Assembly (NCBI GenBank): GCA_036504955.1
Contig: DASXUI010000320.1
Coordinates: forward strand, 3,071 to 67,070
DNA length: 64,000 nucleotides
Source of the DNA: Armatimonadota bacterium
GTDB taxonomy: Bacteria; Armatimonadota; DTGP01; DASXUI01
Direction: 5' to 3'
Shown here: one piece after another, positions 1 through 64,000 of the stretch
Position numbering within the stretch: position 1 is the stretch's first letter
How the letters are laid out: each line of letters begins with the position of its first letter
Notes under the pieces: model-generated
Databases searched by the model: none
Seen by the model: only the letters and a program-made list of their open reading frames with translations
What the model was told of the DNA's origin: nothing
Translations under genes and position numbers: made by a program

Positions 1-1356
1 TGGAAATCCTACGGCTGCAGTCCATATGCTAAGAGTATCGCTGCTGGCCCTGACGGCACCGTGTTTGTGAGCGGTGGCGGGCAGGTTGCCAAACGAACCG
101 CGAAGGGGAAGTGGGTTGATTGCAGCAATGGGCAGGGCCATAGGGGCGACGCAATTGCTGCTGACGCACAAGGTCGTCTCTACCTGTGGAGGGACGATGG
201 GGCGTGGCGTCTGGGCACCGATGGAGTCTGGTCTCAGTTTCCATCAACCCCGAAGAGTACTGTGCAGTTTCCCCGCATGGAGAGCCTGGCGGTGGGCCCG
301 AAGGGGGTGCTCTACTGCCAGGTGGATTCCGAAGCCGAGGGAAGTGTGCTGACAACATATGACACTCAGACGGGCGCATCTTCAGTCACGCCATCGGACT
401 CGATCTTCAGTTGCATCGCTGCCAGCGCCGACACGCTGTACTCCACGCGGTGGGCATGGGACCCAGAGAAACCGGGTCCACCGCCCTACTCATGCTTGGT
501 GACCAGTCCCACTGCATCGCGACAGTGGACCAAGCAAGTAGTCATACCTCCCGGTTGGTGTGTCCATGTGGCTGACCTCTGTGTGAGCGTTGATGGATCA
601 CTGTTAGTTGCGGATCAGGAGGGTTCGGCTGTGTGGAGACGCAGCCCTAGTGGCGAGTGGAGCCTATTAGCATCGAGCGGCGAGGGTGTTGGTCAGGTGA
701 ACCAACCTAGGCAGATAGCAGTGTCGCCCTCCGGCGACATGTATGTGGCTGATGTCACGTCCCAGTGGCGCATTCAAGCCCGAAAAGCAGACGGGCAATG
801 GACGGTCATCCAGCCTAACAGAAGCCCAAAAGGCGTGGCTGATATGGTTTGTGATCAACAGGGAGCCCTGTACATTGCCGAGGGCGAGGAAGGGAGTGTC
901 CTCAGACGAACCCCCGATGGCTCTTGGGGAGTCGTTGGTGGTGCAGATGGAGCTACATCTATCTCGGTGGACAAGAGCGGCAGGTTGGTTATTGGCCGGT
1001 CTGCGTCAGAGATCTCGGTGCGTACTCCATCAGGCCAATGGACGGTTGTGAGGTCCAGGAAATTCCTTCAACCGGCACCAGAGGCAATGGCCGTGGATGG
1101 CAAGGGATCTGTGTACTTCGTGGGCGGTGGTGATGTGTATGTGGTGGATGGCCGTGGTTCATTATCGATGATGAGTGACCAAGCACGGCCCCCGAGCCCG
1201 TCACTGTCGTTGGGCCTTCAGAGGCGTCTGGTGGTGAAAGCCTTGGCGCTCTCACCCCGTGACGAGTTAGTGCTTGCGGAGTCCAACTTCGATAGCAACT
1301 GGGGCCGGCTGGTGTCTTACGCCGCGTCAGGGCAAGTGTGGACCCCCGTAAGGTGA
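1..1356 (+). CDS. NHL-repeat / beta-propeller domain protein (5' partial, frame open to window start)
   Basis: ORF 61..1356 stays open in frame back to nt 1. It has repeated blade-like units (SPSGEWS, SPSGDMYVADV, TPDGSWGVVGG, TPSGQWTVV, DGKGSVYFVGG) typical of NHL/YWTD propellers. Confidence 0.6.
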   Translation, partial: WKSYGCSPYAKSIAAGPDGTVFVSGGGQVAKRTAKGKWVDCSNGQGHRGDAIAADAQGRLYLWRDDGAWRLGTDGVWSQFPSTPKSTVQFPRMESLAVGPKGVLYCQVDSEAEGSVLTTYDTQTGASSVTPSDSIFSCIAASADTLYSTRWAWDPEKPGPPPYSCLVTSPTASRQWTKQVVIPPGWCVHVADLCVSVDGSLLVADQEGSAVWRRSPSGEWSLLASSGEGVGQVNQPRQIAVSPSGDMYVADVTSQWRIQARKADGQWTVIQPNRSPKGVADMVCDQQGALYIAEGEEGSVLRRTPDGSWGVVGGADGATSISVDKSGRLVIGRSASEISVRTPSGQWTVVRSRKFLQPAPEAMAVDGKGSVYFVGGGDVYVVDGRGSLSMMSDQARPPSPSLSLGLQRRLVVKALALSPRDELVLAESNFDSNWGRLVSYAASGQVWTPVR

Positions 1357-1576
1357 TGGGTGAGACATACTGGCGCGCACTCCGGCCCAACCCCCTTCAC
1401 CACCGACGGCAGGCAACGCGACCCGACAGCTCAGGCCCCAGACGCGCAAGGAGTCCCATCGCGTTGCTCTGGGGCTCCCTTCTGTCCCTTGGCCCGCCCA
1501 CCCCCAACCTAACCGCCTGGGCCGTTTCTGCGCGCCCCACCCCCTCCCTCGCTGCCGCTCCAATGCCTTGCCCCTA

Positions 1577-1610
1577 ACCCCTGCCGGGGAAAGGGTCCTT
1601 TCCCCGGCAG
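1577..1610. terminator. Stable hairpin between convergent genes (possible bidirectional terminator)
   Basis: Perfect 13-bp inverted repeat ctgccggggaaag / ctttccccggcag with a 4-nt loop, downstream of both the + strand propeller gene and the - strand ORF ending at 1713. No U-tract follows, so intrinsic-terminator status is uncertain. Confidence 0.3.
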
Positions 1611-1712
1611 TTCCGCTCCCCGCGCTCCCAGAGACTCCCTGCCCTATAGAGGAGGACTCCCCACATAGAGGCAAGGGAGCCCTCACACAAGCACCACTAC
1701 CATCAGCCTCAG

Positions 1713-1973
1713 CTAGTAGCCACTGACACCCCCGTGCTCTCTCCTGTAGTCAGCCCCCAAGTCCTTCACCAGGCCAGTCAGCTCCTCCAAGGAGGCTAAG
1801 TAGCTTCTCGTCTGGTCCATCCTCACCTGGGCTACTTCCGCAGCACTCTCATTCCTCCAGCGTTGAGCTTCCTCCAGGCCCTTCTCGTACTGGAGCTTCT
1901 CCCGCCGCCGTCCCTCCGGCACCTCCACAGCGCGCTTCTGCACCCCGTCCAGCCGCTCCGCAACAGTGACCAT
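1713..1973 (-). CDS. Hypothetical protein (start placed at the internal MVTVAERLDG; the tracked ORF extends to 2054)
   Basis: High GC3 in the C-terminal 87 codons. The N-terminal 27 codons of the tracked ORF look non-protein-like. Lies 60 nt downstream of the 2035..2271 gene. Confidence 0.4.
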   Translation of the reverse strand: MVTVAERLDGVQKRAVEVPEGRRREKLQYEKGLEEAQRWRNESAAEVAQVRMDQTRSYLASLEELTGLVKDLGADYRREHGGVSGY

Positions 1974-2034
1974 GACATACTCCTTCCAGGAGTGGACACC
2001 CCCGCACCTTAGCACGGGGGCATCGCAGCACACC

Positions 2035-2271
2035 CTAGATGCCGGTCCAGTCAAGCATCGCCGTGCCAGGGCTGCAGATGAACACCTCGAACTGCTCGAT
2101 CAGGTCAGCAATGGGTGTCTTCTTAGGGTCGATGGTGAAGACTGCCTCCCTCTGGTATATCTCGATCCTGGAGGAATCGTCCGCGCTTCCAACGCGGTCG
2201 AAGGTGCACCTTACCTGCTGGAGTTCGATATAGATAAGGTGTCCGTGGCTGACGAACTTGATCCACTTCAT
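2035..2271 (-). CDS. Hypothetical small protein
   Basis: GC3 about 80%, typical high-GC codon usage. Strong Shine-Dalgarno gaaggagag sits 6 nt upstream of the ATG. Confidence 0.6.
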   Translation of the reverse strand: MKWIKFVSHGHLIYIELQQVRCTFDRVGSADDSSRIEIYQREAVFTIDPKKTPIADLIEQFEVFICSPGTAMLDWTGI

Positions 2272-2610
2272 CCATGCTCTCCTTCTGTGCGTAAGCTCCG
2301 GGCTGACTCCGAGGAACTTGGGTGGGTACAGCCTCTAGCTTGTCCACGAACTCAAAGAGGTCTGCGTCGGTGTCCAGGACCTGACCCTCGAACTGGGCTG
2401 GGCTTATGGTGATTCCATTGAACGCTGGCCAGCGGGCGCAGGTGAAGCGCAAGCGGTTCTCAGGAGTGAGGGTGGCGCTGTAGCCGAGCTGCTGAAGACC
2501 CCCGGGAAGAGGGTAGGGGCCACCAAGGGCAGGGTCTTGAGGAAGACCCAGATCCACGGCATCACCCTTCAATAGGGAGTGGCACGTGCTAGTGGTACGT
2601 CACACAGGTA

Positions 2611-3252
2611 TTGCAGGAATACGGGGCATGGACCGATACTGAGGTGAGCCCCCGCCCGGGGCCTCAGGAGGGCCCCATACAACGACGATATGTAGTATCC
2701 CTGGCTCCCGAGCAACGGGAGTTGCTGGAGGCGGTGACTCAGCAAGGCCAAGCGGCAGCCCGAACCCTGACTCATGGTCGAATCCTGCTCAAGGCGGACA
2801 GCGGTCCTCAGGGGCCAGCGTGGTCGGACTGCGCCATCGCCGAAGCCGTGGAGGTGAGCCGCGCCACCGTGGAGCGCGTGCGTCAGCGCTTCTCTCAGGA
2901 GGGCCTGAGCGCCGCTCTGGAGCGTCGACCGCTGAAGCGGACCCGGCCCCGGAGCCTGGACGGGGCTCAGGAGGCTCATCTTCTCGCCTTGGCCTGCAGC
3001 CCCGCTCCTCAGGGACGGCGGCAGTGGACCCTAAGGCTGCTGGCCCACCAGATGGTGGAGTTGGGCTACAGCGACTCCCTCTCCCACGAGACCGTGCGTC
3101 GCACGCTCAAGAAACACACTGAAGCCTTGGTTAGTGGAACGCTGGTGTATTCCCCCCAAGCAGAACGCCGAGTTCGTCTGGCGGATGGAAGACGTGCGGG
3201 AGGTCTACACTCGTCCCTACGACCCGCGCGTCCCTCAGGTCTGCATGGATGA
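2611..3252 (+). CDS. IS630 transposase, N-terminal HTH part (orfA)
   Basis: Helix-turn-helix/winged-helix region (RQWTLRLLAHQM, ETVRRTLKK). Overlaps orfB by 118 nt in another frame, the usual IS630 programmed-frameshift arrangement. Confidence 0.8.
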   Translation: MQEYGAWTDTEVSPRPGPQEGPIQRRYVVSLAPEQRELLEAVTQQGQAAARTLTHGRILLKADSGPQGPAWSDCAIAEAVEVSRATVERVRQRFSQEGLSAALERRPLKRTRPRSLDGAQEAHLLALACSPAPQGRRQWTLRLLAHQMVELGYSDSLSHETVRRTLKKHTEALVSGTLVYSPQAERRVRLADGRRAGGLHSSLRPARPSGLHG

Positions 3253-3811
3253 AGCTAGCAAACAGCTCCCCAGTGCGATGCGAGAGCCTTCGCCGCCGAA
3301 GCCGGGGCGGCCTCGGCGAGAGGACTACGAGTACGTGCGAGAGGGCACGGCCGACCTCTTCCTCTTCTTCGAGCCTTTACGCGGCTGGCGCCGGGTCCAG
3401 GTGACCGAGCGCCGCATCCGAGCGGACTGGGCCCAGGCGATCCGCGAGCTGGTGGATGTCCACTACCCGGAAGCGGAGCGGATCGTGCTGGTGATGGACA
3501 ACCTCAACACCCATGGCCCGGCCAGCCTCTACGAAGCCTTCGCTCCCGAAGAGGCCCAACGCCTGGCCCAGAGGCTGGAGATCCACTACATCCCCAAGCA
3601 CGGGAGCTGGCTGAACATGGCGGAGACGGAACTCAGCATCCTCGCCCGCCATTGCCTGGACCGACGCCTTCCCTCCGCCGCTCTGCTAGAGCAGGAGGTC
3701 GACGCCTGGCAGCAAGAGCGCAACCAAGCCAAGGCCCGGATCGAGTGGCGCTTCACCACCGCCGACGCTCGCATCAAGCTGAAGCATCTCTATCCAGCAA
3801 TACTACTGTGA
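3134..3811 (+). CDS. IS630 transposase, DDE catalytic part (orfB)
   Basis: DDE-domain motifs (IVLVMDNLNTH, HYIPKHGSWLNMAE) characteristic of IS630/Tc1-mariner transposases. Confidence 0.8.
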   Translation: MERWCIPPKQNAEFVWRMEDVREVYTRPYDPRVPQVCMDEASKQLPSAMREPSPPKPGRPRREDYEYVREGTADLFLFFEPLRGWRRVQVTERRIRADWAQAIRELVDVHYPEAERIVLVMDNLNTHGPASLYEAFAPEEAQRLAQRLEIHYIPKHGSWLNMAETELSILARHCLDRRLPSAALLEQEVDAWQQERNQAKARIEWRFTTADARIKLKHLYPAILL

Positions 3812-3818
3812 CGCACCA

Positions 3819-4301
3819 CTAGGAGCACGAATCCGGCGAAATGCAGTGCTCCATTGCAGAGGCGTCATCAGTTCTCGCTAAGGCAGAACAGCCTAGCAGG
3901 TACGCTCTTGTTCCCGTCGAGCCCCGCAACTTCCGCAACCACTCCTCCCCAACGAACGTATAAGTCACACCTGATAGTTCACGCCACTGAAGCTCCAGAT
4001 TGTCCCCTTCGAGACTCACCCCATACTCATCGCCGTTGATGATGAGGGTCCAGTCGGTCACCCACGAATAGGTTCCCGGATGACCCCCCATGGGACCACC
4101 GGTCTGAACTCATCGCCCGTCTTCACTGAAGCTCCAGGTAGGTCTCCCCTCCAGCGATGCTGGCCGCCATACACCGATGATGGCTCGGCGCGGGTTTTGC
4201 CTCCGTATCCCCGTGATGAGTACACAAGACAGAAGAGTCACTAGCACCAGGCTGCCGATGGTCTCTAGAAGTCTGGCCGAGTAGGGCCGCAGCACAGCCA
4301 A
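3819..4301 (-). pseudogene. Truncated paralog of the zinc-ribbon/TM protein family (homolog of 26504..27019), abutting the IS630 right end
   Basis: Two ORFs (4301..4110, 4091..3819) in different frames together match the C-terminal half of the 217-aa protein at 26504..27157 (GVWRPASLEGRPTWSFSEDGR vs GRWKSFTLQDCPTWSFSDGGR; TYSWVTD, NLELQW). The zinc-ribbon N-terminus is missing, the frame is broken, and the C-terminus diverges and runs to the IS630 terminus. Confidence 0.5.
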
Positions 4302-6309
4302 CCAAGCCCCATAGGTCGTACCACTTAGTGAGCCCGGTGCACTAACCGCTGGGCTTGCTTGGGTGTACTGCTGCCCTTTTGGGCCGCGTTTCTAGGACCC
4401 TAGGTTGCTCAGAGCCATGGCTAGGCCAGACAGCAGCACCGCAACCGGGGAGAGGGTGCGCAAAATGGCAAGAGCCAGTCCACGCCCATGGCTGCGCACA
4501 GTCCGCTGCCATCCTAGGAAGCCCAGAACACTACCAACAAGCACCAGCTCAGCTTCTATCAGCCCCATGCGTAGGGCCGCCTCGGACTTGATCGGCTCAA
4601 TGGCTGTTTCAGAAGCGAGGGGCTATAGGAGCACCAGGGTGCTCCAGTGCCTACGCCTGGCCCAGCATTCGTGGGCCTTGGTTCCACCCATGCCAACGCC
4701 AAGGAGTAACCGGGCCGCTACCCTCCAGGCAGCGTAGTATGCAGTGAGATAACCAACGGCGCTCAGAGCTTCCAGTCATGGGCTCCACCGGTTGGCAAGG
4801 GAATCATACGGGTGCCCTTTCAGCGCAGTTAGGTTAAGGTACACATCCATGCCATTGACGAGGACCACAAAGCTGACGGCCGCGGTCAGCCAAGCCATCA
4901 TCCCGGTCCGAGGCACAGGCATCGGACTGACCCGGACTAGGCTACCTTCTGGGCCATGCTGGCGGGCGCTAGTCTGGATTCTGCCGCCGCCCCAGTCGAC
5001 GGCGCCTCGTGGAATCCTCCCGTGCGCAGAAGGCGGGGCCGTCCACTGGTCCTGCACCTCCATCGCGGCCCTTGGCGCCAAGGGCGTCGAGGTAGGGGCG
5101 AGGCCGCTCTGTCCCCGAACCCCTCGGTAACATGGGCTGAGGCGACAGGGAGGCGGCCCTAGGGGCGGATGCTCTGGCCCATGGAGGCATCGCCGAACGC
5201 TACGGCTCTGATGACCGGTCTGTGGCCGTGTCAGAGGTACGGACGATGGTTACGGAGGCGGCCTGTCATTGCGGCCCTAGCTCTGGTAGGTCGTGGTCTG
5301 AGGCGCGCGGTCCTTGGCTCCTCAGGAGGGCTTTGGCGGCAGAGGACCCATCAGCGCCAATGGGCTGGAGAGCAAGAGGTGGGGAATGCGAGCCGATCGG
5401 GCGCAGGCGCGGTTGGGCGTCGGTTTGGGAGTCAGGCCGAACCTATGCGGCTGCCCTAACGGAGGGACCTGAGGGCAAGCTTCAAGCTGAGCCGAAGGGC
5501 ATGGCATTGGGGGTCTCCAGCATAGGGTGTCCTCCTCGCAGAAGAGTGATTCGACCCGCACTGCTGGGCCATCCAGCGATCCTGAGATCCCTAGAGGGCT
5601 GCTGAGACCTGTGCCGCGGTGGGTCCCGCCGAGGTGATATCGGATTCGTGTACCCTGTTCCCCACCTTGCCGCCAAGCAGAAACACGATGGGAGGGCCCA
5701 ATCCGTCTTCCCATACGGGGAAGCTGAGGTCGCGGGTCGACCCCATCTACCTTCCTGGCTGCATCGAGCAACCCCGTGGTCACGGCGCTCTAGGCGTGCC
5801 CTCGGAACCCAGGCTCTGAACTCCTCAGGGGATCGTGCTGACCCGAAGTCAGGTTCGGCACGGCTAACGTTGAGGATTGGCTAGAGGGAAGCGGCCTGGT
5901 GTACCTGTCCATGAGGGAGGAGGGTGCCGAGGGCGGCAGAGCACCCATCTCTGCACGCGGGGTACCCCGAAGCCCTACCAGTTGTAACCACCGGGCCCAA
6001 GTCTGCCAGATCGTGGCGCAGAGCCGCCGCCCTCTACAGGTCCGCATGCGCTCTCCTGGCTCCCAAGGGGCCTGGATACCGACTGTTCGGATGGTTAAGT
6101 GGCACTCCAGAAGCTCCTATGGGCGGCTGGCGAGCGCTCTGGAGGCGGCTAGGATAAAGCTACGGGGGCCGAAGTCTCGGCCCGAACACTGGGGTAGCTG
6201 AGGCTGCGGTCAGGACGCTATATGATGTGCCATGATTCTGCCGAGGAAGAGCTAGAGGGCCATGGATGGGGGTTGGCCTTCTATCGGCCCCTAGCTCTGC
6301 CCTCGGGGA

Positions 6310-6639
6310 TCAACCATGGTTCCACCAGGCGCCGGCCCTAGCCACAAGGTAGAGGAGCCCACCTGCCACAGCAAGGAACGATGAGAAGGGGGAGTCTCCG
6401 TTCTTTGCCCCAACGAGCCCCATCAGCCCAAGAATGAGCATGAAGGTGCCTACCACCCTGAGTGCTTTCCACTCCTTGCCGGTAAGCTCCACTGGCGTAG
6501 CGCGAGGGGAGTTGCCCTTCGAAGCTGTAGGGCGTGCTCCAGTGATGGGACATCCACAGCGGGGACAGGTGGTCGCTGAATCGGAAACCTGCTGCTGACA
6601 CTCAGGCTCTGGACAGCTAATAATGCTCATGGGATTCAC
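6310..6639 (-). CDS. Small membrane protein with N-terminal zinc ribbon and two TM helices
   Basis: CxxC...CxxC motif (CPEPEC...CPRCGC) followed by two hydrophobic helices. GC3 is lower than the genomic background, so possibly foreign. Confidence 0.55.
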   Translation of the reverse strand: MNPMSIISCPEPECQQQVSDSATTCPRCGCPITGARPTASKGNSPRATPVELTGKEWKALRVVGTFMLILGLMGLVGAKNGDSPFSSFLAVAGGLLYLVARAGAWWNHG

Positions 6640-7714
6640 CCCTCGGTAAGGTAAGACGCTGGCAGCTTGTGCCTAATAGCTAAGCCCTCATTCGCTGAGT
6701 ACGGCCTGAATTCCTGTCCCGCTGAGGCAGCAAGCCACCCATCTCAACATGTGGGATAGGGCGCAGAGGGGCCCGAGAGACAGGGAGGGGCAGCAACAAG
6801 CATCCCAGGTTGGATGCCCTGGAGGGTGGGGGCGGGGGGCACTACCTGAGCCCAGGAACTGGGGTGTAACGGACAGAGGGGGCCCAGGAAGATAACTGCT
6901 GTTGCGAGGTGGTGCCTCTGGCTTGTCCAGATCGGTCAGTCACAGGGAAGATGGTGGTTCAGCCGCTGCTCCCACTGCTGTGGAACGGGAAGCCGGGCCA
7001 TCCCGAACAAGACCTCTACTTGGTGCCCAACAGCGCCATCTAGGTGCTGTGGGCCGGGACACCCCGGTCGATACGCGTTGTACACCACGGCACTCACTGG
7101 CCTTGCTCTGACCGTCTCGTCCGTAGGCAGCTTGGGGACTGTCATTGACCGCCCTAGACTCCCCCTACGAGGAACGGAGCGCACCCCGAACCACCTGCGG
7201 TTCGCCCATTCCCAGAGTTGCCGCGTTGCTCCCTTCACCAGGTGTGCTGGTTCTGCTGCACGAGCACCCAGTACGGCCTCCCATCACGCCAAAGGCCTGC
7301 CTCTCGCTGCTCGGCCTGGGCGGCAGGTTGTCGTGCGTCCCTTTGTCTTTGGTCGGCGGCGTCGCCTCCATGGTGCCCTACAGGTGGCAGAAGGTGCACA
7401 GGACGCTCCGGCCCTGAAGTGGCCGCCGGTCCGCGCTGGGCAGGAGCAAGACTGCCCTACGGCATGGGGACGCCTGACAACCACAGCTTCGTGGGTCGCG
7501 TGGTGCAAGGTGTGCTTCCCCTCCTTCCATTCAGACCCGAGCCTCCGGGGCCACCCTCTGCTGCGTGCTCGTGATCGTCAGCATAGGCGGCGCGGAGTGG
7601 CACCAAGACCATCTACGTCTAGCCGTGGCACCGATCATCTAGGCGGAACGTGGACGAACCGCTCCCCCTCGGCGCCTCTGCGCCGAGGGGCGGAGACAAC
7701 CAATCCTCAGTGGA

Positions 7715-7890
7715 TGGCGAGAACCGCAACCATATAGCTGGTGGTGAAAACCGCAATCCTATAACTGATGGTGAAAACCGCAATCCTATAACGGATGGTG
7801 GAATTCGCCATCCTATAACGGATGGTGGAATTCGCAATCCTATAGGGGATGTGGCAAACTGCCGTCCGATCGGGGATGGCCGCAAGGCCC
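7715..7890. repeat. Tandem array of ~27-bp repeats (about 6 copies, degenerating toward the 3' side)
   Basis: Units such as tgatggtgaaaaccgcaatcctataac repeat head-to-tail. There are no intervening unique spacers, so it is not a CRISPR array. The unit is AT-richer than the surroundings. Confidence 0.7.
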
Positions 7891-10800
7891 AGCCCCAGTG
7901 GGGTGTGTGACCCGGTCCGCGCAGGCGACGCCAGACCAGCGTCTCCTGGAGCGTGTCACACGCTTTGGCGCTGCCTGTAGGGCCAGAGGGCCGCCCTTGG
8001 GGCGCCGCCCGGTTGGGAGCAGTCTTAGCCTGGCTGGGGTGTCGGCAGCTAGCGCAAGATACTGCGCTTGCTCCACTGCCGGCTCGAGATTTGCTGATGG
8101 AAGTGCATAGCACGCTCAGAAGGGGATGCTGCCATGACCTCTCCCTAGGGGATGCTCTCTTTACGTCTCCCTAGTGCAGATCCCCGGAGTATCTGTGGAT
8201 AGTGCTCGCCTGACCGCACCGACGGGGCAGACTCCACCGCTCTGGGCATGTCGGCCGGTAAGCGTGCAGAGCCATGGACGGCTCTCCACAGGGTTGCCGC
8301 GTTTCTGCACTAGGGGGATGCGGCTCTAGTATCTCCATGGGGCACGGCTCCTAAGTGCCCGCGGGGGCTGTCCGAGCCCATCTCGAGGTCACCAAGGTCC
8401 AGCCGCGCCAACACCCAGGCAGATGCGTCATGCAGGGCAGGGCTCCAGAGCAATCTGCGGACCGGGGCCGCTAAGCAGATTGCTCACCGCACTCAACAGG
8501 CCAGAGCACGCTGGGGCAGGTTGTCTTTGTCAGTGGGCGGGGGCGGGAGCAGACTGTGCTCTGCCTGCTCCCCGGCCCCGTCGCCGCCGACCTGGAACCT
8601 CCATCTCTCCATGCGAGCCGGTCCTGGGCCCTAGTCTGCTAGCGCTCTTGGGCAGCCGCTAAGCAGCTATTGATGCGCCATGGCTCCGGAGGTGTTTCAC
8701 GCACTGCCGGTCCCAGACACTACCGGCCTAGGTCGTGACCCGATTCCGTTCCACGGCAACCATGTGTACGCCAATAGGCAGCTAGTTGTAAAACATTGAC
8801 CCCTCTCGTTGGTGACCGCCGCATTGGGGTTCCCTACACCAGACGGGAGCAGGCCAGTGTCTGTAGTGCCAATAGAACGGACGAATGGTTGGACAGACAG
8901 CCGATATGGAGGCAAAGCCCACGGCGTGCTCTAAGGGGCCTTCTAGTGGCAAACTCCATCGCGCCGCCGCCGATGGTGCCGCGTAGCTGCCGCCGCGATG
9001 GGCATGCGCCCGGGGGCATCTAGGGGCCCTGGCGTGGGGCAACGGTGCTGCGACATCGGTCAGCACACCACTTAGCGCAGCCCTGAGCGTGCAGGTGGGC
9101 GGGCGGAGATGCCAGCAGATCACTGGCTCTCAGTTCGCGATCGGGAAGGTGCTATCCGCGTTCAGGCTGGCGCCCTGGCCATGTGCACACCAGGCAGAGC
9201 GATGGACCACAGAGTAGCCATCCTGGTGTCAGGGAAGAGGAACCGGGCCAGTGCCTGCCACGAACAGATAGGCGGATAGGCGGCCCATGGCACCGCAGCG
9301 GAGGGCCCTAGGCCAGATTGCAGTGGCCACGACCACGACCCGAACCGACTGGCTATGGTCTGGCCCTAACGCGATTGCTGACCGCGGCCAGTAGGAGCTG
9401 GGCCAGCCTGCTGCTTGGGGCACCTTGGACACCTCCACCTCCTGGGTGTCCTCGCCCAAGGCGTCCCTCACCTCTCGCCAGTCACATCAGTGCCCCTACG
9501 GCGACCTCCCGCTGCTTGCCCGTGGCCCTTAGCGACGATCGCGCAGATTGGCACAGGGCCGGTCTGCACCAGGCCGGTGCTTTCCTCAAGCCGCCTAGAG
9601 GTCAGGTGATGTGCTGCAGGTGGCTGATCCCCCGTATCTCTGGGCTGTCGCTTGGTGCAGTTGTCCAGTGTGCCCTATAGCCGACGGTATGCTGCCACCG
9701 GCCGCCCTTCCTCTGTGCAATGGTTGCCTGCAGCGCGAGGGCACCCCTGTTCCGTTGCCGTCCCTGAGTACCCTAAGTACCGAGTGATAGAGGTTAGACA
9801 ACAAGCATTCGTACGTTTACGTAGGCATGCGGCCTAGTCCATGGCCGCAGGCAGGGCGGTGTTCGGCATGGCGGCACCGGGCACGAAGACCATACGCGTT
9901 GGACGAGGCGCCAACGATGGCAAGTCCATCCCCGTCGCCGAGGCTGAGAAGCGGAGGCGGACAGCGGTGGTCGAGACCATCAAGGTGCCCCGCCCGAGGA
10001 AGTAGGGATGCTGTGTCGCGGCGAGCGCGCGTCGAGGTCAGGGGACGGCGCCGCTGGTTTGCGATGGCCCCCCCGGTTTGTATGTAGGGCGCTGGGCACC
10101 GATAGACCGGCGTGGCAGGTCCGTGAGTTAGGATTACATAGGAGAGCGCGTGTAGCACCGCACTGCGGCCCCCCAAGCGGCTCCGAGGTCCCAGGGACAC
10201 CGGAAGCCATGGCTGCGGGCGCATCCGTGTCAGCGCCAGGGACGCGTACCACGCTCTCTTCGGAAGACGACGAGGGCGTCTGCCCTGATTCAGCCGCAGG
10301 CCATCGGTGCTCCATTACTTGGAGCGCCCTATCGCCCGGCCAGGATCCGGCCCCGCCCAGGGGTCCACGGCTGCTGAGGAGCCGCCCATACAGGGCCACT
10401 TCTTTGCTTCGGGCATACTCCACCGGACCCAATGGAGTGCCGACGTCGCTCGCGTTCCCGCTCCCGCCATCGCTCCGGAACCTGTGTCAGCGCTGGGCTC
10501 AGGTAACTGCCGCCTCGTCACCGGTGCTTGCGTGCGATGGCGCATACCACTCCGTTGCGCTGACCTCTGGTGCTGTGCCGCCCCCGTGCGGATCTAGGGA
10601 CGATCGCATCTAGGGCCATCCACCAGGGGGATCTGTCCATGATGGTTCACGCAGTACACCTGACCGCATCCCTAACGGCGGACGATCCCATCAGACGACT
10701 CGGAACGAACGAGGACTTGCCCTGTTGAGGCGTCTTCTGCCTGACCGACCATACGCGGCGGCATCCGCCGTCGCTGACGCCTTCGGGACCCTGATTCGCG

Positions 10801-13800
10801 TCAACGGGGGCGGCACCCCAGATGACGAAGCGCTTGCCGCTGCCTCAGACGTCCTCTGCAAAGGGCTCAACACTCTCCTCAGCAGCGTGGGACTGGCTGT
10901 GCGAGGCTTCGTCACTGAACCGCCCATCCTGGGCCGGCATTCGCTGGAGTGCGCGTCTGTAGGCTGGCATCTTCGCCGCGACACCAACATCATCCCCGCT
11001 GCCCCTCTCAGCAGACACAGATCGCCAGACTCAGTAACCGCGGCGAGTGAGGCACTACCGAAGGTGCGAGCCCTAGATGTGAGCTGTTTTGGTTCGCTCA
11101 CGTTGGGGTGGCGGCCAGGGTGCCGGCGATCCTGAGTTCGCCTGACAGGAAGTCCGTTGACGCGCTGCTCATCGGGGGTGGGTTCAACCGAAACGACATG
11201 CGCCCCGACGAGCTGGCCTTCGAGCTTCTTTGGCGTACCGTCTGTCTACGCGTCGAACCCCAGAACCTAGCCGTGCAGGGCTGCTTACAGGGGCGCCAGA
11301 GCAATGACGCCACTTAGGCCCGAAGGCCCGAGATGGAATGGGGCCGCAGTGCCGACAACCAGCACCCGTGCGAAGCCAACACTGTGGAGGACGTCCGCGC
11401 AGGAACGCCATGGGTCTAGCGCAATCCCCTTGGGGGCGTGATGGAGAGTACTGGCCATGGTGGGCCGTTGAGAAGACCTAAGTGAACGCCACTGGACCGC
11501 GTGCGCGCTGCTGTTTCGCCGACGCACTCCTCTCGAAGGCCTGGATCGGGCAGGCGTCGCTGATGGCGGCACTGCGCTACCGGGCACCGGCGGCTGCCGT
11601 GGCTGTCGCCCAAACCTCAACCGCTCAGTCATGGGCAAGAGGCAAAGAAAGGGGGGCTTGCATGCACTCCCAATCCCTCAGATGCTCTTCGCGGGAGCCA
11701 CGGAGGTACCCGGACTCGCCAGGGGCGGAGGTGCGGTCCAACCGGGTTGCATCCAGTGAAGCGGGCCGCGGAGTGACCGGCGGAACTGCATGGCCCGATG
11801 GGAGCAGCGCTCGACCAGCCGATAGCTTTGGGCCGTGCCGGCCGCATGCTGCTGTGGCCAGTCCGCATGTGGTATAGAACAATAGATAGGTTAATAAAAG
11901 CACGGTTCGGCAGGGCCTCTGGAGGGGAGCCACGTGGCTTAGCGGAGCGGGAGCAGCGAGGGGTGCGGGCGAACTGCTGGACCCACAGACTTGGGGTTGC
12001 GCACGGCTGATGCTCAGGAGCCAACACCAGGGGTCAGAGGTACGGCCTCAGGAGGCTTTCAGCTCCGGCCGTTCGCCATTGGCCTCCACCAAGCTCCTGA
12101 TCTGCTGACCAGGAGCTTAGGCGCCCATACTCCTGCTGGCCGATCGGCCTGGTCGTCCAGCCCTCGGCGGAGGCCTCCCTACCGACGTCCCCATGGGCCA
12201 AGGGACGCGACAGGGTGACCAGGCCGACGCTGCCATACGGCCAACGGCGGAGTGACTCACGGTAGATGCGGTCGCGACCTCCTGCCCGGGGCTGAGGAGT
12301 ACCAATACTCATGCGGCCAAGCGAGCTGTCAGGCTCACAACCCCGTCCCTTCGGGTTACATACTCCGCCGTGTTCTGGCGCCGCAGGGGGCCGGCCTCAT
12401 CGCCCTACTACTGAAGATACCTAGCGGCGATCTCGTAGACCGCCGTCTGACTCACCTCCTGGCAGGAGCCGCCAAGGTCTCGTGATGGATCTCGGACCGC
12501 CGCCTGCAACGACTTGGGAACGCGCCCACCTATGGTAACCAACTCTGTCTCGCATCGTGACGCATCAGGGGGTTTACTGGGGCAGGCACGTATCGTGCCC
12601 TCTACTGGCGCAGGTGGGCCCGTCGCTGCGCTTAGCTGGATGGTGTAGTCACCGTGATGGGCCCTGACCCTGAGGCCGGTCATTCCGTACTGACTCTGTG
12701 GTGATCTCGTCTATCCACCGGGAGGCAAAGCTGCTCATGCTGTCGATGGCTGGTAGCGGCATCCGGCAAGCCACAGCATGCTGCGGCAACGGCGACTGGA
12801 GCGCCGCTTCGGCACTCTGCCCCAATGGCGCGCTGCCGCCAGCCTCAAGGGTTGATCTCCTGCTGCCGCATGTTGTGCCTCCGTGGAGCGGCAATCGCCC
12901 ATAGAGTTGGTCTGCCAATTTGGGTGGGCGTGCGAGCCCCTTTGTGGGGAGATGCCGGGGATCCGGCCATGGGGCTTTCGGTGTACATTCGCAGCCGGCG
13001 CCGTGAACACCGACTCGCCCACGGAGGCGTTGGCCAGACACAGGAGGATTTCGCGCGCAGGCTGGGCATGGCAAACATACTACCTACTGGTGGGTGATAG
13101 GTCACTAACGACCAACTACGGACGGCCCCGAGAGCCGGCCGCAGCTCAGGGGTACCCTGTCTCGCGTGCTCCCCAAATGAGCAGGCGGCCAGGTCAGGCG
13201 TCGCGTCGGTCGTCCTCCTGCTTGGCCAGCTCCCAAGTGAGGGCATCCGCGAACACCGCGCCCAAGCCGAGTCTAGAAGAGCCTGAGCCCTGAACCGCAC
13301 GCCCCCAATGCGCTGCTGGGGACTCCCCAACAGAGGCTCCATTCACATGGACGACAAGCGTCGAAGTGGTTGGCCACCCGACTCACCATGCTGTGGCCCC
13401 CTCTAGGCACGTTCACTCGGGACCACACCTAGAGCGTGTCCGGCGAAGGATACCTAGTTGGGTAGAAGCCAACGGAGGTGATCCTAACAGATTGCTGCGG
13501 CGTCGCCGGCCCCTTCTGGAGCGCTCGAAAAAGGAGTGATTGGCTGACTGCGGTGAACACGCCCCATACGGCTGGTGCGGACCGACCGTGGGATGGGGGC
13601 TGCTCGTCGAGCAGGGGACCATCAACCTGTCGTTCAGACTCACTGTTTAGTCCGGCAGGGCGCAGGGGGACTCCACCCTGTTTGTAGCCATCCAGGGGCG
13701 TACCGGGTGTGATCCTTGGGAATCAAGATCGGGTCGTGTTGTGCGTGGCGGAGGGTGTGGGGGCTGCACCTGTGGTGGCGCAGCACAGGAGCACGATACG

Positions 13801-15300
13801 GGGGGGGGGAGCCCCGGCCACCATCTGTGGTTCAGCAACCGAATGGTGTTCTCCAGGTAGTGAGGGCGCTCATGATCGGGTCAGAGCCCTTGGGCCGTTG
13901 GCCGTGCACCGGATTGGTGGGGCCATTGGGTGACTGGCTGACATGGCCGCCCTCCGACGCATATGTGCTGGCTACCCCCCATCTGGTTCGCCAATCGCCG
14001 GGCCTGGAGTCCTCGGGCAGCGAACGCTATTCCTTCCAGGTGGGGCCACTAGGCAGGCTGGCGCTCCGCCTGGTAGCCTGCTGGGCGGCTCCTAGATCCA
14101 GCCCCAGGGGCTTAGTGGGCCAGCACCAATATGTGGCTCTGCGTTGGACACATGCCCCCGGGCCACCGTCCCCGCTGCCACTGGCATGGGCGAGTCAGGC
14201 ATGCGCAGAACGCCACGATATCGGTGACTCACCACGAATTGGCCTGGCAGGCATGGGATCACCGCGTTGTAACGCGACTTCCCAACGCGTGAGCGTCGGA
14301 GTCTGGGGCCAGCGTCGGATCGGGACCGAGCACCACAGGAGGCCGGACCTGCACCTGTGGCCGCAAGTGCTTCCGCTCTCCATCGGAGGGGAGTGACTCC
14401 GTAGGGGTGTTGTGGTGGCCGGGTGCCGCCCCAAACTCCAAGCCCGTGGCCGAGCCAGGCCTGAGGGTGGACCTGATAGGATTCCCCAGGTCCCCTGACG
14501 GGGTGCTGAGAGCAAACGCGCATCACCGGGTCTGGCCGACCTGCGCCACCCAATGTGTATTGGCACTGGCCTCCTCCGTGCGGGTTCGGCGTGGGTGGCC
14601 CGGCTGGCTCTGCTGTCGGTAGTCTGGGTGCCGCCCTGAGCAGCAATGTCACACAGAAGCTTCAGAGGGCTGCTGCGATGCCCTGCCTACGGGTTCTGGG
14701 GCTCAGAATGCACCCAGATGGCCCCAGCCCTGGGAGGCAACCCAGGATGCTGTCGAAGCTCAACAGGAAGCAACCAAGCAGTGGCGCTTCACGGCGACGG
14801 CCGGACTGTGAGACTACCCCGGCTCGGCTCGGTCCCCTGGGGCATTGCCAGTTGGGTACTGGCGATGACTGAGGAGCCGCCATAGGACCAGTCGGTGGCT
14901 GGCATCCTTGTCTCCCCCTCCGCGGCTCACGTCTGGTCTGAGAGGTGCAGAGAGTCCATTCCCCCTCCCTCGCCCTTGGCCGTGCTCCCTGCGACGGCCC
15001 GAACGCTTACATGTAGCTAGCATGCGAAGGCCGGAAGCGTCACCTTGAGGCCCTCAAGAGGGTGCTGGAGGAAGCTGGCGCGAGTGGGGAACTGCGGCTG
15101 TCGGACGGCGAGTGCACCTGCTCAGAGTGGCTTCTCAGGAGGCGAGCCCGCAGCGAGGGCCAGAGGGCCGTTGCATACGGAGTGTCAGAACAGGGCCGGA
15201 GGCGCCTAGGCCGGCGACCTCAAGGGAACGAGCCTGGACTCCAGGAAGCAGATACAGGCCGCGATTAGTGGCGCGAGGCGGGGAGCCACCCGGTGGGGCT

Positions 15301-15801
15301 TCAGCATGCCACCCTGGTCGTCGCTTCCATGCAGAACGCGAGCCACGAAGGTCCAGCCATTGAGGCGCGGCGGGGACCCAGCCAGGGTGATCGTGTGGAA
15401 AGGAGCCAGGTGGGCCGGGATGTCTGCATGATCTCCTGCTCGGTACGCGGCAGGGGCTTCATCGTGACGGGGCCTTGGGTGATGGTGATTGGGGCGAGGC
15501 TGTTATCAGGGTAGCGCACCTGCAGCTTGGCGATGATGCGGTTCAGCTTGTCTACTGCTGCCTGAAGGCGATTCAGCTTGTACTCGGGGATCTCGTAGGT
15601 GCCAACGAAGCTCTCCCCATCCGCCACAGCACTCCCAGCAGTGCCTGAGGCAGACTGAGGTGCTGCAGCTCCGTCAACGGGGAGTGCTTGCCCCAGACGA
15701 TGAAGCATGCGGTCGGCGCGGTCGGACTCTGCGTATCGCCCGTCGCGTTCCAGGCGCGTGCTGATGTCTACGAGGGTATGAGCAAGAACGGCAGTGGGCA
15801 T
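15301..15801 (-). CDS. Hypothetical protein
   Basis: Protein-like N-terminal ~125 aa with an RBS-like aaggaa 10 nt upstream of the ATG. The C-terminal tail is of doubtful quality. Lies downstream of the secreted repeat protein on the same strand. Confidence 0.5.
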   Translation of the reverse strand: MPTAVLAHTLVDISTRLERDGRYAESDRADRMLHRLGQALPVDGAAAPQSASGTAGSAVADGESFVGTYEIPEYKLNRLQAAVDKLNRIIAKLQVRYPDNSLAPITITQGPVTMKPLPRTEQEIMQTSRPTWLLSTRSPWLGPRRASMAGPSWLAFCMEATTRVAC

Positions 15802-15952
15802 GGCTGGTGGGTTCCTTTCGGAGGTTCTTTCCGATTAGGCCGAAGGCCACCCTACCTATGCCGGCACAGCGCTCATGGTAAAAAGGAAGGGCCGCCAGTG
15901 AGCATCTTCCTCACTGGCGGCCCAATCGAGACGGATTCGGTGTAAACGGGGT

Positions 15953-18109
15953 CTATCGGGCCGGAACCAGGCTCCACTCTGGGCCAGTGGACGGGAGTTG
16001 CTGCAGCCCCTGAATGGCCTCGCCAGACATCAGCCACACGCCGTTTGCTCCCGTGGCGTCCTCGTGCCAAAGGATGTCGCACTTGCCATCGCCGTTGTAG
16101 TCCGCGGCACGGAGCACTCGCCAGTTCAACCCGGCTGGGGTGGTGAGTGCGTAACGCTTGGGGGAGTCCCCGTTCATGAACCAGATAGCGTTCCCACCCG
16201 ACACGCTGTTGCGCCAGAGGATGTCGCTCTTCCCGTCACCATCGAAGTCGCCCACGCCCACGGGGGTGCCCCAGGCTTGGGCGGTGGAAGGAAGTGCCGT
16301 GCCGACTGCCACCTGGGCCCCCTTCATTAGCCAAACCGCATTGGGCCCGGCGGAATGGTGCCACAGTATATCCCCTGTCCCGTCTCCGTTGAAGTCTCCA
16401 ACGCCGGCCACCTGCCACCCTAGGTCGACTGATGGCAAGGGGGCGAACTCAACGGGAACACCGGCATGCATGAACCAGACCGAGTTGCCTCCAGTCCTGC
16501 TGCTTCTCCAAAGTATGTCATCGGTTCCGTCACCATCGAAGTCTCGAATGCCTGCCACGGACCACTGGGGGTCTGCCTGGATTATTGACACGTAGGCGTC
16601 CACATTGGCCGATGCGAAGGTCCAGATCCCATTCTGGCCGGTGCTAGGATCGCGCCATAGCAGGTCAGTCATTCCCTCGCCGCTGAAGTCGCCGGTGCCA
16701 ACCAGCTTCCATGACGGGGCCGCGAGGGGTAGCGCGGCTTGGGCCACCGCGGGATGGGTCAGCCAAAGAGCAAGGGAGCCTGAGGATGGGTTCCTCCATA
16801 GGAAGTCCTCAGCTCCATCGCCGTTCATATCCAATTCTGACCAAGGACTCTTAGTAGCTGTTGGGTCTCCGTTAGCCGCGAGCCTGATGTTCAGATGGTT
16901 GGTCTCACCGTCGCTTGTGTATGCGGTCGAGTCCCCCACCCCATAGCCCTGAGCTGAGGCGCTTACGCGTAGTACGGATTCCGGCAGGCCAACGAACCTG
17001 AACCAGCCTTGATGGTCTGCCAGCCCGTGCCACTGCTGATTGGAGCCCGCGTCCGTTATGTCAATCGTCGCATCAGCAACTGCTAGTTTGCTGCTGGCGT
17101 CCATGACCTGTCCTGTCACGGTACAGGACAAGCCGTCGCCCGGTGTTAGCGCGTCCCTTCCACGAGCCGGCACCAACTCAACACTTGGTCGCAACTCTGT
17201 GGACCCTTGGGACGTGTAGGCTGAGTGGCTGGCTTGGTTATAGCCCTGGGCGGTCAGACGAGTCGAGTACAACGTGCCTGGCAACCCGGCGATCCTGAAC
17301 CATCCATCGCTGTCAGTGGTCGCATGGCCTGCCACCGCACCGGAGCGCGAGTCGACAATGACGGCCATTGCATTCGCGATGGGCGCGTCAGTCCGTTGGC
17401 TCACCAGCCTCCAGCTAATGGTAGACAGGTCATAGCCGCTGGGTGCTGATGGATCGGTGCCATGAGCGCGGTCCATCGCCTGGTCTGACTCCTTTGAAGT
17501 CATGCCCTCGGATGTGTAGATACTCGTAGAGGATTGGTTGTAGTACACTGCTGTGAAACAAGCGTGGTAGGTTACTACGGGTAGGTTGGTGAACCGGTAC
17601 CATCCGTCCGAATCCGTGAGCCCCTCGCTCACCGCGTTGTTGGTGGCGTTGTTCACAAGAACTACCTTTGCGGCTGCGATGGGTCGCTGAGTCTCGCCAT
17701 CAACGACTCGGCCCGTCGTGGTTGCTCTGTCATACCGGCTGGGGCTGAGTGACTCGGGCCCATGCGCCGGATCCATCTCGATCTGATGCATGTCCACTGT
17801 GCCGCCGCTGCGAAGGTAGGCTGTTTCGCTTGTCTGGTTGAATCCCTGAGCCGTACAGCAGACACGACAGGTCCCTGTGTAGACGACCGTGATTTGGAAT
17901 CGACCAAGCGCGTCGGTGATGCCCTGGGCGATGGAGCCAGAGTCGACGTCATATCCCACGACGTTGCACCCTGCGATGGGCTTCTTGCTGTCAGCCGTGA
18001 CCACATGCCCGGTGATGGTGGAGGTGCTCTGCGCGTTGGCCCATCCACTTGCAGCCAGGACCAGGAGTGCTATGCCAACCACATGCTGGACTGCGTACCT
18101 CTGACTCAT
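15953..18109 (-). CDS. Secreted multi-repeat protein: N-terminal signal peptide, several CarboxypepD_reg-like beta-sandwich repeats, C-terminal FG-GAP/VCBS-like repeats
   Basis: Signal peptide MSQRYAVQHVVGIALLVLAASGWANA. Repeated GxVxDxxTxxPIAxAxVxxVd...SDGWYRF motifs. Repeated DFDGDGTDDILWR, DFNGDGTGDILWH, DFDGDGKSDILWR, DYNGDGKCDILWH (FG-GAP type). Single long ORF (718 aa). Confidence 0.85.
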   Translation of the reverse strand: MSQRYAVQHVVGIALLVLAASGWANAQSTSTITGHVVTADSKKPIAGCNVVGYDVDSGSIAQGITDALGRFQITVVYTGTCRVCCTAQGFNQTSETAYLRSGGTVDMHQIEMDPAHGPESLSPSRYDRATTTGRVVDGETQRPIAAAKVVLVNNATNNAVSEGLTDSDGWYRFTNLPVVTYHACFTAVYYNQSSTSIYTSEGMTSKESDQAMDRAHGTDPSAPSGYDLSTISWRLVSQRTDAPIANAMAVIVDSRSGAVAGHATTDSDGWFRIAGLPGTLYSTRLTAQGYNQASHSAYTSQGSTELRPSVELVPARGRDALTPGDGLSCTVTGQVMDASSKLAVADATIDITDAGSNQQWHGLADHQGWFRFVGLPESVLRVSASAQGYGVGDSTAYTSDGETNHLNIRLAANGDPTATKSPWSELDMNGDGAEDFLWRNPSSGSLALWLTHPAVAQAALPLAAPSWKLVGTGDFSGEGMTDLLWRDPSTGQNGIWTFASANVDAYVSIIQADPQWSVAGIRDFDGDGTDDILWRSSRTGGNSVWFMHAGVPVEFAPLPSVDLGWQVAGVGDFNGDGTGDILWHHSAGPNAVWLMKGAQVAVGTALPSTAQAWGTPVGVGDFDGDGKSDILWRNSVSGGNAIWFMNGDSPKRYALTTPAGLNWRVLRAADYNGDGKCDILWHEDATGANGVWLMSGEAIQGLQQLPSTGPEWSLVPAR

Positions 18110-18247
18110 GCCTGCCTCCCTCTATGGCCGACTGATGACCTGGTAACAGCTTCGGCATAGAACAGGCGAGTCCTAGTACGTACCTGGTGGATAGGGGGAG
18201 GTCTGCCCGTGAACCTACACCCACGGGCAGGTAGGGGAAGGGGGATG

Positions 18248-20264
18248 CTAGCCGCGGCCTCCAGCCTGAGCCAGCTTCTTGAGTATCTGGATGACCACCT
18301 GGGACACGTCCTGAGGCCGCTGGCGAATCGCTTCCTCCGTGAAACGAAGGACGGTCCAGCCCTGAGAGGCCAGCTCCATGTCGCGTCGCCGGTCATCGGC
18401 GATCTTCTCCGGCGAGTTGTGGAAGGTGCGACTATCGGCCTCCACACCCAGCTTGAGTTGAGGGAACGCGCCGTCAAGCTGGTATTGCTGGCCGGGGCCC
18501 GCAGTGTACTGGGCATAGAAGGCGTAGGGGATGTTGAGTCCCAAGATTGTGCGGTAGAGATCTTGCTCCAGGGTGGAGAAGAGCTGCCGCATGCGGGCCT
18601 GGTCGTCGTTCTTCCCGCCCTTCGCTGCTGTGCGGGTGGCAACGCGTTGATGCGCGTGCTGGTGGTAGTCTTCGGCAATGGCGTCGGCGTTTAGCGGAAG
18701 CGCCAGGTCTCCGCCGTCCACGGGACCACCGGCCCTCAAGGGGAAGATGTCGTCCATCTCCTCGGGAAGCCGCTCCATGTCGTAACCGCGGCCCGCTGGA
18801 GGTACGAGACTCTGGAGGTAGCCTGCGTGCACAACGCTTTTCATGTGGGGTTGCTTGCCGGCGAAGCGACGGTTCAGGTCACTCGCGAAGCGCTGCTTGG
18901 CCCGTTCCTGAATCTCCTGGGCCGCAGTGATGGCCTGGCGGTAGGCGGATTCCGGGTTGTCGACACCAGCCGCCATTTGGGGCATCCCACCGGGAGCGCC
19001 ACCAGGAGGGCCTCCCATTGGAGGCATCCCAGCGGGAGCGCCACCCATGGGGGGAGGGGGAGCCATGCCGCCCATCTCCTCAGGTCCACCAGGCATGGGT
19101 GGAGCGCCGGCACCCATATCGCCGCCCGGTCCCATGGGTGCCCCTCCTCCATAGCCGCCACCAACTCCACCCATGTCCGGTGATGCGACAGCGGTAGCTG
19201 CCTGCTCGTATCGCAGTCGCTCAGCTTCCTGGTCGTAGTCGATGTCTAGGGCCTCCAGAACGGTCCGGGCCGAGATGATCCCCTGCTGGAGCCCCTGCAT
19301 CATCACCTGTAGCTTGCCGGTGTCGTCGCGGAGCTGGAGGTCGTCCCACTTGATCTTGGGGTAGACCACTTCCTCTTGGCCGAGCTTACCCGGCACCGTG
19401 AAGCCGTTCCAGATGGCGACTGGCTTGAGGACCTTCTCTTCAATCCAGTAGGCGACTTACATACGCAAACGCTCCAGGCGCTTCGCCATGGTGACCAACC
19501 CCACCTGGGCATTGGCCTTTCCGGGTCCCTCCGAGTTGAGGATCTACTTGTTGAGCATGAGACCGTCGATGGTCTCCTGCTCAATCTGCTCGAACTCATT
19601 GGTGAAGGTGAGGACCTCGCCGCTGGCCCCCACGTAGTCGAGGTTGAAAGCGAAGTGACCGGTAGTCGAGGGCCCCATGCCGGTACCCGAAGTAGGCGTC
19701 GATGGGGCCGGTGAAGACCACCCTGTTGGCCATCGCTCCAAGCTCATCCCTCTCGCTGGGGAAGTCAACCCCAAGCTGGACGTTCACTCCGGCCAGCAGC
19801 TCCTCGAGCGTCGGGGTGTAGCCGAGTGAGGGTACGCCTTCCCAGCGATCCAAGTCTGGGTAGTAGCGGTCGTTCATCGTCAGGCGGATGGGGATCCGCC
19901 GGGAGATGCTGGCGGGAAGCTCGGAAGGGGACCGGCCCCATTGCTCTCTCGTGTAGCCCTCGATGGAAGTGCGGTAGATGCCCGAGCCCGCCTGAGAGAG
20001 CGACCATCCCTCCAAGTTGCGTGGCAGAGGGTAGGTCTCACGAACTGCCCCAAGACGTTCCTCGGCCTTTTCTGGCGTGGCGACGCCCCAGAGTCGGTTG
20101 AGAGTCAGGAGGTTGATGGGGAAGGGGTTCAGCCGGTCGCCATGTCGGACCTTCACCCTGAGAGAGAAGTGGTTGAGGTCCGTCAACGGGTTGACATAGC
20201 GCCATACCCGCTCGCTGGCCGTGTGGAAGACGTGAGTGGAGCCGAACAGGCCGGCTCCCACCAC
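18248..20264 (-). pseudogene. T7-like head-to-tail connector (portal) homolog, N-terminally truncated, interrupted by one frameshift and two in-frame stops, with a C-terminal DUF559 (Vsr-like endonuclease fold) domain
   Basis: Segments IPIRLTMNDRYY, FTGPIDAYFG, SLRF-AFNLDYVGASGEVLTFTNEFEQIEQETIDGLM and a Gly/Met/Pro-rich tail resemble the T7 gp8 portal as I recall it (IPIRMVRLDGESYG, RLSFAFMLNSAVQRTGERVTAEEIRYVASELEDTLGG, G/M/A-rich C-terminus). Frameshift near 19650. In-frame TAG (~19545) and TAA (~19462). The C-terminal 120 aa (QYQLDGAFPQLKLGVEADSRTFHNSPEKIADDRRRDMELASQGWTVLRFTEEAI) matches the DUF559 signature. Confidence 0.6.
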
Positions 20265-20424
20265 CGGGTAGTCGTACTTCGGGGAGTTCGTGCCGGCCCT
20301 AGACAGCTACCAGGCTGGGATGCCCTGCCTGAGGGAGTCCTTCTCAGCGGGGAGGTCATGCCGAAGACTACAAACAGGCAACCAAGTCCGGCACGTTCGA
20401 AGGTGGCAACTGAGAGGAACTTCC

Positions 20425-21639
20425 ATGCTGATTACGAAGCGCGGTGCTCCCTTGCTACTCGTGGCGATGGTGCTGTGCCAGGCTAGATGCACTGAGGCTG
20501 CGTCAGCCGCCAAGCCCCAGGCGAAGCAGGCCAAACGCCCTCATCCACAAGCCGTGAAGCCGCTACCGCCCCAACTGATGAGCGCCAAGCAGGTCTTCGC
20601 CAAGTTCAGGGGGGCGGTGGCGACGGTCGTGGCCGACATGAAAAGCCGAGCTACCGGTGTCGTCGTGAACGGTGAACTACTTACCAGCTACCGAGCCATC
20701 GAAGGATCCCGCTCCATCGTAGCGACGTTTCCAGGCGGTACAACGGCGCGTCTGGAGGGTATCTCCCGGATCAACAGGGCCCTTGATCTCGTGGGGCTCC
20801 CAGTCTGGAGCGGCGAGGTGCTGGACAAGATCCCCCCAATAGCCCTCCTGAACCAAACGCGAGCCGTGGACCTTCCATCGGTGGGCGATCAGGTCACGGT
20901 GATCAGCAGCCCTCAAGAGGCAGACCAAACGCTTAGTGAGGGTATAGTGGCGGGCGTGCGAACTGTTGATGGCAACACCTGGTTTCAGCTCTCTATCCCG
21001 CTGACTTCAGGAACAAGCGGCAGCCCAGTGTTTGACCGCTTCGGTGATCTGATCGGCATCATCACCTCGGCGGTCAAGGCAGACCCCCCAGTGAGTTTTG
21101 CCGTGTGGATCTGGGATGTGGCGACGGCTCCTCCGTCTGTGCCCATCTCCCTCATCTTGAACACTCCCGCTGACTACGATGACGACCCTGAGATGAAAGC
21201 CTTGACCATGGAACGGAAGCTTGACCGTCTCCATAACGAACCTTCATTGATTGGCCTGCGGAACTTCGGCCTCTACGCGATTGTGTCTGAGGATGCGGAC
21301 AAGCAAGACTTCGCGCGTCGAGTGGCAGATCGCCTGAAGCAACGCGGGATCACCATAGACCCGCTACATACGGGCCCCAGAATGGCGGATATCAATGTGA
21401 CCGTAGTGCGTGAGAACACAGATGACCCAAAGGAGAAGCCAGGGGAGTTCAGCGGTTACATCGCGAGGGTGGTAGTGAGCCAGAGGGTGGCAGTCTGCAC
21501 TCCGGTCAGGACTTACCTCTCGGCTGACACTTACTTCGTGGGCAAGGGTGGGCGTGGCACCCGCCAGCAGGCTTACGATGCTGCACTAGTCCTCGTTGAC
21601 CAGTTCTGCGACGCATATCACAGGGCCAACCCGCAGTAG
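20425..21639 (+). CDS. Secreted trypsin-like (S1/Trypsin_2-fold) protein with a C-terminal extension; the catalytic His motif appears to be absent
   Basis: RBS gagagga before the ATG at 20425. Signal-like N-terminus MLITKRGAPLLLVAMVLCQA. Fold motifs GVVVNGELLTSY, DLVGLPVW, GTSGSPVF (Ser and Asp positions present). No His occurs where TNAHV is expected. The tracked ORF starts at 20290. Confidence 0.7.
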   Translation: MLITKRGAPLLLVAMVLCQARCTEAASAAKPQAKQAKRPHPQAVKPLPPQLMSAKQVFAKFRGAVATVVADMKSRATGVVVNGELLTSYRAIEGSRSIVATFPGGTTARLEGISRINRALDLVGLPVWSGEVLDKIPPIALLNQTRAVDLPSVGDQVTVISSPQEADQTLSEGIVAGVRTVDGNTWFQLSIPLTSGTSGSPVFDRFGDLIGIITSAVKADPPVSFAVWIWDVATAPPSVPISLILNTPADYDDDPEMKALTMERKLDRLHNEPSLIGLRNFGLYAIVSEDADKQDFARRVADRLKQRGITIDPLHTGPRMADINVTVVRENTDDPKEKPGEFSGYIARVVVSQRVAVCTPVRTYLSADTYFVGKGGRGTRQQAYDAALVLVDQFCDAYHRANPQ

Positions 21640-21895
21640 CCCGGACACAGCAATTGCCTGCAGGCTGCCGGTGTTGGGGGCTCCCTACTCCGACGTACAG
21701 GCCGGCTCCCACCACCAGATAGCCGTACTTCGGGGAGGTCATGCCGTCCTTACACAACCACCAGGCCGATGATGCCGCCAGTCGCCAGCCATTACCACCT
21801 AGAGGAGAGTCGAGTGTCAGAAAGAACCGCTGAGTAGACGACTGCGAGCAGATGATGTCTAGTCTTCTCACACCGACCTGGGAGCGTAGACAGAC

Positions 21896-22525
21896 ATGGA
21901 TGACCCCGAAGTACAGCGAAAGCTTCTGTTGATGGTTCTGCTGTTTGGCGGCATCTTCGCCTATGCGTTGTTCGAGACTGCGGCCAGAGCCAAGCCCCCC
22001 TCTGTGAGGGAGCCCAAGCCCAGTGGTCTCCCATCCTTCACCACTGGCCTTGCGCCTCACCGCGTACTCCGCTTCATAGTGCAGTTCGCTCCGCCTAACG
22101 GGTACAGCGTGGCGGCACTAGATGAAGAGGTACAGGCCATCGTCCTCAGCTCTGCCCGCTCCATGAGCAACCCCTTCGGCCTGTTCTACTCCATCTACGT
22201 GACGCCGACAGAACAGGGCAGCCTCCTGGAGGTGAAAGCAGTCGATAAGCTGCCCTCTCGCCGCTTGTTCTGTCATCCGAACCCACAGCCCATGATCGCC
22301 AGCCTACAAGCAGCTCTGTTTGCTGCACTTCCAGACACCCCTCGGTCGGTAGCCCCGAAAGCCAGTAGTCGGCACCAAATGACCACCCAGCGTGGGGCGA
22401 GTCCAGTAGAAGCTGGTGTGGACCTCCCAGATGGCCCCTGGACTTGCGGGAAGTGCCTCACCGACAACCGTGCAGGGGCCGCCACCTGCGAGGAGTGCGG
22501 ACGGCCCCCCTACGCCGACGTCTAG
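21896..22525 (+). CDS. Membrane-anchored protein with a C-terminal RanBP2-type zinc ribbon
   Basis: N-terminal TM helix LLLMVLLFGGIFAYALF. C-terminal WTCGKCLTDNRAGAATCEECG. Confidence 0.55.
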   Translation: MDDPEVQRKLLLMVLLFGGIFAYALFETAARAKPPSVREPKPSGLPSFTTGLAPHRVLRFIVQFAPPNGYSVAALDEEVQAIVLSSARSMSNPFGLFYSIYVTPTEQGSLLEVKAVDKLPSRRLFCHPNPQPMIASLQAALFAALPDTPRSVAPKASSRHQMTTQRGASPVEAGVDLPDGPWTCGKCLTDNRAGAATCEECGRPPYADV

Positions 22526-22612
22526 GCTTCGCGTCCCTGCGTTCGGACGCTTGACGGACGGTGTATTTGGCCGGCGAAGGAGAACGCCACGGACATCTAT
22601 CTAGGAAACAGC

Positions 22613-22903
22613 TTGTCAGACGAAGCAGTGGAGGCTCTGAAGAGGCAGGCTCGCGAGCGAGCGTACAAGGAGGATCGGGACGTGACCTTCCGCGAGCTGG
22701 CGCTTGAGGCCGCAAGGAGCGGAGTTGACGGGACCAAGCAGCCTGCTGAGGTGTCGGAGTACACCCCCACGAACAACCTGATGGGCGTCCTTCCCTACTG
22801 CCCGCCGGTGGCGGCTGATCACCCGCATATCAGGTATGGGGTGGACGGCGCTCACCTGAAGTGGTCGGTGAGTACGCCTGAGTGTGAAGGGCGCGGTAGT
22901 TAG
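22613..22903 (+). CDS. Hypothetical small protein
   Basis: 96-aa ORF with GC3 about 70% and protein-like composition. No recognisable domain. Confidence 0.4.
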   Translation: MSDEAVEALKRQARERAYKEDRDVTFRELALEAARSGVDGTKQPAEVSEYTPTNNLMGVLPYCPPVAADHPHIRYGVDGAHLKWSVSTPECEGRGS

Positions 22904-23157
22904 CAAGCGAAAGGACCCGCCCAGTGGCAATGGAACTGGTGCCTAGGTAGCCAGGGGGATGGCCCGCCGGCGGGACGTGGGGGCCTGGTTTGGCCACCTG
23001 AAGGCGGCTGAGGGGGCGGGGAGGGTGCCAACCCTCTGCCCCTTCTCAGTTGCGCTGGTTGTATCCCTCGTAGCGCAGGACCAGGTTCTCCACCATCCGG
23101 CGACAGGCCGTCAACTGCCGCCCCAACCTGGTTCTGCTTCACTCTTGATGGCGTGGC

Positions 23158-24800
23158 TCAGGCACTCAGAAGCACACGTCTGCGCAGAAGGTCGAACCCA
23201 GCGCGCCCGTACATCGAGCGCTTCACCAGCTTCAGCCGGTTGACCTGTCCCTCCACCGGCCCGCTGCTCCAAGGCGACCTCGCGGCTGCCTGCACTGCGG
23301 CAAGGTCTTGCTGCAGTCCCCGCACGAAGGTGGCTAGCTCAGGGATCCGGCTCTCCAAGGTCCGGGTCATCTAGCCTGCCAGGTCGTTCTCCCGCCGGCC
23401 ACCGACCAACCTCTCAAACTCCAGCACCAACTCCCGCGCCCGCGAGACTGTTCCACTGCTCTCCAGAAGTGCTCTCAGGATGTCGGCCTCCAGGGGTGTC
23501 TGGCGGCTCTTGCCCAGCAGCAGCCAGACCACCGCGCGGGGAGCCGGAGGCTGCAGGGCGGGACGCTGGCCTTCACCACGACTACGCCGCGGGAGGGCTG
23601 AGAGCGGCACGCCCAGAGACCGGGCCAGGTGGCGACGGACGGCAGAGCGAGAGCCCGTGAAGCCTTGGCTCTGAAGCTCGCGCCAGAGGTCGGTAGGGCT
23701 ACGGCAGCCGTCCTCCCACCGGCGCAGCAGGTAGACGCCGAAGGGATCCAGGGGACGCACCCGACAGGGACGAGCCGCCAACTCGGGGAAGGCTCCGGCC
23801 TCTGGGTATTTACGGACCCTCCTTCGAGAGAGTCCCAGTTGGTGAGCGACCCCGTGTTGGCTCAGCCCCTGTTGCTGGAGCCCAACCACCGCTTGTAGCG
23901 GGCTAAGCGCCGGGCCCGACGGGAGGCGCTCTCTCGTCCCTCCGCCGTGGGACGCGTGGCCATCCGCGAGCACTCTGCCGCTGGGGAGGCTCGGGAAGGG
24001 GCTGGCTCCTCGGGCCCCTGCACACTCCGAGCGGCCCCATGGACCTGTGCTTGCTGATGAACCACTACCTTCTCCAAGCTATCGGTCAGATTCTTAAGTA
24101 GGTGCCAGCGGCCCGCCACCTGCAGGGCTTCGGGTGCTCCCTGATCGGCCCCCTGAGCCTAGGCACCTCCGCGGTCTCGGCTGACCACCTCAACCCCTGG
24201 GTGCTCCCCCAGCCAATGGGCCAGCCCCCCGGCGCTCCGGCCCGGCAGCAGATCTACCACCTTGCCGCGCTCCAGGTCGCACAGGATCGTGCCCCAGCGT
24301 CGGCCCTTGCGCCAAGCCCAGTCCTCCACCACCAGCACACGGACGGGTGCCAGCGGTGATAGGGGCAGCCTGTGGACCAGGCGCAATAGGGCAGACTGAC
24401 TCGTCCTCAGCCCCAGGGCCACAGCCAGCCGAGAGCCGGCCTTGCCGCCCAGCGCCAAGCTCACCCGTGGCTGCGCCGCTACCAGGCGATGACTCCGCCG
24501 TCCATAGGCTGAGGTCAGACTCTCTAGCCGCTCACAGAACAGCTTGCGGGGACACCGGCGGGCCTGGCAGACGGGCGGCGCGCCTGAATCAGCAGCTTCC
24601 CCGTGCGGCCCGCGCAGGGAAGGTCGGCCACCTGGCGACGTTAGCTGCTATAGATGCGGTGGGAGGGCCGGCGGCACAGGGGACACCGGGCGGCCCGACC
24701 TTGAGGTAACAGGACCAGGACCACCCGCTCCTCCTGGAAACTCACCTCCTCGATGTGGGAGTTACGTAGGTCCAACAGGGCAGCCAGCGTCGGCATGGGG
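23158..24800 (-). pseudogene. ISL3-family transposase, decayed (three in-frame stops and a frameshift)
   Basis: N-terminal zinc-finger region (CPLCRRPSH..., RRCPRKLFCERL). HTH and DDE start (LGLRTSQSALLRLV, VVEDWAWRKGRRWGTILCDLERGKVVDLLPGRSA, VVSRDRGGA). Then QVAGRWHLLKNLTD. C-terminal SGPVEGQVNRLKLVKRSMYGRAGFDLLRRRVL. In-frame TAA after the zinc finger, TAG after RDRGGA, TAG before MTRTLESRIPE, and a +1 frameshift near 24560. Confidence 0.75.
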
Positions 24801-24829
24801 ACCCTTCCTCTCCTAGCCCTATCCAGGCT

Positions 24830-24918
24830 CAGGGAAGGACCTACCCACTACCGACCGGTTTGGTACTTCCTGACACATCAGGAGTGACGCAGCCCCGTCT
24901 AGGGCGGTCAGTGACATC
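24830..24918. repeat. Solo IS21-like terminus remnant adjoining the ISL3 copy
   Basis: gtctagggcggtcagtgaca (24897..24916) is identical to the terminal 20 bp of the IS21 copy at 47411..47430. It is preceded by one ccgac...ggtac subterminal repeat like those at 47340..47410. Confidence 0.4.
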
Positions 24919-25301
24919 TCTGGGGAGGGGCCCCTGTGTTTCCCTCCTGATGGCCGCTTCATAGCCACCGGCCAGGGCAAGTATGCAGCCGACGATGGTG
25001 CCCTCAGAAGGACCCTATCTGGTTTCCACACCTACATTTCAGATGGTTACTGCCTCACTGCGGGTGGGACTATCGCGGCCTCACCCATTGAGGATGCTTA
25101 CTACGAGTCAGGGGCAATAAGGTATGTGTCAGACAAGAGCGTAGCTCAGGAGCTTGGCCTAGACATCGCGAATGGATCCCCTCTGGCTATGAGCCCAGAC
25201 GGTGCAACCTTCGGTTTGGCTTCGGGCTCTGCAGGGTCGTAGACGGGACGGCGACAAAGCTGAAGAGCGCCGTAAGCTGTATCATCGCCGATAGTACCCC
25301 T

Positions 25302-26186
25302 GTGACCGGGGTGTCGTCGCTGGTCAACGCCATGACAGGAGACCTTCTGTACCAGAAGAACTCCAACGGCGCAGTAGACTGGCAGTATGGACCTGCATGT
25401 GCCACCCCAGATGGGAAGTTCGTCTGGGTTGACGGGTGTCTTCTGTCAGCAACAGACTTTGGGCGTGTATTGGAAGGACGGCTTGCACTGAAGGGCATAA
25501 TCTCCCAATCTAAGCTGTCTCCATCTGGTGATAGGCTGGTGGCAAACCTCGATGCCGGTTTCACCCAGCAGAGATGGGTTGCCTATGACACCTCGACCTT
25601 CTCAACAGTGATCAGTTGCGCCAAGCACAATGCCATGACCGACCTGGACGTTTCAAGGGTCTCAAGAGTCGTGGCTACGGGCGGATCCGACAGCATGGCC
25701 TATCTCTGGGACCTCGATACCACCAGGATGCTGATCTCTGTGTCGGACTACGGGGACGTGTCCGGCGTTTTGAGGGTGGCCATCTCGCCAGATGGGGCTG
25801 TGCTCGCAACGGGCAGGAGCAACGGCACCATTCGGTTCTGGCGCGCTACTGACGGTCTGGCGCTTGGACAGTTCGCAGAGGAGGTTGGCTTAGGTATCGC
25901 CGACATGACCTTCACGCCGGATGGGAAGCTACTTGTGTACAAAAGATCGGACGGTGTTCTGGTCGCAGCGGAGGTGCCCGACCTCATCCCTCAGGTGGTG
26001 AAGGGGGACGTAGATGGGAGTGGCAAGGTGAACATCACCGATGTGGTGATGGCGCTCCGCTTTGCAGTGGGAGTCATGACTCCCAGCCCTCAGCAGCTCG
26101 CCGCCTGCGACGTCAATGGGAACGGCCGCATTGATGTATCCGACGTGGTCACCATCATCAGGAAGGCTGTGGGAATCACGTCCTAG
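25302..26186 (+). CDS. WD40-repeat protein with a C-terminal type-I dockerin domain
   Basis: WD40 signatures (GGSDSMAYLWDLDT, GRSNGTIRFWRATDG). Two dockerin Ca-binding repeats (GDVDGSGKVNITDVVMALRFAVG, CDVNGNGRIDVSDVVTIIRKAVG). GTG start. The frame is open further upstream, so the start is uncertain. Confidence 0.7.
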   Translation: MTGVSSLVNAMTGDLLYQKNSNGAVDWQYGPACATPDGKFVWVDGCLLSATDFGRVLEGRLALKGIISQSKLSPSGDRLVANLDAGFTQQRWVAYDTSTFSTVISCAKHNAMTDLDVSRVSRVVATGGSDSMAYLWDLDTTRMLISVSDYGDVSGVLRVAISPDGAVLATGRSNGTIRFWRATDGLALGQFAEEVGLGIADMTFTPDGKLLVYKRSDGVLVAAEVPDLIPQVVKGDVDGSGKVNITDVVMALRFAVGVMTPSPQQLAACDVNGNGRIDVSDVVTIIRKAVGITS

Positions 26187-26503
26187 GTACGGAGGGGCAG
26201 GGGAAGGGCACTCACTCACCTGCCCCTCCGCACCGTGCCTGCCAAGACTGCGTGTCCAGCGAGGACCAGGCCGGAGAGGGTGGGGCACGACTGTGGTCCA
26301 AGCCGAAGCGCATCGGTCCTTGCGAGGTCAGACACGGGGCGCGGGCGTGGAAGGTGTGCGAGCCCTAGGCCTTGAGGTTCTTCAGACGGACGGGGATGGT
26401 ATGGACGGGCGCGACGCTAGAGACGCCACGCCAAGCGGGAAATCGAGCGGGCCAAGGAAGGGACGAAGCGGGAGGTCCCAGGCCCCCTCACCGGCAGTAG
26501 CTG

Positions 26504-27019
26504 CTAGTCCACCCTCTCAAAGCGGTACACAACGGTTGGCATCGCAAGCCACTGAAGTTCAAGGTTCCTGGGCAGTACAGTGACCTTGTACTGCGCGCCT
26601 CCTATCTCAACGATGTCGTCGGTCACCCAGGAGTAGGTCTCTGAGTAGTCCCCGAGTAGGGACCCAACCGACATGAAACGGCCCCCATCACTGAAGCTCC
26701 AGGTGGGGCAATCCTGCAAGGTGAAGGACTTCCAGCGACCGATGATCGCGTCGCGAGGTGGCTGGTACCCGAAGAGCCTACGTCCTGTCGGTGTAAGCAG
26801 ACAAACGAGCCATAGGATAAGCAGCACTCCAGCGACTGCCTCTGGCTTGGCGAAGGGCTCTAGTCTGGGTACTTGATATGCGGCGGCACTTTGTTCCATC
26901 GGTGGCGCGGAGGGTAGTGGAGGAGGTGGGTACTCTGGCTTCTGTTGCGCTAACAGGCTACACCGAGGGCACTCCTGCTCCCAGGGCTGCTTGATGTAGC
27001 CGCACTTCGCACACGGCAT
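26504..27019 (-). CDS. Zinc-ribbon / Pro-rich linker / single TM / extracytoplasmic domain protein (family with paralog fragment at 3819..4301)
   Basis: Start placed at MPCAKCGYIKQPWEQECPRCS (zinc ribbon). TM helix VAGVLLILWLVCLL. The tracked ORF extends to 27157 but the upstream 46 codons look non-coding. Confidence 0.6.
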   Translation of the reverse strand: MPCAKCGYIKQPWEQECPRCSLLAQQKPEYPPPPLPSAPPMEQSAAAYQVPRLEPFAKPEAVAGVLLILWLVCLLTPTGRRLFGYQPPRDAIIGRWKSFTLQDCPTWSFSDGGRFMSVGSLLGDYSETYSWVTDDIVEIGGAQYKVTVLPRNLELQWLAMPTVVYRFERVD

Positions 27020-27610
27020 TGGACCCCTCCCCTCGTTTTCAATATCCTGTGGTGTCCGCGCTATGGTTGGAGCAGTAGGGTTAGCGGGGCTGGAATCCCG
27101 TGCGCCTACGTTGATCCTCCAGCTTCTCCACGAACCTTGTTGGCTCTTCCTCAGCATCCAGAGTCTGGCCCTTGAGAGGAAGCTGCAGGTACCAGGGGTA
27201 GTATAGATCGGTAGCCTGCTACTCTCAGGGGGCGTTCATCCCAGCACGGAGGAGAAGACATGGTAGGCGTTCCACGGTACGCGCTTGACATCGTGAAGGT
27301 GATTCCTCCGATGGTCAAGGATCGCAACCCTATGACGTTTCCGGTCTCCTTCTGGCAAGAGCTGGAGAAGAGCCCTGAGCAGGTCAGAGAGTTCCACAAG
27401 GAGCGGTCGATCCGGAAGAGGAGTAAGGTCTCGCAGGCCGCTGCTCAGGCGGTGGAGATGCGTGGAATCCGCAAGACAGTGCCAATGCCCAACAGCCAAA
27501 CTAGTGAAGCGGGTCTCGATTCTGAAGCTCGCCGACTATTCCCGGAAATTGGGAGGGTGGCCAAGGGTGGGGGCGCCGGCCTAGGGTCGGCATCTTCGTG
27601 GGGTAGGGCG

Positions 27611-28093
27611 TTACAAACCGAGGGCTTTGAGGACGGGGTTGTTATCTGCAAACAGCACTGGGACGCCGTCATTGACGGCAGCCCTCAGGAGTTGGCCATC
27701 CAGGGTCGCGATCGGCACGCCGCGATCTCTGGCGAGATAGAGGAAGCAGCCATCGTAGCCACTTGTGGGATGCCGCACGAGCCTCTGGTAAGCATCTGCC
27801 AACCCGCAGGGAGGAATCCGCTCGTGAACCACCACGAGCTGTTGGGTGTTGATCAATCTGTCGAAGCGCCCTAGCCAACCCGCTAGCTGCTTGTCCGACA
27901 CCTTAGCCTTTGGATCCCTGTTGAGATTCATTGTCGTGCTCAGCATCTCATGTTCCAACAGGAGGGGAACGGCTGCTTTGTACTTCTCCAAATGATTGAT
28001 CACCCGTCGAGAGTAGATGCCTTCGGGGGAGCTGATCGGGGCGAACAGGACGTTAACGGTGATGTTCGTGTCAAGCACAAAGTCGATGTTCAA
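27611..28093 (-). CDS. vapC: PIN-domain toxin (VapC-like)
   Basis: MNIDFVLDTNITVNVLF (acidic residue in the first strand). C-terminal conserved Asp in IATLDGQLL. Its start overlaps the stop of the upstream small gene by 4 nt, the classic type II TA arrangement. Confidence 0.75.
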   Translation of the reverse strand: MNIDFVLDTNITVNVLFAPISSPEGIYSRRVINHLEKYKAAVPLLLEHEMLSTTMNLNRDPKAKVSDKQLAGWLGRFDRLINTQQLVVVHERIPPCGLADAYQRLVRHPTSGYDGCFLYLARDRGVPIATLDGQLLRAAVNDGVPVLFADNNPVLKALGL

Positions 28094-28431
28094 TGGGCGA
28101 GAAGCTCCTCCACAGTGATTCCCTCCAACCGTGGGGGATCCTCCTCTTCCTGGATCGCCAGGAGACCCGCGATCGCTTCCTCAACCACACGTTGGCGTTC
28201 GGCGTCGGAGAGGGACTCGGGGGCCTCGACGAAGCGCAGTTCGGCGGCGCGACCTATGATCGTTACTGCACCGTGTATCTGAATCTCAAAGACATCGTCC
28301 GCAGAGGGTAGGGGACCCGCGGTGAGGAATCCGGTGAGTCCAGACGCAGTAGGCCCAGGAGAGCCCTCACTTCTGACTGGCATTGGTGGCTTCTTGCGCT
28401 GAGAGCGTTTGGGTGCCCGCTTCGTATTCAT
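28090..28431 (-). CDS. Putative antitoxin partner of VapC
   Basis: Small ORF immediately upstream of vapC with a 4-nt overlap. Start placed at MNTKRAP. The antitoxin family is not recognisable by eye. Confidence 0.55.
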   Translation of the reverse strand: MNTKRAPKRSQRKKPPMPVRSEGSPGPTASGLTGFLTAGPLPSADDVFEIQIHGAVTIIGRAAELRFVEAPESLSDAERQRVVEEAIAGLLAIQEEEDPPRLEGITVEELLAH

Positions 28432-28759
28432 GGGGGTTTCCTCTCCAACACTATAGACAACCCGATGGTGCCTGTCTACACATGTATTGCCAGGAAGCAA
28501 CCACGCTGATCCTCGTGCTGACCGCCGCTCAATGGGGCACGCAGAGCCATCAGTTCGATGGACCTAGGGTCGAGGAGAGGGTGTGGGAGAGGCCCTCAAT
28601 GCAGGGCCGGTCGACTCTGAGCCGGCGTGCACTGCTGGCGATGGATCTACGGGGGCAGGAGCTGGTCTGGACCTAGATCTGGGCCAAGCAGTAGAGCCAT
28701 AGCTCGCCAATAGACTCACCTTCTACTGCGGATCCCTCCCGATTCAGCGGTTGGGTACG

Positions 28760-29403
28760 TTACCTTCGCTGATCCCCGTACATCACCCAAAAGCCACCCT
28801 CCAGATACCAGTCCATCGTTCCACCCACGTCGTTACGCTCTATCTGCCCCGTCTGTAGGTTTCTCCCGACGATCAGCCCGTCGAAGTCGACCTGAGCTGC
28901 TTTGGGATTGGCCGCATCCTGGGTCACACGAGTCACCGTGAAGGTCGCGGTGATGGTGTCAAGGTCGGTGAAGAGCGAGACGAAGGCCTGCTTGAAGTCA
29001 TCGTAGTACATCCCGTGCTGTGGATAGTGCAGGGAGACCAAGCTCATCAGGGACACGATGTCCTTGCGCTCGCAGGCTTCTTGCAGGAGCTGATAGCGAG
29101 CGCGGATCTGGGCTGCTACAGCGTCCGGAGGAGTCGGGGGGTCTTGCTCCCACTCCACGACCGGGAGCAGACCGACCACTGTCTTCAGGATGACGATCAC
29201 ATCGGCAACGGATGGGGAGCCGTTACCGTCCATGTCGAAGCGCGGTTGTCTGTGTTGCTAGGCACGCCTGCGAGCGTCCAGCGCAAAGCGAGCACAGCAT
29301 CTTTGATGGTCACCCGGGAGTCGCCGTCCACGTCGTCCTTCTTGGGCAGCGCCTGACACGGGACTGCTAGCAGGCATAGGAGATCCAAGAGCGTGAGCCG
29401 CAT
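28760..29403 (-). pseudogene. Secreted dockerin-domain protein with NTF2-like C-terminal region, frameshifted between the two dockerin repeats
   Basis: ORF 29403..29197 has a signal peptide (MRLTLLDLLCLLAVPCQA) and dockerin repeat 1 (DVDGDSRVTIKDAVLALR). ORF 29233..28760 starts with dockerin repeat 2 (DGNGSPSVADVIVILKTVVG) in a different frame. Either a real frameshift or an assembly indel. Confidence 0.55.
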
Positions 29404-29415
29404 GAGCCTGCCTCC

Positions 29416-29649
29416 CTAGTGCGTCAAAACCGTGTAGGCCTGGATAGCCACCCCTATCGCTCCGATCACCGCCAACACGGCGGTCAGATACCTCATGTGG
29501 CTGGTAGCAGTCGCCATCAACCTCTCTGCCTCTGAGTTCACCCGCATGTCATAGATGCGTACCCAGAAGTCTAGACTGCCTTGGGCTCCGCTGGCCCGCT
29601 CAACCTCATCCAGAATCTCCTCTTTCGTCATCTCCAATGGGTTTGGCAC
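29416..29649 (-). CDS. Small protein with a C-terminal TM anchor
   Basis: 77-aa ORF directly upstream of the dockerin protein on the same strand. C-terminal hydrophobic helix LTAVLAVIGAIGVAIQAYTVL. Confidence 0.45.
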   Translation of the reverse strand: MPNPLEMTKEEILDEVERASGAQGSLDFWVRIYDMRVNSEAERLMATATSHMRYLTAVLAVIGAIGVAIQAYTVLTH

Positions 29650-29949
29650 CGTTGTCTCCTTTCAAGCATGGGACTTCCGGTACTCCCAGTGTTCAGCTCT
29701 AGTAGGCGCTCCTCCTCTGACCTCATGCCGTGATACCCTTGCGCATACCTACCTCGGGCTCACCTGGTCGTCTAGCCTAGCCCACCTCACTTCCACTCAC
29801 TTCCGTCTCTCCCCAACATACCTCCAGACCACAAGTCCGCGGAGTCGAGGCGGCTTCTCCAGGGGAGGGCCTCATTTCCGCGAAATACCCGCCGTTCAAT
29901 GTCTCCCCCGACTTACCAACCTACGAGCATCCTCAGCAGGATCACATCA

Positions 29950-31880
29950 CATCCCATGGCCTGGTGAGCTACTAGGGGGTATTTCGAGGAATACCGGTGC
30001 TCCCAGCCTGCCAGCGACCTGCCTATGAGGTGTCAGTGGGTGCCTCTGGGCCTGTACTAAGGTGACGTTGGGCTGCTTGTGTGTTACCCTAGAGGAAGGG
30101 CCGAGAAGGGCCTTCCCTAAGAGTGCTATGCGGCCAGGCTGCGAGCCCCTTGCGGCCAAGCACGCCTGGGTGGTGTAGCTGGCAGTGCCAGCACCCAGGG
30201 CCCACCGGTGGGCGAAGACCGAGAGGGGGAGTCCGAGGAGGTCGGTCCCGGCCTCCCCTGCCGGGCCACCCAGTTCCAGGTCCAGCGTAGGTTCGCCAGC
30301 GTGGCCGCCAGGAGGGCTTGGCACAGGCTCTTGGCTCTCCCTCGGTACCGAGCTTGCCCCACCCCCAGAGCCCCCAGCCGGGCCAGTCCGTGCTCCACCA
30401 CCACTCGGTCGCTCAGCACCGCTTGTCCCTCCGGCGTCTGCTGGTAGGCTCGGGCGGCTTGGAGCAGCGCCTCCTGAGGATGCACCCGCACCTGGCGGCC
30501 CACCGCCGAGGCCGTGCATTGATTCCTCAGAGGGCAGCCTCCACAAGCGACTCCAAACTGGTAGAGGCGCCCTCCCTCTCCTTCCTTGACGAAGGTCCGC
30601 GTGGTCTGGCCCGCCGGACGGGTCACCGACTCGTCCTCCAGGTCTACTCTGAAGGCACTCTTGGGGAAGCGACCTCCCGGTCGGCTCTCCCGAGGCGCTC
30701 GAACGACCAGCTCTCGACCCGCCCCTGAAGGCCTGCCGGGTGGCTCCGCCGCCGTAGGCTCCGTCTCCCACCACTTGCTCCACCGCTTGCCCGGTAGTCT
30801 CCTCGACCCGCTCGATCGCCTCCAGCACCCCTTGAGCGTCTCCCGCGTTGCCCGGCAACAGCGCGCAGTCCAGAATGAGCTGGCTCTCCCGGTCCACGAC
30901 GACCGCCACCTTGTGTCCCGTGAAGCGCTTGTGGGCGCTCTTGTGGCCGTGGCGCTGTTCGGGATCGCTCACCGAGGGGATTCGGTCGGGGGCGGTGCCC
31001 TGCTTCAACTGAGCCCTCGGCCCTCCCTCGGGAGGTTCCTGCCACTCCACGTCCTGGAGCAGAAGCTGACTCAGCAGCTCGCAGGCCTCCTTCACCCGCT
31101 CCCGCTGGTTCTCTCCCACGAAGCTGGCCCAGTGCAACAGCCGTCGGGCGTCTGCCACGATCTCGGTCAGGAAGGCTTCCCGAGCCTGGGGATCCGACCA
31201 GTCCAGCTCCGCGCTGCCCTTCAGGCTGGGCCCGAAGTAGCGCCCCAATCCCTGCCGGGCGACCCAGGCCTCCAGCTTCTCCCCGCTGGCCTTGGCCAGC
31301 GCCCGGGTCACCTGCTGGATGCCCGCGGCCAAGAGGTTGTAGGTGTCCTCCACCGCGCCCTTCCCCAGCATCGGCTTGGTATCGACGGCGACCTTGAGCT
31401 TCCCGCCCTTCAGCAGGCCGGCCCGCCTTGCTTCCTGGAGGCTCCCCTCGAAGAGCTGCCGCACCCCCTCATGAAGGATCAGATGAGAGCGGAAGAGCTG
31501 CAGAGTGCTCTTGGCACACAAGGGGGCTCCCGCGTGTCGGTTCAAGACAGCGGCCCAGCGTAGGTCGAAGCCGCTGCGCTCTACCGCCTCCTCGTCGGAG
31601 CAGCCCGCCTGTTGTTGCAGCAGAAGCATTAGGGCCAGTTGAGAGGGAGGTACGCTGGGACGACCCACGCGCTCGGAGTAGCAGGCCAGGAAGGCCTCTT
31701 CCCGGAAGAGCCGGGGCGCGGCCTGGGCGAGCTGTCCGTGGAAGCTCCCCTCCGGCAACTCCAAAGGCCACACGTTTCCGACATTAAAGAGACTGACTTG
31801 CTTCTTGCGCCGACCCAGCATCCACTGACCTCCTGGGGTCCATCCTCAGGAAGGAATTCCACCAGCCAAACAAGGAACCC
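29950..31880 (-). mobile_element. IS1182-like (IS5 superfamily) insertion sequence with frameshifted transposase (boundaries approximate)
   Basis: Transposase ORFs 31821..~30650 and 30626..30126 in different frames. Motifs DPEQRHGHKSAHKRFTGHKVAVVVDRESQLILDCALLPGNAGDAQ (DDE) and C-terminal CGGCPLRNQCT...ARYRGRAKS are typical of IS1182-type transposases. Confidence 0.7.
30126..31821 (-). pseudogene. IS1182-family transposase, frameshifted
   Basis: After ~410 good residues the N-terminal 624-aa ORF runs into low-complexity junk (SRAGRSSASGEPTGRS...). The true C-terminal region continues in ORF 30626..30126. Confidence 0.7.
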
Positions 31881-31891
31881 TCTGATCGGCT

Positions 31892-31911
31892 ACTGTTGCC
31901 TGTAGCAACCG
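31892..31911. repeat. Left copy of the 20-bp inverted repeat ctgttgcctgtagcaaccgg
   Basis: Perfect 20/20 reverse-complement match to 37354..37373. Lies 10 bp outside the left inverted repeat of the IS701 copy. Confidence 0.6.
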
Positions 31912-31920
31912 GGCCTTTTC

Positions 31921-33394
31921 GGCCACGTCTCTAGTACTACAACGACGAGCTTGGATCGGCTAGAGTAGCCCTGGCGAGCCGGCGTGGACGCCAGGGAGTT
32001 GACGGTTGAACCTTCAGAACTTCGAGCAGGTGCGGGAGAGTTTCGCCGCCTTCCACGCCCAGGTGGCCGCGGCCTTTGGCCGCAAGCAGTGGCGCGAACG
32101 CAGTCAGCAGTACCTGCAGGCCCTGCTGGTGCAGAGCCAGGAGCGCTGCAACGCCGAGAACCTTGCCGAGGTGGTGCCCGCCTCCCCCCGGGTGCTGCAG
32201 CGCTTCCTGACCGAGGCCTCCTGGGACGAGGAGAGTGTGTTGCACCGGCTGCGGGAAGTGATGGCCCCCCGGCTGCAGGACTCTGAGGGAGTCTGGGTGG
32301 TGGACGAGACCAGCTTCCCCAAGCAGGGGAACAAGAGCGTGGGGGTGGCGCGGCAGTACTGCGGGGCCCTGGGCAAGAAGGCCAACTGCCAAGCGGGGGT
32401 CTTCCTGGCCTACGTGAGTCCCAAGGGACGCCTGCTGTTGGACCGGCGGCTCTACCTGCCTCAGGCCTGGCTGGACGAGCCGGAGCGTTGTCCAGGGGGC
32501 GGGTGTGCCCCAGGCGGCTCAGGAGTACCACAGCAAGACGGCCTTGGCGCTGCAACTGCTGACGCAGGCGCTGGCGGAAGGTCTGCTGCAGTCCTGCTGG
32601 GTAGCGGGGGACGACCTCTACGGTCAGTCCCCCAGCTTCCGGCAGGGGGTGGAGGCCCTGGGCCTGGGGTACGTGCTGGACCTGCCGCCCAGCGCTCCAG
32701 CCTGGCCGGAGGCGGTGACCTGGGAGCAGCCTCCCTACCGGGGCTACGGCCGACCGCCGGTCGCCCAGCCGACGGCAGGCCAACGGAAGAGCCTGGAGGA
32801 ACGGGCTCAAGCCCTGCCCGACCAAGCCTGGCAGCGCCTGACTTTGGCGGAAGGCGCCCAAGGTCCCCGGACCTATCTCTTTGCCGTGGAGCGGGGCCGC
32901 TTGAGTGAAGCGAAGGGTCCCGGCTCGGGGGCTTGGCTGGTCTACCGGCGGAACCTGGACGGCAGCGAAGCTCGCTACTATGTTTCCAACGCGCCGGAGG
33001 AGACGGCCTGGCAAGTGCTGGCGAAGGTGGCGGCTTCCCGCTGGCCCATCGAGACGGAGTTCCGCTGCAACAAAGGGCTGGTGGGCCTGGATGAGTACGA
33101 GGTGAGGAGCTGGTCGGGCTGGCATCACCACATCACCATGAGTCTCTTGGCTAGCGCCTTCCTGTTGTGCTTGCAGCAGGACTGGGGGGGAAAACGAGGC
33201 CCCCATCACCCGGCCCCAGGCCTACCGGATCGTCTCCGAGATCTTACCGCGCAAGCGTTGGACCCCAGAGCAACTGCTGGAGTGGTTGCAGGGAACCCAG
33301 GAGCGCAATGAAGCGGCAAAGCGCTCCCATGCTAAGCGTCGGCGCCTCCGAGATGCCCAGGAGGCATCGGCATGACTCGTCGTTGTAGTACTAG
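31921..33394 (+). mobile_element. IS701-family insertion sequence (1.47 kb) with perfect 19-bp terminal inverted repeats; transposase frameshifted
   Basis: ctagtactacaacgacgag at 31921..31939 and its exact reverse complement at 33376..33394. Encloses the IS701-type transposase ORFs. Confidence 0.8.
32006..33311 (+). pseudogene. IS701-family transposase, single +1 frameshift near 32490
   Basis: VVDETSFPKQGNKSVGVARQYCGALGKKANCQAGVFLAYVSPKGRLLLDRRLYLPQAW in ORF 32006..32908. Continues as AGVPQAAQEYHSKTALALQ...WPIETEFRCNKGLVGLDEYEVRSWSGWHHHITMSLLASAFL in ORF 32505..33311. Confidence 0.8.
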
Positions 33395-34254
33395 GCCCTT
33401 CTTCGACTGGGCTGACGTGCGCTTCACTTCTCATGGTCTCCTCCGATCACGCAGCACCGCCAGTCCGTTGAGACCCCAATGCGGTGAGTGGCGGGGACGC
33501 GGTGGGCCTTCCCTTTCAGTCGGCCCGGCAGCCGACTTACGCTGTACCCAGAGACGGGTGGTCCGGCACGTGGAGACGGCGGGCCTGGCGCAGTGACCCG
33601 TCGGTGGGGCGCTGGACCGTCACCAGAGATGCCACCACCCTCTCCGCCTACTGACCCCTCCCCGTAGGTGGGAGGAACTGGGCATCCCGCCGCCGCATGG
33701 CGAGTTACCCCAAGGCCCCCTCGGCCTCGCCGCCAGGGCTGTTTGCCCTTAGCCAGCAACTGAAGGGCAGCAACGACGGCGGCCGACGCGGCGTCAAGCA
33801 GGATCGGGCCTCGTAGCCAGCCAAGACCTACCGCACCGTGTCCGGGACAACGCCGGATGCTCCGTTCCGCGCCCTGCGGGCCCCACTGGAATCGCTGCGC
33901 TCTTGGCGAGATGGGTAGCGCGTGTGGGCCTTGGGGACCCGGACAGCCGAGCGTAGGGCCACGACCGGATGCAACTCCCCCTATCCTCAGTATGTGCCAT
34001 CGCGCCGCCCGCTGTCGCCGTCCCAATGGATTGCTATTTGTGATGATGCCGATAGCCCGTAGGCAGTTAGCCAAGCGATGTGACGTGGTCCCTGTGAGGC
34101 AGACAGACTGCTGCACCCATCCACCCTCCGGTCACGCCCTCACCAGAGACACGCATGCACTCTTGGGTGCCTCGGAGTCAGTACGAGCGATACGTCGACC
34201 AGCCTAACCGAACGGCTCGCCGCGCCCCAGGAGCAAGGGGGCGCAGTGAACCAA

Positions 34255-35295
34255 CTAGAACAACAAGTACCCCAGAATCTTGTTGGGCCAATGGCCGCGA
34301 CGATCGAGTACGAAGCGAGTTAGCTCGGCCGCTAGTGCCTCCGACGTGGTCTTCATCAGCACGTATTCCGGATAGGTGTACCGGTTGTGGTATTCCGCCT
34401 TCTCCAGCGACCCCCTAAAGTCCGGATCATTGATACTAGATATGAATACGTTATACGGGCCGAGCAGGTTAGTGACGTCGCTTTCGCCGCAGTCCGAGTA
34501 GACGTGACAGATTCTCTCCAGCGGAGTGTGACCCAGCTGACCGCGGATATAGGGCTCCTTGTCGGTCTTCGTTGACGAGTTAAGCACAACAGACAGCAAC
34601 CCGAAGTACATTAATACCCGGCTGTGGCGCAGCTTGGCATTCCTAATCGCCCACTTCTCGTGTTCATTTAGGAAGTTCACTTCGTAGTTGACGCAGACTG
34701 ACCTGAAGAACCGGATGATCTCATTCAGAAGCATCAATGGCTGTTTGTCAGGCTCCTTGTGGCTGTAGCGCATATAGGCGTCGAGAACACACTGCGTCGC
34801 ATCGCGGAATAGCTTCTCGTTGTATACGCACTTCGCCTCCAACAGAAGCACCATACGACGCGCCAGATCATGAAGTCCATCATCTTTACCGCCGATACCA
34901 TCCGTTACAGTCTCGATGCTAATTGCGGAAGAGAACAGGCCGGTCGGGTTGGGTAACGGAATATCGAGGTCTTGAATGATACTGCGGACATGTTCGATGA
35001 CAGGGGAGATAGCAGTGGTGCTCGGAGCATGCTTGATCAGAATCAGGAAATCAGCATCGCTCCGTGGGCCTGCATCGAGCCGACCATAGGATCCCGCCAG
35101 GGCCACAGAGAACCACGCATCGGTAAAGCGATCGGCGAGCCTATCGGCCAGAGCATTCAGTCTCTCAGCGCTGTATCTCCAGGACGCCGTAAGGGTCGGG
35201 CAGCGACGGAGGCTGGTGTTTGCCGGGATGTCGGGGGTATCACTATAACGAATTGGATCGCCTGGGTATCGCATGCCAACTGTCATGAAGAGCAA
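34255..35295 (-). CDS. GlnD/GlnE-DUF294-type nucleotidyltransferase (Pol-beta superfamily) with a helical C-terminal domain
   Basis: GS-x9-DxD motif AGSYGRLDAGPRSDADFLILI closely resembles the GGYGRGEL-P-SDIDLLIL motif of GlnD/GlnE/DUF294. GC about 53-55%, well below the ~66% background. Separated from the upstream gene by 3 nt. Confidence 0.65.
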   Translation of the reverse strand: MLFMTVGMRYPGDPIRYSDTPDIPANTSLRRCPTLTASWRYSAERLNALADRLADRFTDAWFSVALAGSYGRLDAGPRSDADFLILIKHAPSTTAISPVIEHVRSIIQDLDIPLPNPTGLFSSAISIETVTDGIGGKDDGLHDLARRMVLLLEAKCVYNEKLFRDATQCVLDAYMRYSHKEPDKQPLMLLNEIIRFFRSVCVNYEVNFLNEHEKWAIRNAKLRHSRVLMYFGLLSVVLNSSTKTDKEPYIRGQLGHTPLERICHVYSDCGESDVTNLLGPYNVFISSINDPDFRGSLEKAEYHNRYTYPEYVLMKTTSEALAAELTRFVLDRRGHWPNKILGYLLF

Positions 35296-35298
35296 TCC

Positions 35299-36726
35299 TC
35301 ACGGGAGCAGGTAGCGTCCACTGAACGGATCTGAGCGAACGCGAAGGATAACGTCGAAACCTTCATCGGGTCTAGGCCGCTCGAAGAGCGCAGCAGCATG
35401 GTGGATGCGCGAATCAGACAGAACGCGAGACCGGAGTCGATTGCGTCGAAGCACAACACCCAGCGGCTCATCGAACCAAAGGCAAACAATACGGGCGTTC
35501 GATCTCTTGGCTAGATTGACCCACAAGTGCCTGTACCGACGCTCTAGGTTAGTGGCATCTACGACCACGGAGTGACCTCCGACCAGATGCCGACGCGCCA
35601 TGGCTCTCAGTGCCCTGAAGAGCACGGCATTGGCTCCTGGGTCTGTGGGGCTAACTGCGAGGAGGCCTCGGAGTCGGTCCGAGCTGACTACGGGCCGCTG
35701 CTGCAAGGACGACCATGTTGACTTGCCGGACGCTGGTAGACCTACAAGGAGCACCATCTCCGGTGCACGCAGCCTGATTCGGTTCGTCCCCTCCATCACC
35801 TCAGCCAAACAGTAGGGGGCGGGAAGTGGCAACGGTGCCGCTTCCAGCAAAGCACCACGGTACGCCGCCTCGTCGGCGGCTCCGTCAATAACGCCTGATC
35901 CGGTGGCCGACGTAACTGCGCCACTCACCTGCCTGGTTGCTTGCCTGACGACCGATACCCGATGGGCGACTTGGAAGCCAGCACAGAACAACCCGGCCGT
36001 CCAGAATCGTGTGGCGGGACCATGGTTCTTGAATCGATCGCTGAAGCCGCCGCAGAGCACGCTCGCTGTACGCCCCGCGCTCACCACCGCCGCGCTGAAC
36101 AGGTCTTCGTATGCAGGGATGGCCGTCGTGGCCGGATCCACTTCCGGAGCGTGCGCAAGATACACTTCCGACCCTAGGAGTCGCGGAAGGGCGGGGTCGT
36201 CTGCCCCGCAATGCCCTACCACGACAAGGCTGGTGGCCTCTTCGTGACAGAGCAGGTGACTGCGTAGTGCATCCCTGTCGAGGATCACACCCGCAGACAG
36301 CAGAAAGATAACCTGCCCGTGAGCATGAGCAACTGCTAGGTTCTTGGCAGCCTGGGGAGGGGTAGATGGGAGCGCCAGATGCCTCACCCCGCCGAGAAGG
36401 CTCGAGTAGTGCGCCCAGGTTCTGTCGGTGCGGCAGACCTGGCTGACCGACACATCAACCACGAGCACCTCAACGAGCGGTCGCTCCCCACAGATGAGCG
36501 ACTGCTCTGCTATCGATGCAAGCGTAAGGTGCAGGGCAGCCGATCCGTGAGCGACGAGAACGACAACGGTTACCGCTGTGTGCTGCCCCCGCGCCATGGC
36601 CTGGGTGCCAGCGCCCGAGTTGCCGGACGGGTTGTCTGTCGGACGTGCAACTGGGCGCGAGGGATGATCGCGTGTCTTAAGCACATCAACGTAACTCATC
36701 GGCCTCGCAATTGGCATAGTACGCAC
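35299..36726 (-). CDS. Fusion protein: N-terminal GT2-type glycosyltransferase-like domain, C-terminal P-loop kinase (AAA_33/zeta-toxin/CPT-like) domain
   Basis: N-terminal TVVVLVAHGSAALHLTLASIAEQ...LVVDVS...AHAHGQVIFLLSAGVILDRD (GT-A-like). C-terminal Walker A LLVGLPASGKST, VVVDATNLERRYR and CLWFDEPLGVVLRRNR. GC about 58-60%. Confidence 0.6.
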   Translation of the reverse strand: MRTMPIARPMSYVDVLKTRDHPSRPVARPTDNPSGNSGAGTQAMARGQHTAVTVVVLVAHGSAALHLTLASIAEQSLICGERPLVEVLVVDVSVSQVCRTDRTWAHYSSLLGGVRHLALPSTPPQAAKNLAVAHAHGQVIFLLSAGVILDRDALRSHLLCHEEATSLVVVGHCGADDPALPRLLGSEVYLAHAPEVDPATTAIPAYEDLFSAAVVSAGRTASVLCGGFSDRFKNHGPATRFWTAGLFCAGFQVAHRVSVVRQATRQVSGAVTSATGSGVIDGAADEAAYRGALLEAAPLPLPAPYCLAEVMEGTNRIRLRAPEMVLLVGLPASGKSTWSSLQQRPVVSSDRLRGLLAVSPTDPGANAVLFRALRAMARRHLVGGHSVVVDATNLERRYRHLWVNLAKRSNARIVCLWFDEPLGVVLRRNRLRSRVLSDSRIHHAAALFERPRPDEGFDVILRVRSDPFSGRYLLP

Positions 36727-37353
36727 GGAGAAAGCCTACCTAACCTGCATAGGGGTCCGGAGCAAGGCAACCATGCCTGGATTCGCCACGAGTATGGGCT
36801 AGTCCTCGGCCGCTGGGTATCTACTGACGCGGGGTCGCGGAGCGGGCCTCTGCCTTTCGACGATGTGAGCGCTGCCAGCCACCGTTGCCAGGCAGGAACG
36901 CCTCGGACCCCGCGCCCCTTGACGTCATCTGGTGGGGAGTGGCTGCCGCCCGGGCCGAGGAATACCACGCGCATCGAGCCGCCCTCCGCTTCCGTGCTTC
37001 CCAACGGTGAGCGTGGCCCCGTAGATACATTGGCCCGGCGATCCCTCTTGAGAGGCCAGGTATGGGCCCGGAGCTTGTCGAGCAGTCCCAGTTCAGCCTT
37101 CAGGCCGGGAAGAATCTGATCCCTAATCTGCTGGTACGTGTCGGCGCCGAACTCCGGTTGGCTCCCACCAGGACACCGGCCTAGTACCGCAACGGGGAAT
37201 CGCAATGGGCGGTTGTATGTCACTATCGGCCTATTGCCTGCTATGAGCGTGGGCTACCAGCCCAAGGGCCGCCACCTGACTTTTCGCAGTTGTCGTAGTC
37301 ATCAGCCGCTGCGGTCTCGTCGTTGCAGCACTAGAGACATGGCCGTGTAGGTC

Positions 37354-37373
37354 CGGTTGCTACAGGCAACAGA
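37354..37373. repeat. Right copy of the 20-bp inverted repeat (reverse complement of 31892..31911)
   Basis: ccggttgctacaggcaacag. Lies 180 bp outside the IS21 copy-1 terminus. Confidence 0.6.
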
Positions 37374-37642
37374 ATCCGGTCGCGGGGTTCCTCGGTCCTC
37401 AGATGGATCTCCATCCTGAAAATGGGGCTCAGGAGGGCGGTGGATGCTGGGTTGGCGCATGAAGCAAGTCATTCCTCGAATGAAGGCAACGTCTGGCCCC
37501 TAGGACTACTGGAGGGGAGCTTCCATGGCCAGTTGGCCTAGGCCTGTCAAACGGCGCGAGGATCTGAGCCACTACACGGCGTCAAGAATTGAGCCACCCC
37601 TGGCCGGTAGGTGAGCCTGAAGTGGTGGGCGAGAGGCTCCTT

Positions 37643-38452
37643 TCAGACGGACGCGGACGGCGAGTCCGCCGGGCCGGTCGAGGGAACGTCTAGGGGTACA
37701 CCCGCGCGTTTGCGCTCCCTCAGCCGGTAGCTCTCCCCGCGGATGTGAACCACCGTGCAGCGGTGCAGCAACCGGTCCAGCGCGGCGGCAGCCATGACCG
37801 CGTCCCCCGCGGAGATCTCACCCCACTCCCCAAAGGCTTTGTTGGAGGTCAGGATGACCGACTGGCTCCGCTCATACCGATGGCACAGCGCCTGGAAGAG
37901 CAGCGACGCCTGGGTGTTGTCCAGGGTCAGGTAGCCTACCTCATCGAGGATCAGCACCTTGGGCTGCAGAAGCTTCCTCATCTCCCGGTGCAGCCGGTTC
38001 TCTGAAAACGCCAGGGAGAGCTTGCGGGCCAGCTCGATGGCCGAGGTGAAGTAGGCCCGGTGGCCGCGCTCACAGGCCAGGAGGCCCAACCCCAGCGCCA
38101 GGTGGGTCTTCCCGACGCCGGGCGCACCGAGGAAGACCAGGTTGCGGCCCTCATAGAGGAAGCGCAAGGTGGAGAGTTCCTCGATGAGGCGACGATCCAG
38201 CGAGGGTAGGGCCTCGAAATCGAAGTCGGCCAGCCGCTTGAGCAGGGGGAAGCGAGCGAACTTGAGGTTGAACTCTACGCTTCGTCGATGGCGTTCCTGG
38301 ACCTCAGCGTCCAGCAGGTAGCCCAGGAAGGCGCTGTAGCTCCAAGACTCCGCCGCCGCCCGCTGGCAAGCGCCATCGAGACGTTCCTGCACCCCCTTGA
38401 GTCCCAGCTTCTCCAGGGCGGCCTGGGCCTGCTCTTCGAGGAGAGGGGTCAC
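37643..38452 (-). CDS. istB: IS21 IstB ATPase helper
   Basis: GTG start at VTPLLEEQ. Walker A NLVFLGAPGVGKTHLALGLG, Walker B LLILDEVGYL, C-terminal SVILTSNKAFGEWGEI. The tracked ORF (to 38956) carries a spurious 168-aa low-complexity N-terminal extension. Confidence 0.8.
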   Translation of the reverse strand: MTPLLEEQAQAALEKLGLKGVQERLDGACQRAAAESWSYSAFLGYLLDAEVQERHRRSVEFNLKFARFPLLKRLADFDFEALPSLDRRLIEELSTLRFLYEGRNLVFLGAPGVGKTHLALGLGLLACERGHRAYFTSAIELARKLSLAFSENRLHREMRKLLQPKVLILDEVGYLTLDNTQASLLFQALCHRYERSQSVILTSNKAFGEWGEISAGDAVMAAAALDRLLHRCTVVHIRGESYRLRERKRAGVPLDVPSTGPADSPSASV

Positions 38453-38541
38453 GAGACCAACTCCTCGTAGTGGCTCAGGGGTGGCACGGTCACGGCCTCC
38501 GCCGCCGTCCACTGCAGCGCGGGCTGAGGCGGTGGGCTCTT

Positions 38542-39619
38542 CTAGAGGGTCTGCTGCCACAGAGCGGTGACGTGCTCGGCGGTGGCCACCGAGGCACCGG
38601 GAGCGCCGCGAGGGTGCTCGGCGAGGACCAGGTCCCCCAGCTTGACCTGGACCCGCTGCTCCTGCTGCACGACGACCACGGGCTGGCCCACGTACTGGGG
38701 CGGCACCGAGTAGCGCACACTGGCCAGGTGGACGAAGCCCTCGGCGTCCGCCCGGCGGGAGTGGCGCAGACAGAGCAAGTAGGGCGGGATCTCCGAGAGG
38801 GGGGACAGGCCCTCCCGAGGCAGCAGATCCAGGGGCCGCTCCCCGGTGGTGGCGTGAACGCGGCGGTTGGCTTGCTCTAGCCAGAGACGGCCCTGCTGGC
38901 TCAGGTCCTGAAGGCCCGCGAAGGAGCGGCCTCGCAGGAAGTTGTCTTTGAGGCAATCCACCCTCCGCTCCACCTTGCCCTTGGTGCGGGGCCGGTAAGG
39001 GCGGTGGGTACGCACGGCGAAGCCGTAGTGGGCGGAGAAGTCAGCGAAGAGGGGGTGCAAACCGCCCTGGGGTCGCTTCACCTGGGCCGTGTTGTGATAG
39101 AGGAGGGTGCTGGGCACCCCGCCCAGGAAGCTGAAGGCCCGCTGATGGCAGGTGATGAGGGTAGGCAGATCCATGGAGCGGGTGAACTCCAGGTAGAGCA
39201 GCCGGGAGAAGGAGAGGACTAGCACGAAGGCGTAGAGCTTGCCCTCTTCATCGGCCCCTATGTAGGCCCAGTCCACCTGGGCCTGGTGGCCTGGCGCGGT
39301 CTCGAAGCGCACGGTGGCTTTCCTCAGGTCCTGCTGCTACCGCATGGCCTCCATGGGCCGCTGGGCCAAGTCCACGGAGCCTGCGCAGCCCTGAGATCGA
39401 GGTCTGACCAGGAGCCGGGCGTCGGACAGCTCCCAGGCTTCGAGGCCCTTTTTCAGGTAGGGCTTGAGGGATCTGGACAGCTCGTGCGCCGAGGCTTCGG
39501 AGGGGCCGAGGCACCGTCTCCCGTAGCGCTCTGGCGACCGTGACGCGAGGGTAGCCGGTCCTTCGGGCAATCTCGCGTTACGAAAGTCGCTGGCGGAGTA
39601 GCCCCTTGATGTCCGGCAT
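38542..39619 (-). pseudogene. istA: IS21 IstA transposase, decayed (in-frame TAA, TAG and at least one frameshift)
   Basis: MPDIKGLLRQRLS*REIARRTGYPRVTVARALRE, with TAA at the conserved SQREIAR position. Frameshift, then ...AQRPMEAMR*QQDLRKATVRFETAPGHQAQVDWAY, with TAG where Q is expected. The DDE region is intact in ORF 39312..38542. Confidence 0.75.
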
Positions 39620-40089
39620 TCCTCTGGTCTGAGCATGGGAGGGCCTCCCTCGACGCCCTTAGCGATGGCTGCGCCAATGAAGCTCTCGGCCCAGAGTGGC
39701 TCACTTTACCACGCCGTCTGACACCCCAGACCGTGTCCGTGGACCAGAAGGTCCCACGATGGCCGCACGGGACGCCTACTAAGACCGGGCGCCGGCGACT
39801 GCCCTATCCGGTGGAGCCACGCGTGACTCAGGGGCGAGTAGGGCGGCGGATGGGACCACGAAGGACCTGTTCCGGCGGGTCTCGCAGTGCTAGGAGGGCC
39901 AACAGAAGCTCCGCGAGTGCGAGATGACTCTGCACCCCAGCACCAGACTGGACCTGACGTTGAGTGGCGTCCCGATCCGCGCGAGGGCGTTCTGGCGGGG
40001 ACTAGGGTTGTCGCGAGCTGGCTCTGGAAGTACGGGACCAGAACCGCGAAGGGCACCCGGAGAACCTGGATGCCCCAGTAGGTCGCGTC

Positions 40090-40482
40090 TCAGGATGCGG
40101 TCGCATCGCCCAATCGCTGGCCGGAGATCGTCTCCGGATCCTCTCCAGCTACGGCGCGGCCGATGTCCTCAATGGTGGCCCCAAGGCCAACCACCGCTTC
40201 CACGATGGCGTCGATCGAGGTGACTCCGCTGATGCCCCGTTCCAACCGGGAGGCCCGGGACTGGTTGATCCCCAGCTTCCCCCCAAGGTTCGCCTGGGTT
40301 AGGTTCTGGCCCTTGCGGAAGGTGCGGAAGAGCTTGGCGAGTCTGAGACGCAGCTCAACGCACGCCTCCAGCTCGGGGGTGAGCTGGAGGAAGTCGGCAT
40401 AGATGCCAGTGGACCATCCACCAGCGACCAGCCTGGCATCCTCCTCCGCGATCTTCGCACTATCCTCATCGGTGGGAGGCAC
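40090..40482 (-). CDS. XRE-family HTH protein, HigA-like antitoxin paralog (no adjacent toxin found)
   Basis: HTH LTQANLGGKLGINQSRASRLERG. Overall similarity to the 40921..41280 product. GTG start. Confidence 0.55.
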   Translation of the reverse strand: MPPTDEDSAKIAEEDARLVAGGWSTGIYADFLQLTPELEACVELRLRLAKLFRTFRKGQNLTQANLGGKLGINQSRASRLERGISGVTSIDAIVEAVVGLGATIEDIGRAVAGEDPETISGQRLGDATAS

Positions 40483-40920
40483 GAGACTGTCCTTTGCTTG
40501 CGTGGTCCGTTGAGCTGGCGCTCAACGCAGATCTAGTATTCCTTCGAACGCTCTCTGTAAGTGTCCTCTACCTGAGGCAACGGCTTGGTGGATGCCTCTG
40601 CAAGGATGCCGGGGACTGAATCGGGAGCCAGGAGGAGTGGAGTCAGGAACGACAGGGGGACCCAGGTCATCATTGGTGCCATGCTTGCTGGGCGGTCTAG
40701 GTTGCGGAGGCTAGTCCATGGGAGGGGATGACCTCCGAGCCTCTCCGGCGATCACCGGGGCCGCCTTGCTGAGGGTCGCCCCAAGCCTATACACTGCCAC
40801 CGCGATCGCCTACCGAGAGGCATGCCTGCCAGAAGCCCTCACCAGCTTGGGGCCAAGGACTGGTCCGTCCCAAGCAGTGTTCCCGGGCCGGCTGGGTGAT
40901 CCGTCCGCTGGCCCATGATG

Positions 40921-41280
40921 TCACTCTGCGACCACCTTGGCCTCACAGGTCCTGTCCAACTCGATTCCGGCGATGGCTAGTCCCACCTGCTCTACGGTTG
41001 CTCCGATGGAGTAGGCCATCAGAATCATGGCGTCCAGGGACGTGGAGGAATGGGCTTTCTGCATCTTCGCAACGCGGGAATGGTCTGTGCCTGCGGCAGC
41101 GGCTAGCCAAGTCTGTGTGAGCTGCCTCTCCTGCCGTTTCGCCCGAATGAGCCTCGCTACTCGTAAGCGAGTCTCTACCAGAGCGTGGTCTTCTGCGGAC
41201 AAGCCCAGAAGGTCTGCGTATCTCCCAATGGTCCACCCGTGGGAGATCAGGTTCGACCGCTCTTCATTGGTGAGCGGCAT
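40921..41280 (-). CDS. XRE-family HTH antitoxin (HigA-like)
   Basis: HTH LTQTWLAAAAGTDHSRVAKMQ. Lies immediately downstream of the RelE/ParE-like ORF in toxin-first HigBA order. Confidence 0.6.
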   Translation of the reverse strand: MPLTNEERSNLISHGWTIGRYADLLGLSAEDHALVETRLRVARLIRAKRQERQLTQTWLAAAAGTDHSRVAKMQKAHSSTSLDAMILMAYSIGATVEQVGLAIAGIELDRTCEAKVVAE

Positions 41281-41310
41281 GGATCACCATCCTCTCTCCG
41301 TGGCTGCTTC

Positions 41311-41553
41311 CTACATCCAACGGGCGCGGCGTTGGCCGGTGCTCTCCCCCATGGAGTGGCGTTTTGCGTGGATGTAGAAGGCAAGTCGCTCGCGGCAGTA
41401 GTTCAGTATCGTCGCAGGCGTCTCCCGCGACCTCGTAGCGTGAATGTCTGGAATGACAACTACATCGCTATCACCATCGATATGGTAGATGATCCTCCAG
41501 GGATGCTGTGCGTCACTAAGGATCAGTGCTGCGCAGTCCCTCAGGTCACCCAT
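41311..41553 (-). CDS. RelE/ParE/HigB-like toxin (N-terminus uncertain; frame open to 41631 without an ATG)
   Basis: WRIIYHIDGDSDVVVIPDIHATRSRE resembles the C-terminal RelE/ParE core. The 30-nt gap to the downstream HTH gene is consistent with a TA pair. Confidence 0.5.
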   Translation of the reverse strand: MGDLRDCAALILSDAQHPWRIIYHIDGDSDVVVIPDIHATRSRETPATILNYCRERLAFYIHAKRHSMGESTGQRRARWM

Positions 41554-42302
41554 GGGCTTCGAGCGAGGGGGCGTTCTTCCTGCCTGGGGCTCGCCTACAA
41601 CGAACTCAAGGTTGCGCTTCCCGTCGCTAGTTCAGGGAGGAATTGAAGGCCTACTCGCCATCCACACTGCTTCCTTCTCAGGGGTAGGCATCGTCGCACT
41701 CATCCCCTTGCCATGATTCAACCCCAAAGAACGCTACCTGCCCGGTATGGCCTGGGCGTTGACCCGAGGCTGCTGTGCCTTGGTGCCAGTGGGTACCGGA
41801 CAGTCGGGCTCCGGGAAGGCTACCGGACGGCCAGCTTTGCTCGGAGCGGCGTCAGGACGAGATTGGCAGGGCTTAACAAGGGGGCCATTCCTAGGAATAA
41901 CGGGCATGAGGGGTCTGGCAACGCCCAAAGGCCTAGACAACCAGGGAACAGATCTTAGGGCTGGCGCCAGGGATGGGGTAGGTCGATGCCGCTGGTGCCA
42001 GCAGCATCGCCAGGGCCGAACCCTTCCTCATGCTCAGCCATCTTCGCGGTTAGCTGCCCCAGCAAGGGTGAGTGGCTGACTCGGCCAAGCTCCCAGGGGG
42101 CCGACGCCCACCCTCACGCCAGAGGGGGACGATAATGAATCCCCAGAGATGGGCCACGCGCGGGTGCCTGTGGCCTCCAACGAGTATAGCGGACGCTTGG
42201 GCATCGGCCCCATGGGTGTCAATAGCCGCCCCGATCTGTACCACCCAGAGTCGGGTGGATCTGTACCACTTGGGCTGGGGGAGGTCGTTGCCTGGTAGTG
42301 GG

Positions 42303-42748
42303 CTAAGACTCAGTCAGAGCTGAGGGAGAGCCTCCTTCCTGGGGGAACAGGGAACGTCGTTGGCGTTGGCGGTAGCTCTCGCCGGTGAGGGCCGTGAGCT
42401 GGGCGTGGTGGGTTAGGCGGTCCAGCGCGGCGGAGGCCAGCAGCCCGTCGCCGAAGACCTCCGCCCACTCCGAGGGCGCCCGGTTGCTGGTGAGCAGAAT
42501 GCTGCCCCGCTCGTAGCGGCGCTGGAGGATCTCGTAGAGGTCCTCGGCTCCCGGGGCGCTGACGGGCCGCAGGCCGAAGTCGTCCAGGATCAGCAGGTCC
42601 ACGCAGCTCAGCTTCTGCAGCCGACGGGGGTAGGTGCCGTCGGCACGGGCGGCATAGAGGCCCGCCAGGAGTCGGTGGGTCGAAGCCGCCAGGACTCGGT
42701 AACCCCGGGAGAGCGCCTCGTAGCCCACGGCGATGGCCAGGTGGCTCT
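42303..42748 (-). pseudogene. istB: istB C-terminal fragment (from ...KSHLAIAVGYEA to the end) of IS21 copy 2
   Basis: SHLAIAVGYEALSRGYRVL...LLILDDFGL...SILLTSNRAPSEWAEVF...LDRLTHHAQLTALTGESYRQR. Resumes exactly at the Walker-A position where the N-terminal fragment breaks off. Confidence 0.75.
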
Positions 42749-43052
42749 TACTGCAACCCTCACACTGCACCTCTAGGTGAGGAGGTTCCCCTTCCGAGCA
42801 CAGTGACGGTGCTCGATCCACGCCATCCCCTCTGGGGCCTGACTCTTCCCCTGGTAGGCCGGGCCCATTCCTCCCTCCTGGGTCCCTGCTTCTGGGTGCT
42901 CCTTCGCGAAGGCGTCCGTCGCCTCGTCTCCGTCTCCTCCACCAACCTGGCCGCCGACCCGCTCCCCCTCTTCCCACTCCCCCTCAGTCTCGGTAGCATC
43001 CATCAGTTGCTGGCTACGTACGCTCGTGTCACATCCGGGCCAGCCGAGGGGG

Positions 43053-43274
43053 ATGCCCATGACCCGCTCGATCCCGCCCCCGCCTCTGGGGCTCCACTCT
43101 GGGGACCCCAGGCTGGGGGAGCAGCCGGAGAGCCCTCCGGTCTGCCTGCCGCCCCACCAAGTGTGGGCCACTCTCCAGCCCTTTCAGCGCCAGCGGGTGC
43201 TGCAGGCTCTCACCCGAGTGTGCCGAGCCCTGCTGACCCCCCAATCCCCGGAGGAGACCGATGAGCGCCTCTGA
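43053..43274 (+). CDS. Small protein translationally coupled to the serine recombinase (candidate accessory/directionality factor)
   Basis: GC3 about 80%. Its stop overlaps the recombinase ATG (43261). Pro-rich N-terminus then a helical VWATLQPFQRQRVLQALTRVCRALL. Start codon uncertain (43026/43053/43062). Confidence 0.35.
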   Translation: MPMTRSIPPPPLGLHSGDPRLGEQPESPPVCLPPHQVWATLQPFQRQRVLQALTRVCRALLTPQSPEETDERL

Positions 43275-45378
43275 CCCGTCCCTCGTGCCGCTGCCCGGCG
43301 CTCAGAAGGTGACCCCTCGCCATCGTCAGGGCTTGGCTTGCGTCTATGTCCGCCAATCCTGCCTCAAGCAGGTGGAGAACAACCGGGAGAGCCAGATCAA
43401 CCAGTACCGTCTGGCGGAGAAGGCCCAGGCTCTGGGCTGGCCTCCCGAGCAGGTACGCGTCATCGATAGCGACCTGGGCCTCTCCGCTCAGAGCAGCGAC
43501 GATCGCTCGGGCTTCAAGGAACTGGTGGCCGAGGTCTCCCTGGGCCATGTCGGGTTGGTCCTGGGCTACGAGGTCTCCCGCTTGGCCCGCAACAACAGCG
43601 ACTGGTACCATCTTCTGGACCTGGCCGCCGTCTTCGGCACCCTCATCGCCGATAGCGACGGTCTCTACGACCCTCGCTCCTACAATGACCGACTCCTGCT
43701 GGGGCTGAAGGGCACCATGAGCGAAGCCGAACTTCACCTGCTGCGCCAGCGCTTGGACGCGGGCCGCCTCACCCAGGTCCAGCGCAACGCCTACCGACAG
43801 CAGCTCCCCACGGGGCTGGAGCGGCGGCTCGATGGCACGGTGGTGAAGGATCCCGATGACCAGGTGCGGCACACCTTGGAGCTGGTCTTCGAGAAGTTCG
43901 AGGAGCTGGGCACCGCCCACGCGGTGATGCGCTACCTTCGCCAGGCCGAGATCCGGCTGCCCCGGCGGCAGCGCTGTGGGCCACAGCGCGGGGAGGTGCT
44001 CTGGAAGGTGGCCGCCGATTGGGCGGTCCGGGACATCCTGCGCAACCCCGCCTACGCCGGAGCCTTCGCCTATGGGCGGCGACAACTCGAACCCAGTCGG
44101 TTGCAGCCCGGCTTCCGGGCTACCGGGCGGTTGGCTCGCCCCGAGGAGGAGTGGCTGCATCTGGCTCAGGGGATCTACCCGGCCTACCTCTCCTGGGAGC
44201 AGTTCGAGGCCAACCAGGAACGGCTCCGAGCCAACAGCACCTTGAGCTGGGCCGCGACTCAGGAAGGGGCAGGACCGGTACGCGAGGGAGCTGCCCTGCT
44301 GCAGGGCTTGGTCTTCTGCGGCGCTTGCGGGCGGCGAATGCGCACGGTCTACCGCGGCGCCACCTACCGCTACGCTTGCGAGGCCTTGGCCAAGGAGCGA
44401 GACCTACCACGCTGCGGGTCGCTGTTGGGGCCTGCCCTGGACGAGAGGGTGGCCGAAGCCTTCCTGGCCGTGCTGCAGCCCGCGCAACTGAGCGCGCTGG
44501 AAGCCCTGTTGGCGGACCAGCAGCAGGAGCGCGAACGGCTCAGCCGCCACTGGGAGGAGCGGCTGAAGCGGGAGCGCTACGAAGCCGGACTGGCAGAGCG
44601 ACAGTACCGGGCGGTAGACCCGGAGAACCGTCTGGTGGCCGCCGAGCTGGAACGACGCTGGGAGGAGACGCTGCGCCGCCTTCAGGCCACCCAGCAGGAG
44701 TACGAGCGCTTTCGGCGCACGCTGGAGGTGCCCCAACTCAGCGAAGAGCAGAAGCAGCTTTTCGCCGAGATCTCGACTCGGCTACCGGGGCTGTGGGAGA
44801 GCGGTGAGCTGAGCCCCCCCCAGAAGAAGGAGTTGCTACGGAGCCTGGTGGACCGGGTGGTGGCCCGGCGGTGGGATTCGGGTACGGTGGAGCTGAGGAT
44901 CCTGTGGGTTTCGGGCCACTACACCGAGACCGTGGTCCGCCACTCCGTGACCCGATTGGTGGATGTGGCCGACTACGACCGGCTGGTCCTCCGGGTGGAG
45001 GCGCTGTGGCGAGAGGGACTGACGGATGAGGCGATCGCGGCGCGTCTCACCGAGGAAGGGCTGCGCTCAGCGCGCTCCCGGCGAATCCCGGCCCAGACCA
45101 TCCAGCAGCTTCGGCTAGAGCGGGGCTGGTATCAGAGGCTGCACCGCAGCCGAGGAGCCGATGAGGTGGAGGGCTACCTGACGGTGCGAGGGCTGGCCGT
45201 GCGGCTGGGAGTCAGGCGGGGTTGGGTCTACCGCTGGCTAGCGAGAAACCCGCTGCAGGAACGCTGGGTTCTAGGACATCCGAAAGGCGGTCTCTACCTG
45301 ATCCGGGCTGACGAGGAACTCCTCGCCCAACTACGTCGGTGCTTACCGGGGAAACCGGGTAGGCCAAAGGGGCATTGA
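43261..45378 (+). CDS. Large serine recombinase (resolvase/invertase N-domain + recombinase domain + zinc ribbon + coiled coil)
   Basis: Catalytic-Ser region ACVYVRQSCLKQ...QINQYR. Resolvase-domain motifs VSLGHVGLVLGYEVSRLARNNSDWYHLLDL. Zinc ribbon CGACGRRMRTVYRGATYRYAC...PRCGS. Long C-terminal coiled coil. 705 aa. Confidence 0.9.
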   Translation: MSASDPSLVPLPGAQKVTPRHRQGLACVYVRQSCLKQVENNRESQINQYRLAEKAQALGWPPEQVRVIDSDLGLSAQSSDDRSGFKELVAEVSLGHVGLVLGYEVSRLARNNSDWYHLLDLAAVFGTLIADSDGLYDPRSYNDRLLLGLKGTMSEAELHLLRQRLDAGRLTQVQRNAYRQQLPTGLERRLDGTVVKDPDDQVRHTLELVFEKFEELGTAHAVMRYLRQAEIRLPRRQRCGPQRGEVLWKVAADWAVRDILRNPAYAGAFAYGRRQLEPSRLQPGFRATGRLARPEEEWLHLAQGIYPAYLSWEQFEANQERLRANSTLSWAATQEGAGPVREGAALLQGLVFCGACGRRMRTVYRGATYRYACEALAKERDLPRCGSLLGPALDERVAEAFLAVLQPAQLSALEALLADQQQERERLSRHWEERLKRERYEAGLAERQYRAVDPENRLVAAELERRWEETLRRLQATQQEYERFRRTLEVPQLSEEQKQLFAEISTRLPGLWESGELSPPQKKELLRSLVDRVVARRWDSGTVELRILWVSGHYTETVVRHSVTRLVDVADYDRLVLRVEALWREGLTDEAIAARLTEEGLRSARSRRIPAQTIQQLRLERGWYQRLHRSRGADEVEGYLTVRGLAVRLGVRRGWVYRWLARNPLQERWVLGHPKGGLYLIRADEELLAQLRRCLPGKPGRPKGH

Positions 45379-45389
45379 GATGGCTGAGC

Positions 45390-45725
45390 TTTGCCCACGC
45401 CGGTCGGTCCGTAGAGCAGCCAGTTCTCCTGTCGGGCGATGAACTCACAGCTCGCCTGGCGCAGAACGAAGGCCCGGTCCAGGGTAGGCAAGGCGGCGAA
45501 GTCGAACTGGCTGAGGCGCTTGGGGCGCTCGAAGCCGGCTTCTCGCTCTCGGCGCTCCAAGACGTGCTGATGACGCCGGTCGATCTCGTCCTCGAGCAGC
45601 AGAGCGAGGAACTCCAGCGGGGAGAGCTGCTGACTCTGAGCCAACTCCACCCGTGCGTTGAGGGTGTTCAGCATCCCCGAGAGCTTCAGCTCCTTGAGCT
45701 TGGGGGCCAGGGGATGAGTCAGCAT
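45390..45725 (-). pseudogene. istB: istB N-terminal fragment of IS21 copy 2 (through Walker A GPTGVGK)
   Basis: MLTHPLAPKLKELKLSGMLNTLNARVELAQ...FDFAALPTLDRAFVLRQASCEFIARQENWLLYGPTGVGK, after which the frame runs into the inserted element. Confidence 0.75.
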
Positions 45726-47260
45726 GAGGGGGCCTCCGGGCCGAAGAACTCCTCAGGCTGCCGAGCATGGGCGTAGGTCCGAGGAGTCGCGGGGACCGCC
45801 TTCCCTTCCTCGGCGAGGGGTTCGCTGTCGAGGCCCGCGGCCAGGATGGCCTTGACCCGCCGGTAATGCGGGTCGCCGTAGTGCAGGGCTCGGGCGCAGG
45901 CCGCCTCCAGGCGCTCCCGACCCACCCGAGCCTCCAGCCCCACCAGGCTCTGCACCGCCCTCAGGTGGTCGGCGGGAGACTGAGCCAGGAGGTAGACCAC
46001 TAATAGATGACAAGAGGGGCCGACTTGCTGAGCGCGCTCCTGGCAGACTTCGGGCGTACGCTCCAGGTAGAGGGCCTTCTCCTTGGGGTAGTGCTCCAGG
46101 CGGGTGAAGCGCTCGCCGGGGCTTTGGGCTCGGGGATGGGTGATCACTAGCTCCGTGCCTCGGTAGAGCTGGAGGGTGTGCTCGTAGAGGTGGGCTTCCA
46201 GGGTCTGGCCCACCAGGGCGTGGGGCACCGAGTAGAAGCTGCCCTCCAGCACCACGTGGCAGTCCCGGTGCACCCGCACCTCGCGGACCGCCTCGAGCTG
46301 GAAGGGCTCGGGGGGGAGAGGTGCCAGGGCCTCCCGCTCCCGCTGGAAGCGGGCCAGGGGCGCTTCGTGAGTGGTGCCGTGGTCCCTTACGCCAGCGACC
46401 TCCCGCACCCAGACTCGCACCCGCTGGTTGGCGTCGGCGAGATCCACGAAGGAAGCCCCCGCCAGAAAGTTCCGCTGCAGGTAGCGGACGCCGTTCTCCA
46501 CCTTGCCCTTGTGCTGGGGGGTACGAGGGCGGCAGGGATGCAGCAGGAAGCCGTAGTGCTGGGCCATCTGGCGGTAAGGAGTGGAGAAGACCGGGTCCTC
46601 CAGAGCATGCTGGAGCACCCCGGCCTTCAGGTTGTCCAGGACGATCTCTTGAGGCGTGCCCTCGAAGCTCTCGAAGGCCCGGCGGTGGCAACCGATCCAG
46701 GTGGGCAGGGACTGGTCGAAGACGAACTCGACGTACTGATGCCGAGAATAGCTCAGGGTCATCAGGAAGGCGTAGGCGGGGCGTAGCTTGCCGGTGCCCG
46801 GGTCCTTCAGCTTCCCGACCGCGGTGAAGTCCACCTGGGCCTGGCGTCCGGGAGACGTCTCCAGGCGCACGGTGGCCTGGGGGCTCGGAGGGCGAAGATG
46901 CCGCACGAAGCGCCGTACCGAGGAGTAGCTTCCTGGGTAGCCGTGGTGCTGGACCAGTCGCTGGTGCATGGCGCTCTGCTCCACCCCTAAGCGCAGCCAC
47001 TCCTCGATCAGCGCTTGGTAGGGCTCTACGCTGGAGGGGCAGCGCGGAGGGGGAGCGGGCGGCCCCAGGTGGGCCAGCAGCAGGTCGGGAGGCGGCAAGG
47101 GCGTCCCAGGCTCCAGGAAGCCCTTCCCTCGGGCCAACTCATGGTAGCGGCGGACGGTCATACGGGAGTGTCCCAGGTCGCGGGCGATGGCCCGCTCGGA
47201 TTGCCCCTGTCGCAGGCGGTAGACGATGTCTTGGATGAGCTGCATGGGTAGTCGCTCCAT
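45719..47260 (-). CDS. istA: IS21 IstA transposase (intact, 513 aa)
   Basis: N-terminal HTH (IQDIVYRLRQGQSERAIARDLGHSRMTVRRY), second HTH (LVQHHGYPGSYSSVRRFV), DDE region (GRQAQVDFT...). Overlaps the istB start by 7 nt. Confidence 0.85.
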   Translation of the reverse strand: MERLPMQLIQDIVYRLRQGQSERAIARDLGHSRMTVRRYHELARGKGFLEPGTPLPPPDLLLAHLGPPAPPPRCPSSVEPYQALIEEWLRLGVEQSAMHQRLVQHHGYPGSYSSVRRFVRHLRPPSPQATVRLETSPGRQAQVDFTAVGKLKDPGTGKLRPAYAFLMTLSYSRHQYVEFVFDQSLPTWIGCHRRAFESFEGTPQEIVLDNLKAGVLQHALEDPVFSTPYRQMAQHYGFLLHPCRPRTPQHKGKVENGVRYLQRNFLAGASFVDLADANQRVRVWVREVAGVRDHGTTHEAPLARFQREREALAPLPPEPFQLEAVREVRVHRDCHVVLEGSFYSVPHALVGQTLEAHLYEHTLQLYRGTELVITHPRAQSPGERFTRLEHYPKEKALYLERTPEVCQERAQQVGPSCHLLVVYLLAQSPADHLRAVQSLVGLEARVGRERLEAACARALHYGDPHYRRVKAILAAGLDSEPLAEEGKAVPATPRTYAHARQPEEFFGPEAPSC

Positions 47261-47744
47261 CGGGCCTCCTCAGCTCTAGGAAGCCTGAAGAGGCTGGTCG
47301 AAAGCAACGACTTCCGCCGGCGGTGGGGTGGTCCAGATCGCCCGACTCCAGGTGGTACCGATCGGGCGACTCTGGGTGGTACAGATCCACCCGACTCCTA
47401 CTGGTACAGTCTAGGGCGGTCAGTGACACATGGGTGCTGGCTAAGCACCTGCATTCCCCGCCCCGAGTGCCCTGACTAGGGTCTGGGCTGACCCATGGCA
47501 GGCCCCGATGCCTGGTGGTGAAGACCGATCGGTCCATATGCCGTGCCTTCGGCAGCCTTAGAGGCAAGGGTCTCCTGCTCACTCACTACGTCTGAGGCGA
47601 CGGCATGAGGTGAGATCACACAGCCAATGGCTTCGGCCCTCTCCGCGTGGTCCTGACCGAACCCAACTACCGAGGCCATCTGCACGAGCCCCCTCCAGTT
47701 CCGCCTGAGAGCGTCGGTGAGGCAATGTCCGCCTCAGGTACAAC

Positions 47745-47960
47745 AACCGCCGGACATCACCTTCAGGTGGGTCATGGAGCATCTGAAGCCACCGGAGATA
47801 GTTCGCAGGTGGACCGTGAAACAACCGGGGAGCCACCGGACATTATCTGCAGGTGGACCGTGAAACAACCGGGGAGCCACCGGACATTACCTGCAGGTGG
47901 ACCGTGAAACAACCAGAGAGCCACCGGAAATGATCTGCAGGTGGACCGTCAGACACCCTT
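47745..47960. repeat. Tandem array of ~44-bp repeats (about 3 full copies plus a partial copy and degenerate leading copies)
   Basis: aggtggaccgtgaaacaaccggggagccaccggacattatctgc repeated head-to-tail with a few substitutions, ~300 bp outside the IS21 copy-2 terminus. No spacers. Confidence 0.7.
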
Positions 47961-50900
47961 AGAACGCAAGGCAATTGGGCAGAGTCGGCTAGGGGCCTTG
48001 AGCCCATACCTATCTGGCGGTTCGTCTCAGGAGACACCGGACACAGGGCTCACTGCCCATTCGATCTCCAGTGACCGGCCATGATCTAGCGTCGGCGAGG
48101 CATGCCGTGGGGTTGGAAAAAGCGGCAGATCCGGCGACGACCTCATGATGGCAACGGCCCCGATCGGGAGCACTCAGTGTCGGGTCAATCGGTACACCCT
48201 GGGGTGGCGGAGGCCGTTGTTGGATGATGGGCTGGAGAGCCTTCAGGCTCCAGGGGGGCTGCCCTCTGTGAGCTGCGGGCGCCTGGTGCCGCGTTAGGGA
48301 GATGGCGCGCGAGTTCCAACCATTTCCTCACGGCCCAGATCGGGGCTGCCGTGAGCCTGAGGCCATCGGCCACGTCGGCGGGACGACCCACTCAGATACG
48401 CGCCACCAAGGGCGGGTCGTTGATACCCCTGCAACTGCCTGGGTACCTTCGCACCGACCATACCCGCGGTGCACTGGCCCTTGCCCCCAGCTCGGCAACG
48501 GAGACACTCCGGAGCCTCGTCGCGGCGGCCGGTGGGCCAACGGCGTCCACGAGTCAGCTTGGCCGAGTAAGCGCCACCGGGCAACCTATACTCGCCCACG
48601 GGCCAGTGCGGGACTCCGCGGCGCTTCACCGGGCGTACTGCAGCCGCCCCCCGTACCTCGCGACACCAGGAGGAAGTCCCACTGGCGAACGGCCACTCAC
48701 ACGCTGGCGCAGGCATCGACAAGCGATGCTCTATAGTGGGCGAAGCCCTGCTCCCCAAGCCACCGTCGCTGACGTGCCCCCGGCCGCCCATGGGCCTGGC
48801 CCCCGGGACCGACTTCAGAGGGAGCCACCGCACGCCCGTTTGTGGGCGTACCGCACCAGCAGAATGTCTGTGTAATGCGGTGGCGGGGCGGCTCAGTGCC
48901 AGGGGCCTCCATATCGACTACTGTCGGGAATCTGAGACCGGGGGTTGCCCCACAGCACTAGCATCTAGGAGACAAGCGATGACATGCTCTTCCTGCTCTG
49001 CCATCGTTCCCAGCCGGCGTGGCAGCACCGCAGTGCCTGGGCGAAGCCCCTCATGCGACGGTACCTGCGTCCAGGCCCGTCGTTACGCGGACGGGCCATC
49101 CTGGCCTCCTGAGCATGTGGGGACCGCCACGGGAGGCACACCCACCCTTGCTACTGCGTCTTGAGTCTCACCAAGCAGACCTTAAGGGATCGTGGCGTGG
49201 GTCCCTGGCATACTCGGCACCCACGCAGTGTATGGGCCCAGAGGGCCTGGCTCTCGCAGCCCCATCGCCCCAGCCAGGCCCCCAACATGCCTCCCAGCCC
49301 TGAGGCCGGGCCTACCCATACCCACCCTCGTTTTCGTACGAGCACCAAGGGCATGGACGTCAGACACGGGTCCCCAAGGAGAGGCCAAGATCCCGCGCTC
49401 AGAAGTGAGGAGAGCAATGATGGCCTCGGCTCCTCCAGAACTGGATATCTAACAGTAGACTGCTCACTATACTGAGAGCGCGCACGCATCGGCTCATTGG
49501 GCAAGCACCGGGCTTGGCGCCCCCCGGCCCTCCGACCGCTGGCCTGTTACCGGCCGGACGCGAGCAGCGAGAGCGCGGCACCAGCAAGGCGGTGCGAGAT
49601 ATGTGGTTTCAGAGCGGTGTAGGGCCCCACAGACGAACATGCAAGGGCTACGAAGTGTGTTGTCATCTTATGTGGAGGTCCGAGGCCGGCACCCGCGAAG
49701 ACCCGTGGTGCTCCGGGCTCAGGGGAGGGCACCCCAATCACGGGTATGGATGCCACACCGTGCCAAGCACAGTACCGCTAGGGATGCCCCGCGGGCCATC
49801 TTACGAATAACACACGCCCTCGTCACCTCGTGTCTAGTGACAGTGGTCCACCTCAGGCAGGGCAATGCGACTGTGCCGGGTGGGAGTGGTGTGACGCAGA
49901 CAGATAGATGGTGGGTCCGACATAAACAAGCGATCCTAGGTATGGTTATGGACGCCAATATGGTATCCCCACGCTTGGATTCGTACCTACGAGAGGGGTT
50001 AAGGTACCCTCCAAATCCCCCTGAGGATCACATAAGCGCCCAAATGTGATCCAGTCAGGCCTGGTGAGGGGTACACTAGCTTCCCGGCCCATCAACATGG
50101 CTTCGCCTAAGGCGTGCGGACTTCCCTTCCCCTAGCTATCAGCGCTCAGCAGGGGAAAGGCCGGCTCTCCATCAACCGGTTCCTTCATGGGGCGTCAGAC
50201 TACCTGACTCCGGGGCATCGGCTCTGCCCTGTAGTCATGGCCCCCGTCTAGCGTCTGCTCACGGGCCGGCCGCTCTGCCTCGACGCAGGCGTCTGGACCT
50301 GAAACGCCTTGGAGGCATAAAGCCAACAGTGAAAGCGACTACCAGTGAGGCACTGAGCCCAGAGGCGCTGATGGCCGCAATGGCTGGTCCAACGCCGCTG
50401 CATAGCCCGGTTGACGGGGGGCACTGTTCACCTGTCCGTCACAGCAGGCCCAAGACGGGGACCGACAGGCCCACAGGCACAGCATGCCGAGCCCCCAACT
50501 TGGGGGGTGACGGGTATTGAGCAGGCGGGCCTGGGCGAGGGGACCCCTTGGGGGAACTGCCTGTACTCGATGTGGTGTACCCTGGGGGCTGCGCCCGAGT
50601 TGGCGGTCCCCACCTGGGGGGGCAAGATCGAGAGTGCGACCGGCTGAGGCACCGGGGCCACGCTCTTGTGGAAGTGCGCAGAATGGTGACGGCTGTCTCT
50701 CCCTTCTGCTGGGGATCCCACCGGAACCTAGCTCCCAGCCCCTTCTCGAATTGGCGTGGCGCCCGACCCGGCCGGCACAGTCTCGAAAACCAGGAGTGCA
50801 GAAGGTACTGCTGATCAGCACCAGATACGGATGGACCCGGCAGGGACTGTCAGAGATACTGCACGCCGAAGGGGCTGTGTGGTCTAGGAGGTGGCACCTG

Positions 50901-53316
50901 GGCGTCTGGGGAGGTTGTGTGTGGCAGATCGCCCTCGGCGCTTCCCGCGGCCACTGGCGGGTTCCCCATCACCATGTCTTTGAGCTGCTCTGCGCGGGGG
51001 GCAGCACTAGCCCCAACTCCCCCAGATAGCCCACCAGTACCGTGTTTCGAAGACCGCCTATCCGGGCCTCCCGTCGGACCTCACCAACACCGGTACGTTG
51101 AGCGTCCCCTACAGGCGTAGCGTTCCGCCCTTGGCCACCTCAGCTAGCATCAGTACGAGGATGGGCGCCATCTTGGCGATCGCACCTGTGGCATCCGTGG
51201 CCGCTGCGGCCTTCGCAGCATTCGTGGAAGTACAGAGATGACCCGGAAGCGTGGCAGAATCCATTCCTTGTCGTGTGTCATCTAGGCACTGACTGAAGGT
51301 GTCAACTGAACGGGCGATGACCTCTTGCCCTGGCGCTTGCCTCCTTGCCACGACGTGACCGCAGTAGCCCACCACACAGCCAGAAGGCAACGGAGGCTCG
51401 CTTGGGGAGCGCCAGTTCGAGGGGGGCGCAGGCGGCAACCATCTTCATGACTCCAAGCACCTTCCGCCAGAAGGTCATCAGGGGGGGGTGGGCAGGAGCG
51501 TCTACAGCTTCCTAGTTCCCTGTGTATGGCCAGCCAGAGGCTCAGAGGCTCCGGGGAATCACCTCCATGCTCTGGAGCCCGGGAGCCCCTCCGAACGGGT
51601 TGTGACGCCTAGCGCTGGCACAGTCTCAGGGAGCATTTTGCAGAATGTGACAGCGCGCTGCGAAGTCGCTCGGGTTCGGGTGTGAGCCTACGGGTGGAAG
51701 CTCGATGGCTATCGAGGGCTCGCCAAGCCTAGGCCGGTCAGGAAGAGCAGCCTCTGGCTGAGGCGGTCAGCGAGCGCAGCGCTCGCAGGTGACGGAAACG
51801 CACGAGGCAGCAGGCTGGGGTGGGAGTGACCGGTATGAGACTTGTTAGTGTCACCTGAGGTCCCCGCCATGGACGGCCAGTGTCTATCTGGGAGTCTCGA
51901 ATTGCCCTGACGCAGTTCGGTCATCGTCTGAAGCGCTGACCAGCTCCGCACTTCTTGCCCCCCAACTCGCCTGAATGCAGCCTAGCGGCTTTCCCTCGCA
52001 CGAAGGGAAGGTGTCCAGTGTTGGCCTCCACGCAACCTGTCGAATGCAAGTCTGGAGTGCAATGATATCGGCTCCGCACTAGGGGACTCCAGGTGTTTGG
52101 CCCCAGTGGTGGCCGGGGCGCCTGGGCCCACTTCACCTCAGGCACCACGGCTGTGCCGCATAGGGGACCGCTGGCGAGGTGCCGCAGGCTGATGGCGACT
52201 TCTGGCGCCCCCTGGACGGACCGCTGGCAGGAACGGTGTCACCGGGCCAGACACGAAGCGTGCCGACGGCTGGTGGTGGATTCGGCTCAGGAGCGGCTCT
52301 GTGGATGGCCTAGTCGGCACAGACAACGGGTCAGGGCGGATTGGTGGTGGTTGTGCCAAACGTCCTCTAGACCTGGGAAGCGGCATGATGTGGGAAGGCG
52401 TGTCAATGGCCGGAGGCAGCGCTCTGCTCCGGGAACGAGCTTACCTTAGCCTCGCCGAGTCTCCAGGAGGTAGGGTGCAACTGTGAGACGCGCATCATCA
52501 CCAGCATCTAGCTCTGCGGCGGCTGCAGGTACCAAGACGGTCGCGTCTCGCAGCGGCCCTGTTATGTGTTTGCACCTGTGGGATCTAGGGTGCCGCGGCA
52601 AGTGACGGTAGGTGGGAGGAAGCCTGAGCCATGGTCCGGGCCAAGCATTTCCGCGAAATAGCGACCACTAGCGGCTCGGCGGAGCAGGACTCCCCACCTT
52701 AGGGCTGGCCTTGCGGAGGCGGCCCCCCGGGGGTAGCTATGGAACGGATTGTAACCTCACTGCCGCCGACGTGGACCAGACTACGTGCCTCCGGCTGACA
52801 GGCTGTGCCGGTGATTGCAGCGCGGGCCTCCACGTAGCTGTCCCGTTGCCGCCCCCAAAGCGCAGGCGGACGTGCATCACGATGGCGGTGGGCTGGTTCC
52901 CGTCGTTTGGGGTAAGGGCCAATGGCCAAGATAGGGATATGTCACCTGTGGTGACGAGGTAAGCTTAGTGCCAGGACCGCCAGTGGACCACAGCGTGGCC
53001 GTCGCTCACTCCCCAGCTATATACCGACCAACTGATTGAAGGCCGGCATGTGCGCCTGCTTACTGCGAGGGGCCCGTAGCACCCTAACAACGCTAGTGTC
53101 TTGGGGACTGCGTGACGCTAACTGGCTGTGGGGGGGCAGGGTTCGTCGCCACCATGCCTACCCATCGTCGGAAGCGGGCAGCATGCTCAGTAGCGCTGCT
53201 CGATGGGCGAGATGGCCGCCTCGTGGAGGGGAAGGGGCGGCATCGAGCCGGCGGTTCACAAGGGCCTCCCCTGGGTCCAAAGGTAGCTGGCTGGGGAGGC
53301 CCTTGCCGTTCGTCCG

Positions 53317-54315
53317 TCAGGCATTAACTCCGAGCTGGCAGGACGGCATCTGCTGTCGTACTAGCGCCCAATCCTCGGGCGTTAGCCGGTCGCGTCCCCT
53401 AGCTATGAGGCGGGAGACGTAAGCCTCGCCCTCGACCAGAGCCACTAAGGCCAGGGGGCGAGCGTTCTTCTCAGTCCATGCCCTTGTCTTCATGTAGTCG
53501 CGTACTCGCGGGGCGGTGTCGAGCCTTGACTTGGCCACCCTACCAAGAAACACGTCCCAGTTCTCCCAGGTACGCCACCTAGACTTCTGCTTGTTCGCGC
53601 CAGGCTCCTTGAAGTCAATGTACGACTTCAGGACGCCTGCCATTCCAGCCATTCCCTCCTCACAGATTCGATTGGCAGCCAGTTGTGCTGCTCTGTGCTT
53701 CAGTTCGAACTCCACTCGAATCCATGGGCCAGGCGTGTCAGTCTGGACTGCCTTGTCATAGATACGTAGGTATCTCTGCCCCTTGCGGCTTCCAAAGGAC
53801 TCCCCGTAGCTCACCTGCTCCCCATCGGCTGTGTTGCAGCCATGTGGAAGGTACGAAAGACCATTCCTGGCCCGGCAGACGTAGTAGCCCTGGCGTATGC
53901 GGCGCTGGATGTCCTGCATACTGAGGATGCCACAGTGGTCATCGACAGCCACATCAATCCGCTTCATGGAGGCGTTACTAGCCAAGAGGAGGCCGAGGAA
54001 CTCGCGCCACGTGTGACCGGGGGCATCGTCGGTGCCTTCGTTCCTAATGACTCCGATGCGCTCCAACTCACGGCATCCGCGACCGCTTAGCAGTAAGTAC
54101 GGTTCGCATGACTTCCGCTTGGTAAACCTGAAGATAGTTCCTGGCCTAGAGGCTCCGTACTGATGGTATCTCAGGTTCCTGGTGCCTATGAGGCTAAGAA
54201 GCTCGGAATGGTCAGAACCTTCTGGAAACCCCACCTTTAGGTAGTCGATGCATATCTGCGATGCACTTTGCAATTGTGTATTACTAAGGGAGCATCCGTC
54301 CATATTACCGTTCAT
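53317..54315 (-). CDS. Rep_trans-family rolling-circle replication initiator
   Basis: GSRKGQRYLRIYDKAVQTD and WIRVEFELKHRAAQ match the Rep_trans YxRiYDK...RvElElr signature. 332 aa. Confidence 0.65.
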   Translation of the reverse strand: MNGNMDGCSLSNTQLQSASQICIDYLKVGFPEGSDHSELLSLIGTRNLRYHQYGASRPGTIFRFTKRKSCEPYLLLSGRGCRELERIGVIRNEGTDDAPGHTWREFLGLLLASNASMKRIDVAVDDHCGILSMQDIQRRIRQGYYVCRARNGLSYLPHGCNTADGEQVSYGESFGSRKGQRYLRIYDKAVQTDTPGPWIRVEFELKHRAAQLAANRICEEGMAGMAGVLKSYIDFKEPGANKQKSRWRTWENWDVFLGRVAKSRLDTAPRVRDYMKTRAWTEKNARPLALVALVEGEAYVSRLIARGRDRLTPEDWALVRQQMPSCQLGVNA

Positions 54316-54366
54316 AGTGTAGTGAACCTTCGTGACTTTCTACCTGCGTGAGCAGGCCCAAGCGCT

Positions 54367-54612
54367 CTAGATATCCCTTGCAGGCATGGCGTTGCTGCTG
54401 ATCCACTCCAAGAGCAGTGAACGGGGTATCCTCACAGCCCTGCCCAGTCGAAGGACAGGAATCTCACCTCTACTCGCCATCGTGTAGACTTTGGAGCGGC
54501 CCAGGCCCAGCATCTCGGCAGCCTCTCCAACTCGCAGTAGTGCTCGCTCCACCATCTGACTCCTTTCGTTGGTGGGAGTGGCCCCACAACGGAGCCACTG
54601 TTTCCCAAGCAT
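54367..54612 (-). CDS. xis: Excisionase/AlpA-family HTH DNA-binding protein (start possibly at the internal Met at 54555)
   Basis: LLRVGEAAEMLGLGRSKVYTMASRGEIPVLRLGRAVRIPRSLLLEWI is the typical Xis/AlpA MerR-like HTH. Confidence 0.7.
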   Translation of the reverse strand: MLGKQWLRCGATPTNERSQMVERALLRVGEAAEMLGLGRSKVYTMASRGEIPVLRLGRAVRIPRSLLLEWISSNAMPARDI

Positions 54613-54665
54613 CGCATAGAGTGGTAAGATGGGTCTAGTAGTTATACCCCCCGGTTTAATACCTA

Positions 54666-55940
54666 GTGAGGCGCAGTGTGAGTGCTAGAAGGAAGTGCAT
54701 AGGCGAAGGTGGGGCGCGGCTTGCCATTGATGGCTCGCGCTCCTGGATCGGCAGACGTGTTGGAAACGTATGGCTTGAAGGACAGACGGACGAAGCAACC
54801 CTAATCTTCGACCCCGAGCCCATTGCCGATGGCGAGTCCGCGGACCGGTGCCTTGAGGAGTTCAAAGCTATCGGGGCCTCGCGTTCGGCGGACCGAGCAC
54901 TTGCTTTCGCCAGGAGATGGGGTCGGTTAGGGCTCTGCACGTGCGGCCGGCCACTGAGCCATCAGCCCCTGGGACCGACCTTCGATCGGGGGAGTCCAGA
55001 TGCACCCCAAGATGCTGGCGATCGGAGGCAGTGTACCTTCGTATCCTCAGGAGACTACCCTTCAGAACAGGTGAGTGACTGGTTCTTGTATGCGGGGCAT
55101 GCTCGCAGCTTCCTAGATCTCTATGAGAAGCTGGCCAGCAACCGGATTCCCGAGGAGTCGGAGTGGAGGGCTCTTCCAACTGCCGTTGGGCACGACGGCA
55201 ACGAATCGGGGCGCGAGAGCGATTGGTTCTGGCAGAAGCTAATGTTGGCTAACCGGCCGCCCTTTAGGAGCATACACCTCCGGCTATCGGCAGCTAGCGA
55301 TCCGATGGCCGGTCTGGGGGTATGGTGGCTTGCGGGACTGGATGGTACCGATCTCTTCCGGTTTCCCCGAGCCACAACGGAGGACCGTGACACGATTAGG
55401 TGGTTCACGCAGTCAGGCTGTCAGCTAATCCCCCAGGAGGAGCTGGTGTGGTACCGCAGTCCTGAAGGGGCCAATCACCGGTCGACGATGGCCAACTACT
55501 GGTACTCGCTGGTCCTCAACGCACACCGTGTCAGGCTGGCTGAATGCCTGTCTGTCTGGCTCGGCCCAGCCTGGGTCAACTTGGCACCTCGCTTTGTCTG
55601 GGGCGACGATCTTCCAGTGGAGAACGACAAGACGCCTCATCTCGAGCTGATGGAGGCAGTTCCGGCGCCCATGTACAATAGGGCCAGTTTCACTCTTCTG
55701 TCGCTCCTCGCGGTTAAGTTGGTGGAGGCCCTGTCAAGTGGGGTCTACCGCTGCAGTGTCTGCCACGAGCCCTTCACGCTCCGTGTCAGTGATGACGGGC
55801 GCAAGGTGCGGCACGACCGACGATTGTACTGCTACCGGACCGAATGCCTCCTGGAGAGAGACAGAAGATCGAAGCGTGAGACCTACAGGAGGAAAAGGGA
55901 CCGGGCTGCGCAAGAGCGGCTAGGGGGCTCCACGACCTAG
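54666..55940 (+). CDS. Hypothetical 424-aa protein with a C-terminal Cys cluster and basic tail, located between xis and int
   Basis: Long single ORF. C-terminal CSVCHEP...CYRTEC followed by RDRRSKRETYRRKRDRAAQER. No recognisable catalytic motif. Confidence 0.5.
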   Translation: MRRSVSARRKCIGEGGARLAIDGSRSWIGRRVGNVWLEGQTDEATLIFDPEPIADGESADRCLEEFKAIGASRSADRALAFARRWGRLGLCTCGRPLSHQPLGPTFDRGSPDAPQDAGDRRQCTFVSSGDYPSEQVSDWFLYAGHARSFLDLYEKLASNRIPEESEWRALPTAVGHDGNESGRESDWFWQKLMLANRPPFRSIHLRLSAASDPMAGLGVWWLAGLDGTDLFRFPRATTEDRDTIRWFTQSGCQLIPQEELVWYRSPEGANHRSTMANYWYSLVLNAHRVRLAECLSVWLGPAWVNLAPRFVWGDDLPVENDKTPHLELMEAVPAPMYNRASFTLLSLLAVKLVEALSSGVYRCSVCHEPFTLRVSDDGRKVRHDRRLYCYRTECLLERDRRSKRETYRRKRDRAAQERLGGSTT

Positions 55941-56010
55941 TGCCGGTCAGGGAGGACCGTGTGGTGTGAGCACGGTGGCCATCGGGTAGCGCGGCCACCA
56001 GGGAGGGACG

Positions 56011-57156
56011 ATGGGTAGGAGACGGGGGCACAATGAGGGGTCAGTCCACTATCGCCATGACCGCGACCGCTGGGTTGCGGAGCTGACAGTGGAAGATGGG
56101 CGGCGCAGGCAGTTCTACTGCAAGACAGAGAAGGAAGCAAGAACCAAGCTCATCTCGGTGCTTGGCGATCTTCAAAGGGGGATGCTACCTTCAGGCCGCC
56201 AGCAGTCGGTGAAGGCCTTCCTTGAGCACTGGATCGAGAACGTTGCCAAACAGCAGGTTCGGCCCAAGACGTGGGACCGCTATAGCGGACAACTGAAGAA
56301 GCACATCGTTCCGGCTCTGGGCCGAAAGCAGCTAGGCAAGCTGTCCGCCCAGGACCTCCAAGTCTTCTATAATCGAAAGATATCTGAGGGCCTGGCGCCA
56401 CGCTCCGTTGTGCACATGCATCGTGTGCTCCACAAGGCTCTCGGAGAGGCTGTCAGGCTTGACCTCATCTCCCGAAACCCCTGTGCTCTCGTAAAGCCCC
56501 CGAAGGTATCTCAGTCACCGATCCGCTTCCTGACCGCAGAGGAGGCCAAAACACTCCTCGCGGCGGCCCAAGACGACCCTCTTGAGGCCCTCTATGTGCT
56601 GGCTCTGACCACCGGTATGCGCCAGGGAGAGCTGCTGGGGCTTAGGTGGGACTGTGTTGACCTGGATGGCCTGGCCGTCCATGTGCGCAGAACGGTCTAC
56701 TGGAGGCAGGGGCACGGCTTCGTCTGGTCCGAACCCAAGAGCAAGGCAAGCCAGCGTCGGGTTTCGCTTACAGAGGTGGCGGCGTCGACACTCCGACACC
56801 ACCGCGAACGGCAATCAACTTCCAGGCTGCTCGCTGGAGACGCCTGGTGTGAGCAAGGGCTCGTCTTCCCCAATAGCGTGGGGAACCCGATCAACGCCAA
56901 CAACCTACTGAATCGGTCTTTCAAGCCGCTGCTGGAGAGGGCGGGCCTCCCGAAGGTGCGTTTCCATGACCTCCGGCATTCGGCTGCGAGTCTGCTGCTG
57001 TCCCTAGGAACTCATCCGAAGATCGTGCAGGAGTTGCTTGGGCATAGCAGTATCAGTGTCACGCTTGATATCTACTCGCACGCGATCCCAACCCTCCAAG
57101 ACCAGGCTGTTAGCCAACTTGCAGACCTTCTGGGTCGGGGGCAAGGTTCAGCCTAG
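56011..57156 (+). CDS. int: Tyrosine integrase (phage integrase family)
   Basis: SAM-like core-binding region (VKAFLEHWIENVAKQQVRPKTWDRY). Catalytic motifs RFHDLRHSAAS, LLGHSSISVTLDIYSH (R..H..R..Y). Ends 98 bp from the tRNA 3' end. Confidence 0.9.
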   Translation: MGRRRGHNEGSVHYRHDRDRWVAELTVEDGRRRQFYCKTEKEARTKLISVLGDLQRGMLPSGRQQSVKAFLEHWIENVAKQQVRPKTWDRYSGQLKKHIVPALGRKQLGKLSAQDLQVFYNRKISEGLAPRSVVHMHRVLHKALGEAVRLDLISRNPCALVKPPKVSQSPIRFLTAEEAKTLLAAAQDDPLEALYVLALTTGMRQGELLGLRWDCVDLDGLAVHVRRTVYWRQGHGFVWSEPKSKASQRRVSLTEVAASTLRHHRERQSTSRLLAGDAWCEQGLVFPNSVGNPINANNLLNRSFKPLLERAGLPKVRFHDLRHSAASLLLSLGTHPKIVQELLGHSSISVTLDIYSHAIPTLQDQAVSQLADLLGRGQGSA

Positions 57157-57254
57157 GCTGTCTGCTGTCAGTTTTGCTGTCACCATCCAATTCAGGCAAG
57201 TAAAGCAAGAGGCCCAACCACCATATGTGGTGGCTGGGCCTTCTTGATTGCTCT

Positions 57255-57327
57255 ACATCTTGTAAGCCGACGTCCGGACTTGAACCGGAGACCTACGCAT
57301 TACGAGTGCGCCGCTCTACCAACTGAG
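57255..57327 (-). tRNA. tRNA-Thr (anticodon CGU)
   Basis: 73-nt cloverleaf folded by hand: acceptor gccgacg/cgtcggc, D-arm gctc-agttggta-gagc, anticodon stem gcgca/tgcgt with loop cuCGUaa, T-arm tccgg-ttcaagt-ccgga. CCA is not encoded. Confidence 0.85.
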
Positions 57328-58282
57328 CTACGTCGGCGTTTCTGATGGCGGCCTTCGCCGACTCGGCAGCGCCCAGGGGCGTGCCTCGCGGGGCCATCTT
57401 CACACTACCGGAATCGGTCGGTGGCTGTCAAGAATCCGAAGGCTCTCGCGCGCGATGGAGGGCATCACGGAGCGGCGTGAAGATGGTCGCTTGGCCCAGT
57501 CTGGGGGCGGCTCTGGAGGGCTTCCCGGCCACGGGTCTGCAGGGATTGAGCGCGCGGCTGCTGGGGGAGGGGGCTGGTGGTCAGGGGACGGGAGGGCTGT
57601 CGATCGGGGCGAGAGGTCTTGGGTGCTGGACCGGCCAGCCGTCTGGGCGTCAGCACCTCGAAGGTGCGGTGGCGCCGTGCAGGGGCGCACTAGCCCCGGA
57701 GGCGGAAGAGGCCGGACAGCCAGAGGGCGTACTTAAGCAGCACGTAGATACCGATGGCCGCCGCCACGCCCTGCCACGGGTTCACCCGCGCCCAGAGCCA
57801 GGCGTCCTTCAGGTAGGGGCTTATCTGGTCAACGGCGGTCATAGGGTCTCCTGGGTCGCCCGGCACGGCGGCGGATCGGCTAGGCTTGGGGGACATGCAG
57901 GTGTGCGCTTGAAGTATCGGCCTCAGAAGCGTGCGCCCGAGGGGCTCGGTCCGCCGTAGTCACAGCTTCCGGTTCACCCGCGCCGGGGTTGGGTCCACGG
58001 CTCCGGCGCCTCGGCCGCTCAGGTGATCTGTCGCGCGCAAGCGCACGGCTGGGGCGTCATCCATCAGCTCACTTCCATGGTCCAAGGAGGAGGTTGGCGC
58101 CGGTGGGCTGAGCACACTACCCGCGTTATCGACGCTTGCGGCGGAAACCTGTAGTGTCCTAGGAAGCGAGGTGATGCCGACAGTGGCGGCGGAAGAGGCG
58201 CGGGTGGCCGGGGCCGAAGCTAACGGTGGCGCGGGGCGGAGCAACCTGTGGCAGGGGGCGGGACGCCGGGAGAGGGATGGAG

Positions 58283-59113
58283 CTAGAGCGGCTGCTCGGT
58301 GGGAGTTCGAGCCAGGGGTGGCGCGGGCGCCTCCAGGATCCGGCGCTCGATCAGGCCGCTGTGGACCACCCACTCATCGGGCAGCTTCAGGTGCTGGTCC
58401 TCCGCGGCCTTCAGGGACCGGGTCAGCACCTCGCGAGCCTCCTCGAAGCCCACTTCCTTCAGCACTACCCCCAGGCGTTTGGATTCCCCGACCAGGCTCC
58501 GAGTGAGGTGCGCTTTGGTGCAGTTGGCGGTCAGGAACAGGCCCTTGGGAGCCCCCAGCATCTCGCAGTGATCGACCAGCACCACCAGCGCCTGCACCTG
58601 GCCGCGCTCCATCTCCCAGCAGAAGACCACCTGCTGCTGCTCCGGTATCTGTCCCAGGTCTGAGGCGTAGGCCCTGATGAAGCGGGGCTGAGACAGGGCG
58701 GCGACGGCGTGGGACTTGGGGAGCACGCCCAGCGCGCGCAGGCCCTCCAACCGGTCGATGGCTGCCTGGCGGACCTTCGGGCGGGAGGTGGTAAGGCTCA
58801 GGGCGCGCAGGAAGTCGGCCGAGGCCTGGTCTCCACGCTCACCGACGGCACGAACGATACGGAGGAGCGCCCTCTCACCCTCCGGCGACCCGAGGCGCAC
58901 CAACTCCAACTGTGCGAGGAGCTGCTGAACGTGGTCCGACCTTCTGGCCTGGTGGACCAAGCCGACGATCACCTCCAGAGCTTCGGAGCCCACGCCGGCG
59001 GAGCGCACGGGGCCGGCGATGGGCGGCTGCGGCTCGCGCCTGCGGTGGCCAGGAGGGGTGGGGGTTCTGCGCAGCCCGTCTCCCGCGGACTCTGGGAAGG
59101 GGAGGATGCTCAT
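58283..59113 (-). CDS. Hypothetical protein (start placed at MSILPFPE; helical repeat-like)
   Basis: ORF downstream of and on the same strand as the FAH-family gene, with a 4-nt intergenic gap. Confidence 0.45.
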   Translation of the reverse strand: MSILPFPESAGDGLRRTPTPPGHRRREPQPPIAGPVRSAGVGSEALEVIVGLVHQARRSDHVQQLLAQLELVRLGSPEGERALLRIVRAVGERGDQASADFLRALSLTTSRPKVRQAAIDRLEGLRALGVLPKSHAVAALSQPRFIRAYASDLGQIPEQQQVVFCWEMERGQVQALVVLVDHCEMLGAPKGLFLTANCTKAHLTRSLVGESKRLGVVLKEVGFEEAREVLTRSLKAAEDQHLKLPDEWVVHSGLIERRILEAPAPPLARTPTEQPL

Positions 59114-59117
59114 CGCG

Positions 59118-60011
59118 TCATGCCGCCACCACCGGGTTCGATAGGGTGCCCACCTGGCCAATGGAGATGCTCACGGTGTCGCCCTCCTTCAGGAACACAG
59201 GAGGATCGCGGAACACCCCCACGCCGCCGGGCGTGCCGGTGGAGATGAGGTCGCCAGGGCACAGGGTGCAGACCTGCGAGATGTACGACACCAGGTAGGG
59301 GACCGTGAAGATGAGGTTCCTAGTGTTGGAGTGCTGCATCCGCTCGCCGTTCAGGTAGGTTGCGATCTCCAGGCTCTGCGGGTCCTGGATCTCATCCCGC
59401 GTGACCAGGGCAGGTCCCAGGGGGGCGAAGGTATCGAAGCTCTTGGCGCGTACCCACTGCCCGTCCGCCTTCTGGATATCGCGCGCGCTGACGTCGTTGA
59501 GGCAGGTGTAGCCCGCGACGTAGTCGTAGGCCCTCTCCTCTGGAATGAACCGGCCCTGGCGGCCGATCACCACGCACAACTCGGCTTCGTAGTCTACCTT
59601 CCGGCTCAGCGGCGGCAGCAGGATCGGGGCGCCGGGGTCGCAGAGGGCAGTGGGGTACTTGGCAAACAGGATGGGCGAGGCGGGCAGCGGCTGGTTCTGC
59701 TCCTCGCAGTGGTCTCGGAAGTTCTGACCCACGCACACGATCTTCTGGGGGCGCCCCACGGGGGCTAGCAGGCGCACCTGGCGCAGGTCCGTGCCGTCGA
59801 CGCGCCCGGTACGAAGCTGCTCCTCAACCTCCAGCGCGGCGTCCAGTGCCGGCTCGCCCTGGTTCAGGAAGTCCGTGGTATCCTCCCAGGGCTCGGCGAA
59901 GGCCCCGGGGCCAGACAGGCGCCGGGCCGCAGCGAAGAGGTCGACCACGCGGCCGGCCACTTCCACTCCCACCACGGCCCTGCTGCCGCTCACGAATCTG
60001 ACCAACCGCAT
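59118..60011 (-). CDS. Fumarylacetoacetate hydrolase (FAH) family protein
   Basis: KIVCVGQNFRDH, YEAELCVVIG, GDLISTGTPGGVG are motifs of FAH-family hydratases/isomerases. Confidence 0.85.
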   Translation of the reverse strand: MRLVRFVSGSRAVVGVEVAGRVVDLFAAARRLSGPGAFAEPWEDTTDFLNQGEPALDAALEVEEQLRTGRVDGTDLRQVRLLAPVGRPQKIVCVGQNFRDHCEEQNQPLPASPILFAKYPTALCDPGAPILLPPLSRKVDYEAELCVVIGRQGRFIPEERAYDYVAGYTCLNDVSARDIQKADGQWVRAKSFDTFAPLGPALVTRDEIQDPQSLEIATYLNGERMQHSNTRNLIFTVPYLVSYISQVCTLCPGDLISTGTPGGVGVFRDPPVFLKEGDTVSISIGQVGTLSNPVVAA

Positions 60012-60230
60012 GTCAGGCCTCCCCGGCTCAGTCTAGCAGAGGGTTCAAAGGAGCGTCAAACCGAATTGCCTCGCAGAAATGCTTGGTAAGAGTCAAAGGA
60101 CGCTACCCGACCCCTGCAGAAGTCGTATCAGGATGCCACAATGAAGATGGGGACCGCTGGCCTGCTGCGCGTCGGACCCCAACAAGCGGCGGCGTCCCAC
60201 GGACCCCAGAGCACCCTCAGGAGAGGCTGA

Positions 60231-60494
60231 GTGAACCTTCTTAGGCGCGGAGCCAAACAGCATAGGCCGTCCGATACGGGACGGTCCCAGGCGGACCGCG
60301 CGTGCGTCGCCAAGGCTAACCAGGTCCGGCGATGGCTCTGGCTGGCCGCGGACAGCGGCGAGGTTCCTCGCTTAGTGGCCCTGGAGTACGACCGCCGGCT
60401 CCAGAGCGTCCACAGTGAAGAGGACTACCTCGCGCTGAGAGATGAGATCCAAGCCCTCTGGCAGGCCTCCCGACAGGGAGTCCGCGCCGCCTGA
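60231..60494 (+). CDS. Hypothetical small protein
   Basis: 87-aa ORF in an intergenic region. Weak support. Confidence 0.3.
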   Translation: MNLLRRGAKQHRPSDTGRSQADRACVAKANQVRRWLWLAADSGEVPRLVALEYDRRLQSVHSEEDYLALRDEIQALWQASRQGVRAA

Positions 60495-60873
60495 CCTACG
60501 CTCCACCCTTGGTCTGTCTCTGGCCTGCGCTGGCCATCACCCACCGGCGTCTCACTTGCTGTGTGGGTGAGGCTCCACCCGTCCCCCATCGCCCCCCGAC
60601 GATTCGGCCTTAACCGGCAAGCCCAGGGATCCCCTGCGCACATCTCCTCGGCATTCGTCCCTTGGGCAAGAGGAGAGGGAGCTCGGGTCACTGAACCTCA
60701 TCGTTGGACCCCTGCGTGCGGCCACGTCCATTGTACTCCATCCGCCACGACCAAGTGGTGGCTCGCTGGTATTCAGAGGCACGGCGCCTCCTGGGCCACG
60801 CGAGACAGCTCAGCGTTCCGGCCGTACGGTTACCCTAACGTGCGCTAGCGCACGACTGTGAGGAGCTCCGCTC

Positions 60874-64000: not shown

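Follow-up and report, generated by a model that had tools for sequence, protein, structure and literature searches.

Typically, 85-90% of a bacterial genome is coding, and multi-kilobase non-coding gaps are rare. Decaying genomes such as those of Mycobacterium leprae, of recently host-restricted symbionts such as Sodalis and of the IS-rich Orientia nevertheless carry multi-kilobase tracts free of ORFs and of homology, beside pseudogenes and many IS elements, and for M. leprae, as for genome reduction, the interpretation is that gene remnants have eroded beyond recognition. Cole et al. reportedly found in 2001 that about a quarter of the M. leprae genome is non-coding, a fraction said to include, perhaps, remnants mutated past recognition. 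Islands integrated at tRNA genes and integrative mobilisable elements are normally densely coding. The OLE, GOLLD, ROOL and HEARO RNAs span 0.3-0.8 kb and are strongly structured and conserved. The long intergenic regions of Borrelia plasmids and those of the low-coding-density genome of Haloquadratum walsbyi contain conserved RNA motifs, repeats and gene fragments that can still be recognised, and are AT-rich or otherwise differ in composition from genes. Two reports describe non-coding stretches of unusual length, along with fragmented genes, in these replicons (PMC2674063, PMC3119063).

Here we analyse a stretch of 64,000 nt from an uncultured Armatimonadota bacterium (the window, whose coordinates are used below), of which about 15 kb is genuinely without genes, known RNAs or repeats and statistically resembles random DNA. 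This random-like DNA, about a quarter of the 64-kb stretch, lies in two deserts that are real, non-coding, non-repetitive, unstructured, compositionally uniform and without detectable homologues. What is unusual about them is their extent; in kind they are ordinary, and do not constitute a new type of system. The likeness to decaying genomes lies in the long tracts empty of ORFs and homology that adjoin pseudogenes and numerous IS elements. Here, however, a single 64-kb piece was seen, so that genome-wide decay is not implied; the flanking genes are intact, and no functional orthologues that would prove a coding origin were found. Most of the desert tract has lost even codon periodicity, and in this respect is far more decayed than typical M. 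leprae pseudogenes. Unlike the Borrelia and Haloquadratum regions, the deserts are non-repetitive, homogeneous and GC-rich like genes. With OLE, GOLLD, ROOL and HEARO they share the fate of non-coding regions that gene callers leave blank or fill with spurious ORFs, but they measure 6-11 kb, lack any Rfam match and show no extra folding stability.

Extent and statistics of the two deserts

Desert A extends from 3785 to 15426. A codon-usage dynamic programme run over the whole window found no strong coding segment in 3785-11080 or 11312-15426, leaving the patch at 11081-11311 as the sole exception, and none in 47261-53346; strong coding segments make up just 45% of the window. The originally reported interval at 8100-15300, which is the core of desert A, is non-coding and random-like (GC 0.649), as is desert B at 47430-53316 (GC 0.643). 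On one side desert B abuts an IS21-like element, at its right terminal repeats, and on the other a Rep_trans gene, at its stop codon. Neither these tracts nor the tandem arrays described below are assigned a strand. A preliminary description had listed three gene-free intervals (about 4.3-6.3, 8.1-15.3 and 47.4-53.3 kb). All three proved real, with flat phase GC and shuffle-like ORFs, and the first two belong to a single tract of about 11.6 kb, broken only by a pseudogene (3954-4199) and a small gene (6313-6639). As for the GC3 contrast drawn there, clear genes have a GC3 of 0.75-0.88, and the deserts have no phase bias.

Codon periodicity was missing across about 3.8-15.4 kb and 47.3-53.3 kb, with the exception of the pseudogene, the small zinc-ribbon gene and a faint patch at about 9.75-11.6 kb. 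GC per codon phase stayed flat (maximum minus minimum below about 0.1) over about 3.6-15.0 kb and 47.1-53.0 kb. The Fourier period-3 signal reached 1.0-2.8 times background in the deserts, a range that holds for the full extent of desert A, as against 10-38 times in genes. Measured in 120-nt windows, phase contrast was 0.144 in 8100-15300 (0.126 shuffled) and 0.128 in desert B (0.128 shuffled), compared with 0.25-0.38 in genes. Dinucleotide-preserving shuffles reproduced the number of stop codons (341 observed, 352±14 shuffled), the longest ORF (227 codons observed, 253±46 shuffled) and the number of ORFs of at least 100 aa, and the k-mer repeats and spectra of the deserts were indistinguishable from theirs.

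The edges are sharp and fall where elements end or genes break: the IS21 terminal repeats run to 47429, the Rep stop codon lies at 53317, and an ORF breaks at about 15427, the position at which strong coding resumes in the dynamic programme. This orphan ORF, at 15301-15801 on the minus strand, is protein-like from 15801 to about 15427 and then continues through about 40 codons of desert sequence. NCBI annotates 15301-15627 as VGN26_12060, and among 1.84 billion representatives the ORF had no relatives, bar one weak repeat match.

Composition is shared between the deserts, which have about 64.5% GC, CpG at 0.76-0.80 and CpA/TpG at 1.23-1.24. The standard deviation of GC in 200-nt windows of 8100-15300 was 0.026, at or under the binomial 0.034. 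Karlin delta* among the two halves of desert A and desert B was 25-32, which is the sampling-noise floor, with a dinucleotide distance of 25-29 between deserts A and B, 32 kb apart; distances to genes were 55-141, and those to true intergenic spacers fell in between at 47-61. Palindrome avoidance, present in genes, is missing from the deserts.

Searches for homology returned nothing, whether with Pfam in six frames over 8000-15400, with Pfam on desert B ORFs of at least 100 aa, with PHROGs and NCBIfam on the larger ORFs within 9.3-11.9 kb, or with blastn of the deserts against plasmids and phages, where no donor sequence appeared. Rfam covariance models gave no hit at E<=1 in 3800-15400 or 47300-53400, and at the gathering threshold the sole match in the window was a tRNA-Thr. 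Mean RNA folding z was -0.48/-0.34 for desert A and -0.14/-0.14 for desert B, with genes at about 0; over the scanned 3800-15300 only isolated hairpins were seen, near 4250, 6200, 7700 and 10250. We found no repeats within or between the deserts, counts of repeated k-mers in 8100-15300 and desert B that equalled those of shuffles, and no excess of promoter-like or terminator-like sites. CRISPR, integron cassettes, REP/MITE arrays and satellites were considered and set aside, as the recurring units or motifs had no support and repeated k-mers matched shuffles. The only arrays present are short tandem ones: 7713-7844 (27 nt x 4.9), bordering the reported interval on its left; 8121-8174 (26 nt x 2.1), near the same edge; 47327-47409, accounted for by IS21 terminal repeats; and 47787-47949 (44 nt x 3.7), at the left edge of desert B, in which each unit contains a CCACC...GGTGG inverted repeat. 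The array at 7713-7844 may be iteron-like or bind protein.

Mobile-element setting

Desert A is flanked on its left by an IS630-family transposase (DDE_3) at 2611-3811 on the plus strand (DDE_3 E 1e-24 for 3134-3808; ORF 2611-3252), and on its right by an intact gene for a CarboxypepD_reg/FG-GAP protein of 718 aa at 15953-18109 on the minus strand. The latter protein is identical in an NCBI Armatimonadota MAG, beyond which no orthologue was found. To the right of desert B lies a gene resembling a Rep_trans replication initiator or a relaxase (53317-54315, minus strand), whose product is about 25% identical to MobT relaxases and to Rep proteins of the inovirus type. A tyrosine integrase (56011-57156, plus strand) adjoins tRNA-Thr(CGT) (57265-57337, minus strand) and marks the island edge. 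Together with several IS elements (IS630, IS4/5-like and two IS21-like) and a serine recombinase, the integrase abutting tRNA-Thr and the Rep_trans/MobT-type initiator make the window resemble tRNA-integrated islands and integrative mobilisable elements. In contrast to the latter, about 6 kb directly downstream of rep, the place in which one would look for transfer or cargo genes, is empty. No other 18-26-nt match to the tRNA-Thr 3' end with 1-3 mismatches, as an att repeat, occurs in the window, and the far island border may lie outside the window or have decayed. Many of the real neighbouring genes are orphans without Pfam matches, and relatives of the flanking genes were found neither in genome or metagenome contigs nor among 1.84 billion representatives and 5.8 billion proteins.

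Two coding features interrupt desert A. The pseudogene fragment at 3954-4199 (minus strand; repeat D6) has an in-frame stop ('DGR*VQTGG'). By tblastx it is paralogous to the intact ORF 26504-27157, in the C-terminal part of the latter (90.9 bits; 47.6% identity across 82 aa). The small gene at 6313-6639 (minus strand) is probably intact and encodes 109 aa with a zinc ribbon and two predicted membrane helices; it matches PHROG 6586 (E 5e-6) and Zn_Ribbon_1 (E 2e-4), and its codon score exceeds those of shuffles. Truncated, duplicated GLF fragments also occur in the window.

Residual coding signal and simulated decay

A frameshift-tolerant codon-usage test detected weak leftover coding signal in 8.1-11.4 kb. 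Over the whole of 8100-15300 the residual stood at z=4.8 against dinucleotide shuffles and at z=3.0-3.8 against Markov-2 nulls, where 0-1 of 100 nulls matched it; 8100-10600 gave z of about 2.5. The signal was absent from 11400-15300 (z 0.8-1.3 against the Markov-2 null with three codon models) and from desert B (z about 0-1). On the plus strand, a faint putative gene remnant at 9754-11616 consists of a run of codon-usage segments in differing frames, the best at 10704-10994 and 11081-11281. Its codon score was 14.7, with a shuffle maximum of 14.3, and the 10.7-11.3 kb part had no match but its own ORF in a search of 5.8 billion proteins.

Expressed per kilobase, the frameshift-tolerant score was 11.5 for the desert, 36-50 for genes and 21 for genes with one indel introduced per 50 nt. 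Simulated decay of the coding region at 21.6-29.9 kb reproduced the score of desert A when about 30-50% of sites were randomly replaced and one indel per 50 nt was added. Decay by indels only kept codon bias (z=9.7), so that recent pseudogenes would be expected to keep it too.

States of decay thus stand side by side in the window: the GLF fragments, the pseudogene at 3954-4199, the residue at 9.75-11.6 kb, the weak signal over 8100-15300 and the signal-free tracts. This graded series, the matching simulation, the shared composition, the random-like statistics, the setting rich in mobile elements and the sharp edges together favour decay. On balance we lean towards reading the deserts as neutrally evolving, non-functional DNA, most likely mobile-element and island genes that were inactivated long ago and have eroded beyond recognition. 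Island cargo, and the genes of mobile elements that had integrated, would have lost function at an early date; substitutions and small indels would then have wiped out homology along with reading frames and codon periodicity, and the composition, in bases as in dinucleotides, would have relaxed to the neutral equilibrium of the lineage. One common equilibrium of this kind would yield the GC and dinucleotide signature shared by the two halves of desert A and by desert B. The region would be a mobile-element graveyard, in which fresh insertions keep coming and debris is not cleared by deletion. We infer, then, that the deserts once encoded protein, are of great age and evolve neutrally.

Against this reading, the residual codon signal is weak and patchy and does not extend to 11.4-15.3 kb or desert B, and past coding of 8.1-15.3 kb is not demonstrated, since no protein-family homology was found there in any frame. 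Among the options raised in the preliminary description, heavily decayed island genes fare best, if only weakly so: the 8.1-11.4 kb signal, the pseudogene and the mobile-element setting speak for them, and the missing ghost homology in 8.1-15.3 kb speaks against. The stricter outcome entertained there, simple decay in which a frame-tolerant search recovers gene remnants, did not materialise; no ghost homology emerged within 8.1-15.3 kb, and the deserts are therefore not 'simply decay' in that sense. If this tract is decayed, its decay has passed beyond recognition. Strong deletion bias is normal in bacteria, which makes it surprising that about 15 kb should survive long enough to randomise. 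The ages of the tracts must also be very uneven, since the genes beside the deserts are intact and some appear recently mobile.

Rival readings and wider bearing

Several of these observations would also suit DNA that never coded and was imported, for example as a passenger lodged between mobile elements or out of a donor whose own DNA includes long non-coding tracts. One common source type would explain the identical composition of the deserts; their single dinucleotide signature unlike that of genes, the missing genic palindrome avoidance, the sharp borders at mobile-element ends and within an ORF, the GC of 0.645 with no downward drift and unlike a GC3 of 0.8, and the complete lack of residual coding signal in desert B and 11.4-15.3 kb all point the same way. 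We nevertheless regard such an origin as unlikely. The contig's true intergenic spacers are intermediate in signature between genes and deserts, so that the desert signature is compatible with native non-coding DNA; part of desert A retains a weak coding residue, and it holds a pseudogene of a locally present family; plasmids and phages offered no donor sequence, and to our knowledge bacterial donors with multi-kilobase non-coding tracts are rare. A function in the non-coding DNA itself, as long non-coding or antisense RNAs or as DNA-level elements (a spacer or insulator between mobile elements, nucleoid-organising DNA, or stuffer DNA in the replication or packaging of the integrated Rep_trans element), would account for DNA kept despite deletion bias and for its unusually uniform GC. 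Each desert begins just past short tandem arrays (7713-7844 and 8121-8174; 47327-47409 and 47787-47949), and those at the left edges would then be putative protein-binding sites. We judge this very unlikely, given the blank Rfam search even at E<=1, mean folding z of -0.1 to -0.5 with only isolated hairpins, the lack of repeated motifs, k-mer enrichment or promoter-like and terminator-like excess, and the IS21 origin of the 47327-47409 arrays. The large non-coding RNAs or structured regions proposed in the preliminary description lose their footing on the same grounds, as folding is near that of shuffled sequence. We likewise give slight credence to a combined account, in which the deserts are one distinct, never-coding type of DNA, carried or generated by mobile elements beside tandem protein-binding arrays and kept for a DNA-level role.

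That the deserts code in ways our tests miss, through many very short genes, a non-standard genetic code or orphan genes that lack database relatives and became pseudogenes recently, seems extremely improbable. It is true that many real neighbours are orphans without Pfam matches and that a real small gene sits at 6313-6639 within desert A, but period-3 and phase composition, which depend on neither code nor homology, were absent at every scale tested; stop codons occur at the random rate in all six frames, and recent pseudogenes would retain the codon bias seen in the indel-only simulation. Recoding was rejected on the code-independent period-3 test. An assembly or sequencing artefact, be it a chimera, repeats that collapsed or an indel-rich consensus that scrambled real genes, is in our view scarcely credible. 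The source is a metagenome, all three available assemblies are probably from one sample, and the window joins two JGI contigs at 21596-21638, beside a duplicated gene fragment. That join at 21.6 kb is, however, far from the deserts. Over the whole finding the window and the JGI contig agree at 100% identity, as do the window and the Logan contig of SRR11794808 over 8287-13809, which makes an assembler artefact or an indel-rich consensus unlikely; the NCBI contig of 67,859 bp encodes identical proteins. The lack of repeats within or between the deserts and the intact adjacent ORFs of 718, 705 and 513 aa argue in the same direction, and the intact 718-aa gene indicates that sequence near 15953-18109 is not error-ridden. 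Nor can indel correction restore genes, as the preliminary description had envisaged, since the 120-nt windows match shuffles, leaving no local periodicity to recover, and the frameshift-tolerant model recovers almost nothing. The assembly problems suspected there find no support, given the identical contigs, the absence of repeats and the intact flanking genes.

If the deserts are old neutral DNA, as the erosion reading holds, this Armatimonadota lineage would tolerate junk DNA for very long, implying weak deletion bias or weak selection. They would then serve as a natural neutral reference, a rare direct readout of equilibrium composition in a GC-rich bacterium (64.5% GC, CpG depleted, no palindrome avoidance), to be compared with the genes' GC3 of about 0.8. 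Such a comparison would bear on whether selection or gene conversion, rather than mutation, maintains high bacterial GC. It counts against the erosion reading that an equilibrium GC equal to the genome mean, alongside a GC3 of 0.8, requires one to assume that GC3 is subject to selection or to biased gene conversion.

The JGI and Logan gene callers place spurious hypothetical proteins in the deserts, which are singletons in a collection of 15 billion proteins. These spurious proteins are a warning for counts of orphan genes.

Extent and composition of the tracts without coding signal

Three intervals at about 4.3-6.3, 8.1-15.3 and 47.4-53.3 kb had been named in the preliminary description as lacking coding signal, and this was borne out at each scale tested. 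Frameshift-tolerant segmentation by codon usage joined the first two into one tract of ~11.6 kb (desert A, 3785-15426), with 8100-15300 as its core; the third corresponds to desert B (47430-53316). The same dynamic programme assigned only 45% of the window to strong coding segments, and placed none of them in 3785-11080, 11312-15426 or 47261-53346. GC content by codon phase was flat over ~3.6-15.0 kb and 47.1-53.0 kb, clear genes having a GC3 of 0.75-0.88, and period-3 spectral power was 1.0-2.8 times background in the tracts versus 10-38 times in genes. Stop counts, the longest ORF and the number of long ORFs equalled those of dinucleotide-preserving shuffles. Because phase contrast in 120-nt windows could not be told from that of shuffled sequence, the tracts do not contain real genes masked by frequent frameshifts. 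We consider cryptic coding in them very improbable. An alternative genetic code was rejected, the period-3 signal being absent.

The window has a GC content of ~63% with zero Ns; GC is 0.649 in 8100-15300 and 0.643 in desert B, and its dispersion among 200-nt windows of the deserts is at or below binomial expectation. Dinucleotide signatures of the deserts were mutually indistinguishable (Karlin delta* 25-32) and clearly different from those of genes (delta* 55-141; gene-gene mean 64), with the contig's true intergenic spacers intermediate between deserts and genes. Relative to genes, the deserts are lower in CpG (0.76-0.80 versus 0.85) and GpA (~1.0 versus 1.13) and higher in CpA/TpG (1.23-1.24 versus 1.11), and the avoidance of CATG, GATC and CTAG that is present in genes is absent from them.

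A weak, uneven codon-usage signal was measurable in 8100-15300 as a whole, at z=4.8 against dinucleotide shuffles and z=3.0-3.8 against a second-order Markov null (three codon models). Most of it is concentrated in 8.1-11.4 kb; z is ~1 in 11.4-15.3 kb and ~0 in desert B. At ~9754-11616 there is a run of plus-strand codon-usage segments in differing frames, the best being 10704-10994 and 11081-11281, whose translated pieces look protein-like and have no homologue. When decay of the neighbouring coding region was simulated, its score fell to that of desert A once ~30-50% of sites had been randomly replaced and an indel introduced every 50 nt.

Assembly agreement and searches for homologues and RNA

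Assembly problems had been offered as one explanation. Contig Ga0376481_000594 of JGI metagenome 3300035523, which spans the left end of the window and continues ~36 kb beyond position 1, is 100% identical to positions 5953-21595, and a Logan contig from an independent assembly (run SRR11794808) is 100% identical to 8287-13809. Given these identical contigs, different assemblers yield the sequence of 8100-15300. The sole assembly seam, at 21596-21638, is distant from this interval, and JGI contig 000670 matches 21639-41821 with one mismatch. An assembly artefact is therefore unsupported as the source of the deserts, and we find it scarcely credible. An NCBI third-party MAG contig of 67,859 bp, labelled 'Armatimonadota bacterium', encodes proteins of the window too (for example HEY3282999.1, locus VGN26_12060). 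Synthetic spike-in or mirrored sequence was likewise rejected, as periodicity would persist in it and contiguity with real genes in three assemblies would not be expected.

Pfam had zero matches to the six frames of 8000-15400 with stops masked, and the sole match among ORFs of at least 100 aa in 4.4-8.1 kb and desert B was a small zinc-ribbon gene. PHROGs and NCBIfam had none to the ORFs of 9.3-11.9 kb. A protein search with the five longest ORFs concatenated (998 aa) was also negative, an unreliable result in that it missed the database entries of these ORFs themselves, the candidate list being saturated at 8000. Plasmid (7.3 Gb) and phage (2.3 Gb) collections yielded no similar DNA by sensitive ('distant' mode) blastn, and an exact 41-mer search of viral contigs returned nothing. 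ORFs called in the tract by JGI and Logan were singletons in a collection of 15 billion proteins. Within the random-like DNA of 8100-15300, metagenome gene callers predict more than 15 'hypothetical proteins', all singletons where checked, and PGAP (NCBI) apparently calls almost none of the JGI and Logan set. The deserts thus warn of spurious orphan ORFs, and are of modest worth as a possible neutral reference sequence.

Searches with the flanking genes gave no orthologue for the 718-aa FG-GAP protein to the right of desert A (15953-18109, minus strand) in genome contigs, metagenome contigs or 5.8 billion proteins, none for the boundary ORF 15301-15801 in 1.84 billion representatives, and none in genome contigs for the Rep_trans gene beside desert B (53317-54315, minus strand), whose relatives are only ~25% identical and therefore too distant for synteny. 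The literature on such tracts supplied general precedents only.

Large non-coding RNAs or structured regions, also proposed in the preliminary description, gained no support. At the gathering threshold the sole Rfam match in the window was a tRNA-Thr, no match fell in the deserts at E<=1, and a folding z-score scan of both desert strands found no pervasive structure (mean z -0.1 to -0.5, near shuffled controls). Direct and inverted repeats within or between the deserts, k-mer excess and spectral peaks were absent, and promoter-like and terminator-like sites showed no excess. That the deserts are functional non-coding DNA seems to us quite unlikely. Tandem arrays lie near the start of 8100-15300, one of 27 nt x 4.9 at 7713-7844 (consensus unit GATGGTGAAAACCGCAATCCTATAACT), across which JGI calls a spurious 164-aa repeat 'protein', and one of 26 nt x 2.1 at 8121-8174. 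Another, of 44 nt x 3.7 at 47787-47949, has a CCACC(N14)GGTGG inverted repeat in every unit, as in arrays of iterons or operators, and is 5.4 kb from the Rep_trans gene.

Origin of the deserts

The window is densely populated by mobile elements and holds a graded series: truncated genes, then a pseudogene that can still be recognised, then a faint residue in several frames, and lastly the fully random-like tracts. Decay of island genes, one of the explanations initially put forward, is the best available, in an extreme form. Island genes would have been eroded to neutral DNA in a mobile-element graveyard. Composition is uniform across the tracts, as relaxation to a common neutral equilibrium would make it. 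Bacteria usually show deletion bias, against which ~15 kb of such DNA has survived; for this reason, and because we infer the coding ancestry of the tracts, we favour decay with moderate confidence only. Its main rival, which we judge unlikely, holds that the tracts never coded and that one shared source supplied them as non-coding passenger DNA; functional DNA, artefact and cryptic coding are each less likely than that. The deserts are a real feature and in kind an ordinary one, most likely neutral remains of the sort just described, and their extent and degree of randomisation are unusual for a bacterium.

Borders, small genes and neighbouring elements

Desert A is flanked directly on its left by an IS630 transposase. 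The right border falls inside ORF 15301-15801, which is protein-like down to ~15427 and then becomes desert sequence, so this junction is a breakpoint and not a gradual fade. Desert B begins at the right end of an IS21-like element (42216-47429) and ends at the Rep_trans stop codon, 53317. The element has imperfect inverted termini (42216-42269 and 47376-47429), 24-nt internal direct repeats (47327-47409) and an IstA-like gene (45719-47260, minus strand); unusually, a 705-aa large serine recombinase (43261-45378, plus strand) occupies the expected place of istB. Overall, the mobile elements of the window include an IS4/5-like transposase, two sets of the IS21 type and a serine recombinase. The longest reading of an IstB-like ATPase ORF (37643-38956, minus strand) is 437 aa, with ~180 aa preceding the IstB domain, and the JGI product is 269 aa; either its start codon is therefore uncertain, or the gene and the end of istA overlap or are fused.

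The region 53317-57337 has the appearance of a highly divergent integrative element. It comprises Rep_trans, which shares only ~25% identity with MobT relaxases and Rep proteins of the inovirus type, a 424-aa orphan, and a tyrosine integrase adjoining tRNA-Thr(CGT), of which no att repeat was found within the window.

A pseudogene fragment in desert A (3954-4199, minus strand) carries an in-frame stop and shares 47.6% of amino acids with the C-terminal portion of ORF 26504-27157 (minus strand), which has no match in Pfam, PHROG or NCBIfam. Together with a probably intact 109-aa zinc-ribbon membrane protein gene (6313-6639, minus strand), which matches PHROG 6586, a family with no function assigned, they form a local family of small zinc-ribbon and transmembrane proteins.

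UDP-galactopyranose mutase occurs as truncated N-terminal fragments in duplicate (19596-20264 and 21506-22060) with a common 73-nt repeat, 85% identical (20243-20315 and 21694-21766). A trypsin-like protease is encoded between the fragments; two JGI contigs terminate exactly at this place (seam at 21596-21638), and the window assembly joins them. Inverted repeats of ~240 nt (31720-31961 and 37304-37544, 74-78% complementary) bracket 5.3 kb that may be a composite mobile cassette, in which two genes are orphans and another encodes a glycosyltransferase-2/AAA_33 kinase fusion.

Follow-up and report, generated by a model that had tools for sequence, protein, structure and literature searches.

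Phage portal proteins have their crown, wing and stem within the capsid (PMC9958956). Where an effector domain is fused to a MuF or portal domain, packaging and injection of the effector have been suggested (PMC5512222, PMC5576092), and for portals such fusions have been described with PBECR, 2H and InPase domains (PMC5512222; the main text of that paper mentions neither 'DUF559' nor 'Vsr'). A nuclease coupled to a portal is also known from phage T4, where endonuclease VII (gp49) associates with the portal gp20 (Golz & Kemper 1999, as cited in PMC9958956). No description of a portal–DUF559 or portal–Vsr fusion, or of a jumbo-phage portal nuclease, was found in open-access full text. A reading of the present locus made from its sequence only (the sequence-only reading) had taken such a fusion to be undescribed; this is right for DUF559, which was not found among the described fusions, but enzymatic effector domains on portal or MuF proteins as such are known (PMC5512222).

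The DNA analysed here (the window) is a 64-kb stretch of an Armatimonadota metagenome-assembled genome. On its minus strand, positions 18248–20279 (2.04 kb) hold three components spread over two reading frames. We consider this interval, with a probability of roughly 0.8, to be a single relic of a large tailed phage resembling phage G that formerly resided in an Armatimonadota chromosome; the relic has suffered an internal deletion, and its portal–DUF559 fusion is native to the phage. The features are as follows.

19647–20279, minus: 5′ relic of glf, UDP-galactopyranose mutase (Pfam GLF PF03275, E = 4.9e-31, profile positions 3–109 of 203)
19646–19657, minus: glf/portal junction (three-frame translation of 19590–19726)
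19202–19660, minus: C-terminal portal fragment, end of wing and crown, approximately residues 341–495 of ~790 (PHROG profiles, tblastn of the L001 and L002 portals, alignment)
18974–19168, minus: Gly/Met/Pro-rich low-complexity linker, predicted to be disordered (AlphaFold pLDDT < 50, ORF residues 77–141)
18611–18961, minus: conserved helical module between linker and nuclease (modelled helices 148–178, 188–196 and 237–258, pLDDT 76–95)
18251–18598, minus: DUF559/Vsr-like PD-(D/E)xK nuclease domain (PF04480, PF18741, PDB profiles, Foldseek)
18248–19396, minus: longest surviving ORF, 382 aa with a GTG start at 19396, downstream of the second stop (ORF listing; NCBI HEY3283001.1, JGI P0242)

A chimera of two broken genes

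The glf component matches the GLF profile with 108.5 bits (cut-off 26.3). It has no start codon, and a stop lies just upstream (20307–20309). Alignment to the homologue P0122 (BLASTP, 51% identity with one 40-residue gap) reveals an in-frame deletion of 40 aa (residues 16–55, the FAD-binding region) at approximately 20235–20240, and the relic ends after ...LDYRSLRF, near residue 250 of 363; the window thus has neither an intact FAD-binding N-terminus nor a full GLF domain. The 3′ half of the gene is absent from the whole 64-kb window. At the junction, the same 12 nt (CACTTCGCTTTC) encode (S)LRF of the mutase in one frame and HFAF of the portal in the other. Homology to glf stops at YRSLRF and homology to the portal begins at HFAFxxDYVGASG (family consensus THHAFDxxxVGASG). 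The shared 12 nt are likely the microhomology through which an illegitimate recombination, or a deletion, took place.

The sequence-only reading had assigned the whole of 18248–20264 to a portal–DUF559 gene. This applies to 18248–19660; about one third of the feature (19647–20279) is glf in the other frame. Two motifs on which the portal assignment had been based have to be reassigned: IPIR belongs to RIPIRL of glf, and LRFAFNLD is spliced from two frames, ...YRSLRF coming from glf and HFAFNLDYVGASG from the portal. The supposed frameshift is therefore the junction of two different genes (19646–19657). The TAG and the TAA reported along with it are both present, at 19544–19546 and 19457–19459, in frame within the portal part. 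Truncation of the portal by the divergent protease gene is rejected; the portal is cut at the glf junction, and the likely ATG of the protease (20425) lies ~145 bp past the 5′ end of glf.

The portal fragment is recognized by the PHROG 'portal protein' profile phrog_16240 (E = 1.1e-8, profile positions 331–430 of 643) and by phrog_533 (E = 0.0028), and tblastn of intact homologues aligns positions 19657–18260 of the window to residues 341–779 of a 788-aa protein with 48.7% identity (E = 3e-121). A phage portal relic, inactivated and N-terminally truncated, had thus been recognized correctly. Residues 1 to ~340 of ~790 are missing; what remains of the portal core is its final third, and not the C-terminal two-thirds of the portal as first thought. 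Truncated and interrupted by two stops, the window copy does not encode a complete clip-stem-wing-crown polypeptide that could form a dodecamer; it is a pseudogene fragment. Full-length homologues match Pfam Portal_Mu (PF06074; 35.9 bits, cut-off 23.9). Among deposited phage genomes the best match is gp14 of Bacillus phage G (28% identity, E = 2e-60, residues 37–496 of the full-length homologue P0002), followed by large phages of Mycobacterium, Gordonia and Rhodococcus. A podovirus-type portal resembling T7 gp8 had been proposed and finds no profile support: neither the fragment nor three full-length homologues (P0001, P0002 and P0036) match T7 gp8 or Head-tail_con in Pfam at E ≤ 1. Profile searches thus bear out the DUF559 and the portal homology, the latter through a different family.

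Portal part, linker and DUF559 domain follow in one frame, with no stop between linker and DUF559 and with the gene ending at a TAG (18248–18250), so the in-frame fusion first noticed stands. The DUF559 domain scores 36.4–38.4 bits against PF04480 (cut-off 20.6) and 36.4 bits against PF18741, and it matches PDB profiles of 3hrl (2.1e-8) and of 3r3p, I-Bth0305I (1.3e-5). In the AlphaFold model pLDDT exceeds 90 across the domain, and Foldseek gives target-normalised TM-scores of 0.78–0.83 to 3HRL and 3R3P, with Vsr (1CW0/1VSR) also listed; the predicted structure confirms a Vsr-type fold. Six residues (D308, E319, D321, H326, D335 and D339 in ORF numbering) are invariant in 90 sequences, align with 3HRL and are all kept in the window (D308 at 18473–75, E319 at 18440–42, D321 at 18434–36, H326 at 18419–21). 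The helical module preceding the domain matches nothing in PDB or Pfam; it carries the family motif VTGRG and is conserved in the closer subfamily. The linker varies in length and sequence, yet is found in 21 of 21 aligned family members.

An independent Logan assembly (L116, SRR11794808) agrees with 100% identity along 4,847 bp spanning the entire feature, which rules out an assembly artefact.

The portal–DUF559 protein in uncultivated phages

The search for intact fusions that the sequence-only reading had called for was productive. PF06074, PF04480 and PF18741 occur together in at least 140 protein clusters, mostly of 780–800 aa, with 45–52% identity over 98–100% of the fragment, and 275 IMG/VR contigs, eight of them 296–488 kb long, carry relatives. 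A large clade of uncultivated phages natively has this architecture: a portal core, a disordered Gly/Met/Pro linker of 60–100 aa, the helical module and, at the end, a nuclease of Vsr fold whose D...E-x-D...H residues are invariant. The great majority of family members have DUF559 at the same position, and a few lack it. A natural split into separate portal and DUF559 genes (P0101/P0104) was considered and rejected, the apparent split being a frameshift within the Gly-rich linker. Of 185,579 species genomes, just one has a full-length chromosomal copy; it is another Armatimonadota genome, with the gene on a contig of 1.36 Mb.

The homologues are encoded in head-morphogenesis modules. In L004 the portal is followed by a 1428-aa protein whose N-terminus matches a prohead protease (phrog_18299, 1.3e-20) and then by the major head protein (phrog_2522, 4.3e-69), an order shared by L001–L004 and one ENA contig. 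The window copy has no such module around it. As already noted from the sequence, no other phage structural gene lies nearby: tblastn with 4,539 ORF translations from the ±10 kb surroundings of 87 related loci found none of their other genes in the window, and the candidate of further prophage genes was dropped.

Pairwise identities of the portal core and of the DUF559 domain are correlated (Pearson r = 0.86, 210 pairs), and the portal and DUF559 parts of the window have the same nearest relatives. Since full-length homologues of 780–800 aa hold both parts and the two parts co-diverge, the fusion was not born of decay; the possibility raised at the outset, that decay had put an independent DUF559 pseudogene into frame, is excluded on the same grounds. 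The fusion is old and vertically inherited, which speaks against the recent mobile-domain insertion that had been envisaged.

DUF559 could still be, as the sequence-only reading had suggested, a selfish insertion of the homing-endonuclease type in the portal gene, in which case it would serve no function in the virion protein. The catalytic domain of I-Bth0305I is matched both by profile (1.3e-5) and by fold, phages commonly encode DUF559 as a free-standing protein, the domain is missing from a few relatives, and it may plausibly have arisen long ago from a homing-endonuclease gene next to the portal gene. Nevertheless, the great majority of relatives have the domain at one and the same position, where a conserved middle module connects it to a portal core with which it has diverged in step (r = 0.86). 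Its catalytic residues show no variation across 90 sequences, it lies outside any intron or intein, and its distribution is not sporadic. Homing endonucleases are selfish, sporadic and either free-standing or encoded in introns or inteins, while DUF559 constantly forms the C-terminal end of the protein in most of the 140 clusters. We regard a selfish insertion as extremely improbable and an inherited part of the portal as the better description.

Origin and decay of the relic

A glf gene on the same strand lies 7.3–11.5 kb upstream of the equivalent of the portal breakpoint in 11 phage loci (L009, L010, L019, L021, L035, L036, L042, L055, L056, L058/L140 and L001), deep within viral contigs of up to 379 kb. 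This arrangement makes it most likely that the window holds one phage fragment that was internally deleted. (L140 derives from the same 379-kb phage contig as L058; its portal sits just past the flank.) A glf gene is within reach of the portal in only ~11 of ~85 loci. The nearest glf homologues (P0122, P0127 and P0124) are on contigs with phage tail or baseplate genes in all three cases examined; these contigs (L088–L090) have no further gene in common with four tested portal loci, and none of the matches listed for the nearest metagenomic glf loci has a portal within 10 kb. The window glf is 33–39% identical to portal-linked phage copies and 43–57% identical to many others, some from named bacteria. 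As it is no closer to the portal-linked phage genes than to some bacterial ones, its phage origin rests on synteny and context and not on phylogeny.

The same identities suit an alternative in which glf is a host gene, a phage fragment or a later-deleted prophage was inserted into it, and 19646–19657 is the boundary of the insertion. Common occurrence of glf in bacteria and the equal GC content of relic and host (63.5%) agree with this; sampled relatives have 35–54% GC, and the donor phage is not among them. Against an insertion, the 3′ half of glf is missing from the 64-kb window; strand and order as in 11 phage loci would be a coincidence; the 3/3 nearest glf homologues examined sit in phage-like contigs; and the relic is flanked by a trypsin-like peptidase and an FG-GAP surface protein and by no polysaccharide-synthesis genes. 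A host glf is unlikely in our judgement, and we retain the deleted phage fragment.

The region around the relic contains many IS elements, recombinases and an integrase adjoining tRNA-Thr. The only tRNA of the window is 37 kb from the relic, and searches at the relic for att sites, flanking repeats or an adjoining integrase gave nothing convincing. The neighbouring protease has no relatives in the metagenome collection through which an empty site or an intact prophage could be traced.

In intact relatives the head module has the order glf, 7–12 kb of tail and head genes, portal–DUF559, a giant protein with an N-terminal prohead protease domain, two more genes, and major head protein. We propose that the window descends from such an arrangement. 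An illegitimate deletion would have joined the middle of glf to portal codon ~341 through a microhomology of ~7–12 nt at 19646–19657, removing all DNA between these points, and the phage DNA outside the relic would likewise have been lost. During later decay glf would have lost its start codon and 40 aa, and the portal part would have gained its two nonsense mutations.

Whether the remaining ORF is still used by the host has to be considered. In public annotation the relic appears as two separate genes, a 'UDP-galactopyranose mutase' (NCBI HEY3283002.1, 222 aa, 19596–20264) and a stand-alone 'DUF559 domain-containing protein', the IMG version of which has 242 aa and starts from ATG 18976. The helical module and DUF559 might have been kept as a stand-alone nuclease, for instance in defence, as the 382-aa (GTG 19396) or the 242-aa product. 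The two stops are confined to codons 1–68 of 470, leaving the next 402 open (random chance ~2%), all 23 highly conserved DUF559 positions are unaltered, the model is confident over the domain (pLDDT above 90), NCBI and IMG both call a gene, and hosts have been suggested to redeploy remnants of phage polyvalent proteins (PMC5512222). Good preservation is equally expected of a young relic, and the portal part past the second stop is as well kept (1 of 20 conserved positions changed). Neither start has a promoter-like site or a convincing ribosome-binding site upstream; a promoter and terminator scan of 18000–20600 returned no site of either type. All available copies, in two other assemblies, are identical and so offer no divergence for dN/dS. 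A nuclease maintained by the host is highly unlikely. The relic itself is an ordinary fossil within an IS-rich island, from which neither portal nor mutase action is possible, and the sole consequence of this pseudogene remnant is that its halves are annotated publicly as two proteins. It is also a clean example of how a microhomology deletion generates a chimeric reading frame resembling an exotic fusion.

What the relic points to is a portal architecture that is abundant in huge phages known only from uncultivated sources and that appears to be undescribed, as well as a link between this clade and Armatimonadota hosts. We know of no well-characterised phages of Armatimonadota. As the C-termini (crown) of portals face the capsid interior, the intact protein would tether twelve nuclease domains within the head, next to the packaged genome. 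Any function that we infer for the tethered nuclease is conditional: by analogy with MuF- and portal-fused effectors it may be a packaged effector that is set free by the prohead protease encoded beside it and/or enters the host along with the DNA, and that cuts host or competitor DNA. Two observations count against the proposal: as a rule portals are not ejected, and the gene is not followed by a small immunity-like ORF. Alternatively, the portal-bound nuclease may process DNA during packaging. If it is active, twelve copies inside the capsid beside the genome raise testable questions on packaged effectors, anti-defence and genome-end processing. That this large clade, sampled so far in several hundred metagenomic contigs, carries twelve Vsr-fold nucleases on long disordered linkers inside the capsid as a packaged, undescribed DNA-cutting device and that, in addition, the Armatimonadota host keeps the ORF 18248–19396 working is a highly doubtful combination.

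Comparison with described portals and nucleases

The portal core is homologous to phage G gp14 and other Portal_Mu (PF06074) proteins; large genomes are a common feature, and gp14 likewise has a Gly/Pro-rich C-terminal tail. At 648 aa, however, gp14 ends after this low-complexity tail and has neither helical module nor DUF559. The terminal domain resembles the DUF559 protein NGO0050 (PF04480, PDB 3HRL) and Vsr (1VSR/1CW0) in profile and fold, with 3HRL aligning at the invariant acidic and His residues. Those are stand-alone bacterial proteins, whereas the putative nuclease described here forms the C-terminus of a portal after a long disordered linker.

The best structural match is I-Bth0305I of Bacillus phage 0305phi8-36 (PDB 3R3P; target-normalised TM 0.81–0.83, rmsd 2.7–3.0 Å), which is also phage-encoded. 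Its PDB deposition is entitled 'mobile intron protein'; it is a selfish element encoded within a group I intron. The portal-fused domain differs in having no intron context and in being inherited vertically with the portal.

T4 gp49 and gp20 likewise bring a DNA-structure nuclease into physical association with a portal, in this case that of a large myovirus. The association has reportedly been proposed to clear branched DNA during packaging. It is non-covalent, whereas the present link is covalent and at the capsid-interior end of the portal, a location that makes an external proofreading role topologically difficult.

MuF- and portal-fused effectors, namely polyvalent proteins (PMC5512222) and MuF polymorphic toxins (PMC5576092), are similar in organization, with a C-terminal enzymatic domain, often a nuclease, on a protein of the head module. 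The intact homologues, and not the window relic, share this arrangement, an enzymatic domain fused C-terminally to a head portal within a head module. They differ in that Pfam profile searches found no MuF domain in the fragment or the full-length homologues, no small immunity-like ORF was found 3′ of the portal–DUF559 gene, and the proteins are encoded on huge-phage contigs in place of the typical temperate siphoviruses.

A glf-portal chimera

Six-frame translation of 18100-20500 gives two reading frames on the minus strand, each half of the relic being called as a gene by NCBI and IMG in this Armatimonadota MAG:

~20279 down to 19647, minus strand: 5' part of glf, reading KYDYPVVGAGLFG...RRIPIRLT...VVFTGPIDAYFGYRHGALDYRSLRF (HEY3283002.1, 'UDP-galactopyranose mutase')
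19660 down to TAG 18248-18250, minus strand: portal C-part and DUF559, reading GHFAFNLDYVGASGEVLTF... (HEY3283001.1, 'DUF559 domain-containing protein')
18248-19396, minus strand: longest surviving ORF, 382 aa, or 242 aa from ATG 18976

The first frame matches Pfam GLF (UDP-galactopyranose mutase; E = 4.9e-31, profile positions 3-109 of 203) and is 51% identical to its nearest intact homologue, P0122, relative to which it has a single 40-residue in-frame gap, with the FAD-binding region gone. The match to P0122 ends after YRSLRF, at about residue 250 of 363, and the stretch from the upstream stop (20307-20309) to the conserved N-terminus contains no glf start codon. The second frame contains in-frame stops at 19544-19546 (TAG) and 19457-19459 (TAA); its first ~160 residues match the PHROG portal families phrog_16240 (1.1e-8) and phrog_533 (0.0028), its last ~110 DUF559 [PF04480, 36-38 bits against a cut-off of 20.6; also PF18741]. 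Twelve nucleotides at 19646-19657, CACTTCGCTTTC, are readable in both frames. The sequence is reproducible: an independent Logan assembly (L116) contains the whole feature, with 100% identity along 4,847 bp.

A sequence-only reading had described one T7-gp8-like portal running into DUF559 and inactivated by a TAG and a TAA. The portal fragment, the in-frame DUF559 (borne out by the profile search it proposed) and both stops stand; a continuous portal over the whole interval does not. 'IPIR', taken for a portal motif, belongs to the glf pseudogene (RRIPIRLT), and 'LRFAFNLD' runs together ...SLRF of glf and HFAFNLD of the portal. The feature, in which two pseudogene halves form a chimera, is ordinary as a phage-derived fossil.

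The intact portal-DUF559 family

Intact fusions, which the earlier reading had suggested seeking in relatives, were recovered with the conceptual translation in at least 140 protein clusters, mostly of 780-800 aa; most align to the fragment over 98-100% of its length, with 45-52% identity, and contain PF06074 (Portal_Mu), PF04480 and PF18741. A pattern scan of IMG/VR found relatives encoded on 275 viral contigs; of the best 80, most contain the DUF559 end and eight are 296-488 kb long. Residues E277, Q296, D308, A310, E319, D321, H326, D335, D339, G346, W347 and R351 (ORF numbering) are invariant in DUF559 in alignments of 22 and of 90 family members, and the window copy keeps every one. Pairwise identities of portal core and DUF559 are correlated (Pearson r = 0.86, 210 pairs), and the window's portal and DUF559 parts have the same nearest relatives. 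The fusion is native and widespread: given the intact family, invariant residues and co-divergence, DUF559 here is neither a separate pseudogene brought into frame by decay nor the recent mobile-domain insertion entertained before.

One relative (L198 4389-6783, JAWVHC010001365.1) has separate gene calls for portal (522 aa) and DUF559 (260 aa), split by a frameshift within the Gly-rich linker that is a low-complexity sequencing error or a real mutation. The family portal core has a nearly invariant C-x2-C-x-G ... C-x-H motif (family alignment A1, columns 217-236; residues ~170-195 of homologue P0002), a possible zinc-binding insertion; we know of no counterpart in characterised portals.

The full-length homologues score above threshold against Portal_Mu and none matches Head-tail_con/T7 gp8 at E <= 1, which leaves the fossil's podovirus-type label without support. 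The best match in deposited phage genomes is Bacillus phage G gp14 (28% identity, E = 2e-60), followed by an uncultured 485-kb phage and then large actinobacteriophages; none of these records covers >80% of the query and thus none matching has the full fusion. Among solved portals, profile comparison ranks SPbeta YonE first, with a weak match (E = 0.018). In locus L004 the gene 3' of the portal encodes a 1,428-aa protein (12513-16799) whose N-terminus matches prohead protease phrog_18299 (1.3e-20), with the major head protein (phrog_2522, 4.3e-69) three genes further on, and the order portal, protease-type protein, major head protein is found across L001-L004 and an ENA contig. The Portal_Mu and phage G matches and this gene order indicate that the intact gene is a bona fide portal, phage-G-like and of a mostly huge-phage lineage. 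In the ~1,420-aa post-portal protein (L004; equivalents in L002, L003 and the ENA contig) the protease match covers the first ~240 residues only, the remaining ~1,200 being without a match.

Origin, surroundings and fate of the relic

A same-strand glf lies 7.3-11.5 kb upstream of the portal-breakpoint equivalent in phage loci L009, L010, L019, L021, L035, L036, L042, L055, L056, L058/L140 and L001, deep within viral contigs of up to 379 kb, and the three nearest placeable glf homologues (P0122, P0127, P0124) are on contigs that also bear tail genes (Dit, gp25-like or Laminin_G_3). These placements weigh against glf being the host's own gene, an unlikely origin despite the window copy being 43-57% identical to assorted other glfs and only 33-39% to portal-linked phage glfs; identity alone does not tell phage from host glf. 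We put at roughly 80% the probability that glf and portal are one phage segment with an internal deletion. Such a segment, captured by or integrated into the chromosome, would have lost 7-12 kb from mid-glf to mid-portal by deletion at short microhomology, and its flanks afterwards. Neither the glf 3' half nor other genes of the related phage neighbourhoods are present in the 64-kb window. Huge-phage contigs L089, L090, L019, L036 and L140 carry glf with glycosyltransferase, UDP-glucose dehydrogenase and epimerase genes, which suggests that these phages encode galactofuranose and polysaccharide metabolism.

The window forms a mobile-DNA island, and around the relic no att-like repeats were found:

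likely ATG 20425: trypsin-like peptidase, flanking the relic
other flank: CarboxypepD_reg/FG-GAP surface protein
23161-24119, 29947-31821, 37646-38956, 43261-47260: mobile-element-dense spans
53320-54315, minus strand: Rep_trans replication initiator
56011-57153, plus strand: tyrosine integrase (Phage_integrase and SAM-like domains), adjoining the tRNA
57265-57337, minus strand: tRNA-Thr(CGT)

The dense spans hold a fragmented ISL3 transposase remnant, an IS5-type transposase (DUF772 and DDE_Tnp_1), IstB_IS21, an rve and Mu-transpos_C_2 transposase and a large serine recombinase. The integrase, tRNA-Thr and Rep_trans gene together resemble an integrative element that has tRNA-Thr as its insertion site. 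Further pseudogenes are suggested by the scarcity of long ORFs at 4-13 kb and 21-30 kb.

At 63.5% the GC content of the relic matches the window average (63.7%); that of all sampled relatives (L001-L052) is 35-54%, and the donor phage lineage appears unsampled. Because the sole chromosomal full-length copy in 185,579 species genomes is on a 1.36 Mb contig of Armatimonadota SZAS-3, intact in one frame and within the usual module, the closest subclade is tied to Armatimonadota hosts. There (JAFDWS010000002.1, 135-157 kb) a colinear huge-phage head-module block (2390-aa protein, DUF192, ..., portal-DUF559, 1410-aa protein, ...) adjoins an IS605 TnpB and may be a very large prophage; its portal is called as 659 aa, the full length in one frame being 784 aa.

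In the window copy, four of the 42 highly conserved portal C-part positions differ from the family (one is a stop), and none of the 23 in DUF559. Neither count exceeds what intact members show, so by this measure the relic is young or the surviving ORF still under selection; for dN/dS there is no diverged copy to compare. Exaptation of the ORF by the host would suit the unchanged DUF559 positions and is very improbable, neither a promoter-like site nor a convincing ribosome-binding site having been found.

Predicted structure and known systems

The AlphaFold model of the 382-aa ORF (90 homologues; mean pLDDT 78.5, pTM 0.72) runs from crown helices through a disordered linker (77-141) and a helical module (148-258), confidently modelled and with no PDB match, to a nuclease domain (275-380). 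This domain superposes on the catalytic domain of I-Bth0305I (target-normalised TM 0.81-0.83), on DUF559 NGO0050 (0.78) and on Vsr. The crown of solved portals is inside the capsid (PMC9958956), and the intact protein would put twelve tethered nucleases into the head interior. An alternative role by analogy, DNA processing at the portal as in the T4 endonuclease VII-gp20 association (which is non-covalent), is topologically harder to square with a domain facing the capsid interior.

No description of a portal-DUF559 fusion was found in the searchable open-access literature. Bacillus phage G gp14 likewise has a Gly/Pro-rich stretch, there as its C-terminal tail, but lacks the nuclease. RNase, 2H and InPase domains fused to portal or MuF have been read as packaged, injected effectors (PMC5512222, whose main text contains neither 'DUF559' nor 'Vsr'), and nucleases are frequent in MuF toxins (PMC5576092). 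The family fits that kind, and the interest of the relic lies in the intact portal-linker-nuclease family reached through it, a variation on the portal/MuF-effector theme.

Follow-up and report, generated by a model that had tools for sequence, protein, structure and literature searches.

The window, a 64,000-nucleotide stretch of an Armatimonadota contig (DASXUI010000320.1), carries on its reverse strand a two-gene operon that is best explained as a horizontally acquired, translationally coupled accessory module. Its downstream gene encodes an intact GlnE/DrrA-type nucleotidyltransferase (NTase) of the PDC-M70A family and its upstream gene an orphan fusion in which a degenerate GT-A-like N-domain is joined through a low-complexity linker to a P-loop kinase of the Pnkp type. 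The window is a kinase-bearing variant within an already listed candidate family, the fusion itself being one of a kind. As to function we tentatively favour, as plausible though far from assured, a mobile conflict module based on NMPylation in which a writer enzyme is paired with a counter-enzyme.

Both ORFs proved to be real, intact, long and uninterrupted, with limits exactly at 34255..35295 (-) and 35299..36726 (-). The fusion gene occupies 35299..36699 (-), encoding 466 aa from the ATG at 36699 (ATG 36717 and GTG 36726 are alternatives), and the NTase gene 34255..35286 (-), encoding 343 aa from the ATG at 35286, with the TTG at 35295 as an alternative start. The tight linkage described in the first-pass annotation stands, although the 3-nt spacing given there holds only with the TTG: a Shine-Dalgarno sequence, GAGGA, can be read at 35296..35300 (-), overlapping the TGA of the fusion gene and lying 9 nt ahead of ATG 35286, so that a gap of 12 nt is the likelier. 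The same two genes are annotated, as 466 aa (from ATG 36699) and 339 aa, on a 100% identical JGI metagenome contig, and the identical sequence is also recorded by Logan. A promoter-like site was looked for upstream of the pair and none was found. A 175-aa ORF at 36696..37223 was considered as a third gene and set aside, given its flat codon-position GC and the lack of any PADLOC or JGI Pfam match.

The pair differs in composition from its surroundings, as had been proposed, with a GC content of 54.2% in the NTase gene and 60-63% in the fusion gene compared to 66-68.5% in the flanking IS genes, and a GC3 common to both genes of 0.62-0.66 compared to 0.74-0.88 in neighbouring genes. The mobile context is also borne out, comprising IS21, IS4-like and IS701-like elements, a serine recombinase, Rep_trans and an integrase, and truncated or frameshifted IS genes abound in the surrounding 15 kb. 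The pair adjoins IS genes, with no transporter or biosynthetic gene next to it, and lies outside any standard LPS or teichoic-acid pathway. We judge the module accessory and horizontally acquired, in line with the accessory function first suggested. A search for phage origin produced no tblastn match in 50,697 phage records and no significant structural match in BFVD.

The assignment of the downstream protein as a GlnD/GlnE-type NTase with a DUF294_C-like helical tail is supported by both motif and structure comparison. The protein matches the PADLOC PDC-M70A HMM over nearly its full length (E 3.4e-38, 129.9 bits; residues 30-333 on profile positions 17-342 of 355). In an alignment of 16 family members its catalytic motif, at 35050..35094 (-), is G65-S66-Y-G68-R69-x6-S76-D77-A-D79, that is G65-S66-x10-D77-x-D79 (G-x11-D-x-D) rather than the GS-x9-DxD originally read. 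The corresponding GSYGR-x6-SDxD positions are invariant throughout the alignment, position 150 is acidic, E or D, in 16/16 sequences (E150 in the window), and the signature is the same as that of GlnD, GlnE and DrrA. The C-terminal domain (34258..34818 (-); helices at residues 157-342 of the AF2 model) is all-helical, HEPN-like and DUF294_C-like, and carries a conserved basic motif, LLNxxIRYFR ... W-A-I-R-N-A-K-L-R-H-S-R, within which W212, R215, K218, L219, R220 and R223 are invariant in the 16 members.

Around 240 residues of the AF2 model, helical domain included, align with DrrA and GlnE. DrrA was ranked first by Foldseek, with TM values of 0.38-0.46 for these two proteins, and since the value is only about 0.45 the substrate class is not confidently inferable. 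The window NTase shares with GlnE, GlnD and DrrA (SidM) a Pol-beta NTase core, a HEPN-like helical domain and the G-x11-D-x-D and GxYGR...SDxD motifs, but it is a single 343-aa module without ACT, duplicated NT or GEF domains, is only 8-15% identical to them, and has no glnA, glnB or Rab context. Curated Pfam and NCBIfam thresholds are not reached: TIGR01693 (GlnD) gives a local match of 2e-4 over residues 60-114 (19.7 bits against a cut-off of 519), NTP_transf_2 scores 19.1 bits against 21, DUF294 has an E-value of 0.15, and GlnE and GlnD_UR_UTase likewise fall below threshold in Pfam. An HEPN RNase identity (HepT/MntA, or fused MNT-HEPN with the Rx4-6H motif) was rejected for want of a conserved His, and there was no Pfam match to RlaP (PF10127), AbiEii/MenT (DUF1814) or the CD-NTases.

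The N-terminal domain of the fusion (36025..36570 (-)) bears a weak but apparently real likeness to GT-A, GT2-like glycosyltransferases, to judge by profile scores, and is predicted to be catalytically inactive. Pfam Glycos_transf_2 (PF00535) matches at E 1.5e-4, with 22.2 bits against a gathering threshold of 23.3, and NCBIfam EpsD at 7e-8, albeit with 32 bits against a cut-off of 370. On alignment to three genuine GT2 proteins the DxD metal-binding motif is seen to be replaced by S-A-G (36289..36297 (-); LLSAGVIL in the window against FVDADTIV, FLDCDMVV and YTDCDNSI), the ED region is deleted, and the sole motif Asp retained is the first (VVD). With both motifs lost, glycosyl transfer is therefore unlikely: the likeness seen in the first-pass annotation survives, the chemistry attached to it does not, and the three transferase chemistries counted there are probably two. 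A single-sequence AF2 model of the fusion (pLDDT 32, pTM 0.22) was too poor for use. The fusion was its own sole match among 5.8e9 proteins, a set in which the GT-like domain found no homolog even at E <= 10; nor did this domain match any PDB sequence at that level. Among the matches listed from 1.84e9 representatives the only full-length one was again the fusion itself, the other 149 best matches listed covering only residues ~250-461, i.e. the kinase with or without part of the linker.

The C-terminal kinase (35335..35769 (-)) is confirmed by its profile matches as a Pnkp-type enzyme with every catalytic motif. It matches AAA_33 at 7.7e-21 and TIGR04075, the bacterial Pnkp model, at 1.7e-17, the latter over profile positions 6-123, which is the kinase region only of an 851-position model and scores 62.9 bits against a cut-off of 750. 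Walker A (GLPASGKST, 35716-35742 (-)), the catalytic Asp in SSD-x2-RG (35677-35679 (-)), VVDATN and a lid sequence RRNRLRSR are all present, and all align with the best PDB sequence match, the Clostridium thermocellum Pnkp kinase domain (4gp7, 8.6e-10). A P-loop kinase was thus correctly recognised at first, but its likening to zeta toxin and chloramphenicol phosphotransferase gives way to the polynucleotide kinase type: Zeta_toxin (PF06414) matches only around Walker A, at E 0.22, and no antitoxin-like gene neighbours the pair as would suit zeta toxin or PezT. Compared to bacterial Pnkp of the Pnkp/Hen1 RNA repair system, with which Walker A, the SSDxxRG Asp and Arg, VVDATN and the lid RxxxR are shared, the window has the kinase domain alone, fused to the degenerate GT-A-like domain and with no metallophosphoesterase, ligase or Hen1 neighbour.

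PDC-M70 is a PADLOC phage-defence candidate found through 'guilt by embedding' and defined by its location within BREX, DISARM or type I RM systems (Payne et al., bioRxiv 10.1101/2024.01.29.577857). A literature search found PDC-M70 and its NTase family described nowhere beyond the PADLOC candidate list. The window resembles PDC-M70 in its near full-length NTase match, its two-gene cassette with the partner upstream, and its association with mobile elements. It differs in that the canonical partner, PDC-M70B, is an AP_endonuc_2 TIM barrel, in place of which the window has the GT-like/P-loop kinase fusion; the latter has no PADLOC match whatsoever, PDC-M70B included, and genuine TIM-barrel partners match that profile at 5.7e-53. 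The window NTase is just 25-29% identical to those of the TIM-barrel clade.

About 100 NTase loci were surveyed, among which 97 could be assessed for a partner within 1.5 kb. In 87 of these 97 an enzyme that makes or breaks phosphate esters was present, almost always in the orientation of the NTase gene. Partner type tracks the NTase clade, non-homologous families being swapped clade by clade: Endo IV-like TIM barrel (PDC-M70B), HD, His_Phos_1 with 2H or HIT, HIT alone and, restricted to the window's subclade, P-loop kinase. The TIM barrel lies upstream of the NTase in 40/40 loci of its clade and HD upstream in 13/14 of its own, an HD partner occurring also on an E. coli plasmid, while genes for HIT alone often share 4-20 nt with the start of the NTase gene. 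The active sites of the partners are conserved, with RHG/RHA in 12/12 His_Phos_1 proteins, two HxT motifs in 8/8 2H proteins, HxHxH in 7/11 HIT proteins and LLHD[IV]G in all HD proteins checked. Five long 'fusion' NTase ORFs (L035, L050, L052, L076, L084) have extensions without a Pfam domain and were treated as over-extended. A gammaproteobacterial clade, in conserved chromosomal synteny with msrA, has an NTase with intact catalytic residues and no partner.

The kinase type and the partner spectrum bear on an unlikely alternative, in which the module heals or tails nucleic-acid (RNA) ends, repairing ribotoxin damage or modifying invader RNA. The kinase would phosphorylate a 5'-OH, the 2H, HD, His_Phos_1 and Endo IV-like partners elsewhere would remove 2',3'-cyclic or 3'-phosphates, and the NTase would then add or cap nucleotides on the healed end. 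The alignment of SSDxxRG, VVDATN and the lid arginines with the C. thermocellum enzyme suits such a role, as does the invariant Arg/Lys-rich motif of the NTase helical domain. Enzymes that process nucleic-acid ends are known from every partner family (2H/ThpR, CCA-adding HD, Endo IV and aprataxin-type HIT), and some 10 loci in which 2H and a phosphomonoesterase flank the NTase would fit a cyclic phosphodiesterase-then-phosphatase logic. The structural neighbours of the NTase, however, are protein AMPylators, with TUT7 and CutA appearing only at Foldseek E ~0.4 and tRNA-NTases only as viral models at E ~3; the neighbourhoods inspected contain no RNA or DNA ligase, Hen1 or RtcB, HIT is unsuited to 3'-end healing, and RlaP is not matched.

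Within the window's own subclade the flanks are readable in two places only, the window and L002, and in both a kinase lies directly beside the NTase (L003 is a pair identical to L002). The L002 kinase is not orthologous to that of the window and is divergently oriented from its NTase. Two further contigs (L091, L096) are too short to show NTase neighbours, and a metagenome scan for the subclade found six loci, at no more than 44% identity, and a kinase partner of their own could be read in none of them. A P-loop protein at L100 was down-weighted as a third kinase partner, since its overlap with a SIR2-Ham1 (Kongming-like) pair makes it a probable component of that system instead. With no homolog of the fusion anywhere, this gene pair does not recur, which tells in part against the module first proposed, whose two genes were expected to co-occur elsewhere; what does recur is the NTase together with some phospho-ester enzyme.

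One might suppose that the two genes came together by chance, or are decaying, amid the many insertion sequences of this region, the fusion being a rearrangement remnant without joint function with the NTase. The orphan status of the fusion, its lost GT motifs, the broken IS genes of the surrounding 15 kb and the want of a promoter-like site all agree with this, but we regard it as very improbable: the ORFs are uninterrupted, kinase and NTase retain every catalytic and invariant residue, a well-placed Shine-Dalgarno sequence overlaps the stop codon at the junction, the GC3 common to the two genes sets them apart from their neighbours, the same sequence is recorded at both JGI and Logan, and a second, unrelated P-loop kinase abuts the NTase in the nearest relative with a readable flank.

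The neighbourhood survey suggested in the first-pass annotation places NTase cassettes on plasmids, on ICE-like elements and next to genes of restriction or other defence systems. Their neighbours include HsdR (L006), a type IV REase (L008-10), HmaC (L025), TraG, a resolvase and a TA pair (L097-99), and the SIR2-Ham1 pair (L100), and L095, on a plasmid, has an OLD-like ATPase to one side and a type I RM system to the other. In the His_Phos_1 clade, most of the large neighbours tested had no PADLOC match. Among the mobile contexts, a 4.5-kb ColE1-type E. coli plasmid has HD and NTase as its sole cargo, and at a Rhizobium plasmid locus NTase and His_Phos_1 lie among three GT2, two MFS, HAD hydrolase, AAA_28, DegT and Gfo/Idh genes.

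These last two contexts would suit small-molecule modification, a decidedly unlikely reading in which an antibiotic, or another metabolite or glycoside, would be O-phosphorylated by the kinase and O-nucleotidylated by the NTase, serving resistance, self-protection or biosynthesis; the GT-like domain would bind a sugar or nucleotide moiety, and the phosphatase partners of other clades would recycle the modified compound. Among named families, those closest to the partners are also small-molecule enzymes, although the matches are weak: the L002 kinase resembles 2-phosphoglycerate kinase (5.6e-23), the His_Phos_1 partners CobC and, weakly, the TIM barrel CbiR. ANT(4'), ANT(3'')(9) and KNTase share an NTase core with a helical C-domain and are plasmid-borne. 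Yet the NCBIfam ANT models match the window NTase only at E 0.035 (ANT(4')-II) and 0.16 (ANT(3'')-II), both falling far short of cut-offs of 350-400 bits. Moreover, a resistance enzyme needs no hydrolase partner to undo its modification, embedding in RM and defence loci would be unexpected for resistance genes, the GT-like domain is catalytically degenerate, and the window's pair adjoins no transporter or biosynthetic genes.

The L100 cassette, adjoining as it does a pair that responds to a nucleotide signal, could hint instead at a nucleotide-signal or alarmone system, with the NTase making a non-canonical nucleotide (2'-5' oligoadenylate, (p)ppApp-type or cyclic) that partner hydrolases or the kinase degrade or mature. 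HD, 2H, HIT and His_Phos_1 families all include degraders of nucleotide signals, and one NTase family member has weak matches (8e-4) to PADLOC 'oligonucleotide cyclase' models. These matches are nevertheless far below the significance needed for membership, the cassette has no conserved effector or sensor gene, and the NTase fold is nearest to GlnE and DrrA rather than cGAS/CD-NTase, OAS or RelA-SpoT, making this a very unlikely explanation.

In the NMPylation-based conflict module that we favour, the NTase would use an NTP to attach an NMP to a macromolecular hydroxyl group. Fold analogy with GlnE, GlnD, DrrA and MntA makes a Tyr, Ser or Thr of a protein the most likely acceptor, with an RNA end as the next candidate. 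The partner present in most clades, be it HD, HIT, His_Phos_1, 2H or Endo IV-like TIM barrel, would reverse or limit this modification, much as do the HD domain of GlnD, SidD against DrrA or DarG against DarT, and the two would behave as a toxin/antitoxin-like or abortive-infection-like unit. Replacement by non-homologous partners is usually a sign of a writer/eraser or toxin/antidote relationship. In GlnD, as in one clade of the family, the NTase is coupled to an HD enzyme for removal, and DarT/DarG, DrrA/SidD, TglT/TakA and HepT/MntA are similarly two-gene mobile modules in which an enzyme modifies a target and its neighbour reverses or blocks it; they differ in showing no sequence or family kinship and in that the present family includes a partner-less chromosomal clade. 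Among these, the kinase TakA neutralises an NTase toxin, and the NTase MntA acts on its own partner. For the window's rare subclade we propose that the P-loop kinase substitutes for the hydrolase, controlling the same reaction by phosphorylating either the acceptor hydroxyl, so blocking NMPylation, or the NTase itself, as TakA does TglT. The GT-A-like domain, which keeps the nucleotide-binding Asp, may serve in ligand binding, regulation or docking rather than as a transferase.

Support for the conflict module comes from the NTase fold and motif, the partner statistics, the conserved partner active sites and the mobile and defence contexts, and in the window from the IS flanks, the lower GC and GC3, the Shine-Dalgarno-coupled junction and the kinases of the subclade. 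Several observations weigh against it. A kinase is no eraser, so that the window's version requires a separate ad hoc step, and the closest relatives of this kinase phosphorylate nucleic-acid 5'-OH ends, not proteins. The partner-less gammaproteobacterial clade argues against obligate toxicity, the member in a GT2/MFS/aminotransferase cluster resembles small-molecule metabolism, most large His_Phos_1-clade neighbours tested lack PADLOC matches, the partners show weak kinship to small-molecule enzymes, and the TM-scores to DrrA and GlnE are only about 0.45.

A bolder version, which we think rather unlikely, makes the family a new enzymatic conflict class, a GlnE/DrrA-like NMPylator with an exchangeable phospho-ester enzyme (HD, HIT, His_Phos_1, 2H, TIM barrel or kinase) that would set or reset the modification of a host or invader macromolecule; in the window, the polynucleotide-kinase-like domain would replace the eraser and the fused pseudo-glycosyltransferase would act as a nucleotide or sugar sensor. 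To our knowledge, bacterial NMPylation of protein or nucleic acid is known from few enzymes, namely GlnE, GlnD, Fic, DrrA, MntA, SelO and MenT. The survey reveals a rare, phylum-spanning and mostly mobile GlnE/DrrA-like family that is almost invariably accompanied by active phospho-ester enzymes, among which at least six unrelated folds are represented. If the interpretation is correct, it would bring new chemistry to toxin-antitoxin and anti-phage biology together with a set of candidate de-NMPylases, and the window's kinase variant would indicate that phosphorylation can serve to control the same writer. The small E. coli plasmid carrying only HD and NTase as cargo allows a direct test of the hypothesis in a model organism.

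Two minus-strand open reading frames are present in the window, as first annotated: a gene fusing a GT-A-like domain to a P-loop kinase (35299..36726, 475 aa from GTG) and, downstream of it, a nucleotidyltransferase (NTase) gene (34255..35295, 346 aa from TTG). The two are coupled, being joined by a Shine-Dalgarno sequence, GAGGA (35300-35296, minus strand), which overlaps the TGA stop codon of the fusion gene (35301-35299, minus strand, read in the sequence). Since an ATG at 35286 follows 9 nt past this GAGGA, the NTase most likely starts there, yielding a product of 343 aa; the tight, co-directional linkage therefore stands, while the gap is likelier to be 12 nt than the 3 nt originally given. 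JGI predicted similar genes (466 aa from ATG 36699, and 339 aa) on a 50.4-kb metagenome contig that matches with 100% identity. A further gene called by JGI, a 175-aa minus-strand ORF (36696..37223) overlapping the fusion ATG 36699 as ATGA, is probably not real: its codon-position GC is flat (0.65/0.60/0.67), and it has neither a PADLOC match nor a Pfam match on the JGI record. A lower GC of the pair was borne out, with 54.2% in the NTase gene and 60-63% in the fusion gene against 66-68.5% in the flanking IS genes, the corresponding GC3 values being 0.62-0.66 for the pair and 0.74-0.88 for the IS genes.

The window NTase is an intact NMP transferase of the GlnE/DrrA fold. Pfam matches are all below threshold (NTP_transf_2, 1.7e-3; DUF294, 0.15) and NCBIfam yields a local GlnD match (2e-4), but PADLOC PDC-M70A, the NTase of a phage-defence candidate, matches almost the full length (3.4e-38). 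In an alignment of 16 sequences G65, S66, G68, R69, S76, D77, D79, W212, R215, K218, L219, R220 and R223 are invariant and position 150 is Glu or Asp throughout (16/16). The nucleotidyltransferase motif thus has the spacing G-x11-D-x-D, the 'x9' of the first-pass annotation being a miscount. The helical domain has been classed among the HEPN-derived C-domains of these NTases (PMC3710099), and the window protein has R215-x5-H221; since the His is present in only 10/16 members, however, a HEPN RNase function is not supported. The family is rare and patchy, because a word-based search of 5.8 billion proteins returned only 18 relatives, and scanning 185,579 species genomes with a pattern turned up 240 loci, these lying in Acidobacteriota, Gemmatimonadota, Cyanobacteria, Pseudomonadota, Actinomycetota, Planctomycetota, Bacteroidota and Chloroflexota. 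No homologs were found in the phage genomes or among the viral structure models searched.

The fusion protein joins an intact Pnkp-type kinase to a degenerate GT-A-like domain. Its C-terminal 150 residues match AAA_33 (Pfam, 7.7e-21) as well as the kinase portion of the bacterial Pnkp model (TIGR04075, 1.7e-17), PNK-3'Pase and PSTK, and the top PDB sequence match is the kinase domain of Clostridium thermocellum Pnkp (4gp7, 8.6e-10), with which the Walker A, SSDxxRG, VVDATN and lid RNxxR segments align. A P-loop kinase is thus present, though not of the zeta-toxin type earlier suggested, for which the match is confined to the Walker A region at an E value of 0.22. The N-terminal region falls just short of the GT2 cut-off (22.2 bits against 23.3) and matches NCBIfam EpsD at 7e-8. 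In an alignment with three genuine GT2 proteins of a Rhizobium plasmid it retains the Asp of VVD, but has S-A-G (36289-36297) in the DxD column and lacks the ED acceptor-base segment; judged by these residues the domain, although GT-A-like, is therefore very probably not a glycosyltransferase, and the glycosyl transfer formerly assigned to it is unlikely. The architecture is an orphan. Among 5.8e9 proteins the whole sequence retrieved itself and one weak match to the kinase region, and the N-domain alone, at E <= 10, nothing but itself. Of the 4285 matches obtained when HMMER was run exhaustively over 1.84e9 representatives, the best 150, self aside, all lie within residues ~250-461, that is, the kinase and at most part of the linker. 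A single-sequence AF2 model reached a pLDDT of 32. The significance of this singleton is uncertain, and a decaying juxtaposition of the two genes is given a slim chance.

Within the window subclade, whose members (the window NTase, P0002, P0003 and P0004) share 53-57% identity, the flank is readable in two places only, and in both a P-loop kinase lies next to the NTase. The kinase at locus L002, whose kinase-NTase pair is identical in L003, is a 237-aa, divergently oriented, 2-phosphoglycerate-kinase-like protein sharing with the window kinase only the Walker-A/Asp segment. The exact pair thus does not recur, so that the refuting condition first named, absence of the two homologs side by side in other places, formally applies to it; the wider association of the NTase with phospho-ester enzymes is very strong. 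When about 100 loci encoding NTase relatives were gathered, their neighbours clustered and the partner types mapped on an identity-based clustering of the NTases, such an enzyme was found within 1.5 kb in 87 of the 97 assessable loci; almost all of these enzymes share the strand of the NTase, and most are its immediate neighbours.

The type of partner tracks the NTase clade. An AP_endonuc_2 TIM barrel, corresponding to PADLOC PDC-M70B (5.7e-53), lies upstream of the NTase in 40/40 Solirubrobacterales-type loci, and an HD protein of ~375 aa in 13/14 alphaproteobacterial loci. The latter layout is also the sole cargo of pISHS7_5, a 4.5-kb ColE1/Rop-type Escherichia coli plasmid (L093, NZ_CP092257.1; HD 4104..4499 plus 1..666, NTase 711..1706) found in 1/5426 complete E. 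coli genomes, whose pair offers a ready-made experimental model. His_Phos_1 partners come with either a downstream 2H phosphoesterase or a HIT protein, while a HIT partner alone overlaps the NTase start. The active sites of the partners are conserved: RHG/RHA is present in 12/12 His_Phos_1 proteins, two HxT motifs in 8/8 2H proteins and HxHxH in 7/11 HIT proteins, and every HD protein checked has LLHD[IV]G. Across the family, the partner is swapped among active phospho-ester enzymes of unrelated folds. We found no report of such family-level swapping in the literature searched; it is striking, and the E. coli plasmid pair makes it experimentally tractable. One gammaproteobacterial chromosomal clade (L007, L028-L030, L032-L034, L037) has intact catalytic residues and no such partner in most loci, DUF188/YaiI lying upstream in 3/11; most of its loci show synteny with msrA, an alpha/beta hydrolase and a DsbA-like gene, which suggests that this NTase is domesticated or non-toxic.

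Both the Pnkp-type kinase and the pairing of 2H proteins with phosphatases recall the healing and tailing of RNA ends; ligases are absent from the neighbourhoods inspected, however, and the fold neighbours of the NTase point elsewhere, so that we consider such a role rather unlikely. Our preferred reading, still tentative and drawn by analogy, is that the NTase would transfer NMP to a hydroxyl of a macromolecule, the acceptor being perhaps a protein side chain, as fold analogy favours, and that the partner would reverse or pre-empt this transfer. Reversal of a writer by its partner is reportedly seen with the HD domain of GlnD, with SidD against DrrA and with DarG against DarT, and the kinase TakA is said to neutralise the NTase toxin TglT. 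The order of partner upstream and NTase downstream, with overlaps, resembles that of antitoxin-toxin operons. That the two enzymes write and erase a nucleotide signal appears very unlikely.

The NTase cassettes often reside on mobile elements, and several adjoin defence or mobility genes. L006 lies beside type I HsdR and an HNH protein, L008-10 beside a type IV restriction enzyme, L025 beside HmaC, L095, on a Mycobacterium plasmid, beside an OLD-like ATPase and a type I RM system, and L097-99 beside TraG/VirD4, a resolvase and a TA pair. In L100 (668..4176) overlapping genes that begin 130 nt beyond a HIT-NTase cassette encode a 190-aa P-loop protein (AAA_28/AAA_33), a SIR2_2 protein and a Ham1 protein; the last two resemble the Kongming KomBC effector pair, and the P-loop protein occupies the KomA position. 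Beyond them lie genes for a U32 protein and two methyltransferases, one of them of Eco57I type. Large neighbours in the His_Phos_1 clade lacked PADLOC matches in 8/10 tested. Modification of a small molecule would agree with the ANT-like architecture, the CobC/CbiR/2PGK-like partners and one Rhizobium plasmid cluster, yet hydrolase partners and the embedding of cassettes among RM genes speak against it, making it distinctly unlikely.

That cluster, on plasmid pRspBT04e of Rhizobium sp. BT04 (L094, 1..11127), combines the NTase and His_Phos_1 genes co-directionally with three GT2 glycosyltransferases, two MFS transporters, a HAD hydrolase and an AAA_28 P-loop protein, beside a DegT aminotransferase and a Gfo/Idh/MocA oxidoreductase on the opposite strand; it looks like sugar-derived small-molecule metabolism. 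It is the one context seen that points to a small-molecule role, with a make-up that recalls the GT-like, kinase and NTase combination of the window.

The window locus belongs to no characterised system. PDC systems are untested candidates defined by embedding in BREX, DISARM or type I RM loci (bioRxiv 10.1101/2024.01.29.577857), and membership of PDC-M70 fails on the B gene. The window kinase differs from Pnkp in having neither phosphatase nor ligase domains and no Hen1, the N-domain fails GT2 on catalytic motifs, and the window proteins fail the zeta, ANT and HepT/MntA family models. The locus is best described as the kinase-partner variant of an uncharacterised candidate family built on a GlnE/DrrA-type NTase.

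The mobile context earlier noted was confirmed, and the region resembles an integrative or mobile island that has decayed. On either side of the pair lie dense whole and broken insertion sequences (29947..33311, 37643..39312 and 45719..47260), comprising IS4-like DDE_Tnp_1, frameshifted IS701-like DDE_5, a truncated IS21 istA with istB, and a second IS21 istA; farther away are a serine recombinase (43261..45378), Rep_trans (53317..54315) and a tyrosine integrase (56011..57156). Between an IS21 copy and the serine recombinase, two paralogous small HTH_37/XRE-type genes (40090..40482 and 40921..41280, minus strand) look antitoxin- or regulator-like. Elsewhere in the window, a 382-aa protein with a C-terminal DUF559/REase_MTES_1575 (Vsr-like endonuclease) domain (18248..19396, minus strand) adjoins a large FG-GAP/CarboxypepD_reg surface protein (15953..18109) and a Trypsin_2 protease (20290..21639).

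Follow-up and report, generated by a model that had tools for sequence, protein, structure and literature searches.

The question raised by this locus is why the istB gene of an IS21-family insertion sequence is found in two pieces, and whether the DNA lying between them is a mobile element in its own right. The host element (copy 2) occupies positions 42217–47428 on the minus strand of the window, by which we mean the whole 64,000-nucleotide stretch of DNA that was analysed, and it was delimited by its inverted repeat, by reading its ends and by Pfam matches in istA and in both parts of istB. Its length is 5,212 bp, of which 2,569 bp remain when the insert is taken out. Its inverted repeat pair (42216–42269 and 47376–47429) has terminal repeats starting with TGTCA, and a 6-bp target-site duplication, CATGGG, was read directly at 42211–42216 on the left and 47429–47434 on the right; the range for the IS21 family is 4–8 bp. 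The istA transposase gene (45719–47260, minus strand; 508–513 aa) is apparently intact, with Pfam rve and Mu-transpos_C_2 matches and an HTH, and it is followed by the AAA+ gene istB. The N-terminal part of istB (45390–45725, minus strand; codons 1–112) ends in LLYGPTGVGK, and the C-terminal part (42303–42749, minus strand) runs from KSHLAIAVGY up to the stop codon. The two parts match Pfam IstB_IS21 with E values of 1e-19 and 5e-41 over profile positions 2–105 and 105–236, respectively, so that the halves abut at the Walker-A lysine. The minus-strand open reading frame holding the N-terminal half (45294–45725) contains ...NWLLYGPTGVGK, after which 31 foreign codons follow up to 45294, and KSHLAIAVGY lies within a minus-strand frame at 42303–42977. 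Both halves are on the same strand, in the right order and 2,643 bp apart inside one IS21. These data confirmed that the host is an otherwise complete IS21-family element whose istB is split at the Walker-A lysine codon; a previous sequence-only reading had proposed a split inside the Walker-A codons.

The two junctions share a TT dinucleotide, which is the AA of the Walker-A lysine codon on the istB strand. It lies at 42748–42749 in attL and at 45391–45392 in attR, and the ends are in register with those of relatives; the right end, ...ATGGCTGAGCT followed by TT, matches ...ATGGCTGAGCT followed by AA in a relative. The lysine codon appears as ctt at 42747–42749 on the left and as ttt at 45390–45392 on the right. 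The sequence-only reading had noticed this codon on both sides and had called for the exact crossover dinucleotide to be defined. The codon is repeated because the 2-bp crossover core (AA of the lysine codon; TT on the plus strand) is present at each end, and TT at both junctions is the signature of crossover by a large serine recombinase (LSR). One coordinate given earlier was corrected: the lysine codon on the left occupies 42747–42749 and does not end at 42748. When the flanks are joined, ...CCGACCGGCGTGGGCAAGAGCCACCTGGCC encodes PTGVGKSHLA and GVGK-SH is restored in frame, and removal of the insert restores the target exactly.

The predicted empty attB is ...GGTGGCTC-TT-GCCCACGCC.... The exact 30-mer of this site gave one match in a metagenome scan, where it lies unbroken in the istB gene of another IS21; with about 70% istA identity to the host IS21, this match confirms the sequence of the site and is not an empty copy of the host. 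Exact IstA look-ups for an uninterrupted copy of the host IS21 returned the source contig only. Of the reconstructed istB, only 48 nt across the junction match intact annotated ISPsy4 istB genes (87.5%). The split istB is not an assembly artefact, because both junctions were recovered in an independent Logan assembly, whose contig from SRR11794808 (2,716 bp) matches positions 42705–45420 of the window with 100% identity.

The insert is precisely bounded by the two istB halves, which agreed with the self-contained, recombinase-bearing insertion proposed before. Its body (42750–45390, plus strand) comprises 2,641 bp, or 2,643 bp with one copy of the core TT, and the whole of it is present on the independent contig. 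The scan for a second copy of the element or of the LSR within the 64-kb window found none. The insert codes for a 705-aa LSR and two small overlapping upstream ORFs. The LSR and an ORF whose stop overlaps its start had been recognised correctly; only one small ORF had been counted, and two conserved ones were found.

The first of these, ORF-A (42803–43264, plus strand; 153 aa), has a conserved N-terminal domain of about 80 aa (MTVLDPRHPLWG...) of putative, divergent DUF5372-like type, a small beta-barrel with a helix. Its stop codon overlaps the ATG of the LSR (ATGA), and its tail overlaps ORF-B. ORF-B (43026–43274, plus strand; motif VW..L.p.Q...V...L..VC..L) in turn overlaps the LSR start. 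Codon-position GC indicated that the coding frame switches to ORF-B at about 43000, with a GC3 frame signal over 43020–43270. Gene finders called ORF-B in the window and in relatives; it is 33–37% identical within the clade and is present in other clades too. Neither ORF of the window matched a Pfam or NCBIfam family, and ORF-A did not match DUF5372 (PF17342) even at E ≤ 1. Its aligned homologs scored 90.4 bits (pNGR234a), 27.8 bits (L038) and 19 bits (L005) against this family, for which the Pfam gathering score is 25 bits. Transitive homology through these homologs suggests a DUF5372-like identity, albeit a divergent one, for ORF-A. The window ORF-A alone, used as the query of a protein search, gave no matches, because gene callers mostly miss ORF-A and the word index was limiting; a profile built from ORF-A translations found 633. 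ORF-A and ORF-B may have an accessory or directionality role. A promoter and terminator scan of the element recognised no promoter and is uninformative for this phylum.

The LSR itself (43261–45378, plus strand) was characterised by Pfam and NCBIfam matches, by invariant residues and by an AF2 model. Pfam Resolvase matched residues 27–176 with 58.5 bits (cut-off 23.3), and Recombinase (56.9 bits) and Zn_ribbon_recom (31.5 bits) also scored above their cut-offs. The catalytic Ser33, in YVRQS, and the zinc-ribbon cysteines C353, C356, C373 and C385 are invariant among 27 homologs. The AF2 model has long helices at 407–485, in keeping with a coiled coil embedded in the zinc ribbon. The protein thus has the order of an LSR: an N-terminal catalytic domain with a serine nucleophile, then the Recombinase domain, then the zinc ribbon and coiled coil. 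Behind these lies a family-specific C-terminal extension of about 200 aa with HTH-like modules, which occurs in 707 representative clusters. Judged by its domains, the window protein is a complete LSR, and none of the conserved residues is missing. Its likeness to solved or named LSRs is limited to the catalytic domain, and the nearest LSR among 5.8 billion proteins is only 60% identical. The best NCBIfam match was XisF with 76.6 bits, together with a weak excisionase HTH at 639–665; as the equivalog cut-off for XisF (NF041201) is 375 bits, assignment to this equivalog was rejected.

Joining the two ends of the insert gives a reconstructed attP junction of ...GATGGCTGAGCT-TT-ACTGCAACCC.... The left-end arm, ACTGCAACCCTCACACTGCACC (42750–42771, plus strand), has homologous counterparts at the left ends of the relatives' elements (AAcnCAACC....TAaTaCCCC), and the right-end arm, GGGGCATTGAGATGGCTGAGCT (45369–45390, plus strand), includes the LSR stop codon and corresponds to the conserved right end of relatives, GGaGGCAtt..gATGGaTG...T. 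The arms are symmetric about the TT core at 14 of 22 positions and in register with the relatives' ends, so that attP would be an imperfect inverted repeat with the core at its centre; relatives show the same architecture. The attP-junction 30-mer, searched as a mark of the circular form, had no match in the one collection of viral contigs scanned. Insertion sequences in the ISfinder sense are under about 3 kb, carry mobility functions only and occur in several copies. The size of 2,643 bp fits this description; the content is the LSR and two small ORFs with a possible accessory role, and the window holds one copy whereas relatives are multicopy.

Relatives of the element were found in at least 592 genome matches and 470 plasmid records, and the conserved ends and ORF-A were present in 76 of 80 loci. 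Members occur in many phyla, are multicopy and are common on rhizobial plasmids. Only 3 were found among 2.9 million viral contigs, and because of this imbalance the family is not considered phage-borne. The sequence-only reading had regarded an element of this kind as unusual; this is true with respect to the literature, but the family is large and not rare in nature. The relatives often appear as repeat-collapsed contigs of 2.4–3.3 kb. Rhizobium altiplani has an identical repeat of 2,525 nt that adjoins at least two different left and at least three different right istB flanks, and for the element that encodes P0016 the left istB flanks are of two kinds. The repeated unit in relatives is therefore the LSR element and not IS21, and identical copies have inserted independently. 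Within a single genome, the LSR module can occupy more than one IS21 lineage.

The earlier suggestion that the element uses another mobile element as a safe harbour received strong support at the level of the family. At least 52 of the 67 related loci with usable flanks sit within genes of other mobile elements; about 7 of the 67 have flanks that are not from mobile elements, and therefore the targeting is not absolute. The interrupted genes are those of IS21 (istB at two sites, and istA), of IS66 (tnpB) and of IS3, together with genes for group II intron reverse transcriptase and for other LSRs. The splits fall at conserved protein motifs, and the LSR clades coincide with the target classes.

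Eight close relatives, with LSRs 49–58% identical, occupy the same lysine codon with the core AA and with istB parallel to the LSR. In the window copy istB is antiparallel to the LSR, inverted with respect to all eight close relatives examined, because the core is TT instead of AA. Work on Bxb1 and phiC31 established that LSR polarity depends on the central dinucleotide and on nothing else, and the reversed orientation of the window copy matches this rule. A second IS21 (copy 1), located 5 kb away, has an intact and unoccupied istB, whose Walker-A DNA, CCCGGCGTCGGG-AA-GACCCACCTGGCG, matches about 24 of 29 attB positions. The neighbourhood also contains Rep_trans, tyrosine integrase and IS4/5 transposase genes.

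We consider it highly probable that the insert is an autonomous, IS-sized integrative element that is moved by its own LSR and targets the Walker-A DNA of IS21 istB. This explanation builds on the observed anatomy of the locus, its junctions, the in-frame restoration of istB, the homology of the ends and the family-wide pattern of targets, and its recombination chemistry is taken from established LSR biology. Movement would be by conservative site-specific recombination, with the element's LSR as the catalyst. We infer a circular intermediate, which would carry attP as the imperfect inverted repeat of the two ends around the TT core. This attP would recombine with attB, the DNA for the Walker-A loop of IS21 IstB, with the crossover at the AA that begins the codon for the catalytic lysine. 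Integration would split istB and leave the core dinucleotide at both junctions, and excision would restore istB exactly. Clades made of a DUF5372-like gene and an LSR of about 700 aa would each be specialised on the coding sequence for a conserved motif of another mobile element. Such target sites would occur in many copies and move horizontally; their disruption would not harm the host, and they could not escape by mutation. The element might also hitch-hike on IS21, if IstB were supplied in trans.

Other explanations were weighed against this one. The window copy could be a stranded, immobile insertion, the fossil of a once-active element. Only one copy lies in the window, neither an empty copy of the host IS21 (exact IstA look-ups) nor an attP junction (viral contigs) was seen, the similar istB site nearby was left unoccupied, and with the nearest LSR at 60% identity no recent siblings are visible. 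The LSR frame is nevertheless full length and has kept every residue that is invariant in the family, among them Ser33 and the four cysteines of the zinc ribbon; the two att cores are undamaged and do not differ, and ORF-A and ORF-B are open with a coding-type GC3 signal. Loss of mobility is thus an unlikely explanation, albeit one that deserves some weight. We give clearly less credence to the view that the element is not selfish in its own right and serves as a domesticated on/off switch that licenses IS21 transposition ("regulated gene integrity"). Mageeney et al. (2020, PMC7192596) listed elements disrupting IstB_IS21 as regulated-gene-integrity candidates, excision here would restore istB exactly, and istA and the IS ends are intact. 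What speaks against such a switch is that this module, ends included, also sits in unrelated targets, namely istA, IS66 tnpB, IS3 and the genes for group II intron reverse transcriptase and other LSRs, as well as in different IS21 lineages of one genome, and therefore it behaves as an independent mobile element. Moreover, a selfish IS has no obvious gain from a 2.6-kb switch, and the window copy is oriented opposite to its relatives. These points make domestication quite improbable.

The sequence-only reading had itself named two ways in which it could fail, namely that the split is an assembly chimera or that the recombinase belongs to a larger element such as a prophage; an ICE or transposon may be added to the latter. 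The mobile-element-rich surroundings could be read in this sense. However, the istB halves are co-stranded, ordered and 2,643 bp apart in an IS21 with its own repeats and target duplication, both junctions are covered by the independent assembly, relatives are the same compact unit on 2.4–3.3-kb repeat contigs, and the family is nearly missing from viral contigs. Both possibilities are effectively refuted.

For the autonomous element, a wider interpretation is offered tentatively, as one that we find plausible without favouring it. The family may be a large and hitherto almost undescribed class of IS-sized "hyperparasitic" LSR elements, which have repeatedly retargeted their att sites to catalytic-motif codons and which reversibly disable and ride their carriers, with the DUF5372-like protein and ORF-B as a new accessory or directionality system. 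The motif codons in question would perhaps be those of IstB Walker A and W..vFGD, the IstA/IS3 DDE region, a group II intron RT motif, IS66 TnpB LLEGIDW and other LSR genes. If this holds, the family would amount to a natural library of compact LSRs whose att sites are known, diverse and easy to reprogram, and it would represent a so far unrecognised control layer over the activity of IS21, IS66 and introns in the genomes and plasmids of bacteria. LSRs are usually studied as phage or ICE integrases, and in this abundant family the recombinase is almost the whole element. This changes how "recombinase family protein" genes and "pseudogenised" transposase genes are counted and read, notably on rhizobial plasmids. 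It also gives a testable model of nested parasitism, in which the invader may silence IS21, IS66 and introns, or hitch-hike on them. The many natural LSR/att pairs with clade-specific targets, and the natural AA versus TT core swap that flips orientation, are relevant to LSR specificity and engineering. The literature search found no dedicated description of such elements, only a one-line mention of IstB_IS21 disruption and two cyanobacterial transposase interruptions, and the family is apparently undescribed.

Among known systems, inteins, homing endonuclease genes and the "res-hunter" Tn5053 are analogous in strategy only, as they invade conserved, unmutable motifs or other mobile elements. 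Their chemistry is entirely different, and here, where there is no splicing rescue, the target would be inactive until excision. The IS607 family is likewise IS-sized and uses a serine recombinase instead of a DDE transposase. IS607 transposases are small, with a MerR-like HTH ahead of the catalytic domain and little target specificity. An IS607-like assignment was rejected, since the present protein has 705 aa with an N-terminal catalytic domain followed by the Recombinase and Zn-ribbon domains, and its targeting is highly specific. TnpX and TndX (Tn4451, Tn5397) resemble the present LSR in being the sole mobility enzyme, in being long (about 700 aa in TnpX) and in using a circular intermediate, a form that is presumed here. 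Tn4451 and Tn5397 carry resistance or conjugation cargo and are promiscuous, whereas each clade of the present family has one specific conserved target. Durrant et al. defined a multi-targeting LSR clade by DUF4368; membership in the TnpX/TndX clade was rejected, as the Pfam scan gave no DUF4368, only the TnpX catalytic domain matches and the targets are clade-specific.

The XisF interruption elements of cyanobacteria and the skin element with SpoIVCA likewise bear an LSR, lie within coding sequence and restore the gene on excision. In the record of Hilton et al. (2016, PMC4874684), the many genes that carry serine-recombinase interruption elements include two transposase genes. The XisF and skin elements, however, lie in developmental genes of the host and are excised from them in terminal cells, while the present family is multicopy and overwhelmingly resides in mobile-element genes. 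A prophage fragment was rejected on the compact unit seen in relatives and the 3 matches in 2.9 million viral contigs. The large serine integrases of phages and ICEs (Bxb1, phiC31, A118/LI, TP901-1) differ in carrying 10 to more than 100 kb of cargo, against almost none in the 2.6 kb here, and in targeting a host gene and not the gene of another mobile element; the present LSR also has the extra C-terminal extension of about 200 aa, and its family is near-absent from viral contigs. The domain order, with the resolvase catalytic domain, the recombinase domain and the zinc ribbon with coiled coil, is nonetheless the same, and the element is like those of these integrases in its 2-bp core at attL and attR, its imperfectly palindromic attP and a polarity set by the core.

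The istB gene of IS21 copy 2 (42217-47428, minus strand) is divided between two reading frames on the minus strand. The first (45294-45725) reads MLTHPL...NWLLYGPTGVGK and then runs into unrelated sequence, and the second (42303-42977) contains ...KSHLAIAVGYEALSRGYRVL... and continues through to the istB stop. The N-piece covers positions 2-105 of the Pfam IstB_IS21 profile and the C-piece positions 105-236; the pieces thus make up a single gene, interrupted at the Walker-A lysine. This agreed with the sequence-only reading, which had placed the split within the Walker-A codons with a K codon on both sides; on the plus strand these codons are ctt (42747-42749) and ttt (45390-45392), and TT is the dinucleotide repeated at the junctions. 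The upstream istA is intact (rve, Mu-transpos_C_2 and HTH in Pfam), 54-nt inverted repeats starting TGTCA bracket the whole istA/istB unit, and a 6-bp direct repeat, CATGGG, flanks it at 42211-42216 and 47429-47434. The host is therefore a complete IS21-family element with a 2,643-bp insertion. An assembly chimera, named in the same reading as what might explain the split away, was ruled out by an independently assembled Logan contig (SRR11794808, 2,716 bp), which is identical to window positions 42705-45420 and crosses both junctions. IS21 transposition needs IstB, its dedicated AAA+ regulator (PMC11208146), so the split P-loop should disable copy 2. A 77-nt stretch at the left end of this IS21 (42228-42304) is 74% identical to 48157-48233, possibly a lone or remnant end of an IS21-like element, and a 44-nt unit forms a tandem array (47787-47949, 3.7 copies, 83% matches) about 360 bp past the right end.

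The insert had been described as a recombinase preceded by one small ORF whose stop overlaps the recombinase start. The 705-aa recombinase (43261-45378, plus strand) and the overlap were found, and the upstream region holds two conserved small ORFs, not one. The protein matches Resolvase, Recombinase and Zn_ribbon_recom, each above the Pfam cut-off, and Ser33 and the four zinc-ribbon cysteines are invariant in its family, which makes it a canonical large serine recombinase (LSR). It fits none of the named NCBIfam models, the best being XisF with 76.6 bits against a 375-bit cut-off, and its PDB relatives match only in the catalytic domain. The C-terminal extension of about 200 aa carries a weak excisionase-type HTH match (residues 639-665); in the AlphaFold model (mean pLDDT 75) a coiled coil at 407-485 leads into a small beta sheet, followed by a unit of three helices and one resembling a winged helix. 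A search with the extension returned 707 clusters among 1.84 billion 50%-identity representatives, the full-length ones being 680-735 aa, and judged from these homologues the extension is family-specific.

Of the small ORFs, ORF-A (42803-43264, plus strand) begins with MTVLDPRHPLWG and ends in a stop that overlaps the LSR ATG. Upstream of the LSR, 76 of the 80 related loci have a homologous ORF with the motif V.DP.HPL(F/Y)G...IP..AT.L...LS..S...L, and a profile search gave 633 homologues, all annotated hypothetical. Pfam DUF5372 is matched by relatives of ORF-A (90 bits on pNGR234a, 27.8 bits at locus L038); the window's own ORF-A is too divergent to score. ORF-B (43026-43274, plus strand) has a GC3 frame signal and is called by gene finders in the window and in relatives, with 33-37% identity within its clade. 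Codon-position GC marks the ORF-A frame as coding only up to about 43000, where the signal moves to the ORF-B frame, though the ORF-A frame stays open as far as the LSR start (42803-43274), so the two may be joined by a programmed frameshift. A four-gene variant of the element, at L085 (pNGR234a, NC_000914.2 33989-37258), L074 and L081, encodes DUF5372 (89 aa), an HTH_28/29/32 protein (149 aa), an 88-aa protein annotated 'transposase' and a 694-aa recombinase; three copies lie on pNGR234a and six on pNGR234b.

On the plus strand, attL reads ...GGTGGCTC-TT-ACTGCAACCCTCACACTGCACC... and attR ...GGGGCATTGAGATGGCTGAGCT-TT-GCCCACGCC.... When the flanks are fused through one TT, the istB strand reads GTG GGC AAG AGC CAC (V G K S H) in frame, and the element ends form an imperfect inverted repeat about TT (14 of 22 positions), as expected of attP. 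With regard to the further copies and empty sites suggested by the sequence-only reading, the window holds one copy only and exact IstA look-ups found no uninterrupted copy-2 IS21, but the predicted empty-site 30-mer is present uninterrupted in istB of a different IS21 element from a JGI metagenome. When 600 nt of rebuilt istB was compared with all plasmids, the sole matching stretch was 48 nt across the junction, at 87.5% identity to ISPsy4 istB genes that are annotated and intact. It follows that the DNA encoding Walker A is unbroken in intact genes and is better conserved than any other part of istB; in length it is close to an LSR attB. No attP junction sequence was found in the viral contigs scanned. 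IS21 copy 1, a different IS21-family element 5 kb away (37545-39723; inverted repeat 37545-37573 / 39695-39723) has an intact IstB (Pfam profile 2-237) and IstA only as a 256-aa fragment ORF; its istB lacks the LSR element, though its Walker-A DNA (CCCGGCGTCGGG-AA-GACCCACCTGGCG) is about 24/29 identical to attB.

In all eight close relatives examined (L004, L005, L007, L035, L086, L088, L090-L094, L095), istB runs parallel to the LSR and the junction carries the dinucleotide AA when read in the LSR direction. The element encoding P0016, a close LSR relative, has the right end GGAGGCATTTAGATGGCTGAGCT followed by AA; that of the window, GGGGCATTGAGATGGCTGAGCT, is nearly identical, but TT comes next and istB is antiparallel. 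In Bxb1 and phiC31, integration polarity is set by the central dinucleotide alone. A change of the core from AA to TT therefore predicts an inverted insertion at the same lysine codon, as seen in the window, and this agreement is strong internal evidence for a canonical LSR crossover at the Walker-A lysine dinucleotide.

The LSR has at least 8,000 database matches. Full-length identity is 54-60% for the best 120, most of which come from contigs of 2.4-5 kb, a hallmark of repeat collapse. With each species represented by one genome, a scan gave at least 592 relatives, and the 80 loci kept come from Chloroflexota, Cyanobacteria, many Alphaproteobacteria, Planctomycetota, Acidobacteriota, Actinomycetota and Wolbachia. 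Plasmids, mainly of rhizobia, hold 935 copies in 470 records, and 2.9 million viral contigs only three relatives. Common to the family are the right end GGaG(c/t)AT..n.ATG...... and the left end A(a/c)cg/nCAAC....TAaTaCCCC.

The targets were called by clustering the flanking reading frames, followed by a Pfam check. Outside flank of 300 bp or more was available at 67 informative loci, and no fewer than 52 of these lie within genes of other mobile elements, which extends to the family the earlier claim that the target is another mobile element, here a complete IS21. Several further loci adjoin IS110, IS4, IS30 or IS481-like transposases, and about seven of the 67, two Wolbachia copies among them, have ordinary chromosomal flanks. 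With a caret marking the cut, IS21 istB is split at the Walker-A lysine or in W..vFG^D, group II intron reverse transcriptase at DIKxCFD^RI.H, IS66 tnpB at LL(E/D)^GIDWR, IS21 istA at PYTPQTKG^ (L076), IS3-type transposases at PANPYDKG^ (L074) and ^SDDNPFSE (L011), and another LSR gene at ...DGIYDLS^..NDRLLLG (L025); an IS630-type transposase is the target at L059. The clades of a neighbour-joining tree built from 71 LSRs match the target classes, and the window LSR falls within the Walker-A clade. A separate look-up of P0013, P0095 and P0016 (56-57% identical) gave, with precomputed Pfam, the order IstA, IstB N-fragment, small ORF, LSR, IstB C-fragment. LSR elements are also nested in or beside other LSR genes at L025 (Mesorhizobium sp. 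AR07 plasmid, 4503-8471), L090 (5355-7571) and L006 (4503-5335), the latter two with a second LSR of the family nearby. The Wolbachia copies (L028 and L029, endosymbiont of Cantharis cryptica, NZ_OZ195521.1) have identical ends, AACGATCAATCACCTTAATACCCCC... / ...GGAGTATCAACATGCATAGTC, and lie between ordinary chromosomal genes with no recognisable mobile-element gene at the site; the family has thus reached an obligate endosymbiont.

Five contigs of Rhizobium altiplani end in an identical 2,525-nt repeat, which adjoins two distinct IstB N-parts and three distinct C-parts, and the P0016-encoding element, of the window's clade, is joined to two IstB N-parts (GRPGTGK and GPSGVGK). The repeated unit is thus the LSR element and not the surrounding IS21, which indicates that the element moves by itself. 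Beyond the precise boundaries, in-frame restoration, homologous ends, clade-wise target specificity and independent insertions in relatives established here, movement would follow established LSR biology, through a circular intermediate carrying attP, with staggered 2-nt cleavage, subunit rotation and religation. ORF-A and/or ORF-B are putative accessory or directionality factors, and the extra C-terminal HTH modules may serve in site recognition or RDF-independent excision. Because istA and the IS ends are intact, the element could also hitch-hike on IS21 when IstB is supplied in trans.

Elsewhere in the window, two paralogous HTH_37/HTH_31 (antitoxin-like) genes (40090-40482 and 40921-41280, minus strand) lie between the two IS21 elements, and small ORFs beside them could be toxin partners. 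An IS4/IS5-type transposase lies at 29947-31821. Two further genes, for a Rep_trans replication initiator (53317-54315, minus strand) and for a tyrosine integrase (56011-57156, plus strand), point to an integrative element beside or around the IS-rich region.

Taken together, the sequence-only observation was real and its interpretation right, and the chemistry is of a known kind, that of an LSR integrative element. In one sentence, Mageeney et al. (2020; PMC7192596) put forward integrative elements that disrupt Pfam IstB_IS21 as possible cases of regulated gene integrity. Hilton et al. (2016; PMC4874684) reported cyanobacterial serine-recombinase interruption elements, two of them in transposase genes, and Durrant et al. 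(bioRxiv 10.1101/2021.11.05.467528) classed LSRs by target behaviour and did not mention such elements. Open-access papers and bioRxiv yielded no description of this LSR-element family, which may be described elsewhere, and no mention of DUF5372. Three features go further than the descriptions found: an IS-like form reduced to the minimum, the conserved companion ORFs (DUF5372-like and ORF-B) and, above all, the family-wide homing into conserved-motif codons of other mobile elements.

Follow-up and report, generated by a model that had tools for sequence, protein, structure and literature searches.

The left end of ICEBs1 consists of int-immA-immR divergent from xis ... nicK. In PICI and P4-like satellites, the genes for an integrase and a regulator point away from one for a small Xis/AlpA-like protein, after which comes a replicase gene. 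To our knowledge, almost no mobile elements have been described from Armatimonadota. Small integrated Rep_trans elements are known from Firmicutes; like the locus described here, they have their own integrase, with or without xis, and no mating-pore genes, and their Rep_trans-family protein is an RCR initiator and/or a relaxase (2017, PMC5704250). The same roles, alone or together, are found for Rep_trans proteins in IMEs and ICEs (PMC5704250; PMC6499999), and NicK/MobT proteins are nickases that also drive rolling-circle replication of the excised element (PMC5704250). AICEs such as pSAM2 are likewise tRNA-integrated and carry int, xis, and rep, and their excised form replicates by the rolling-circle mode (te Poele 2008, PMC2440964; PMC3218068). 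The modules that define AICEs are an FtsK/SpoIIIE Tra protein for dsDNA transfer and RepSA (an HUH-motif initiator), RepAM (DUF3631), or Prim-Pol, and AICEs have been found only in Actinomycetales (Ghinet et al. 2011, PMC3218068).

The window analyzed here, meaning the whole 64-kb stretch of DNA, comes from an uncultured Armatimonadota MAG, and the closest relatives of a flanking gene are from Chthonomonadales. We read the block at ~53.26-57.30 kb as the core of a non-conjugative mobile element, with functions in integration, regulation, and replication, that inserted next to the tRNA-Thr(CGU) 3' end. The element is most likely of the IME type, a small integrative rolling-circle replicon that is complete in itself at ~4 kb; we give this reading a probability of about 0.45. 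The four-gene core looks intact and is an ordinary representative of a known kind of element. Two other independent assemblies, JGI and Logan, contain identical DNA, which we count in favor of this reading. It differs from the Firmicutes elements, which have recognizable att repeats and often a coupling protein or cargo (PMC5704250), in its Armatimonadota host, in that no att repeat or oriT was found, and in having an unnamed zinc-ribbon family in the regulator slot. The element carries no cargo. As in IMEs, it has its own integration/excision module (the integrase and a TIGR01764 protein), and the window holds no mating-pore (T4SS) genes. The ORF scan covered listed ORFs of at least 150 aa, except a few overlapped by a scanned gene, and shorter ORFs with coding signal; none matched FtsK/SpoIIIE (PF01580), T4SS, relaxase, Zot, or capsid families, in agreement with an earlier statement that transfer genes are missing. 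The preliminary description had called the locus a relic of an AICE-like element. Mobile DNA it appears to be, with an integrase, an excisionase-type gene, and a rolling-circle Rep abutting the tRNA-Thr 3' end, but the AICE type does not hold, and degradation is not borne out by four full-length ORFs with catalytic and metal-binding residues in place. Neither an empty site nor an excised circle was observed, so mobility is unproven. The element is probably the most recent integrant of a 57-kb IS-ridden, gene-poor region, at its tRNA-proximal edge.

Islands integrated into tRNA genes usually have their endpoint marked by a displaced repeat of the tRNA 3' end (Islander definition; PMC4383910). 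ARAGORN and Rfam (RF00005, 71.6 bits) agree on a single intact tRNA-Thr(CGU) gene at 57265-57337 on the reverse strand, the presumed integration target, with its 3' end towards the integrase. The tyrosine integrase (56011..57156, forward strand, 381 aa) matches PF00589 (9.6e-27), Phage_int_SAM_3 (PF14659; 1.6e-14), and phrog_1 (1.7e-81). Alignment to the solved integrases 3nkh and 6emy, together with motif positions, places the catalytic residues (R204, K243/K245, H319, R322, H345, and Y355). An integrase thus lies beside an intact tRNA/tmRNA gene, as in Islander islands; ARAGORN, Rfam, and Pfam confirm this adjacency, which had been noted previously, with a spacing of 108 nt (stop at 57156, tRNA 3' end at 57265) and not the 98 bp first given. 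The displaced tDNA fragment of the Islander definition is absent at ~53 kb and across the 64-kb window. No repeat of 57160-57345 of at least 13 nt occurs anywhere in the window, and the best blastn-short match to the tRNA end was an 11-mer (E=1.4); both searches gave the same outcome as the preliminary description, which had reported no attR-like repeat in the window. The contig extends only ~3.9 kb past the window. In the spacer that separates the integrase stop from the tRNA 3' end, a terminator scan and sequence reading located a hairpin with a 14-bp stem (57210..57241). It has the look of a terminator for the tRNA, and probably for int too.

Regulation of the element may involve two divergent genes. 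The first, orf424 (54666..55940, forward strand), encodes a 424-aa protein with no match in Pfam, NCBIfam, PHROG, or PADLOC. Earlier listed simply as unknown, it belongs to a conserved but unnamed family of 127 remote relatives that is linked to HTH_17 genes. Its features are the N-terminal block FAxRWGxLGIC.HGxPxxH, a C4 zinc ribbon that is invariant (C363/C366/C389/C394 in orf424), and a basic C-terminal helix, and we propose that orf424 is a DNA-binding regulator. The second gene (54367..54612, reverse strand) is an 81-aa ORF, which gene callers start at 54555 to give 62 aa, and it leads a leftward operon that includes rep. It matches Pfam HTH_17 (2.8e-15), phrog_66, and the TIGR01764 "excisionase family" model (55.8 bits vs a cut-off of 28.8), while its AlpA score is under the cut-off (16.7 vs 21); the AlpA/Xis identity suggested before is supported in its excisionase-type part. 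The intergenic region between the two genes (54556..54665) has a GC of 0.52, compared to 0.64 for the window, and holds a -10-like TAAGAT. Comparison of seven loci showed that the equivalent intergenic regions are all below their own locus's GC and all have -10-like hexamers, and this may be a switch or promoter region.

Relatives of orf424 are divergent from an HTH_17 gene in all seven informative contexts, and a replication gene follows HTH_17 in all three contexts that are readable that far. The slot after HTH_17 is taken by an 812-aa primase in L085 and by a 653-aa DNA polymerase/primase in L086, indicating that Rep_trans fills a replication slot here. The divergent arrangement, together with the replication gene after HTH_17, suggests a regulatory switch. 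The pair occurs in an Armatimonadota MAG, a Chloroflexota MAG, and several metagenome contigs lacking assignment; one flank carries interchangeable replicases (Rep_trans, primase, or polymerase/primase), and the other carries integrases or defence cargo. PADLOC defence models (e.g. MADS) gave only a weak mad1 match through the generic HTH_17 domain (6.2e-06), and orf424 and five relatives had no PADLOC match. It is possible, if somewhat doubtful, that the orf424 family and its invariably divergent HTH_17 gene form a two-gene control cassette not described before, which would act in integrative elements as a switch of the cI/Cro or ImmR/Xis kind.

Base composition sets the block apart from its surroundings. 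Its GC is 0.593, compared to 0.64 in the adjacent tract and 0.67 in the core, and its GC3 is 0.66-0.70, compared to 0.85-0.88 in the core genes on the right; these departures indicate that the block is foreign. GC changes sharply at two points, falling from 0.68 to 0.60 at ~53.4 kb, which coincides with the rep end, and rising from 0.60 to 0.69 at ~57.4 kb, which coincides with the tRNA; these two steps bound a ~4-kb block (53.3-57.3 kb). A 5.9-kb tract (47430..53316) with no coding, RNA, or repeat signal separates an IS21 copy from rep. At 47.4-53.3 kb, period-3 power is close to the level of random sequence and the stop-codon frequency in six frames equals the GC-based expectation, and at 47.1-53.4 kb none of 41 ORFs of at least 60 aa has a Pfam match; the ~6 kb without coding signal reported earlier is thus borne out. 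The trinucleotide signature of this tract matches that of another tract 40 kb away (r=0.94) and not that of the module, so the tract is not element-specific. Because its composition differs, it probably lies outside the present element, and together with the GC step at ~53.4 kb this argues that the present unit is only ~4 kb, smaller than the very large element, possibly spanning most of the IS-rich region, that the preliminary description had put forward as one option.

A less likely explanation is that the block is a truncated remnant, namely the tRNA-proximal end of a larger ICE, PICI/P4-kind phage satellite, or prophage that has lost its distal genes and its far att to deletion, IS activity, or decay. 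The missing far att repeat in the window is consistent with truncation, and sister elements with the orf424/HTH_17 pair that are readable further (L086 and L097) run at least ~7-9 kb beyond the pair, with many more genes. For IMEs, the build-up of decayed elements in tandem at a single target is well documented (PMC5704250), and the surroundings are IS-rich (IS21 twice, and transposases of the Pfam families DDE_3, DDE_Tnp_1, and DDE_5). However, no gene traces are found directly left of rep, where the composition is common to the distant tract, and all four surviving genes are intact. The perfect 6-bp target duplication of the IS21 copy at 42217-47428 shows that this IS entered by simple insertion and does not mark a rearrangement breakpoint. 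PICI/P4-like satellites have the same layout, and orf424-cassette sisters have primase-type replicases in the corresponding slot, but packaging and capsid-redirection genes are absent here, and the replicase is Rep_trans and not a primase-helicase.

Rep (53317..54315, reverse strand, 332 aa) is a Rep_trans rolling-circle initiator or relaxase-like protein. Its PF02486 match (5.8e-28; 98.3 bits vs a Pfam gathering score of 29.6) upholds the earlier assignment of a rolling-circle Rep_trans initiator beside the integrase; Rol_Rep_N matched weakly. Alignment to PDB 4cij (RepSTK1; 1.7e-11) and motif reading place residues D24, D121/D125, Y186 (LRIYDK), and E202/E204. Rep therefore has PF02486 with the acidic residues and catalytic tyrosine of MOBT proteins, and the NCBIfam MobT model gives 68.1 bits (6.1e-19), far below its cut-off of 600 bits. 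An N-terminal HTH domain is part of the RelSt3 relaxase architecture of MOBT (PMC6499999), and Pfam detected none in Rep. Plasmids of the pT181/pSTK1 kind share the Rep_trans catalytic domain, the R-I/F-Y-D/N-K tyrosine motif, and the acidic metal ligands, and the ~4 kb here is a plasmid-like size; they differ in being non-integrating and in having a known dso hairpin and nick sequence, and Rep identity is only ~24%. A RepAM or Prim-Pol identity was considered and rejected, as Rep has no PF12307 or PF09250 match and falls by PF02486 in the Rep_trans (pT181/pSTK1/MobT/RstA) superfamily. Repeat search and DNA folding (-20.5 kcal/mol, z -3.1) revealed a perfect inverted repeat of 13 bp around a 21-nt loop (53259..53305) that lies 12 nt past the rep stop. 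The window has only ~5 perfect hairpins of this kind; the others that were checked are at gene ends. Most simply, this hairpin is a terminator, and it resembles the terminators at other gene ends in the window; it is also an unproven candidate for an origin hairpin. No oriT, origin, or nick site was identified in the element.

The affinities of Rep also bear on an improbable explanation, that the block is the remnant of an integrated inovirus with a Rep_trans initiator and a tyrosine integrase. In the phage collection, Rep has its best tblastn match to the replication protein of Dulem virus 68, an Inovirus (7e-23, 93% coverage), and CTXphi RstA also matches. However, the 23% identity to inovirus Reps is not above that to MobT relaxases or pSTK1 Rep (23-26% identity for the three groups by tblastn). 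The locus lacks a Zot/pI ATPase and a coat-like gene cluster, the 5.9 kb past rep have no coding signal or Pfam match, and orf424-cassette relatives have primases and no phage morphogenesis genes.

More improbable still is a reading in which the integrase locus has been domesticated or fixed and belongs to no mobile unit any longer. The lack of polymorphism between the only two samples with this DNA, like the missing att repeat, is compatible with fixation. Against this, the composition is foreign, and three other typical mobile-element genes stand alongside the integrase. The FAA-hydrolase loci of related Chthonomonadales are without tRNA-Thr, so there is no conserved synteny to use in support of a fixed locus. 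The degraded, pSAM2-like AICE of the preliminary description is very improbable: a tyrosine integrase (PF00589 9.6e-27), one of the two integrase types of AICEs, is present, and the int, xis, rep order by the tRNA resembles the AICE core (PMC2440964), but there is no FtsK/SpoIIIE Tra (no PF01580) and no decayed FtsK-domain gene was seen in the 47.1-53.4 kb tract, Rep, as a PF02486 protein, is none of RepSA, RepAM, and Prim-Pol, and the DNA comes from an Armatimonadota host.

For the small integrative rolling-circle replicon that we favor, ICEBs1 offers a similar gene order. As at the ICEBs1 left end, the integrase and regulator run towards the att/tRNA end and are divergent from xis and a Rep_trans-family nickase; the differences are that conjugation genes and ImmR/ImmA homologues are absent here and that Rep is without an N-terminal HTH. 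In the proposed working, the tyrosine integrase would recombine the element with the tRNA-Thr 3' region, and the HTH_17/excisionase-family protein would be a directionality factor, an activator of the leftward operon, or both. Control may reside in the divergent region, which is AT-richer and 110 nt long, and the zinc-ribbon protein orf424, co-expressed with int, may act as a DNA-binding maintenance regulator. After excision, Rep_trans would nick an origin via Tyr186 and drive rolling-circle replication of the circle, and it might double as a MobT-like relaxase given a helper conjugative system.

These results show that the int/xis/Rep_trans logic, known mainly from Firmicutes IMEs and ICEs, occurs in Armatimonadota as well. 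The orf424 family is the more useful by-product, being conserved, unnamed, and always paired with an excisionase-type HTH gene that heads a replication operon. If orf424 is a master regulator, it could provide a handle to find and annotate integrative elements in poorly studied phyla. The rest of the finding is ordinary, apart from the correction of two public gene models that are both too short: the public annotation of Rep (249 aa) loses the N-terminal motif, and public annotations begin orf424 at about residue 137.

The four genes at ~53.3-57.3 kb, encoding a tyrosine integrase, the 424-aa protein orf424, an HTH_17 protein and Rep, form an ordinary integrative, non-conjugative, Rep_trans-bearing element in Armatimonadota, an under-studied phylum. 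We put the probability that this block is a self-contained unit of ~4 kb at about 0.45. It works like an integrative and mobilizable element (IME), or like the left end of ICEBs1 joined to a pT181-type replicon. The preliminary description had stated that no transfer genes follow; none was found among the scanned ORFs of the whole window, and virion genes are likewise absent. The same description had called the block a relic; all four genes are free of signs of decay and the catalytic residues of integrase and Rep are present, so that term is not retained.

All four ORFs lie left of tRNA-Thr(CGU) (57265-57337, minus strand; Rfam 71.6 bits), the sole tRNA gene in the window. The integrase (56011-57156, plus strand; 381 aa) matches PF00589 (9.6e-27), Phage_int_SAM_3 (1.6e-14) and phrog_1 (1.7e-81). 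It abuts the tRNA-Thr 3' end as had been described, with a measured distance from stop codon to 3' end of 108 nt rather than 98 nt, and this gap contains a hairpin with a 14-bp stem (57210-57241). Alignment to solved integrases (3nkh and Tn1549 Int, 6emy) located R204 (TGMRQGE), K243/K245, H319-x-x-R322, H345, and Y355. When viral contigs were scanned with the integrase, solely distant phage integrases were matched (25-32% identity).

A displaced tDNA fragment is an Islander criterion for integrated islands (PMC4383910), and none was found in the window, so that the block is at most a putative delimited island. The earlier failure to find an attR was reproduced: 57160-57345 has no repeat of at least 13 nt anywhere in the window. 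The best blastn-short match to the tRNA 3' region was an 11-mer (E=1.4), 8-10-mers common to the tRNA region and candidate left ends occurred at chance frequency, and the tRNA 3' 32-mer had no match in the viral-contig scan. GC content changes from 0.68 to 0.60 at ~53.4 kb and from 0.60 to 0.69 at ~57.4 kb, and GC3 of the module genes is 0.66-0.70 compared to 0.85-0.88 in host genes at 58-64 kb. The strongest rival reading, that the block is what a truncated larger element left behind, is somewhat less likely than a self-contained unit; the missing attR would suit it.

The DNA left of rep was described as lacking coding signal (47.4-53.3 kb), and this holds for the whole 5.9-kb tract (47430-53316), which is like random 64%-GC DNA with period-3 power of ~1. 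Stop codon frequencies in the six frames are 0.021-0.030 (0.0265 expected), 41 ORFs had no Pfam match, Rfam and blastn searches (the latter against plasmids and phages) were negative, and there was no excess RNA folding (mean fold z-score -0.1). Its trinucleotide signature is nearer that of a ~11-kb tract at 3.7-14.7 kb (r=0.94) than that of the module (0.83), and the 5.9-kb tract therefore looks like a property of the genome region, not element body. The ~11-kb tract (3700-14700) is also random-like at 64% GC, with no codon periodicity and six-frame stops at the GC expectation, and the signature common to both tracts is unlike that of genes and IS elements. Two such long random-like tracts are unusual for a bacterial genome. 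Inside the ~11-kb non-coding tract there is a 27-nt tandem repeat, GATGGTGAAAACCGCAATCCTATAACG, in ~6 copies (7713-7874).

Independent assemblies contain the same DNA. JGI contig Ga0376481_000670 carries it with 6 mismatches in 18 kb, and Logan contig SRR11794808_49306 is identical to the window at 47860-57293; thus, the arrangement of the block is no single-assembler artefact. An empty site was sought in GTDB genomes through the flanking FAA-hydrolase gene; the nearest loci were from Chthonomonadales (50-58% identity) and had no tRNA-Thr nearby, so there is no synteny with this group. A right-flank 24-mer gave chance matches to two unrelated contigs in a metagenome scan, and exact-protein look-ups of right-flank genes returned the same JGI and Logan samples only. 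These comparisons yielded no empty site and no sister copy of the complete four-gene unit. In Logan run SRR11794808, the left contig stops at 57293 and the right contig begins at 57278 (16-nt overlap). The break falls within the 3' half of the tRNA-Thr gene; from there the right contig continues past the tRNA 5' end to the flank. Such a break inside the tRNA at k=31 hints that ~57264-57307 (tRNA position 31 to the 3' end) has a second context in this run, which could be attB, attP, attR, another tRNA gene, or an identical partial tRNA of another organism.

Cation ligands and a catalytic tyrosine have been described for Rep_trans and MOBT proteins (PMC6499999). Rep (53317-54315, minus strand; 332 aa) is the Rep_trans protein it had been called (PF02486, 5.8e-28), aligns with RepSTK1 (PDB 4cij, 1.7e-11), and retains at these positions the LRIYDK tyrosine motif (Y186) and acidic residues D24, D121/D125, and E202/E204. 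The public model is N-terminally short (249 aa). Missing from it is a conserved motif of the catalytic domain that aligns to 4cij residues 7-23 and accounts for a weak Rol_Rep_N match. Twelve nucleotides past the rep stop, a perfect 13-bp hairpin (53259-53305) is the sole candidate origin structure; it is similar to gene-end hairpins elsewhere in the window. Almost nothing was recovered with Rep in word-based protein searches, and it had no match in the viral-contig scan.

Rep is about equally far (23-26% identity) from three functional classes: MobT relaxases of enterococcal and lactobacillal replicons (2e-19 to 1e-10), the Rep of rolling-circle plasmid pSTK1 (2e-13), and inovirus Reps (7e-23 for Dulem virus 68, a confirmed member of the Inoviridae with a ZOT gene; also CTXphi RstA). 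It scores 68 bits on NCBIfam MobT, where the cut-off is 600, and unlike RelSt3 it has no N-terminal HTH. For these reasons, we assign it no further than a Rep_trans-superfamily nickase. Since primases fill the same slot in sister elements, the simplest assumption is that it functions in replication. By analogy with ICEBs1 and Tn916, in which a Rep_trans-type protein has a dual relaxase role (PMC5704250), Rep may have such a role too. The match to inovirus Reps is what favors an inovirus remnant, a reading to which we give small weight given the equal closeness of the other two classes. An intact inovirus was rejected because Zot and coat genes are absent.

AICEs are defined by features that include an FtsK/SpoIIIE Tra protein, a RepSA, RepAM or Prim-Pol replicase, and an actinomycete host (Ghinet et al., PMC3218068). 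The preliminary description had taken the set of integrase, Xis and Rep_trans genes to be AICE-like; all three of these features are lacking, and an AICE is very improbable. A domesticated locus, in which the integrase would no longer belong to a mobile unit, also has little weight; the missing att repeat would suit it, but the composition of the genes is foreign.

The HTH_17 gene (54367-54612, minus strand) matches HTH_17 at 2.8e-15 and TIGR01764 (“excisionase family”) at 55.8 bits (cut-off 28.8); it had been named AlpA/Xis, of which the excisionase-family assignment stands, while AlpA and Tn916-Xis matches fell under cut-off. In every informative contig (the window and six contigs with orf424 relatives: L083, L084, L085, L086, L097, which is from a Chloroflexota MAG, and L098), the orf424 homologue is divergent from a 62-74-aa HTH_17 gene across ~100-165 nt. 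These intergenic regions have lower GC than their own loci and contain -10-like hexamers, and L086 at least has a canonical TTGAC(N17)TATAGT promoter pointing towards orf424. Wherever the contig reaches far enough, a replication gene follows the HTH_17 gene: Rep_trans in the window, an 812-aa primase in L085 (phrog_16345, 9.6e-15; a weak DUF3987 mark is on record), and a 653-aa DNA polymerase/primase in L086 (phrog_19930, 2.8e-42). Downstream of orf424 the gene varies, being the integrase in the window, HsdM in L084, the PADLOC candidate PDC-M14A in L083, and host genes in L086. The constant unit is therefore orf424 divergent from HTH_17 followed by a replicase, and the tyrosine integrase and Rep_trans are no fixed partners of the orf424/HTH_17 pair. 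By analogy, this is the layout of a lysogeny-type switch. From position and motifs, we infer that orf424 would be a DNA-binding maintenance regulator and the HTH_17 protein an excisionase and/or an activator of the replication operon. Defence-related cargo occurs near several of these cassettes, namely PDC-M14A (L083, 1812-2861), an HsdM methylase (L084, 2325-3359), and an MmeI-type enzyme (L086, 1-2582).

Most of the block's interest lies in this unnamed family of zinc-ribbon proteins and in its constant pairing with HTH_17 genes. The orf424 protein (54666-55940, plus strand) was described as unknown, which is correct in that it has no match in Pfam, NCBIfam, PHROGs, or PADLOC; however, it belongs to a conserved family. 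Word-based searches matched just orf424 itself; the family emerged solely from a full HMMER scan over 1.84 billion representatives, in which 127 proteins reached E<=1e-3. Two blocks, at ~residues 57-175 and 285-417, are common to them. In a 28-member alignment (A1), C363, C366, C389, and C394 are invariant, C91 and H99 within FAxRWGxLGIC.HGxPxxH are near-invariant, and the C-terminal tail is basic. Family members match no Pfam family past weak zinc-ribbon matches. The AlphaFold model (pTM 0.69) is well-ordered at 60-100, 130-170, and 270-420; Foldseek found no significant match in PDB or BFVD, and a PDB profile search returned C4 ribbons only (e.g., TraR and eL24, E ~0.02-0.09). DUF1470 proteins, which we take to have an ABATE plus zf-CGNR architecture and to be putative DNA-binding regulators, are a lead. 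Public models of orf424 are 284-289 aa instead of ~420-424 and lose the conserved N-terminal block; remote homologues match residues 16-196, a span that begins before the public model's start. The viral-contig scan returned nothing for orf424. A defence-system reading of the block was rejected, as orf424 has no PADLOC match.

From the observed gene identities, catalytic residues, foreign composition, tRNA 3' position, orf424/HTH_17 pairing, and absence of transfer and virion genes, we infer the steps of a mechanism. The integrase would carry out integration and excision at tRNA-Thr, with directionality set by the HTH_17 protein. The divergent 110-nt region would serve as control point and orf424 as regulator. 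Rep_trans would nick a putative origin, and the excised circle would be copied in rolling-circle mode; Rep_trans may also permit mobilisation by a helper.

Insertion sequences are frequent farther left. The 5.9-kb tract borders on an IS21-family copy (42217-47428), which has inverted ends of 54 nt and terminal repeats of 24 nt and is flanked by a perfect 6-bp target duplication (CATGGG). The copy is a simple insertion and does not mark a breakpoint. A ~2.3-kb insertion that holds only a 705-aa large serine recombinase (43261-45378) separates the N part of its istB (45294-45752) from the C part (42303-42977); the copy is a nested mobile element. A 44-nt tandem repeat of 3.7 copies (47787-47949), with a CCACC...GGTGG inverted repeat in each unit, is found 360 nt beyond the right-hand IS21 end, and the Logan contig breaks within it. 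The 20-nt IS21 terminal sequence GTCTAGGGCGGTCAGTGACA also stands alone, without adjacent IS21 genes, at 6925-6944, 7140-7160, and 24897-24916; these solo copies could be what earlier insertions left behind, or miniature derivatives. Inverted repeats of 171 nt (78% complementary; 31791-31961 and 37304-37474) bound 5.3 kb encoding part of a DDE_5 transposase, an unknown protein of 346 aa, and an AAA_33/glycosyltransferase protein; a composite transposon is one possible reading. Immediately to the left of the IS21 insertion, two small HTH_37/XRE-type (HigA-like) genes with clear coding signal (40090-40521 and 40921-41283) lie side by side in DNA that is otherwise gene-poor. A 222-aa ORF (19596-20264) aligns with no more than positions 3-109 of the 203 in the GLF (UDP-galactopyranose mutase) profile and probably represents a truncated gene, which fits the scarcity of genes and abundance of IS elements in the 57 kb left of the tRNA.
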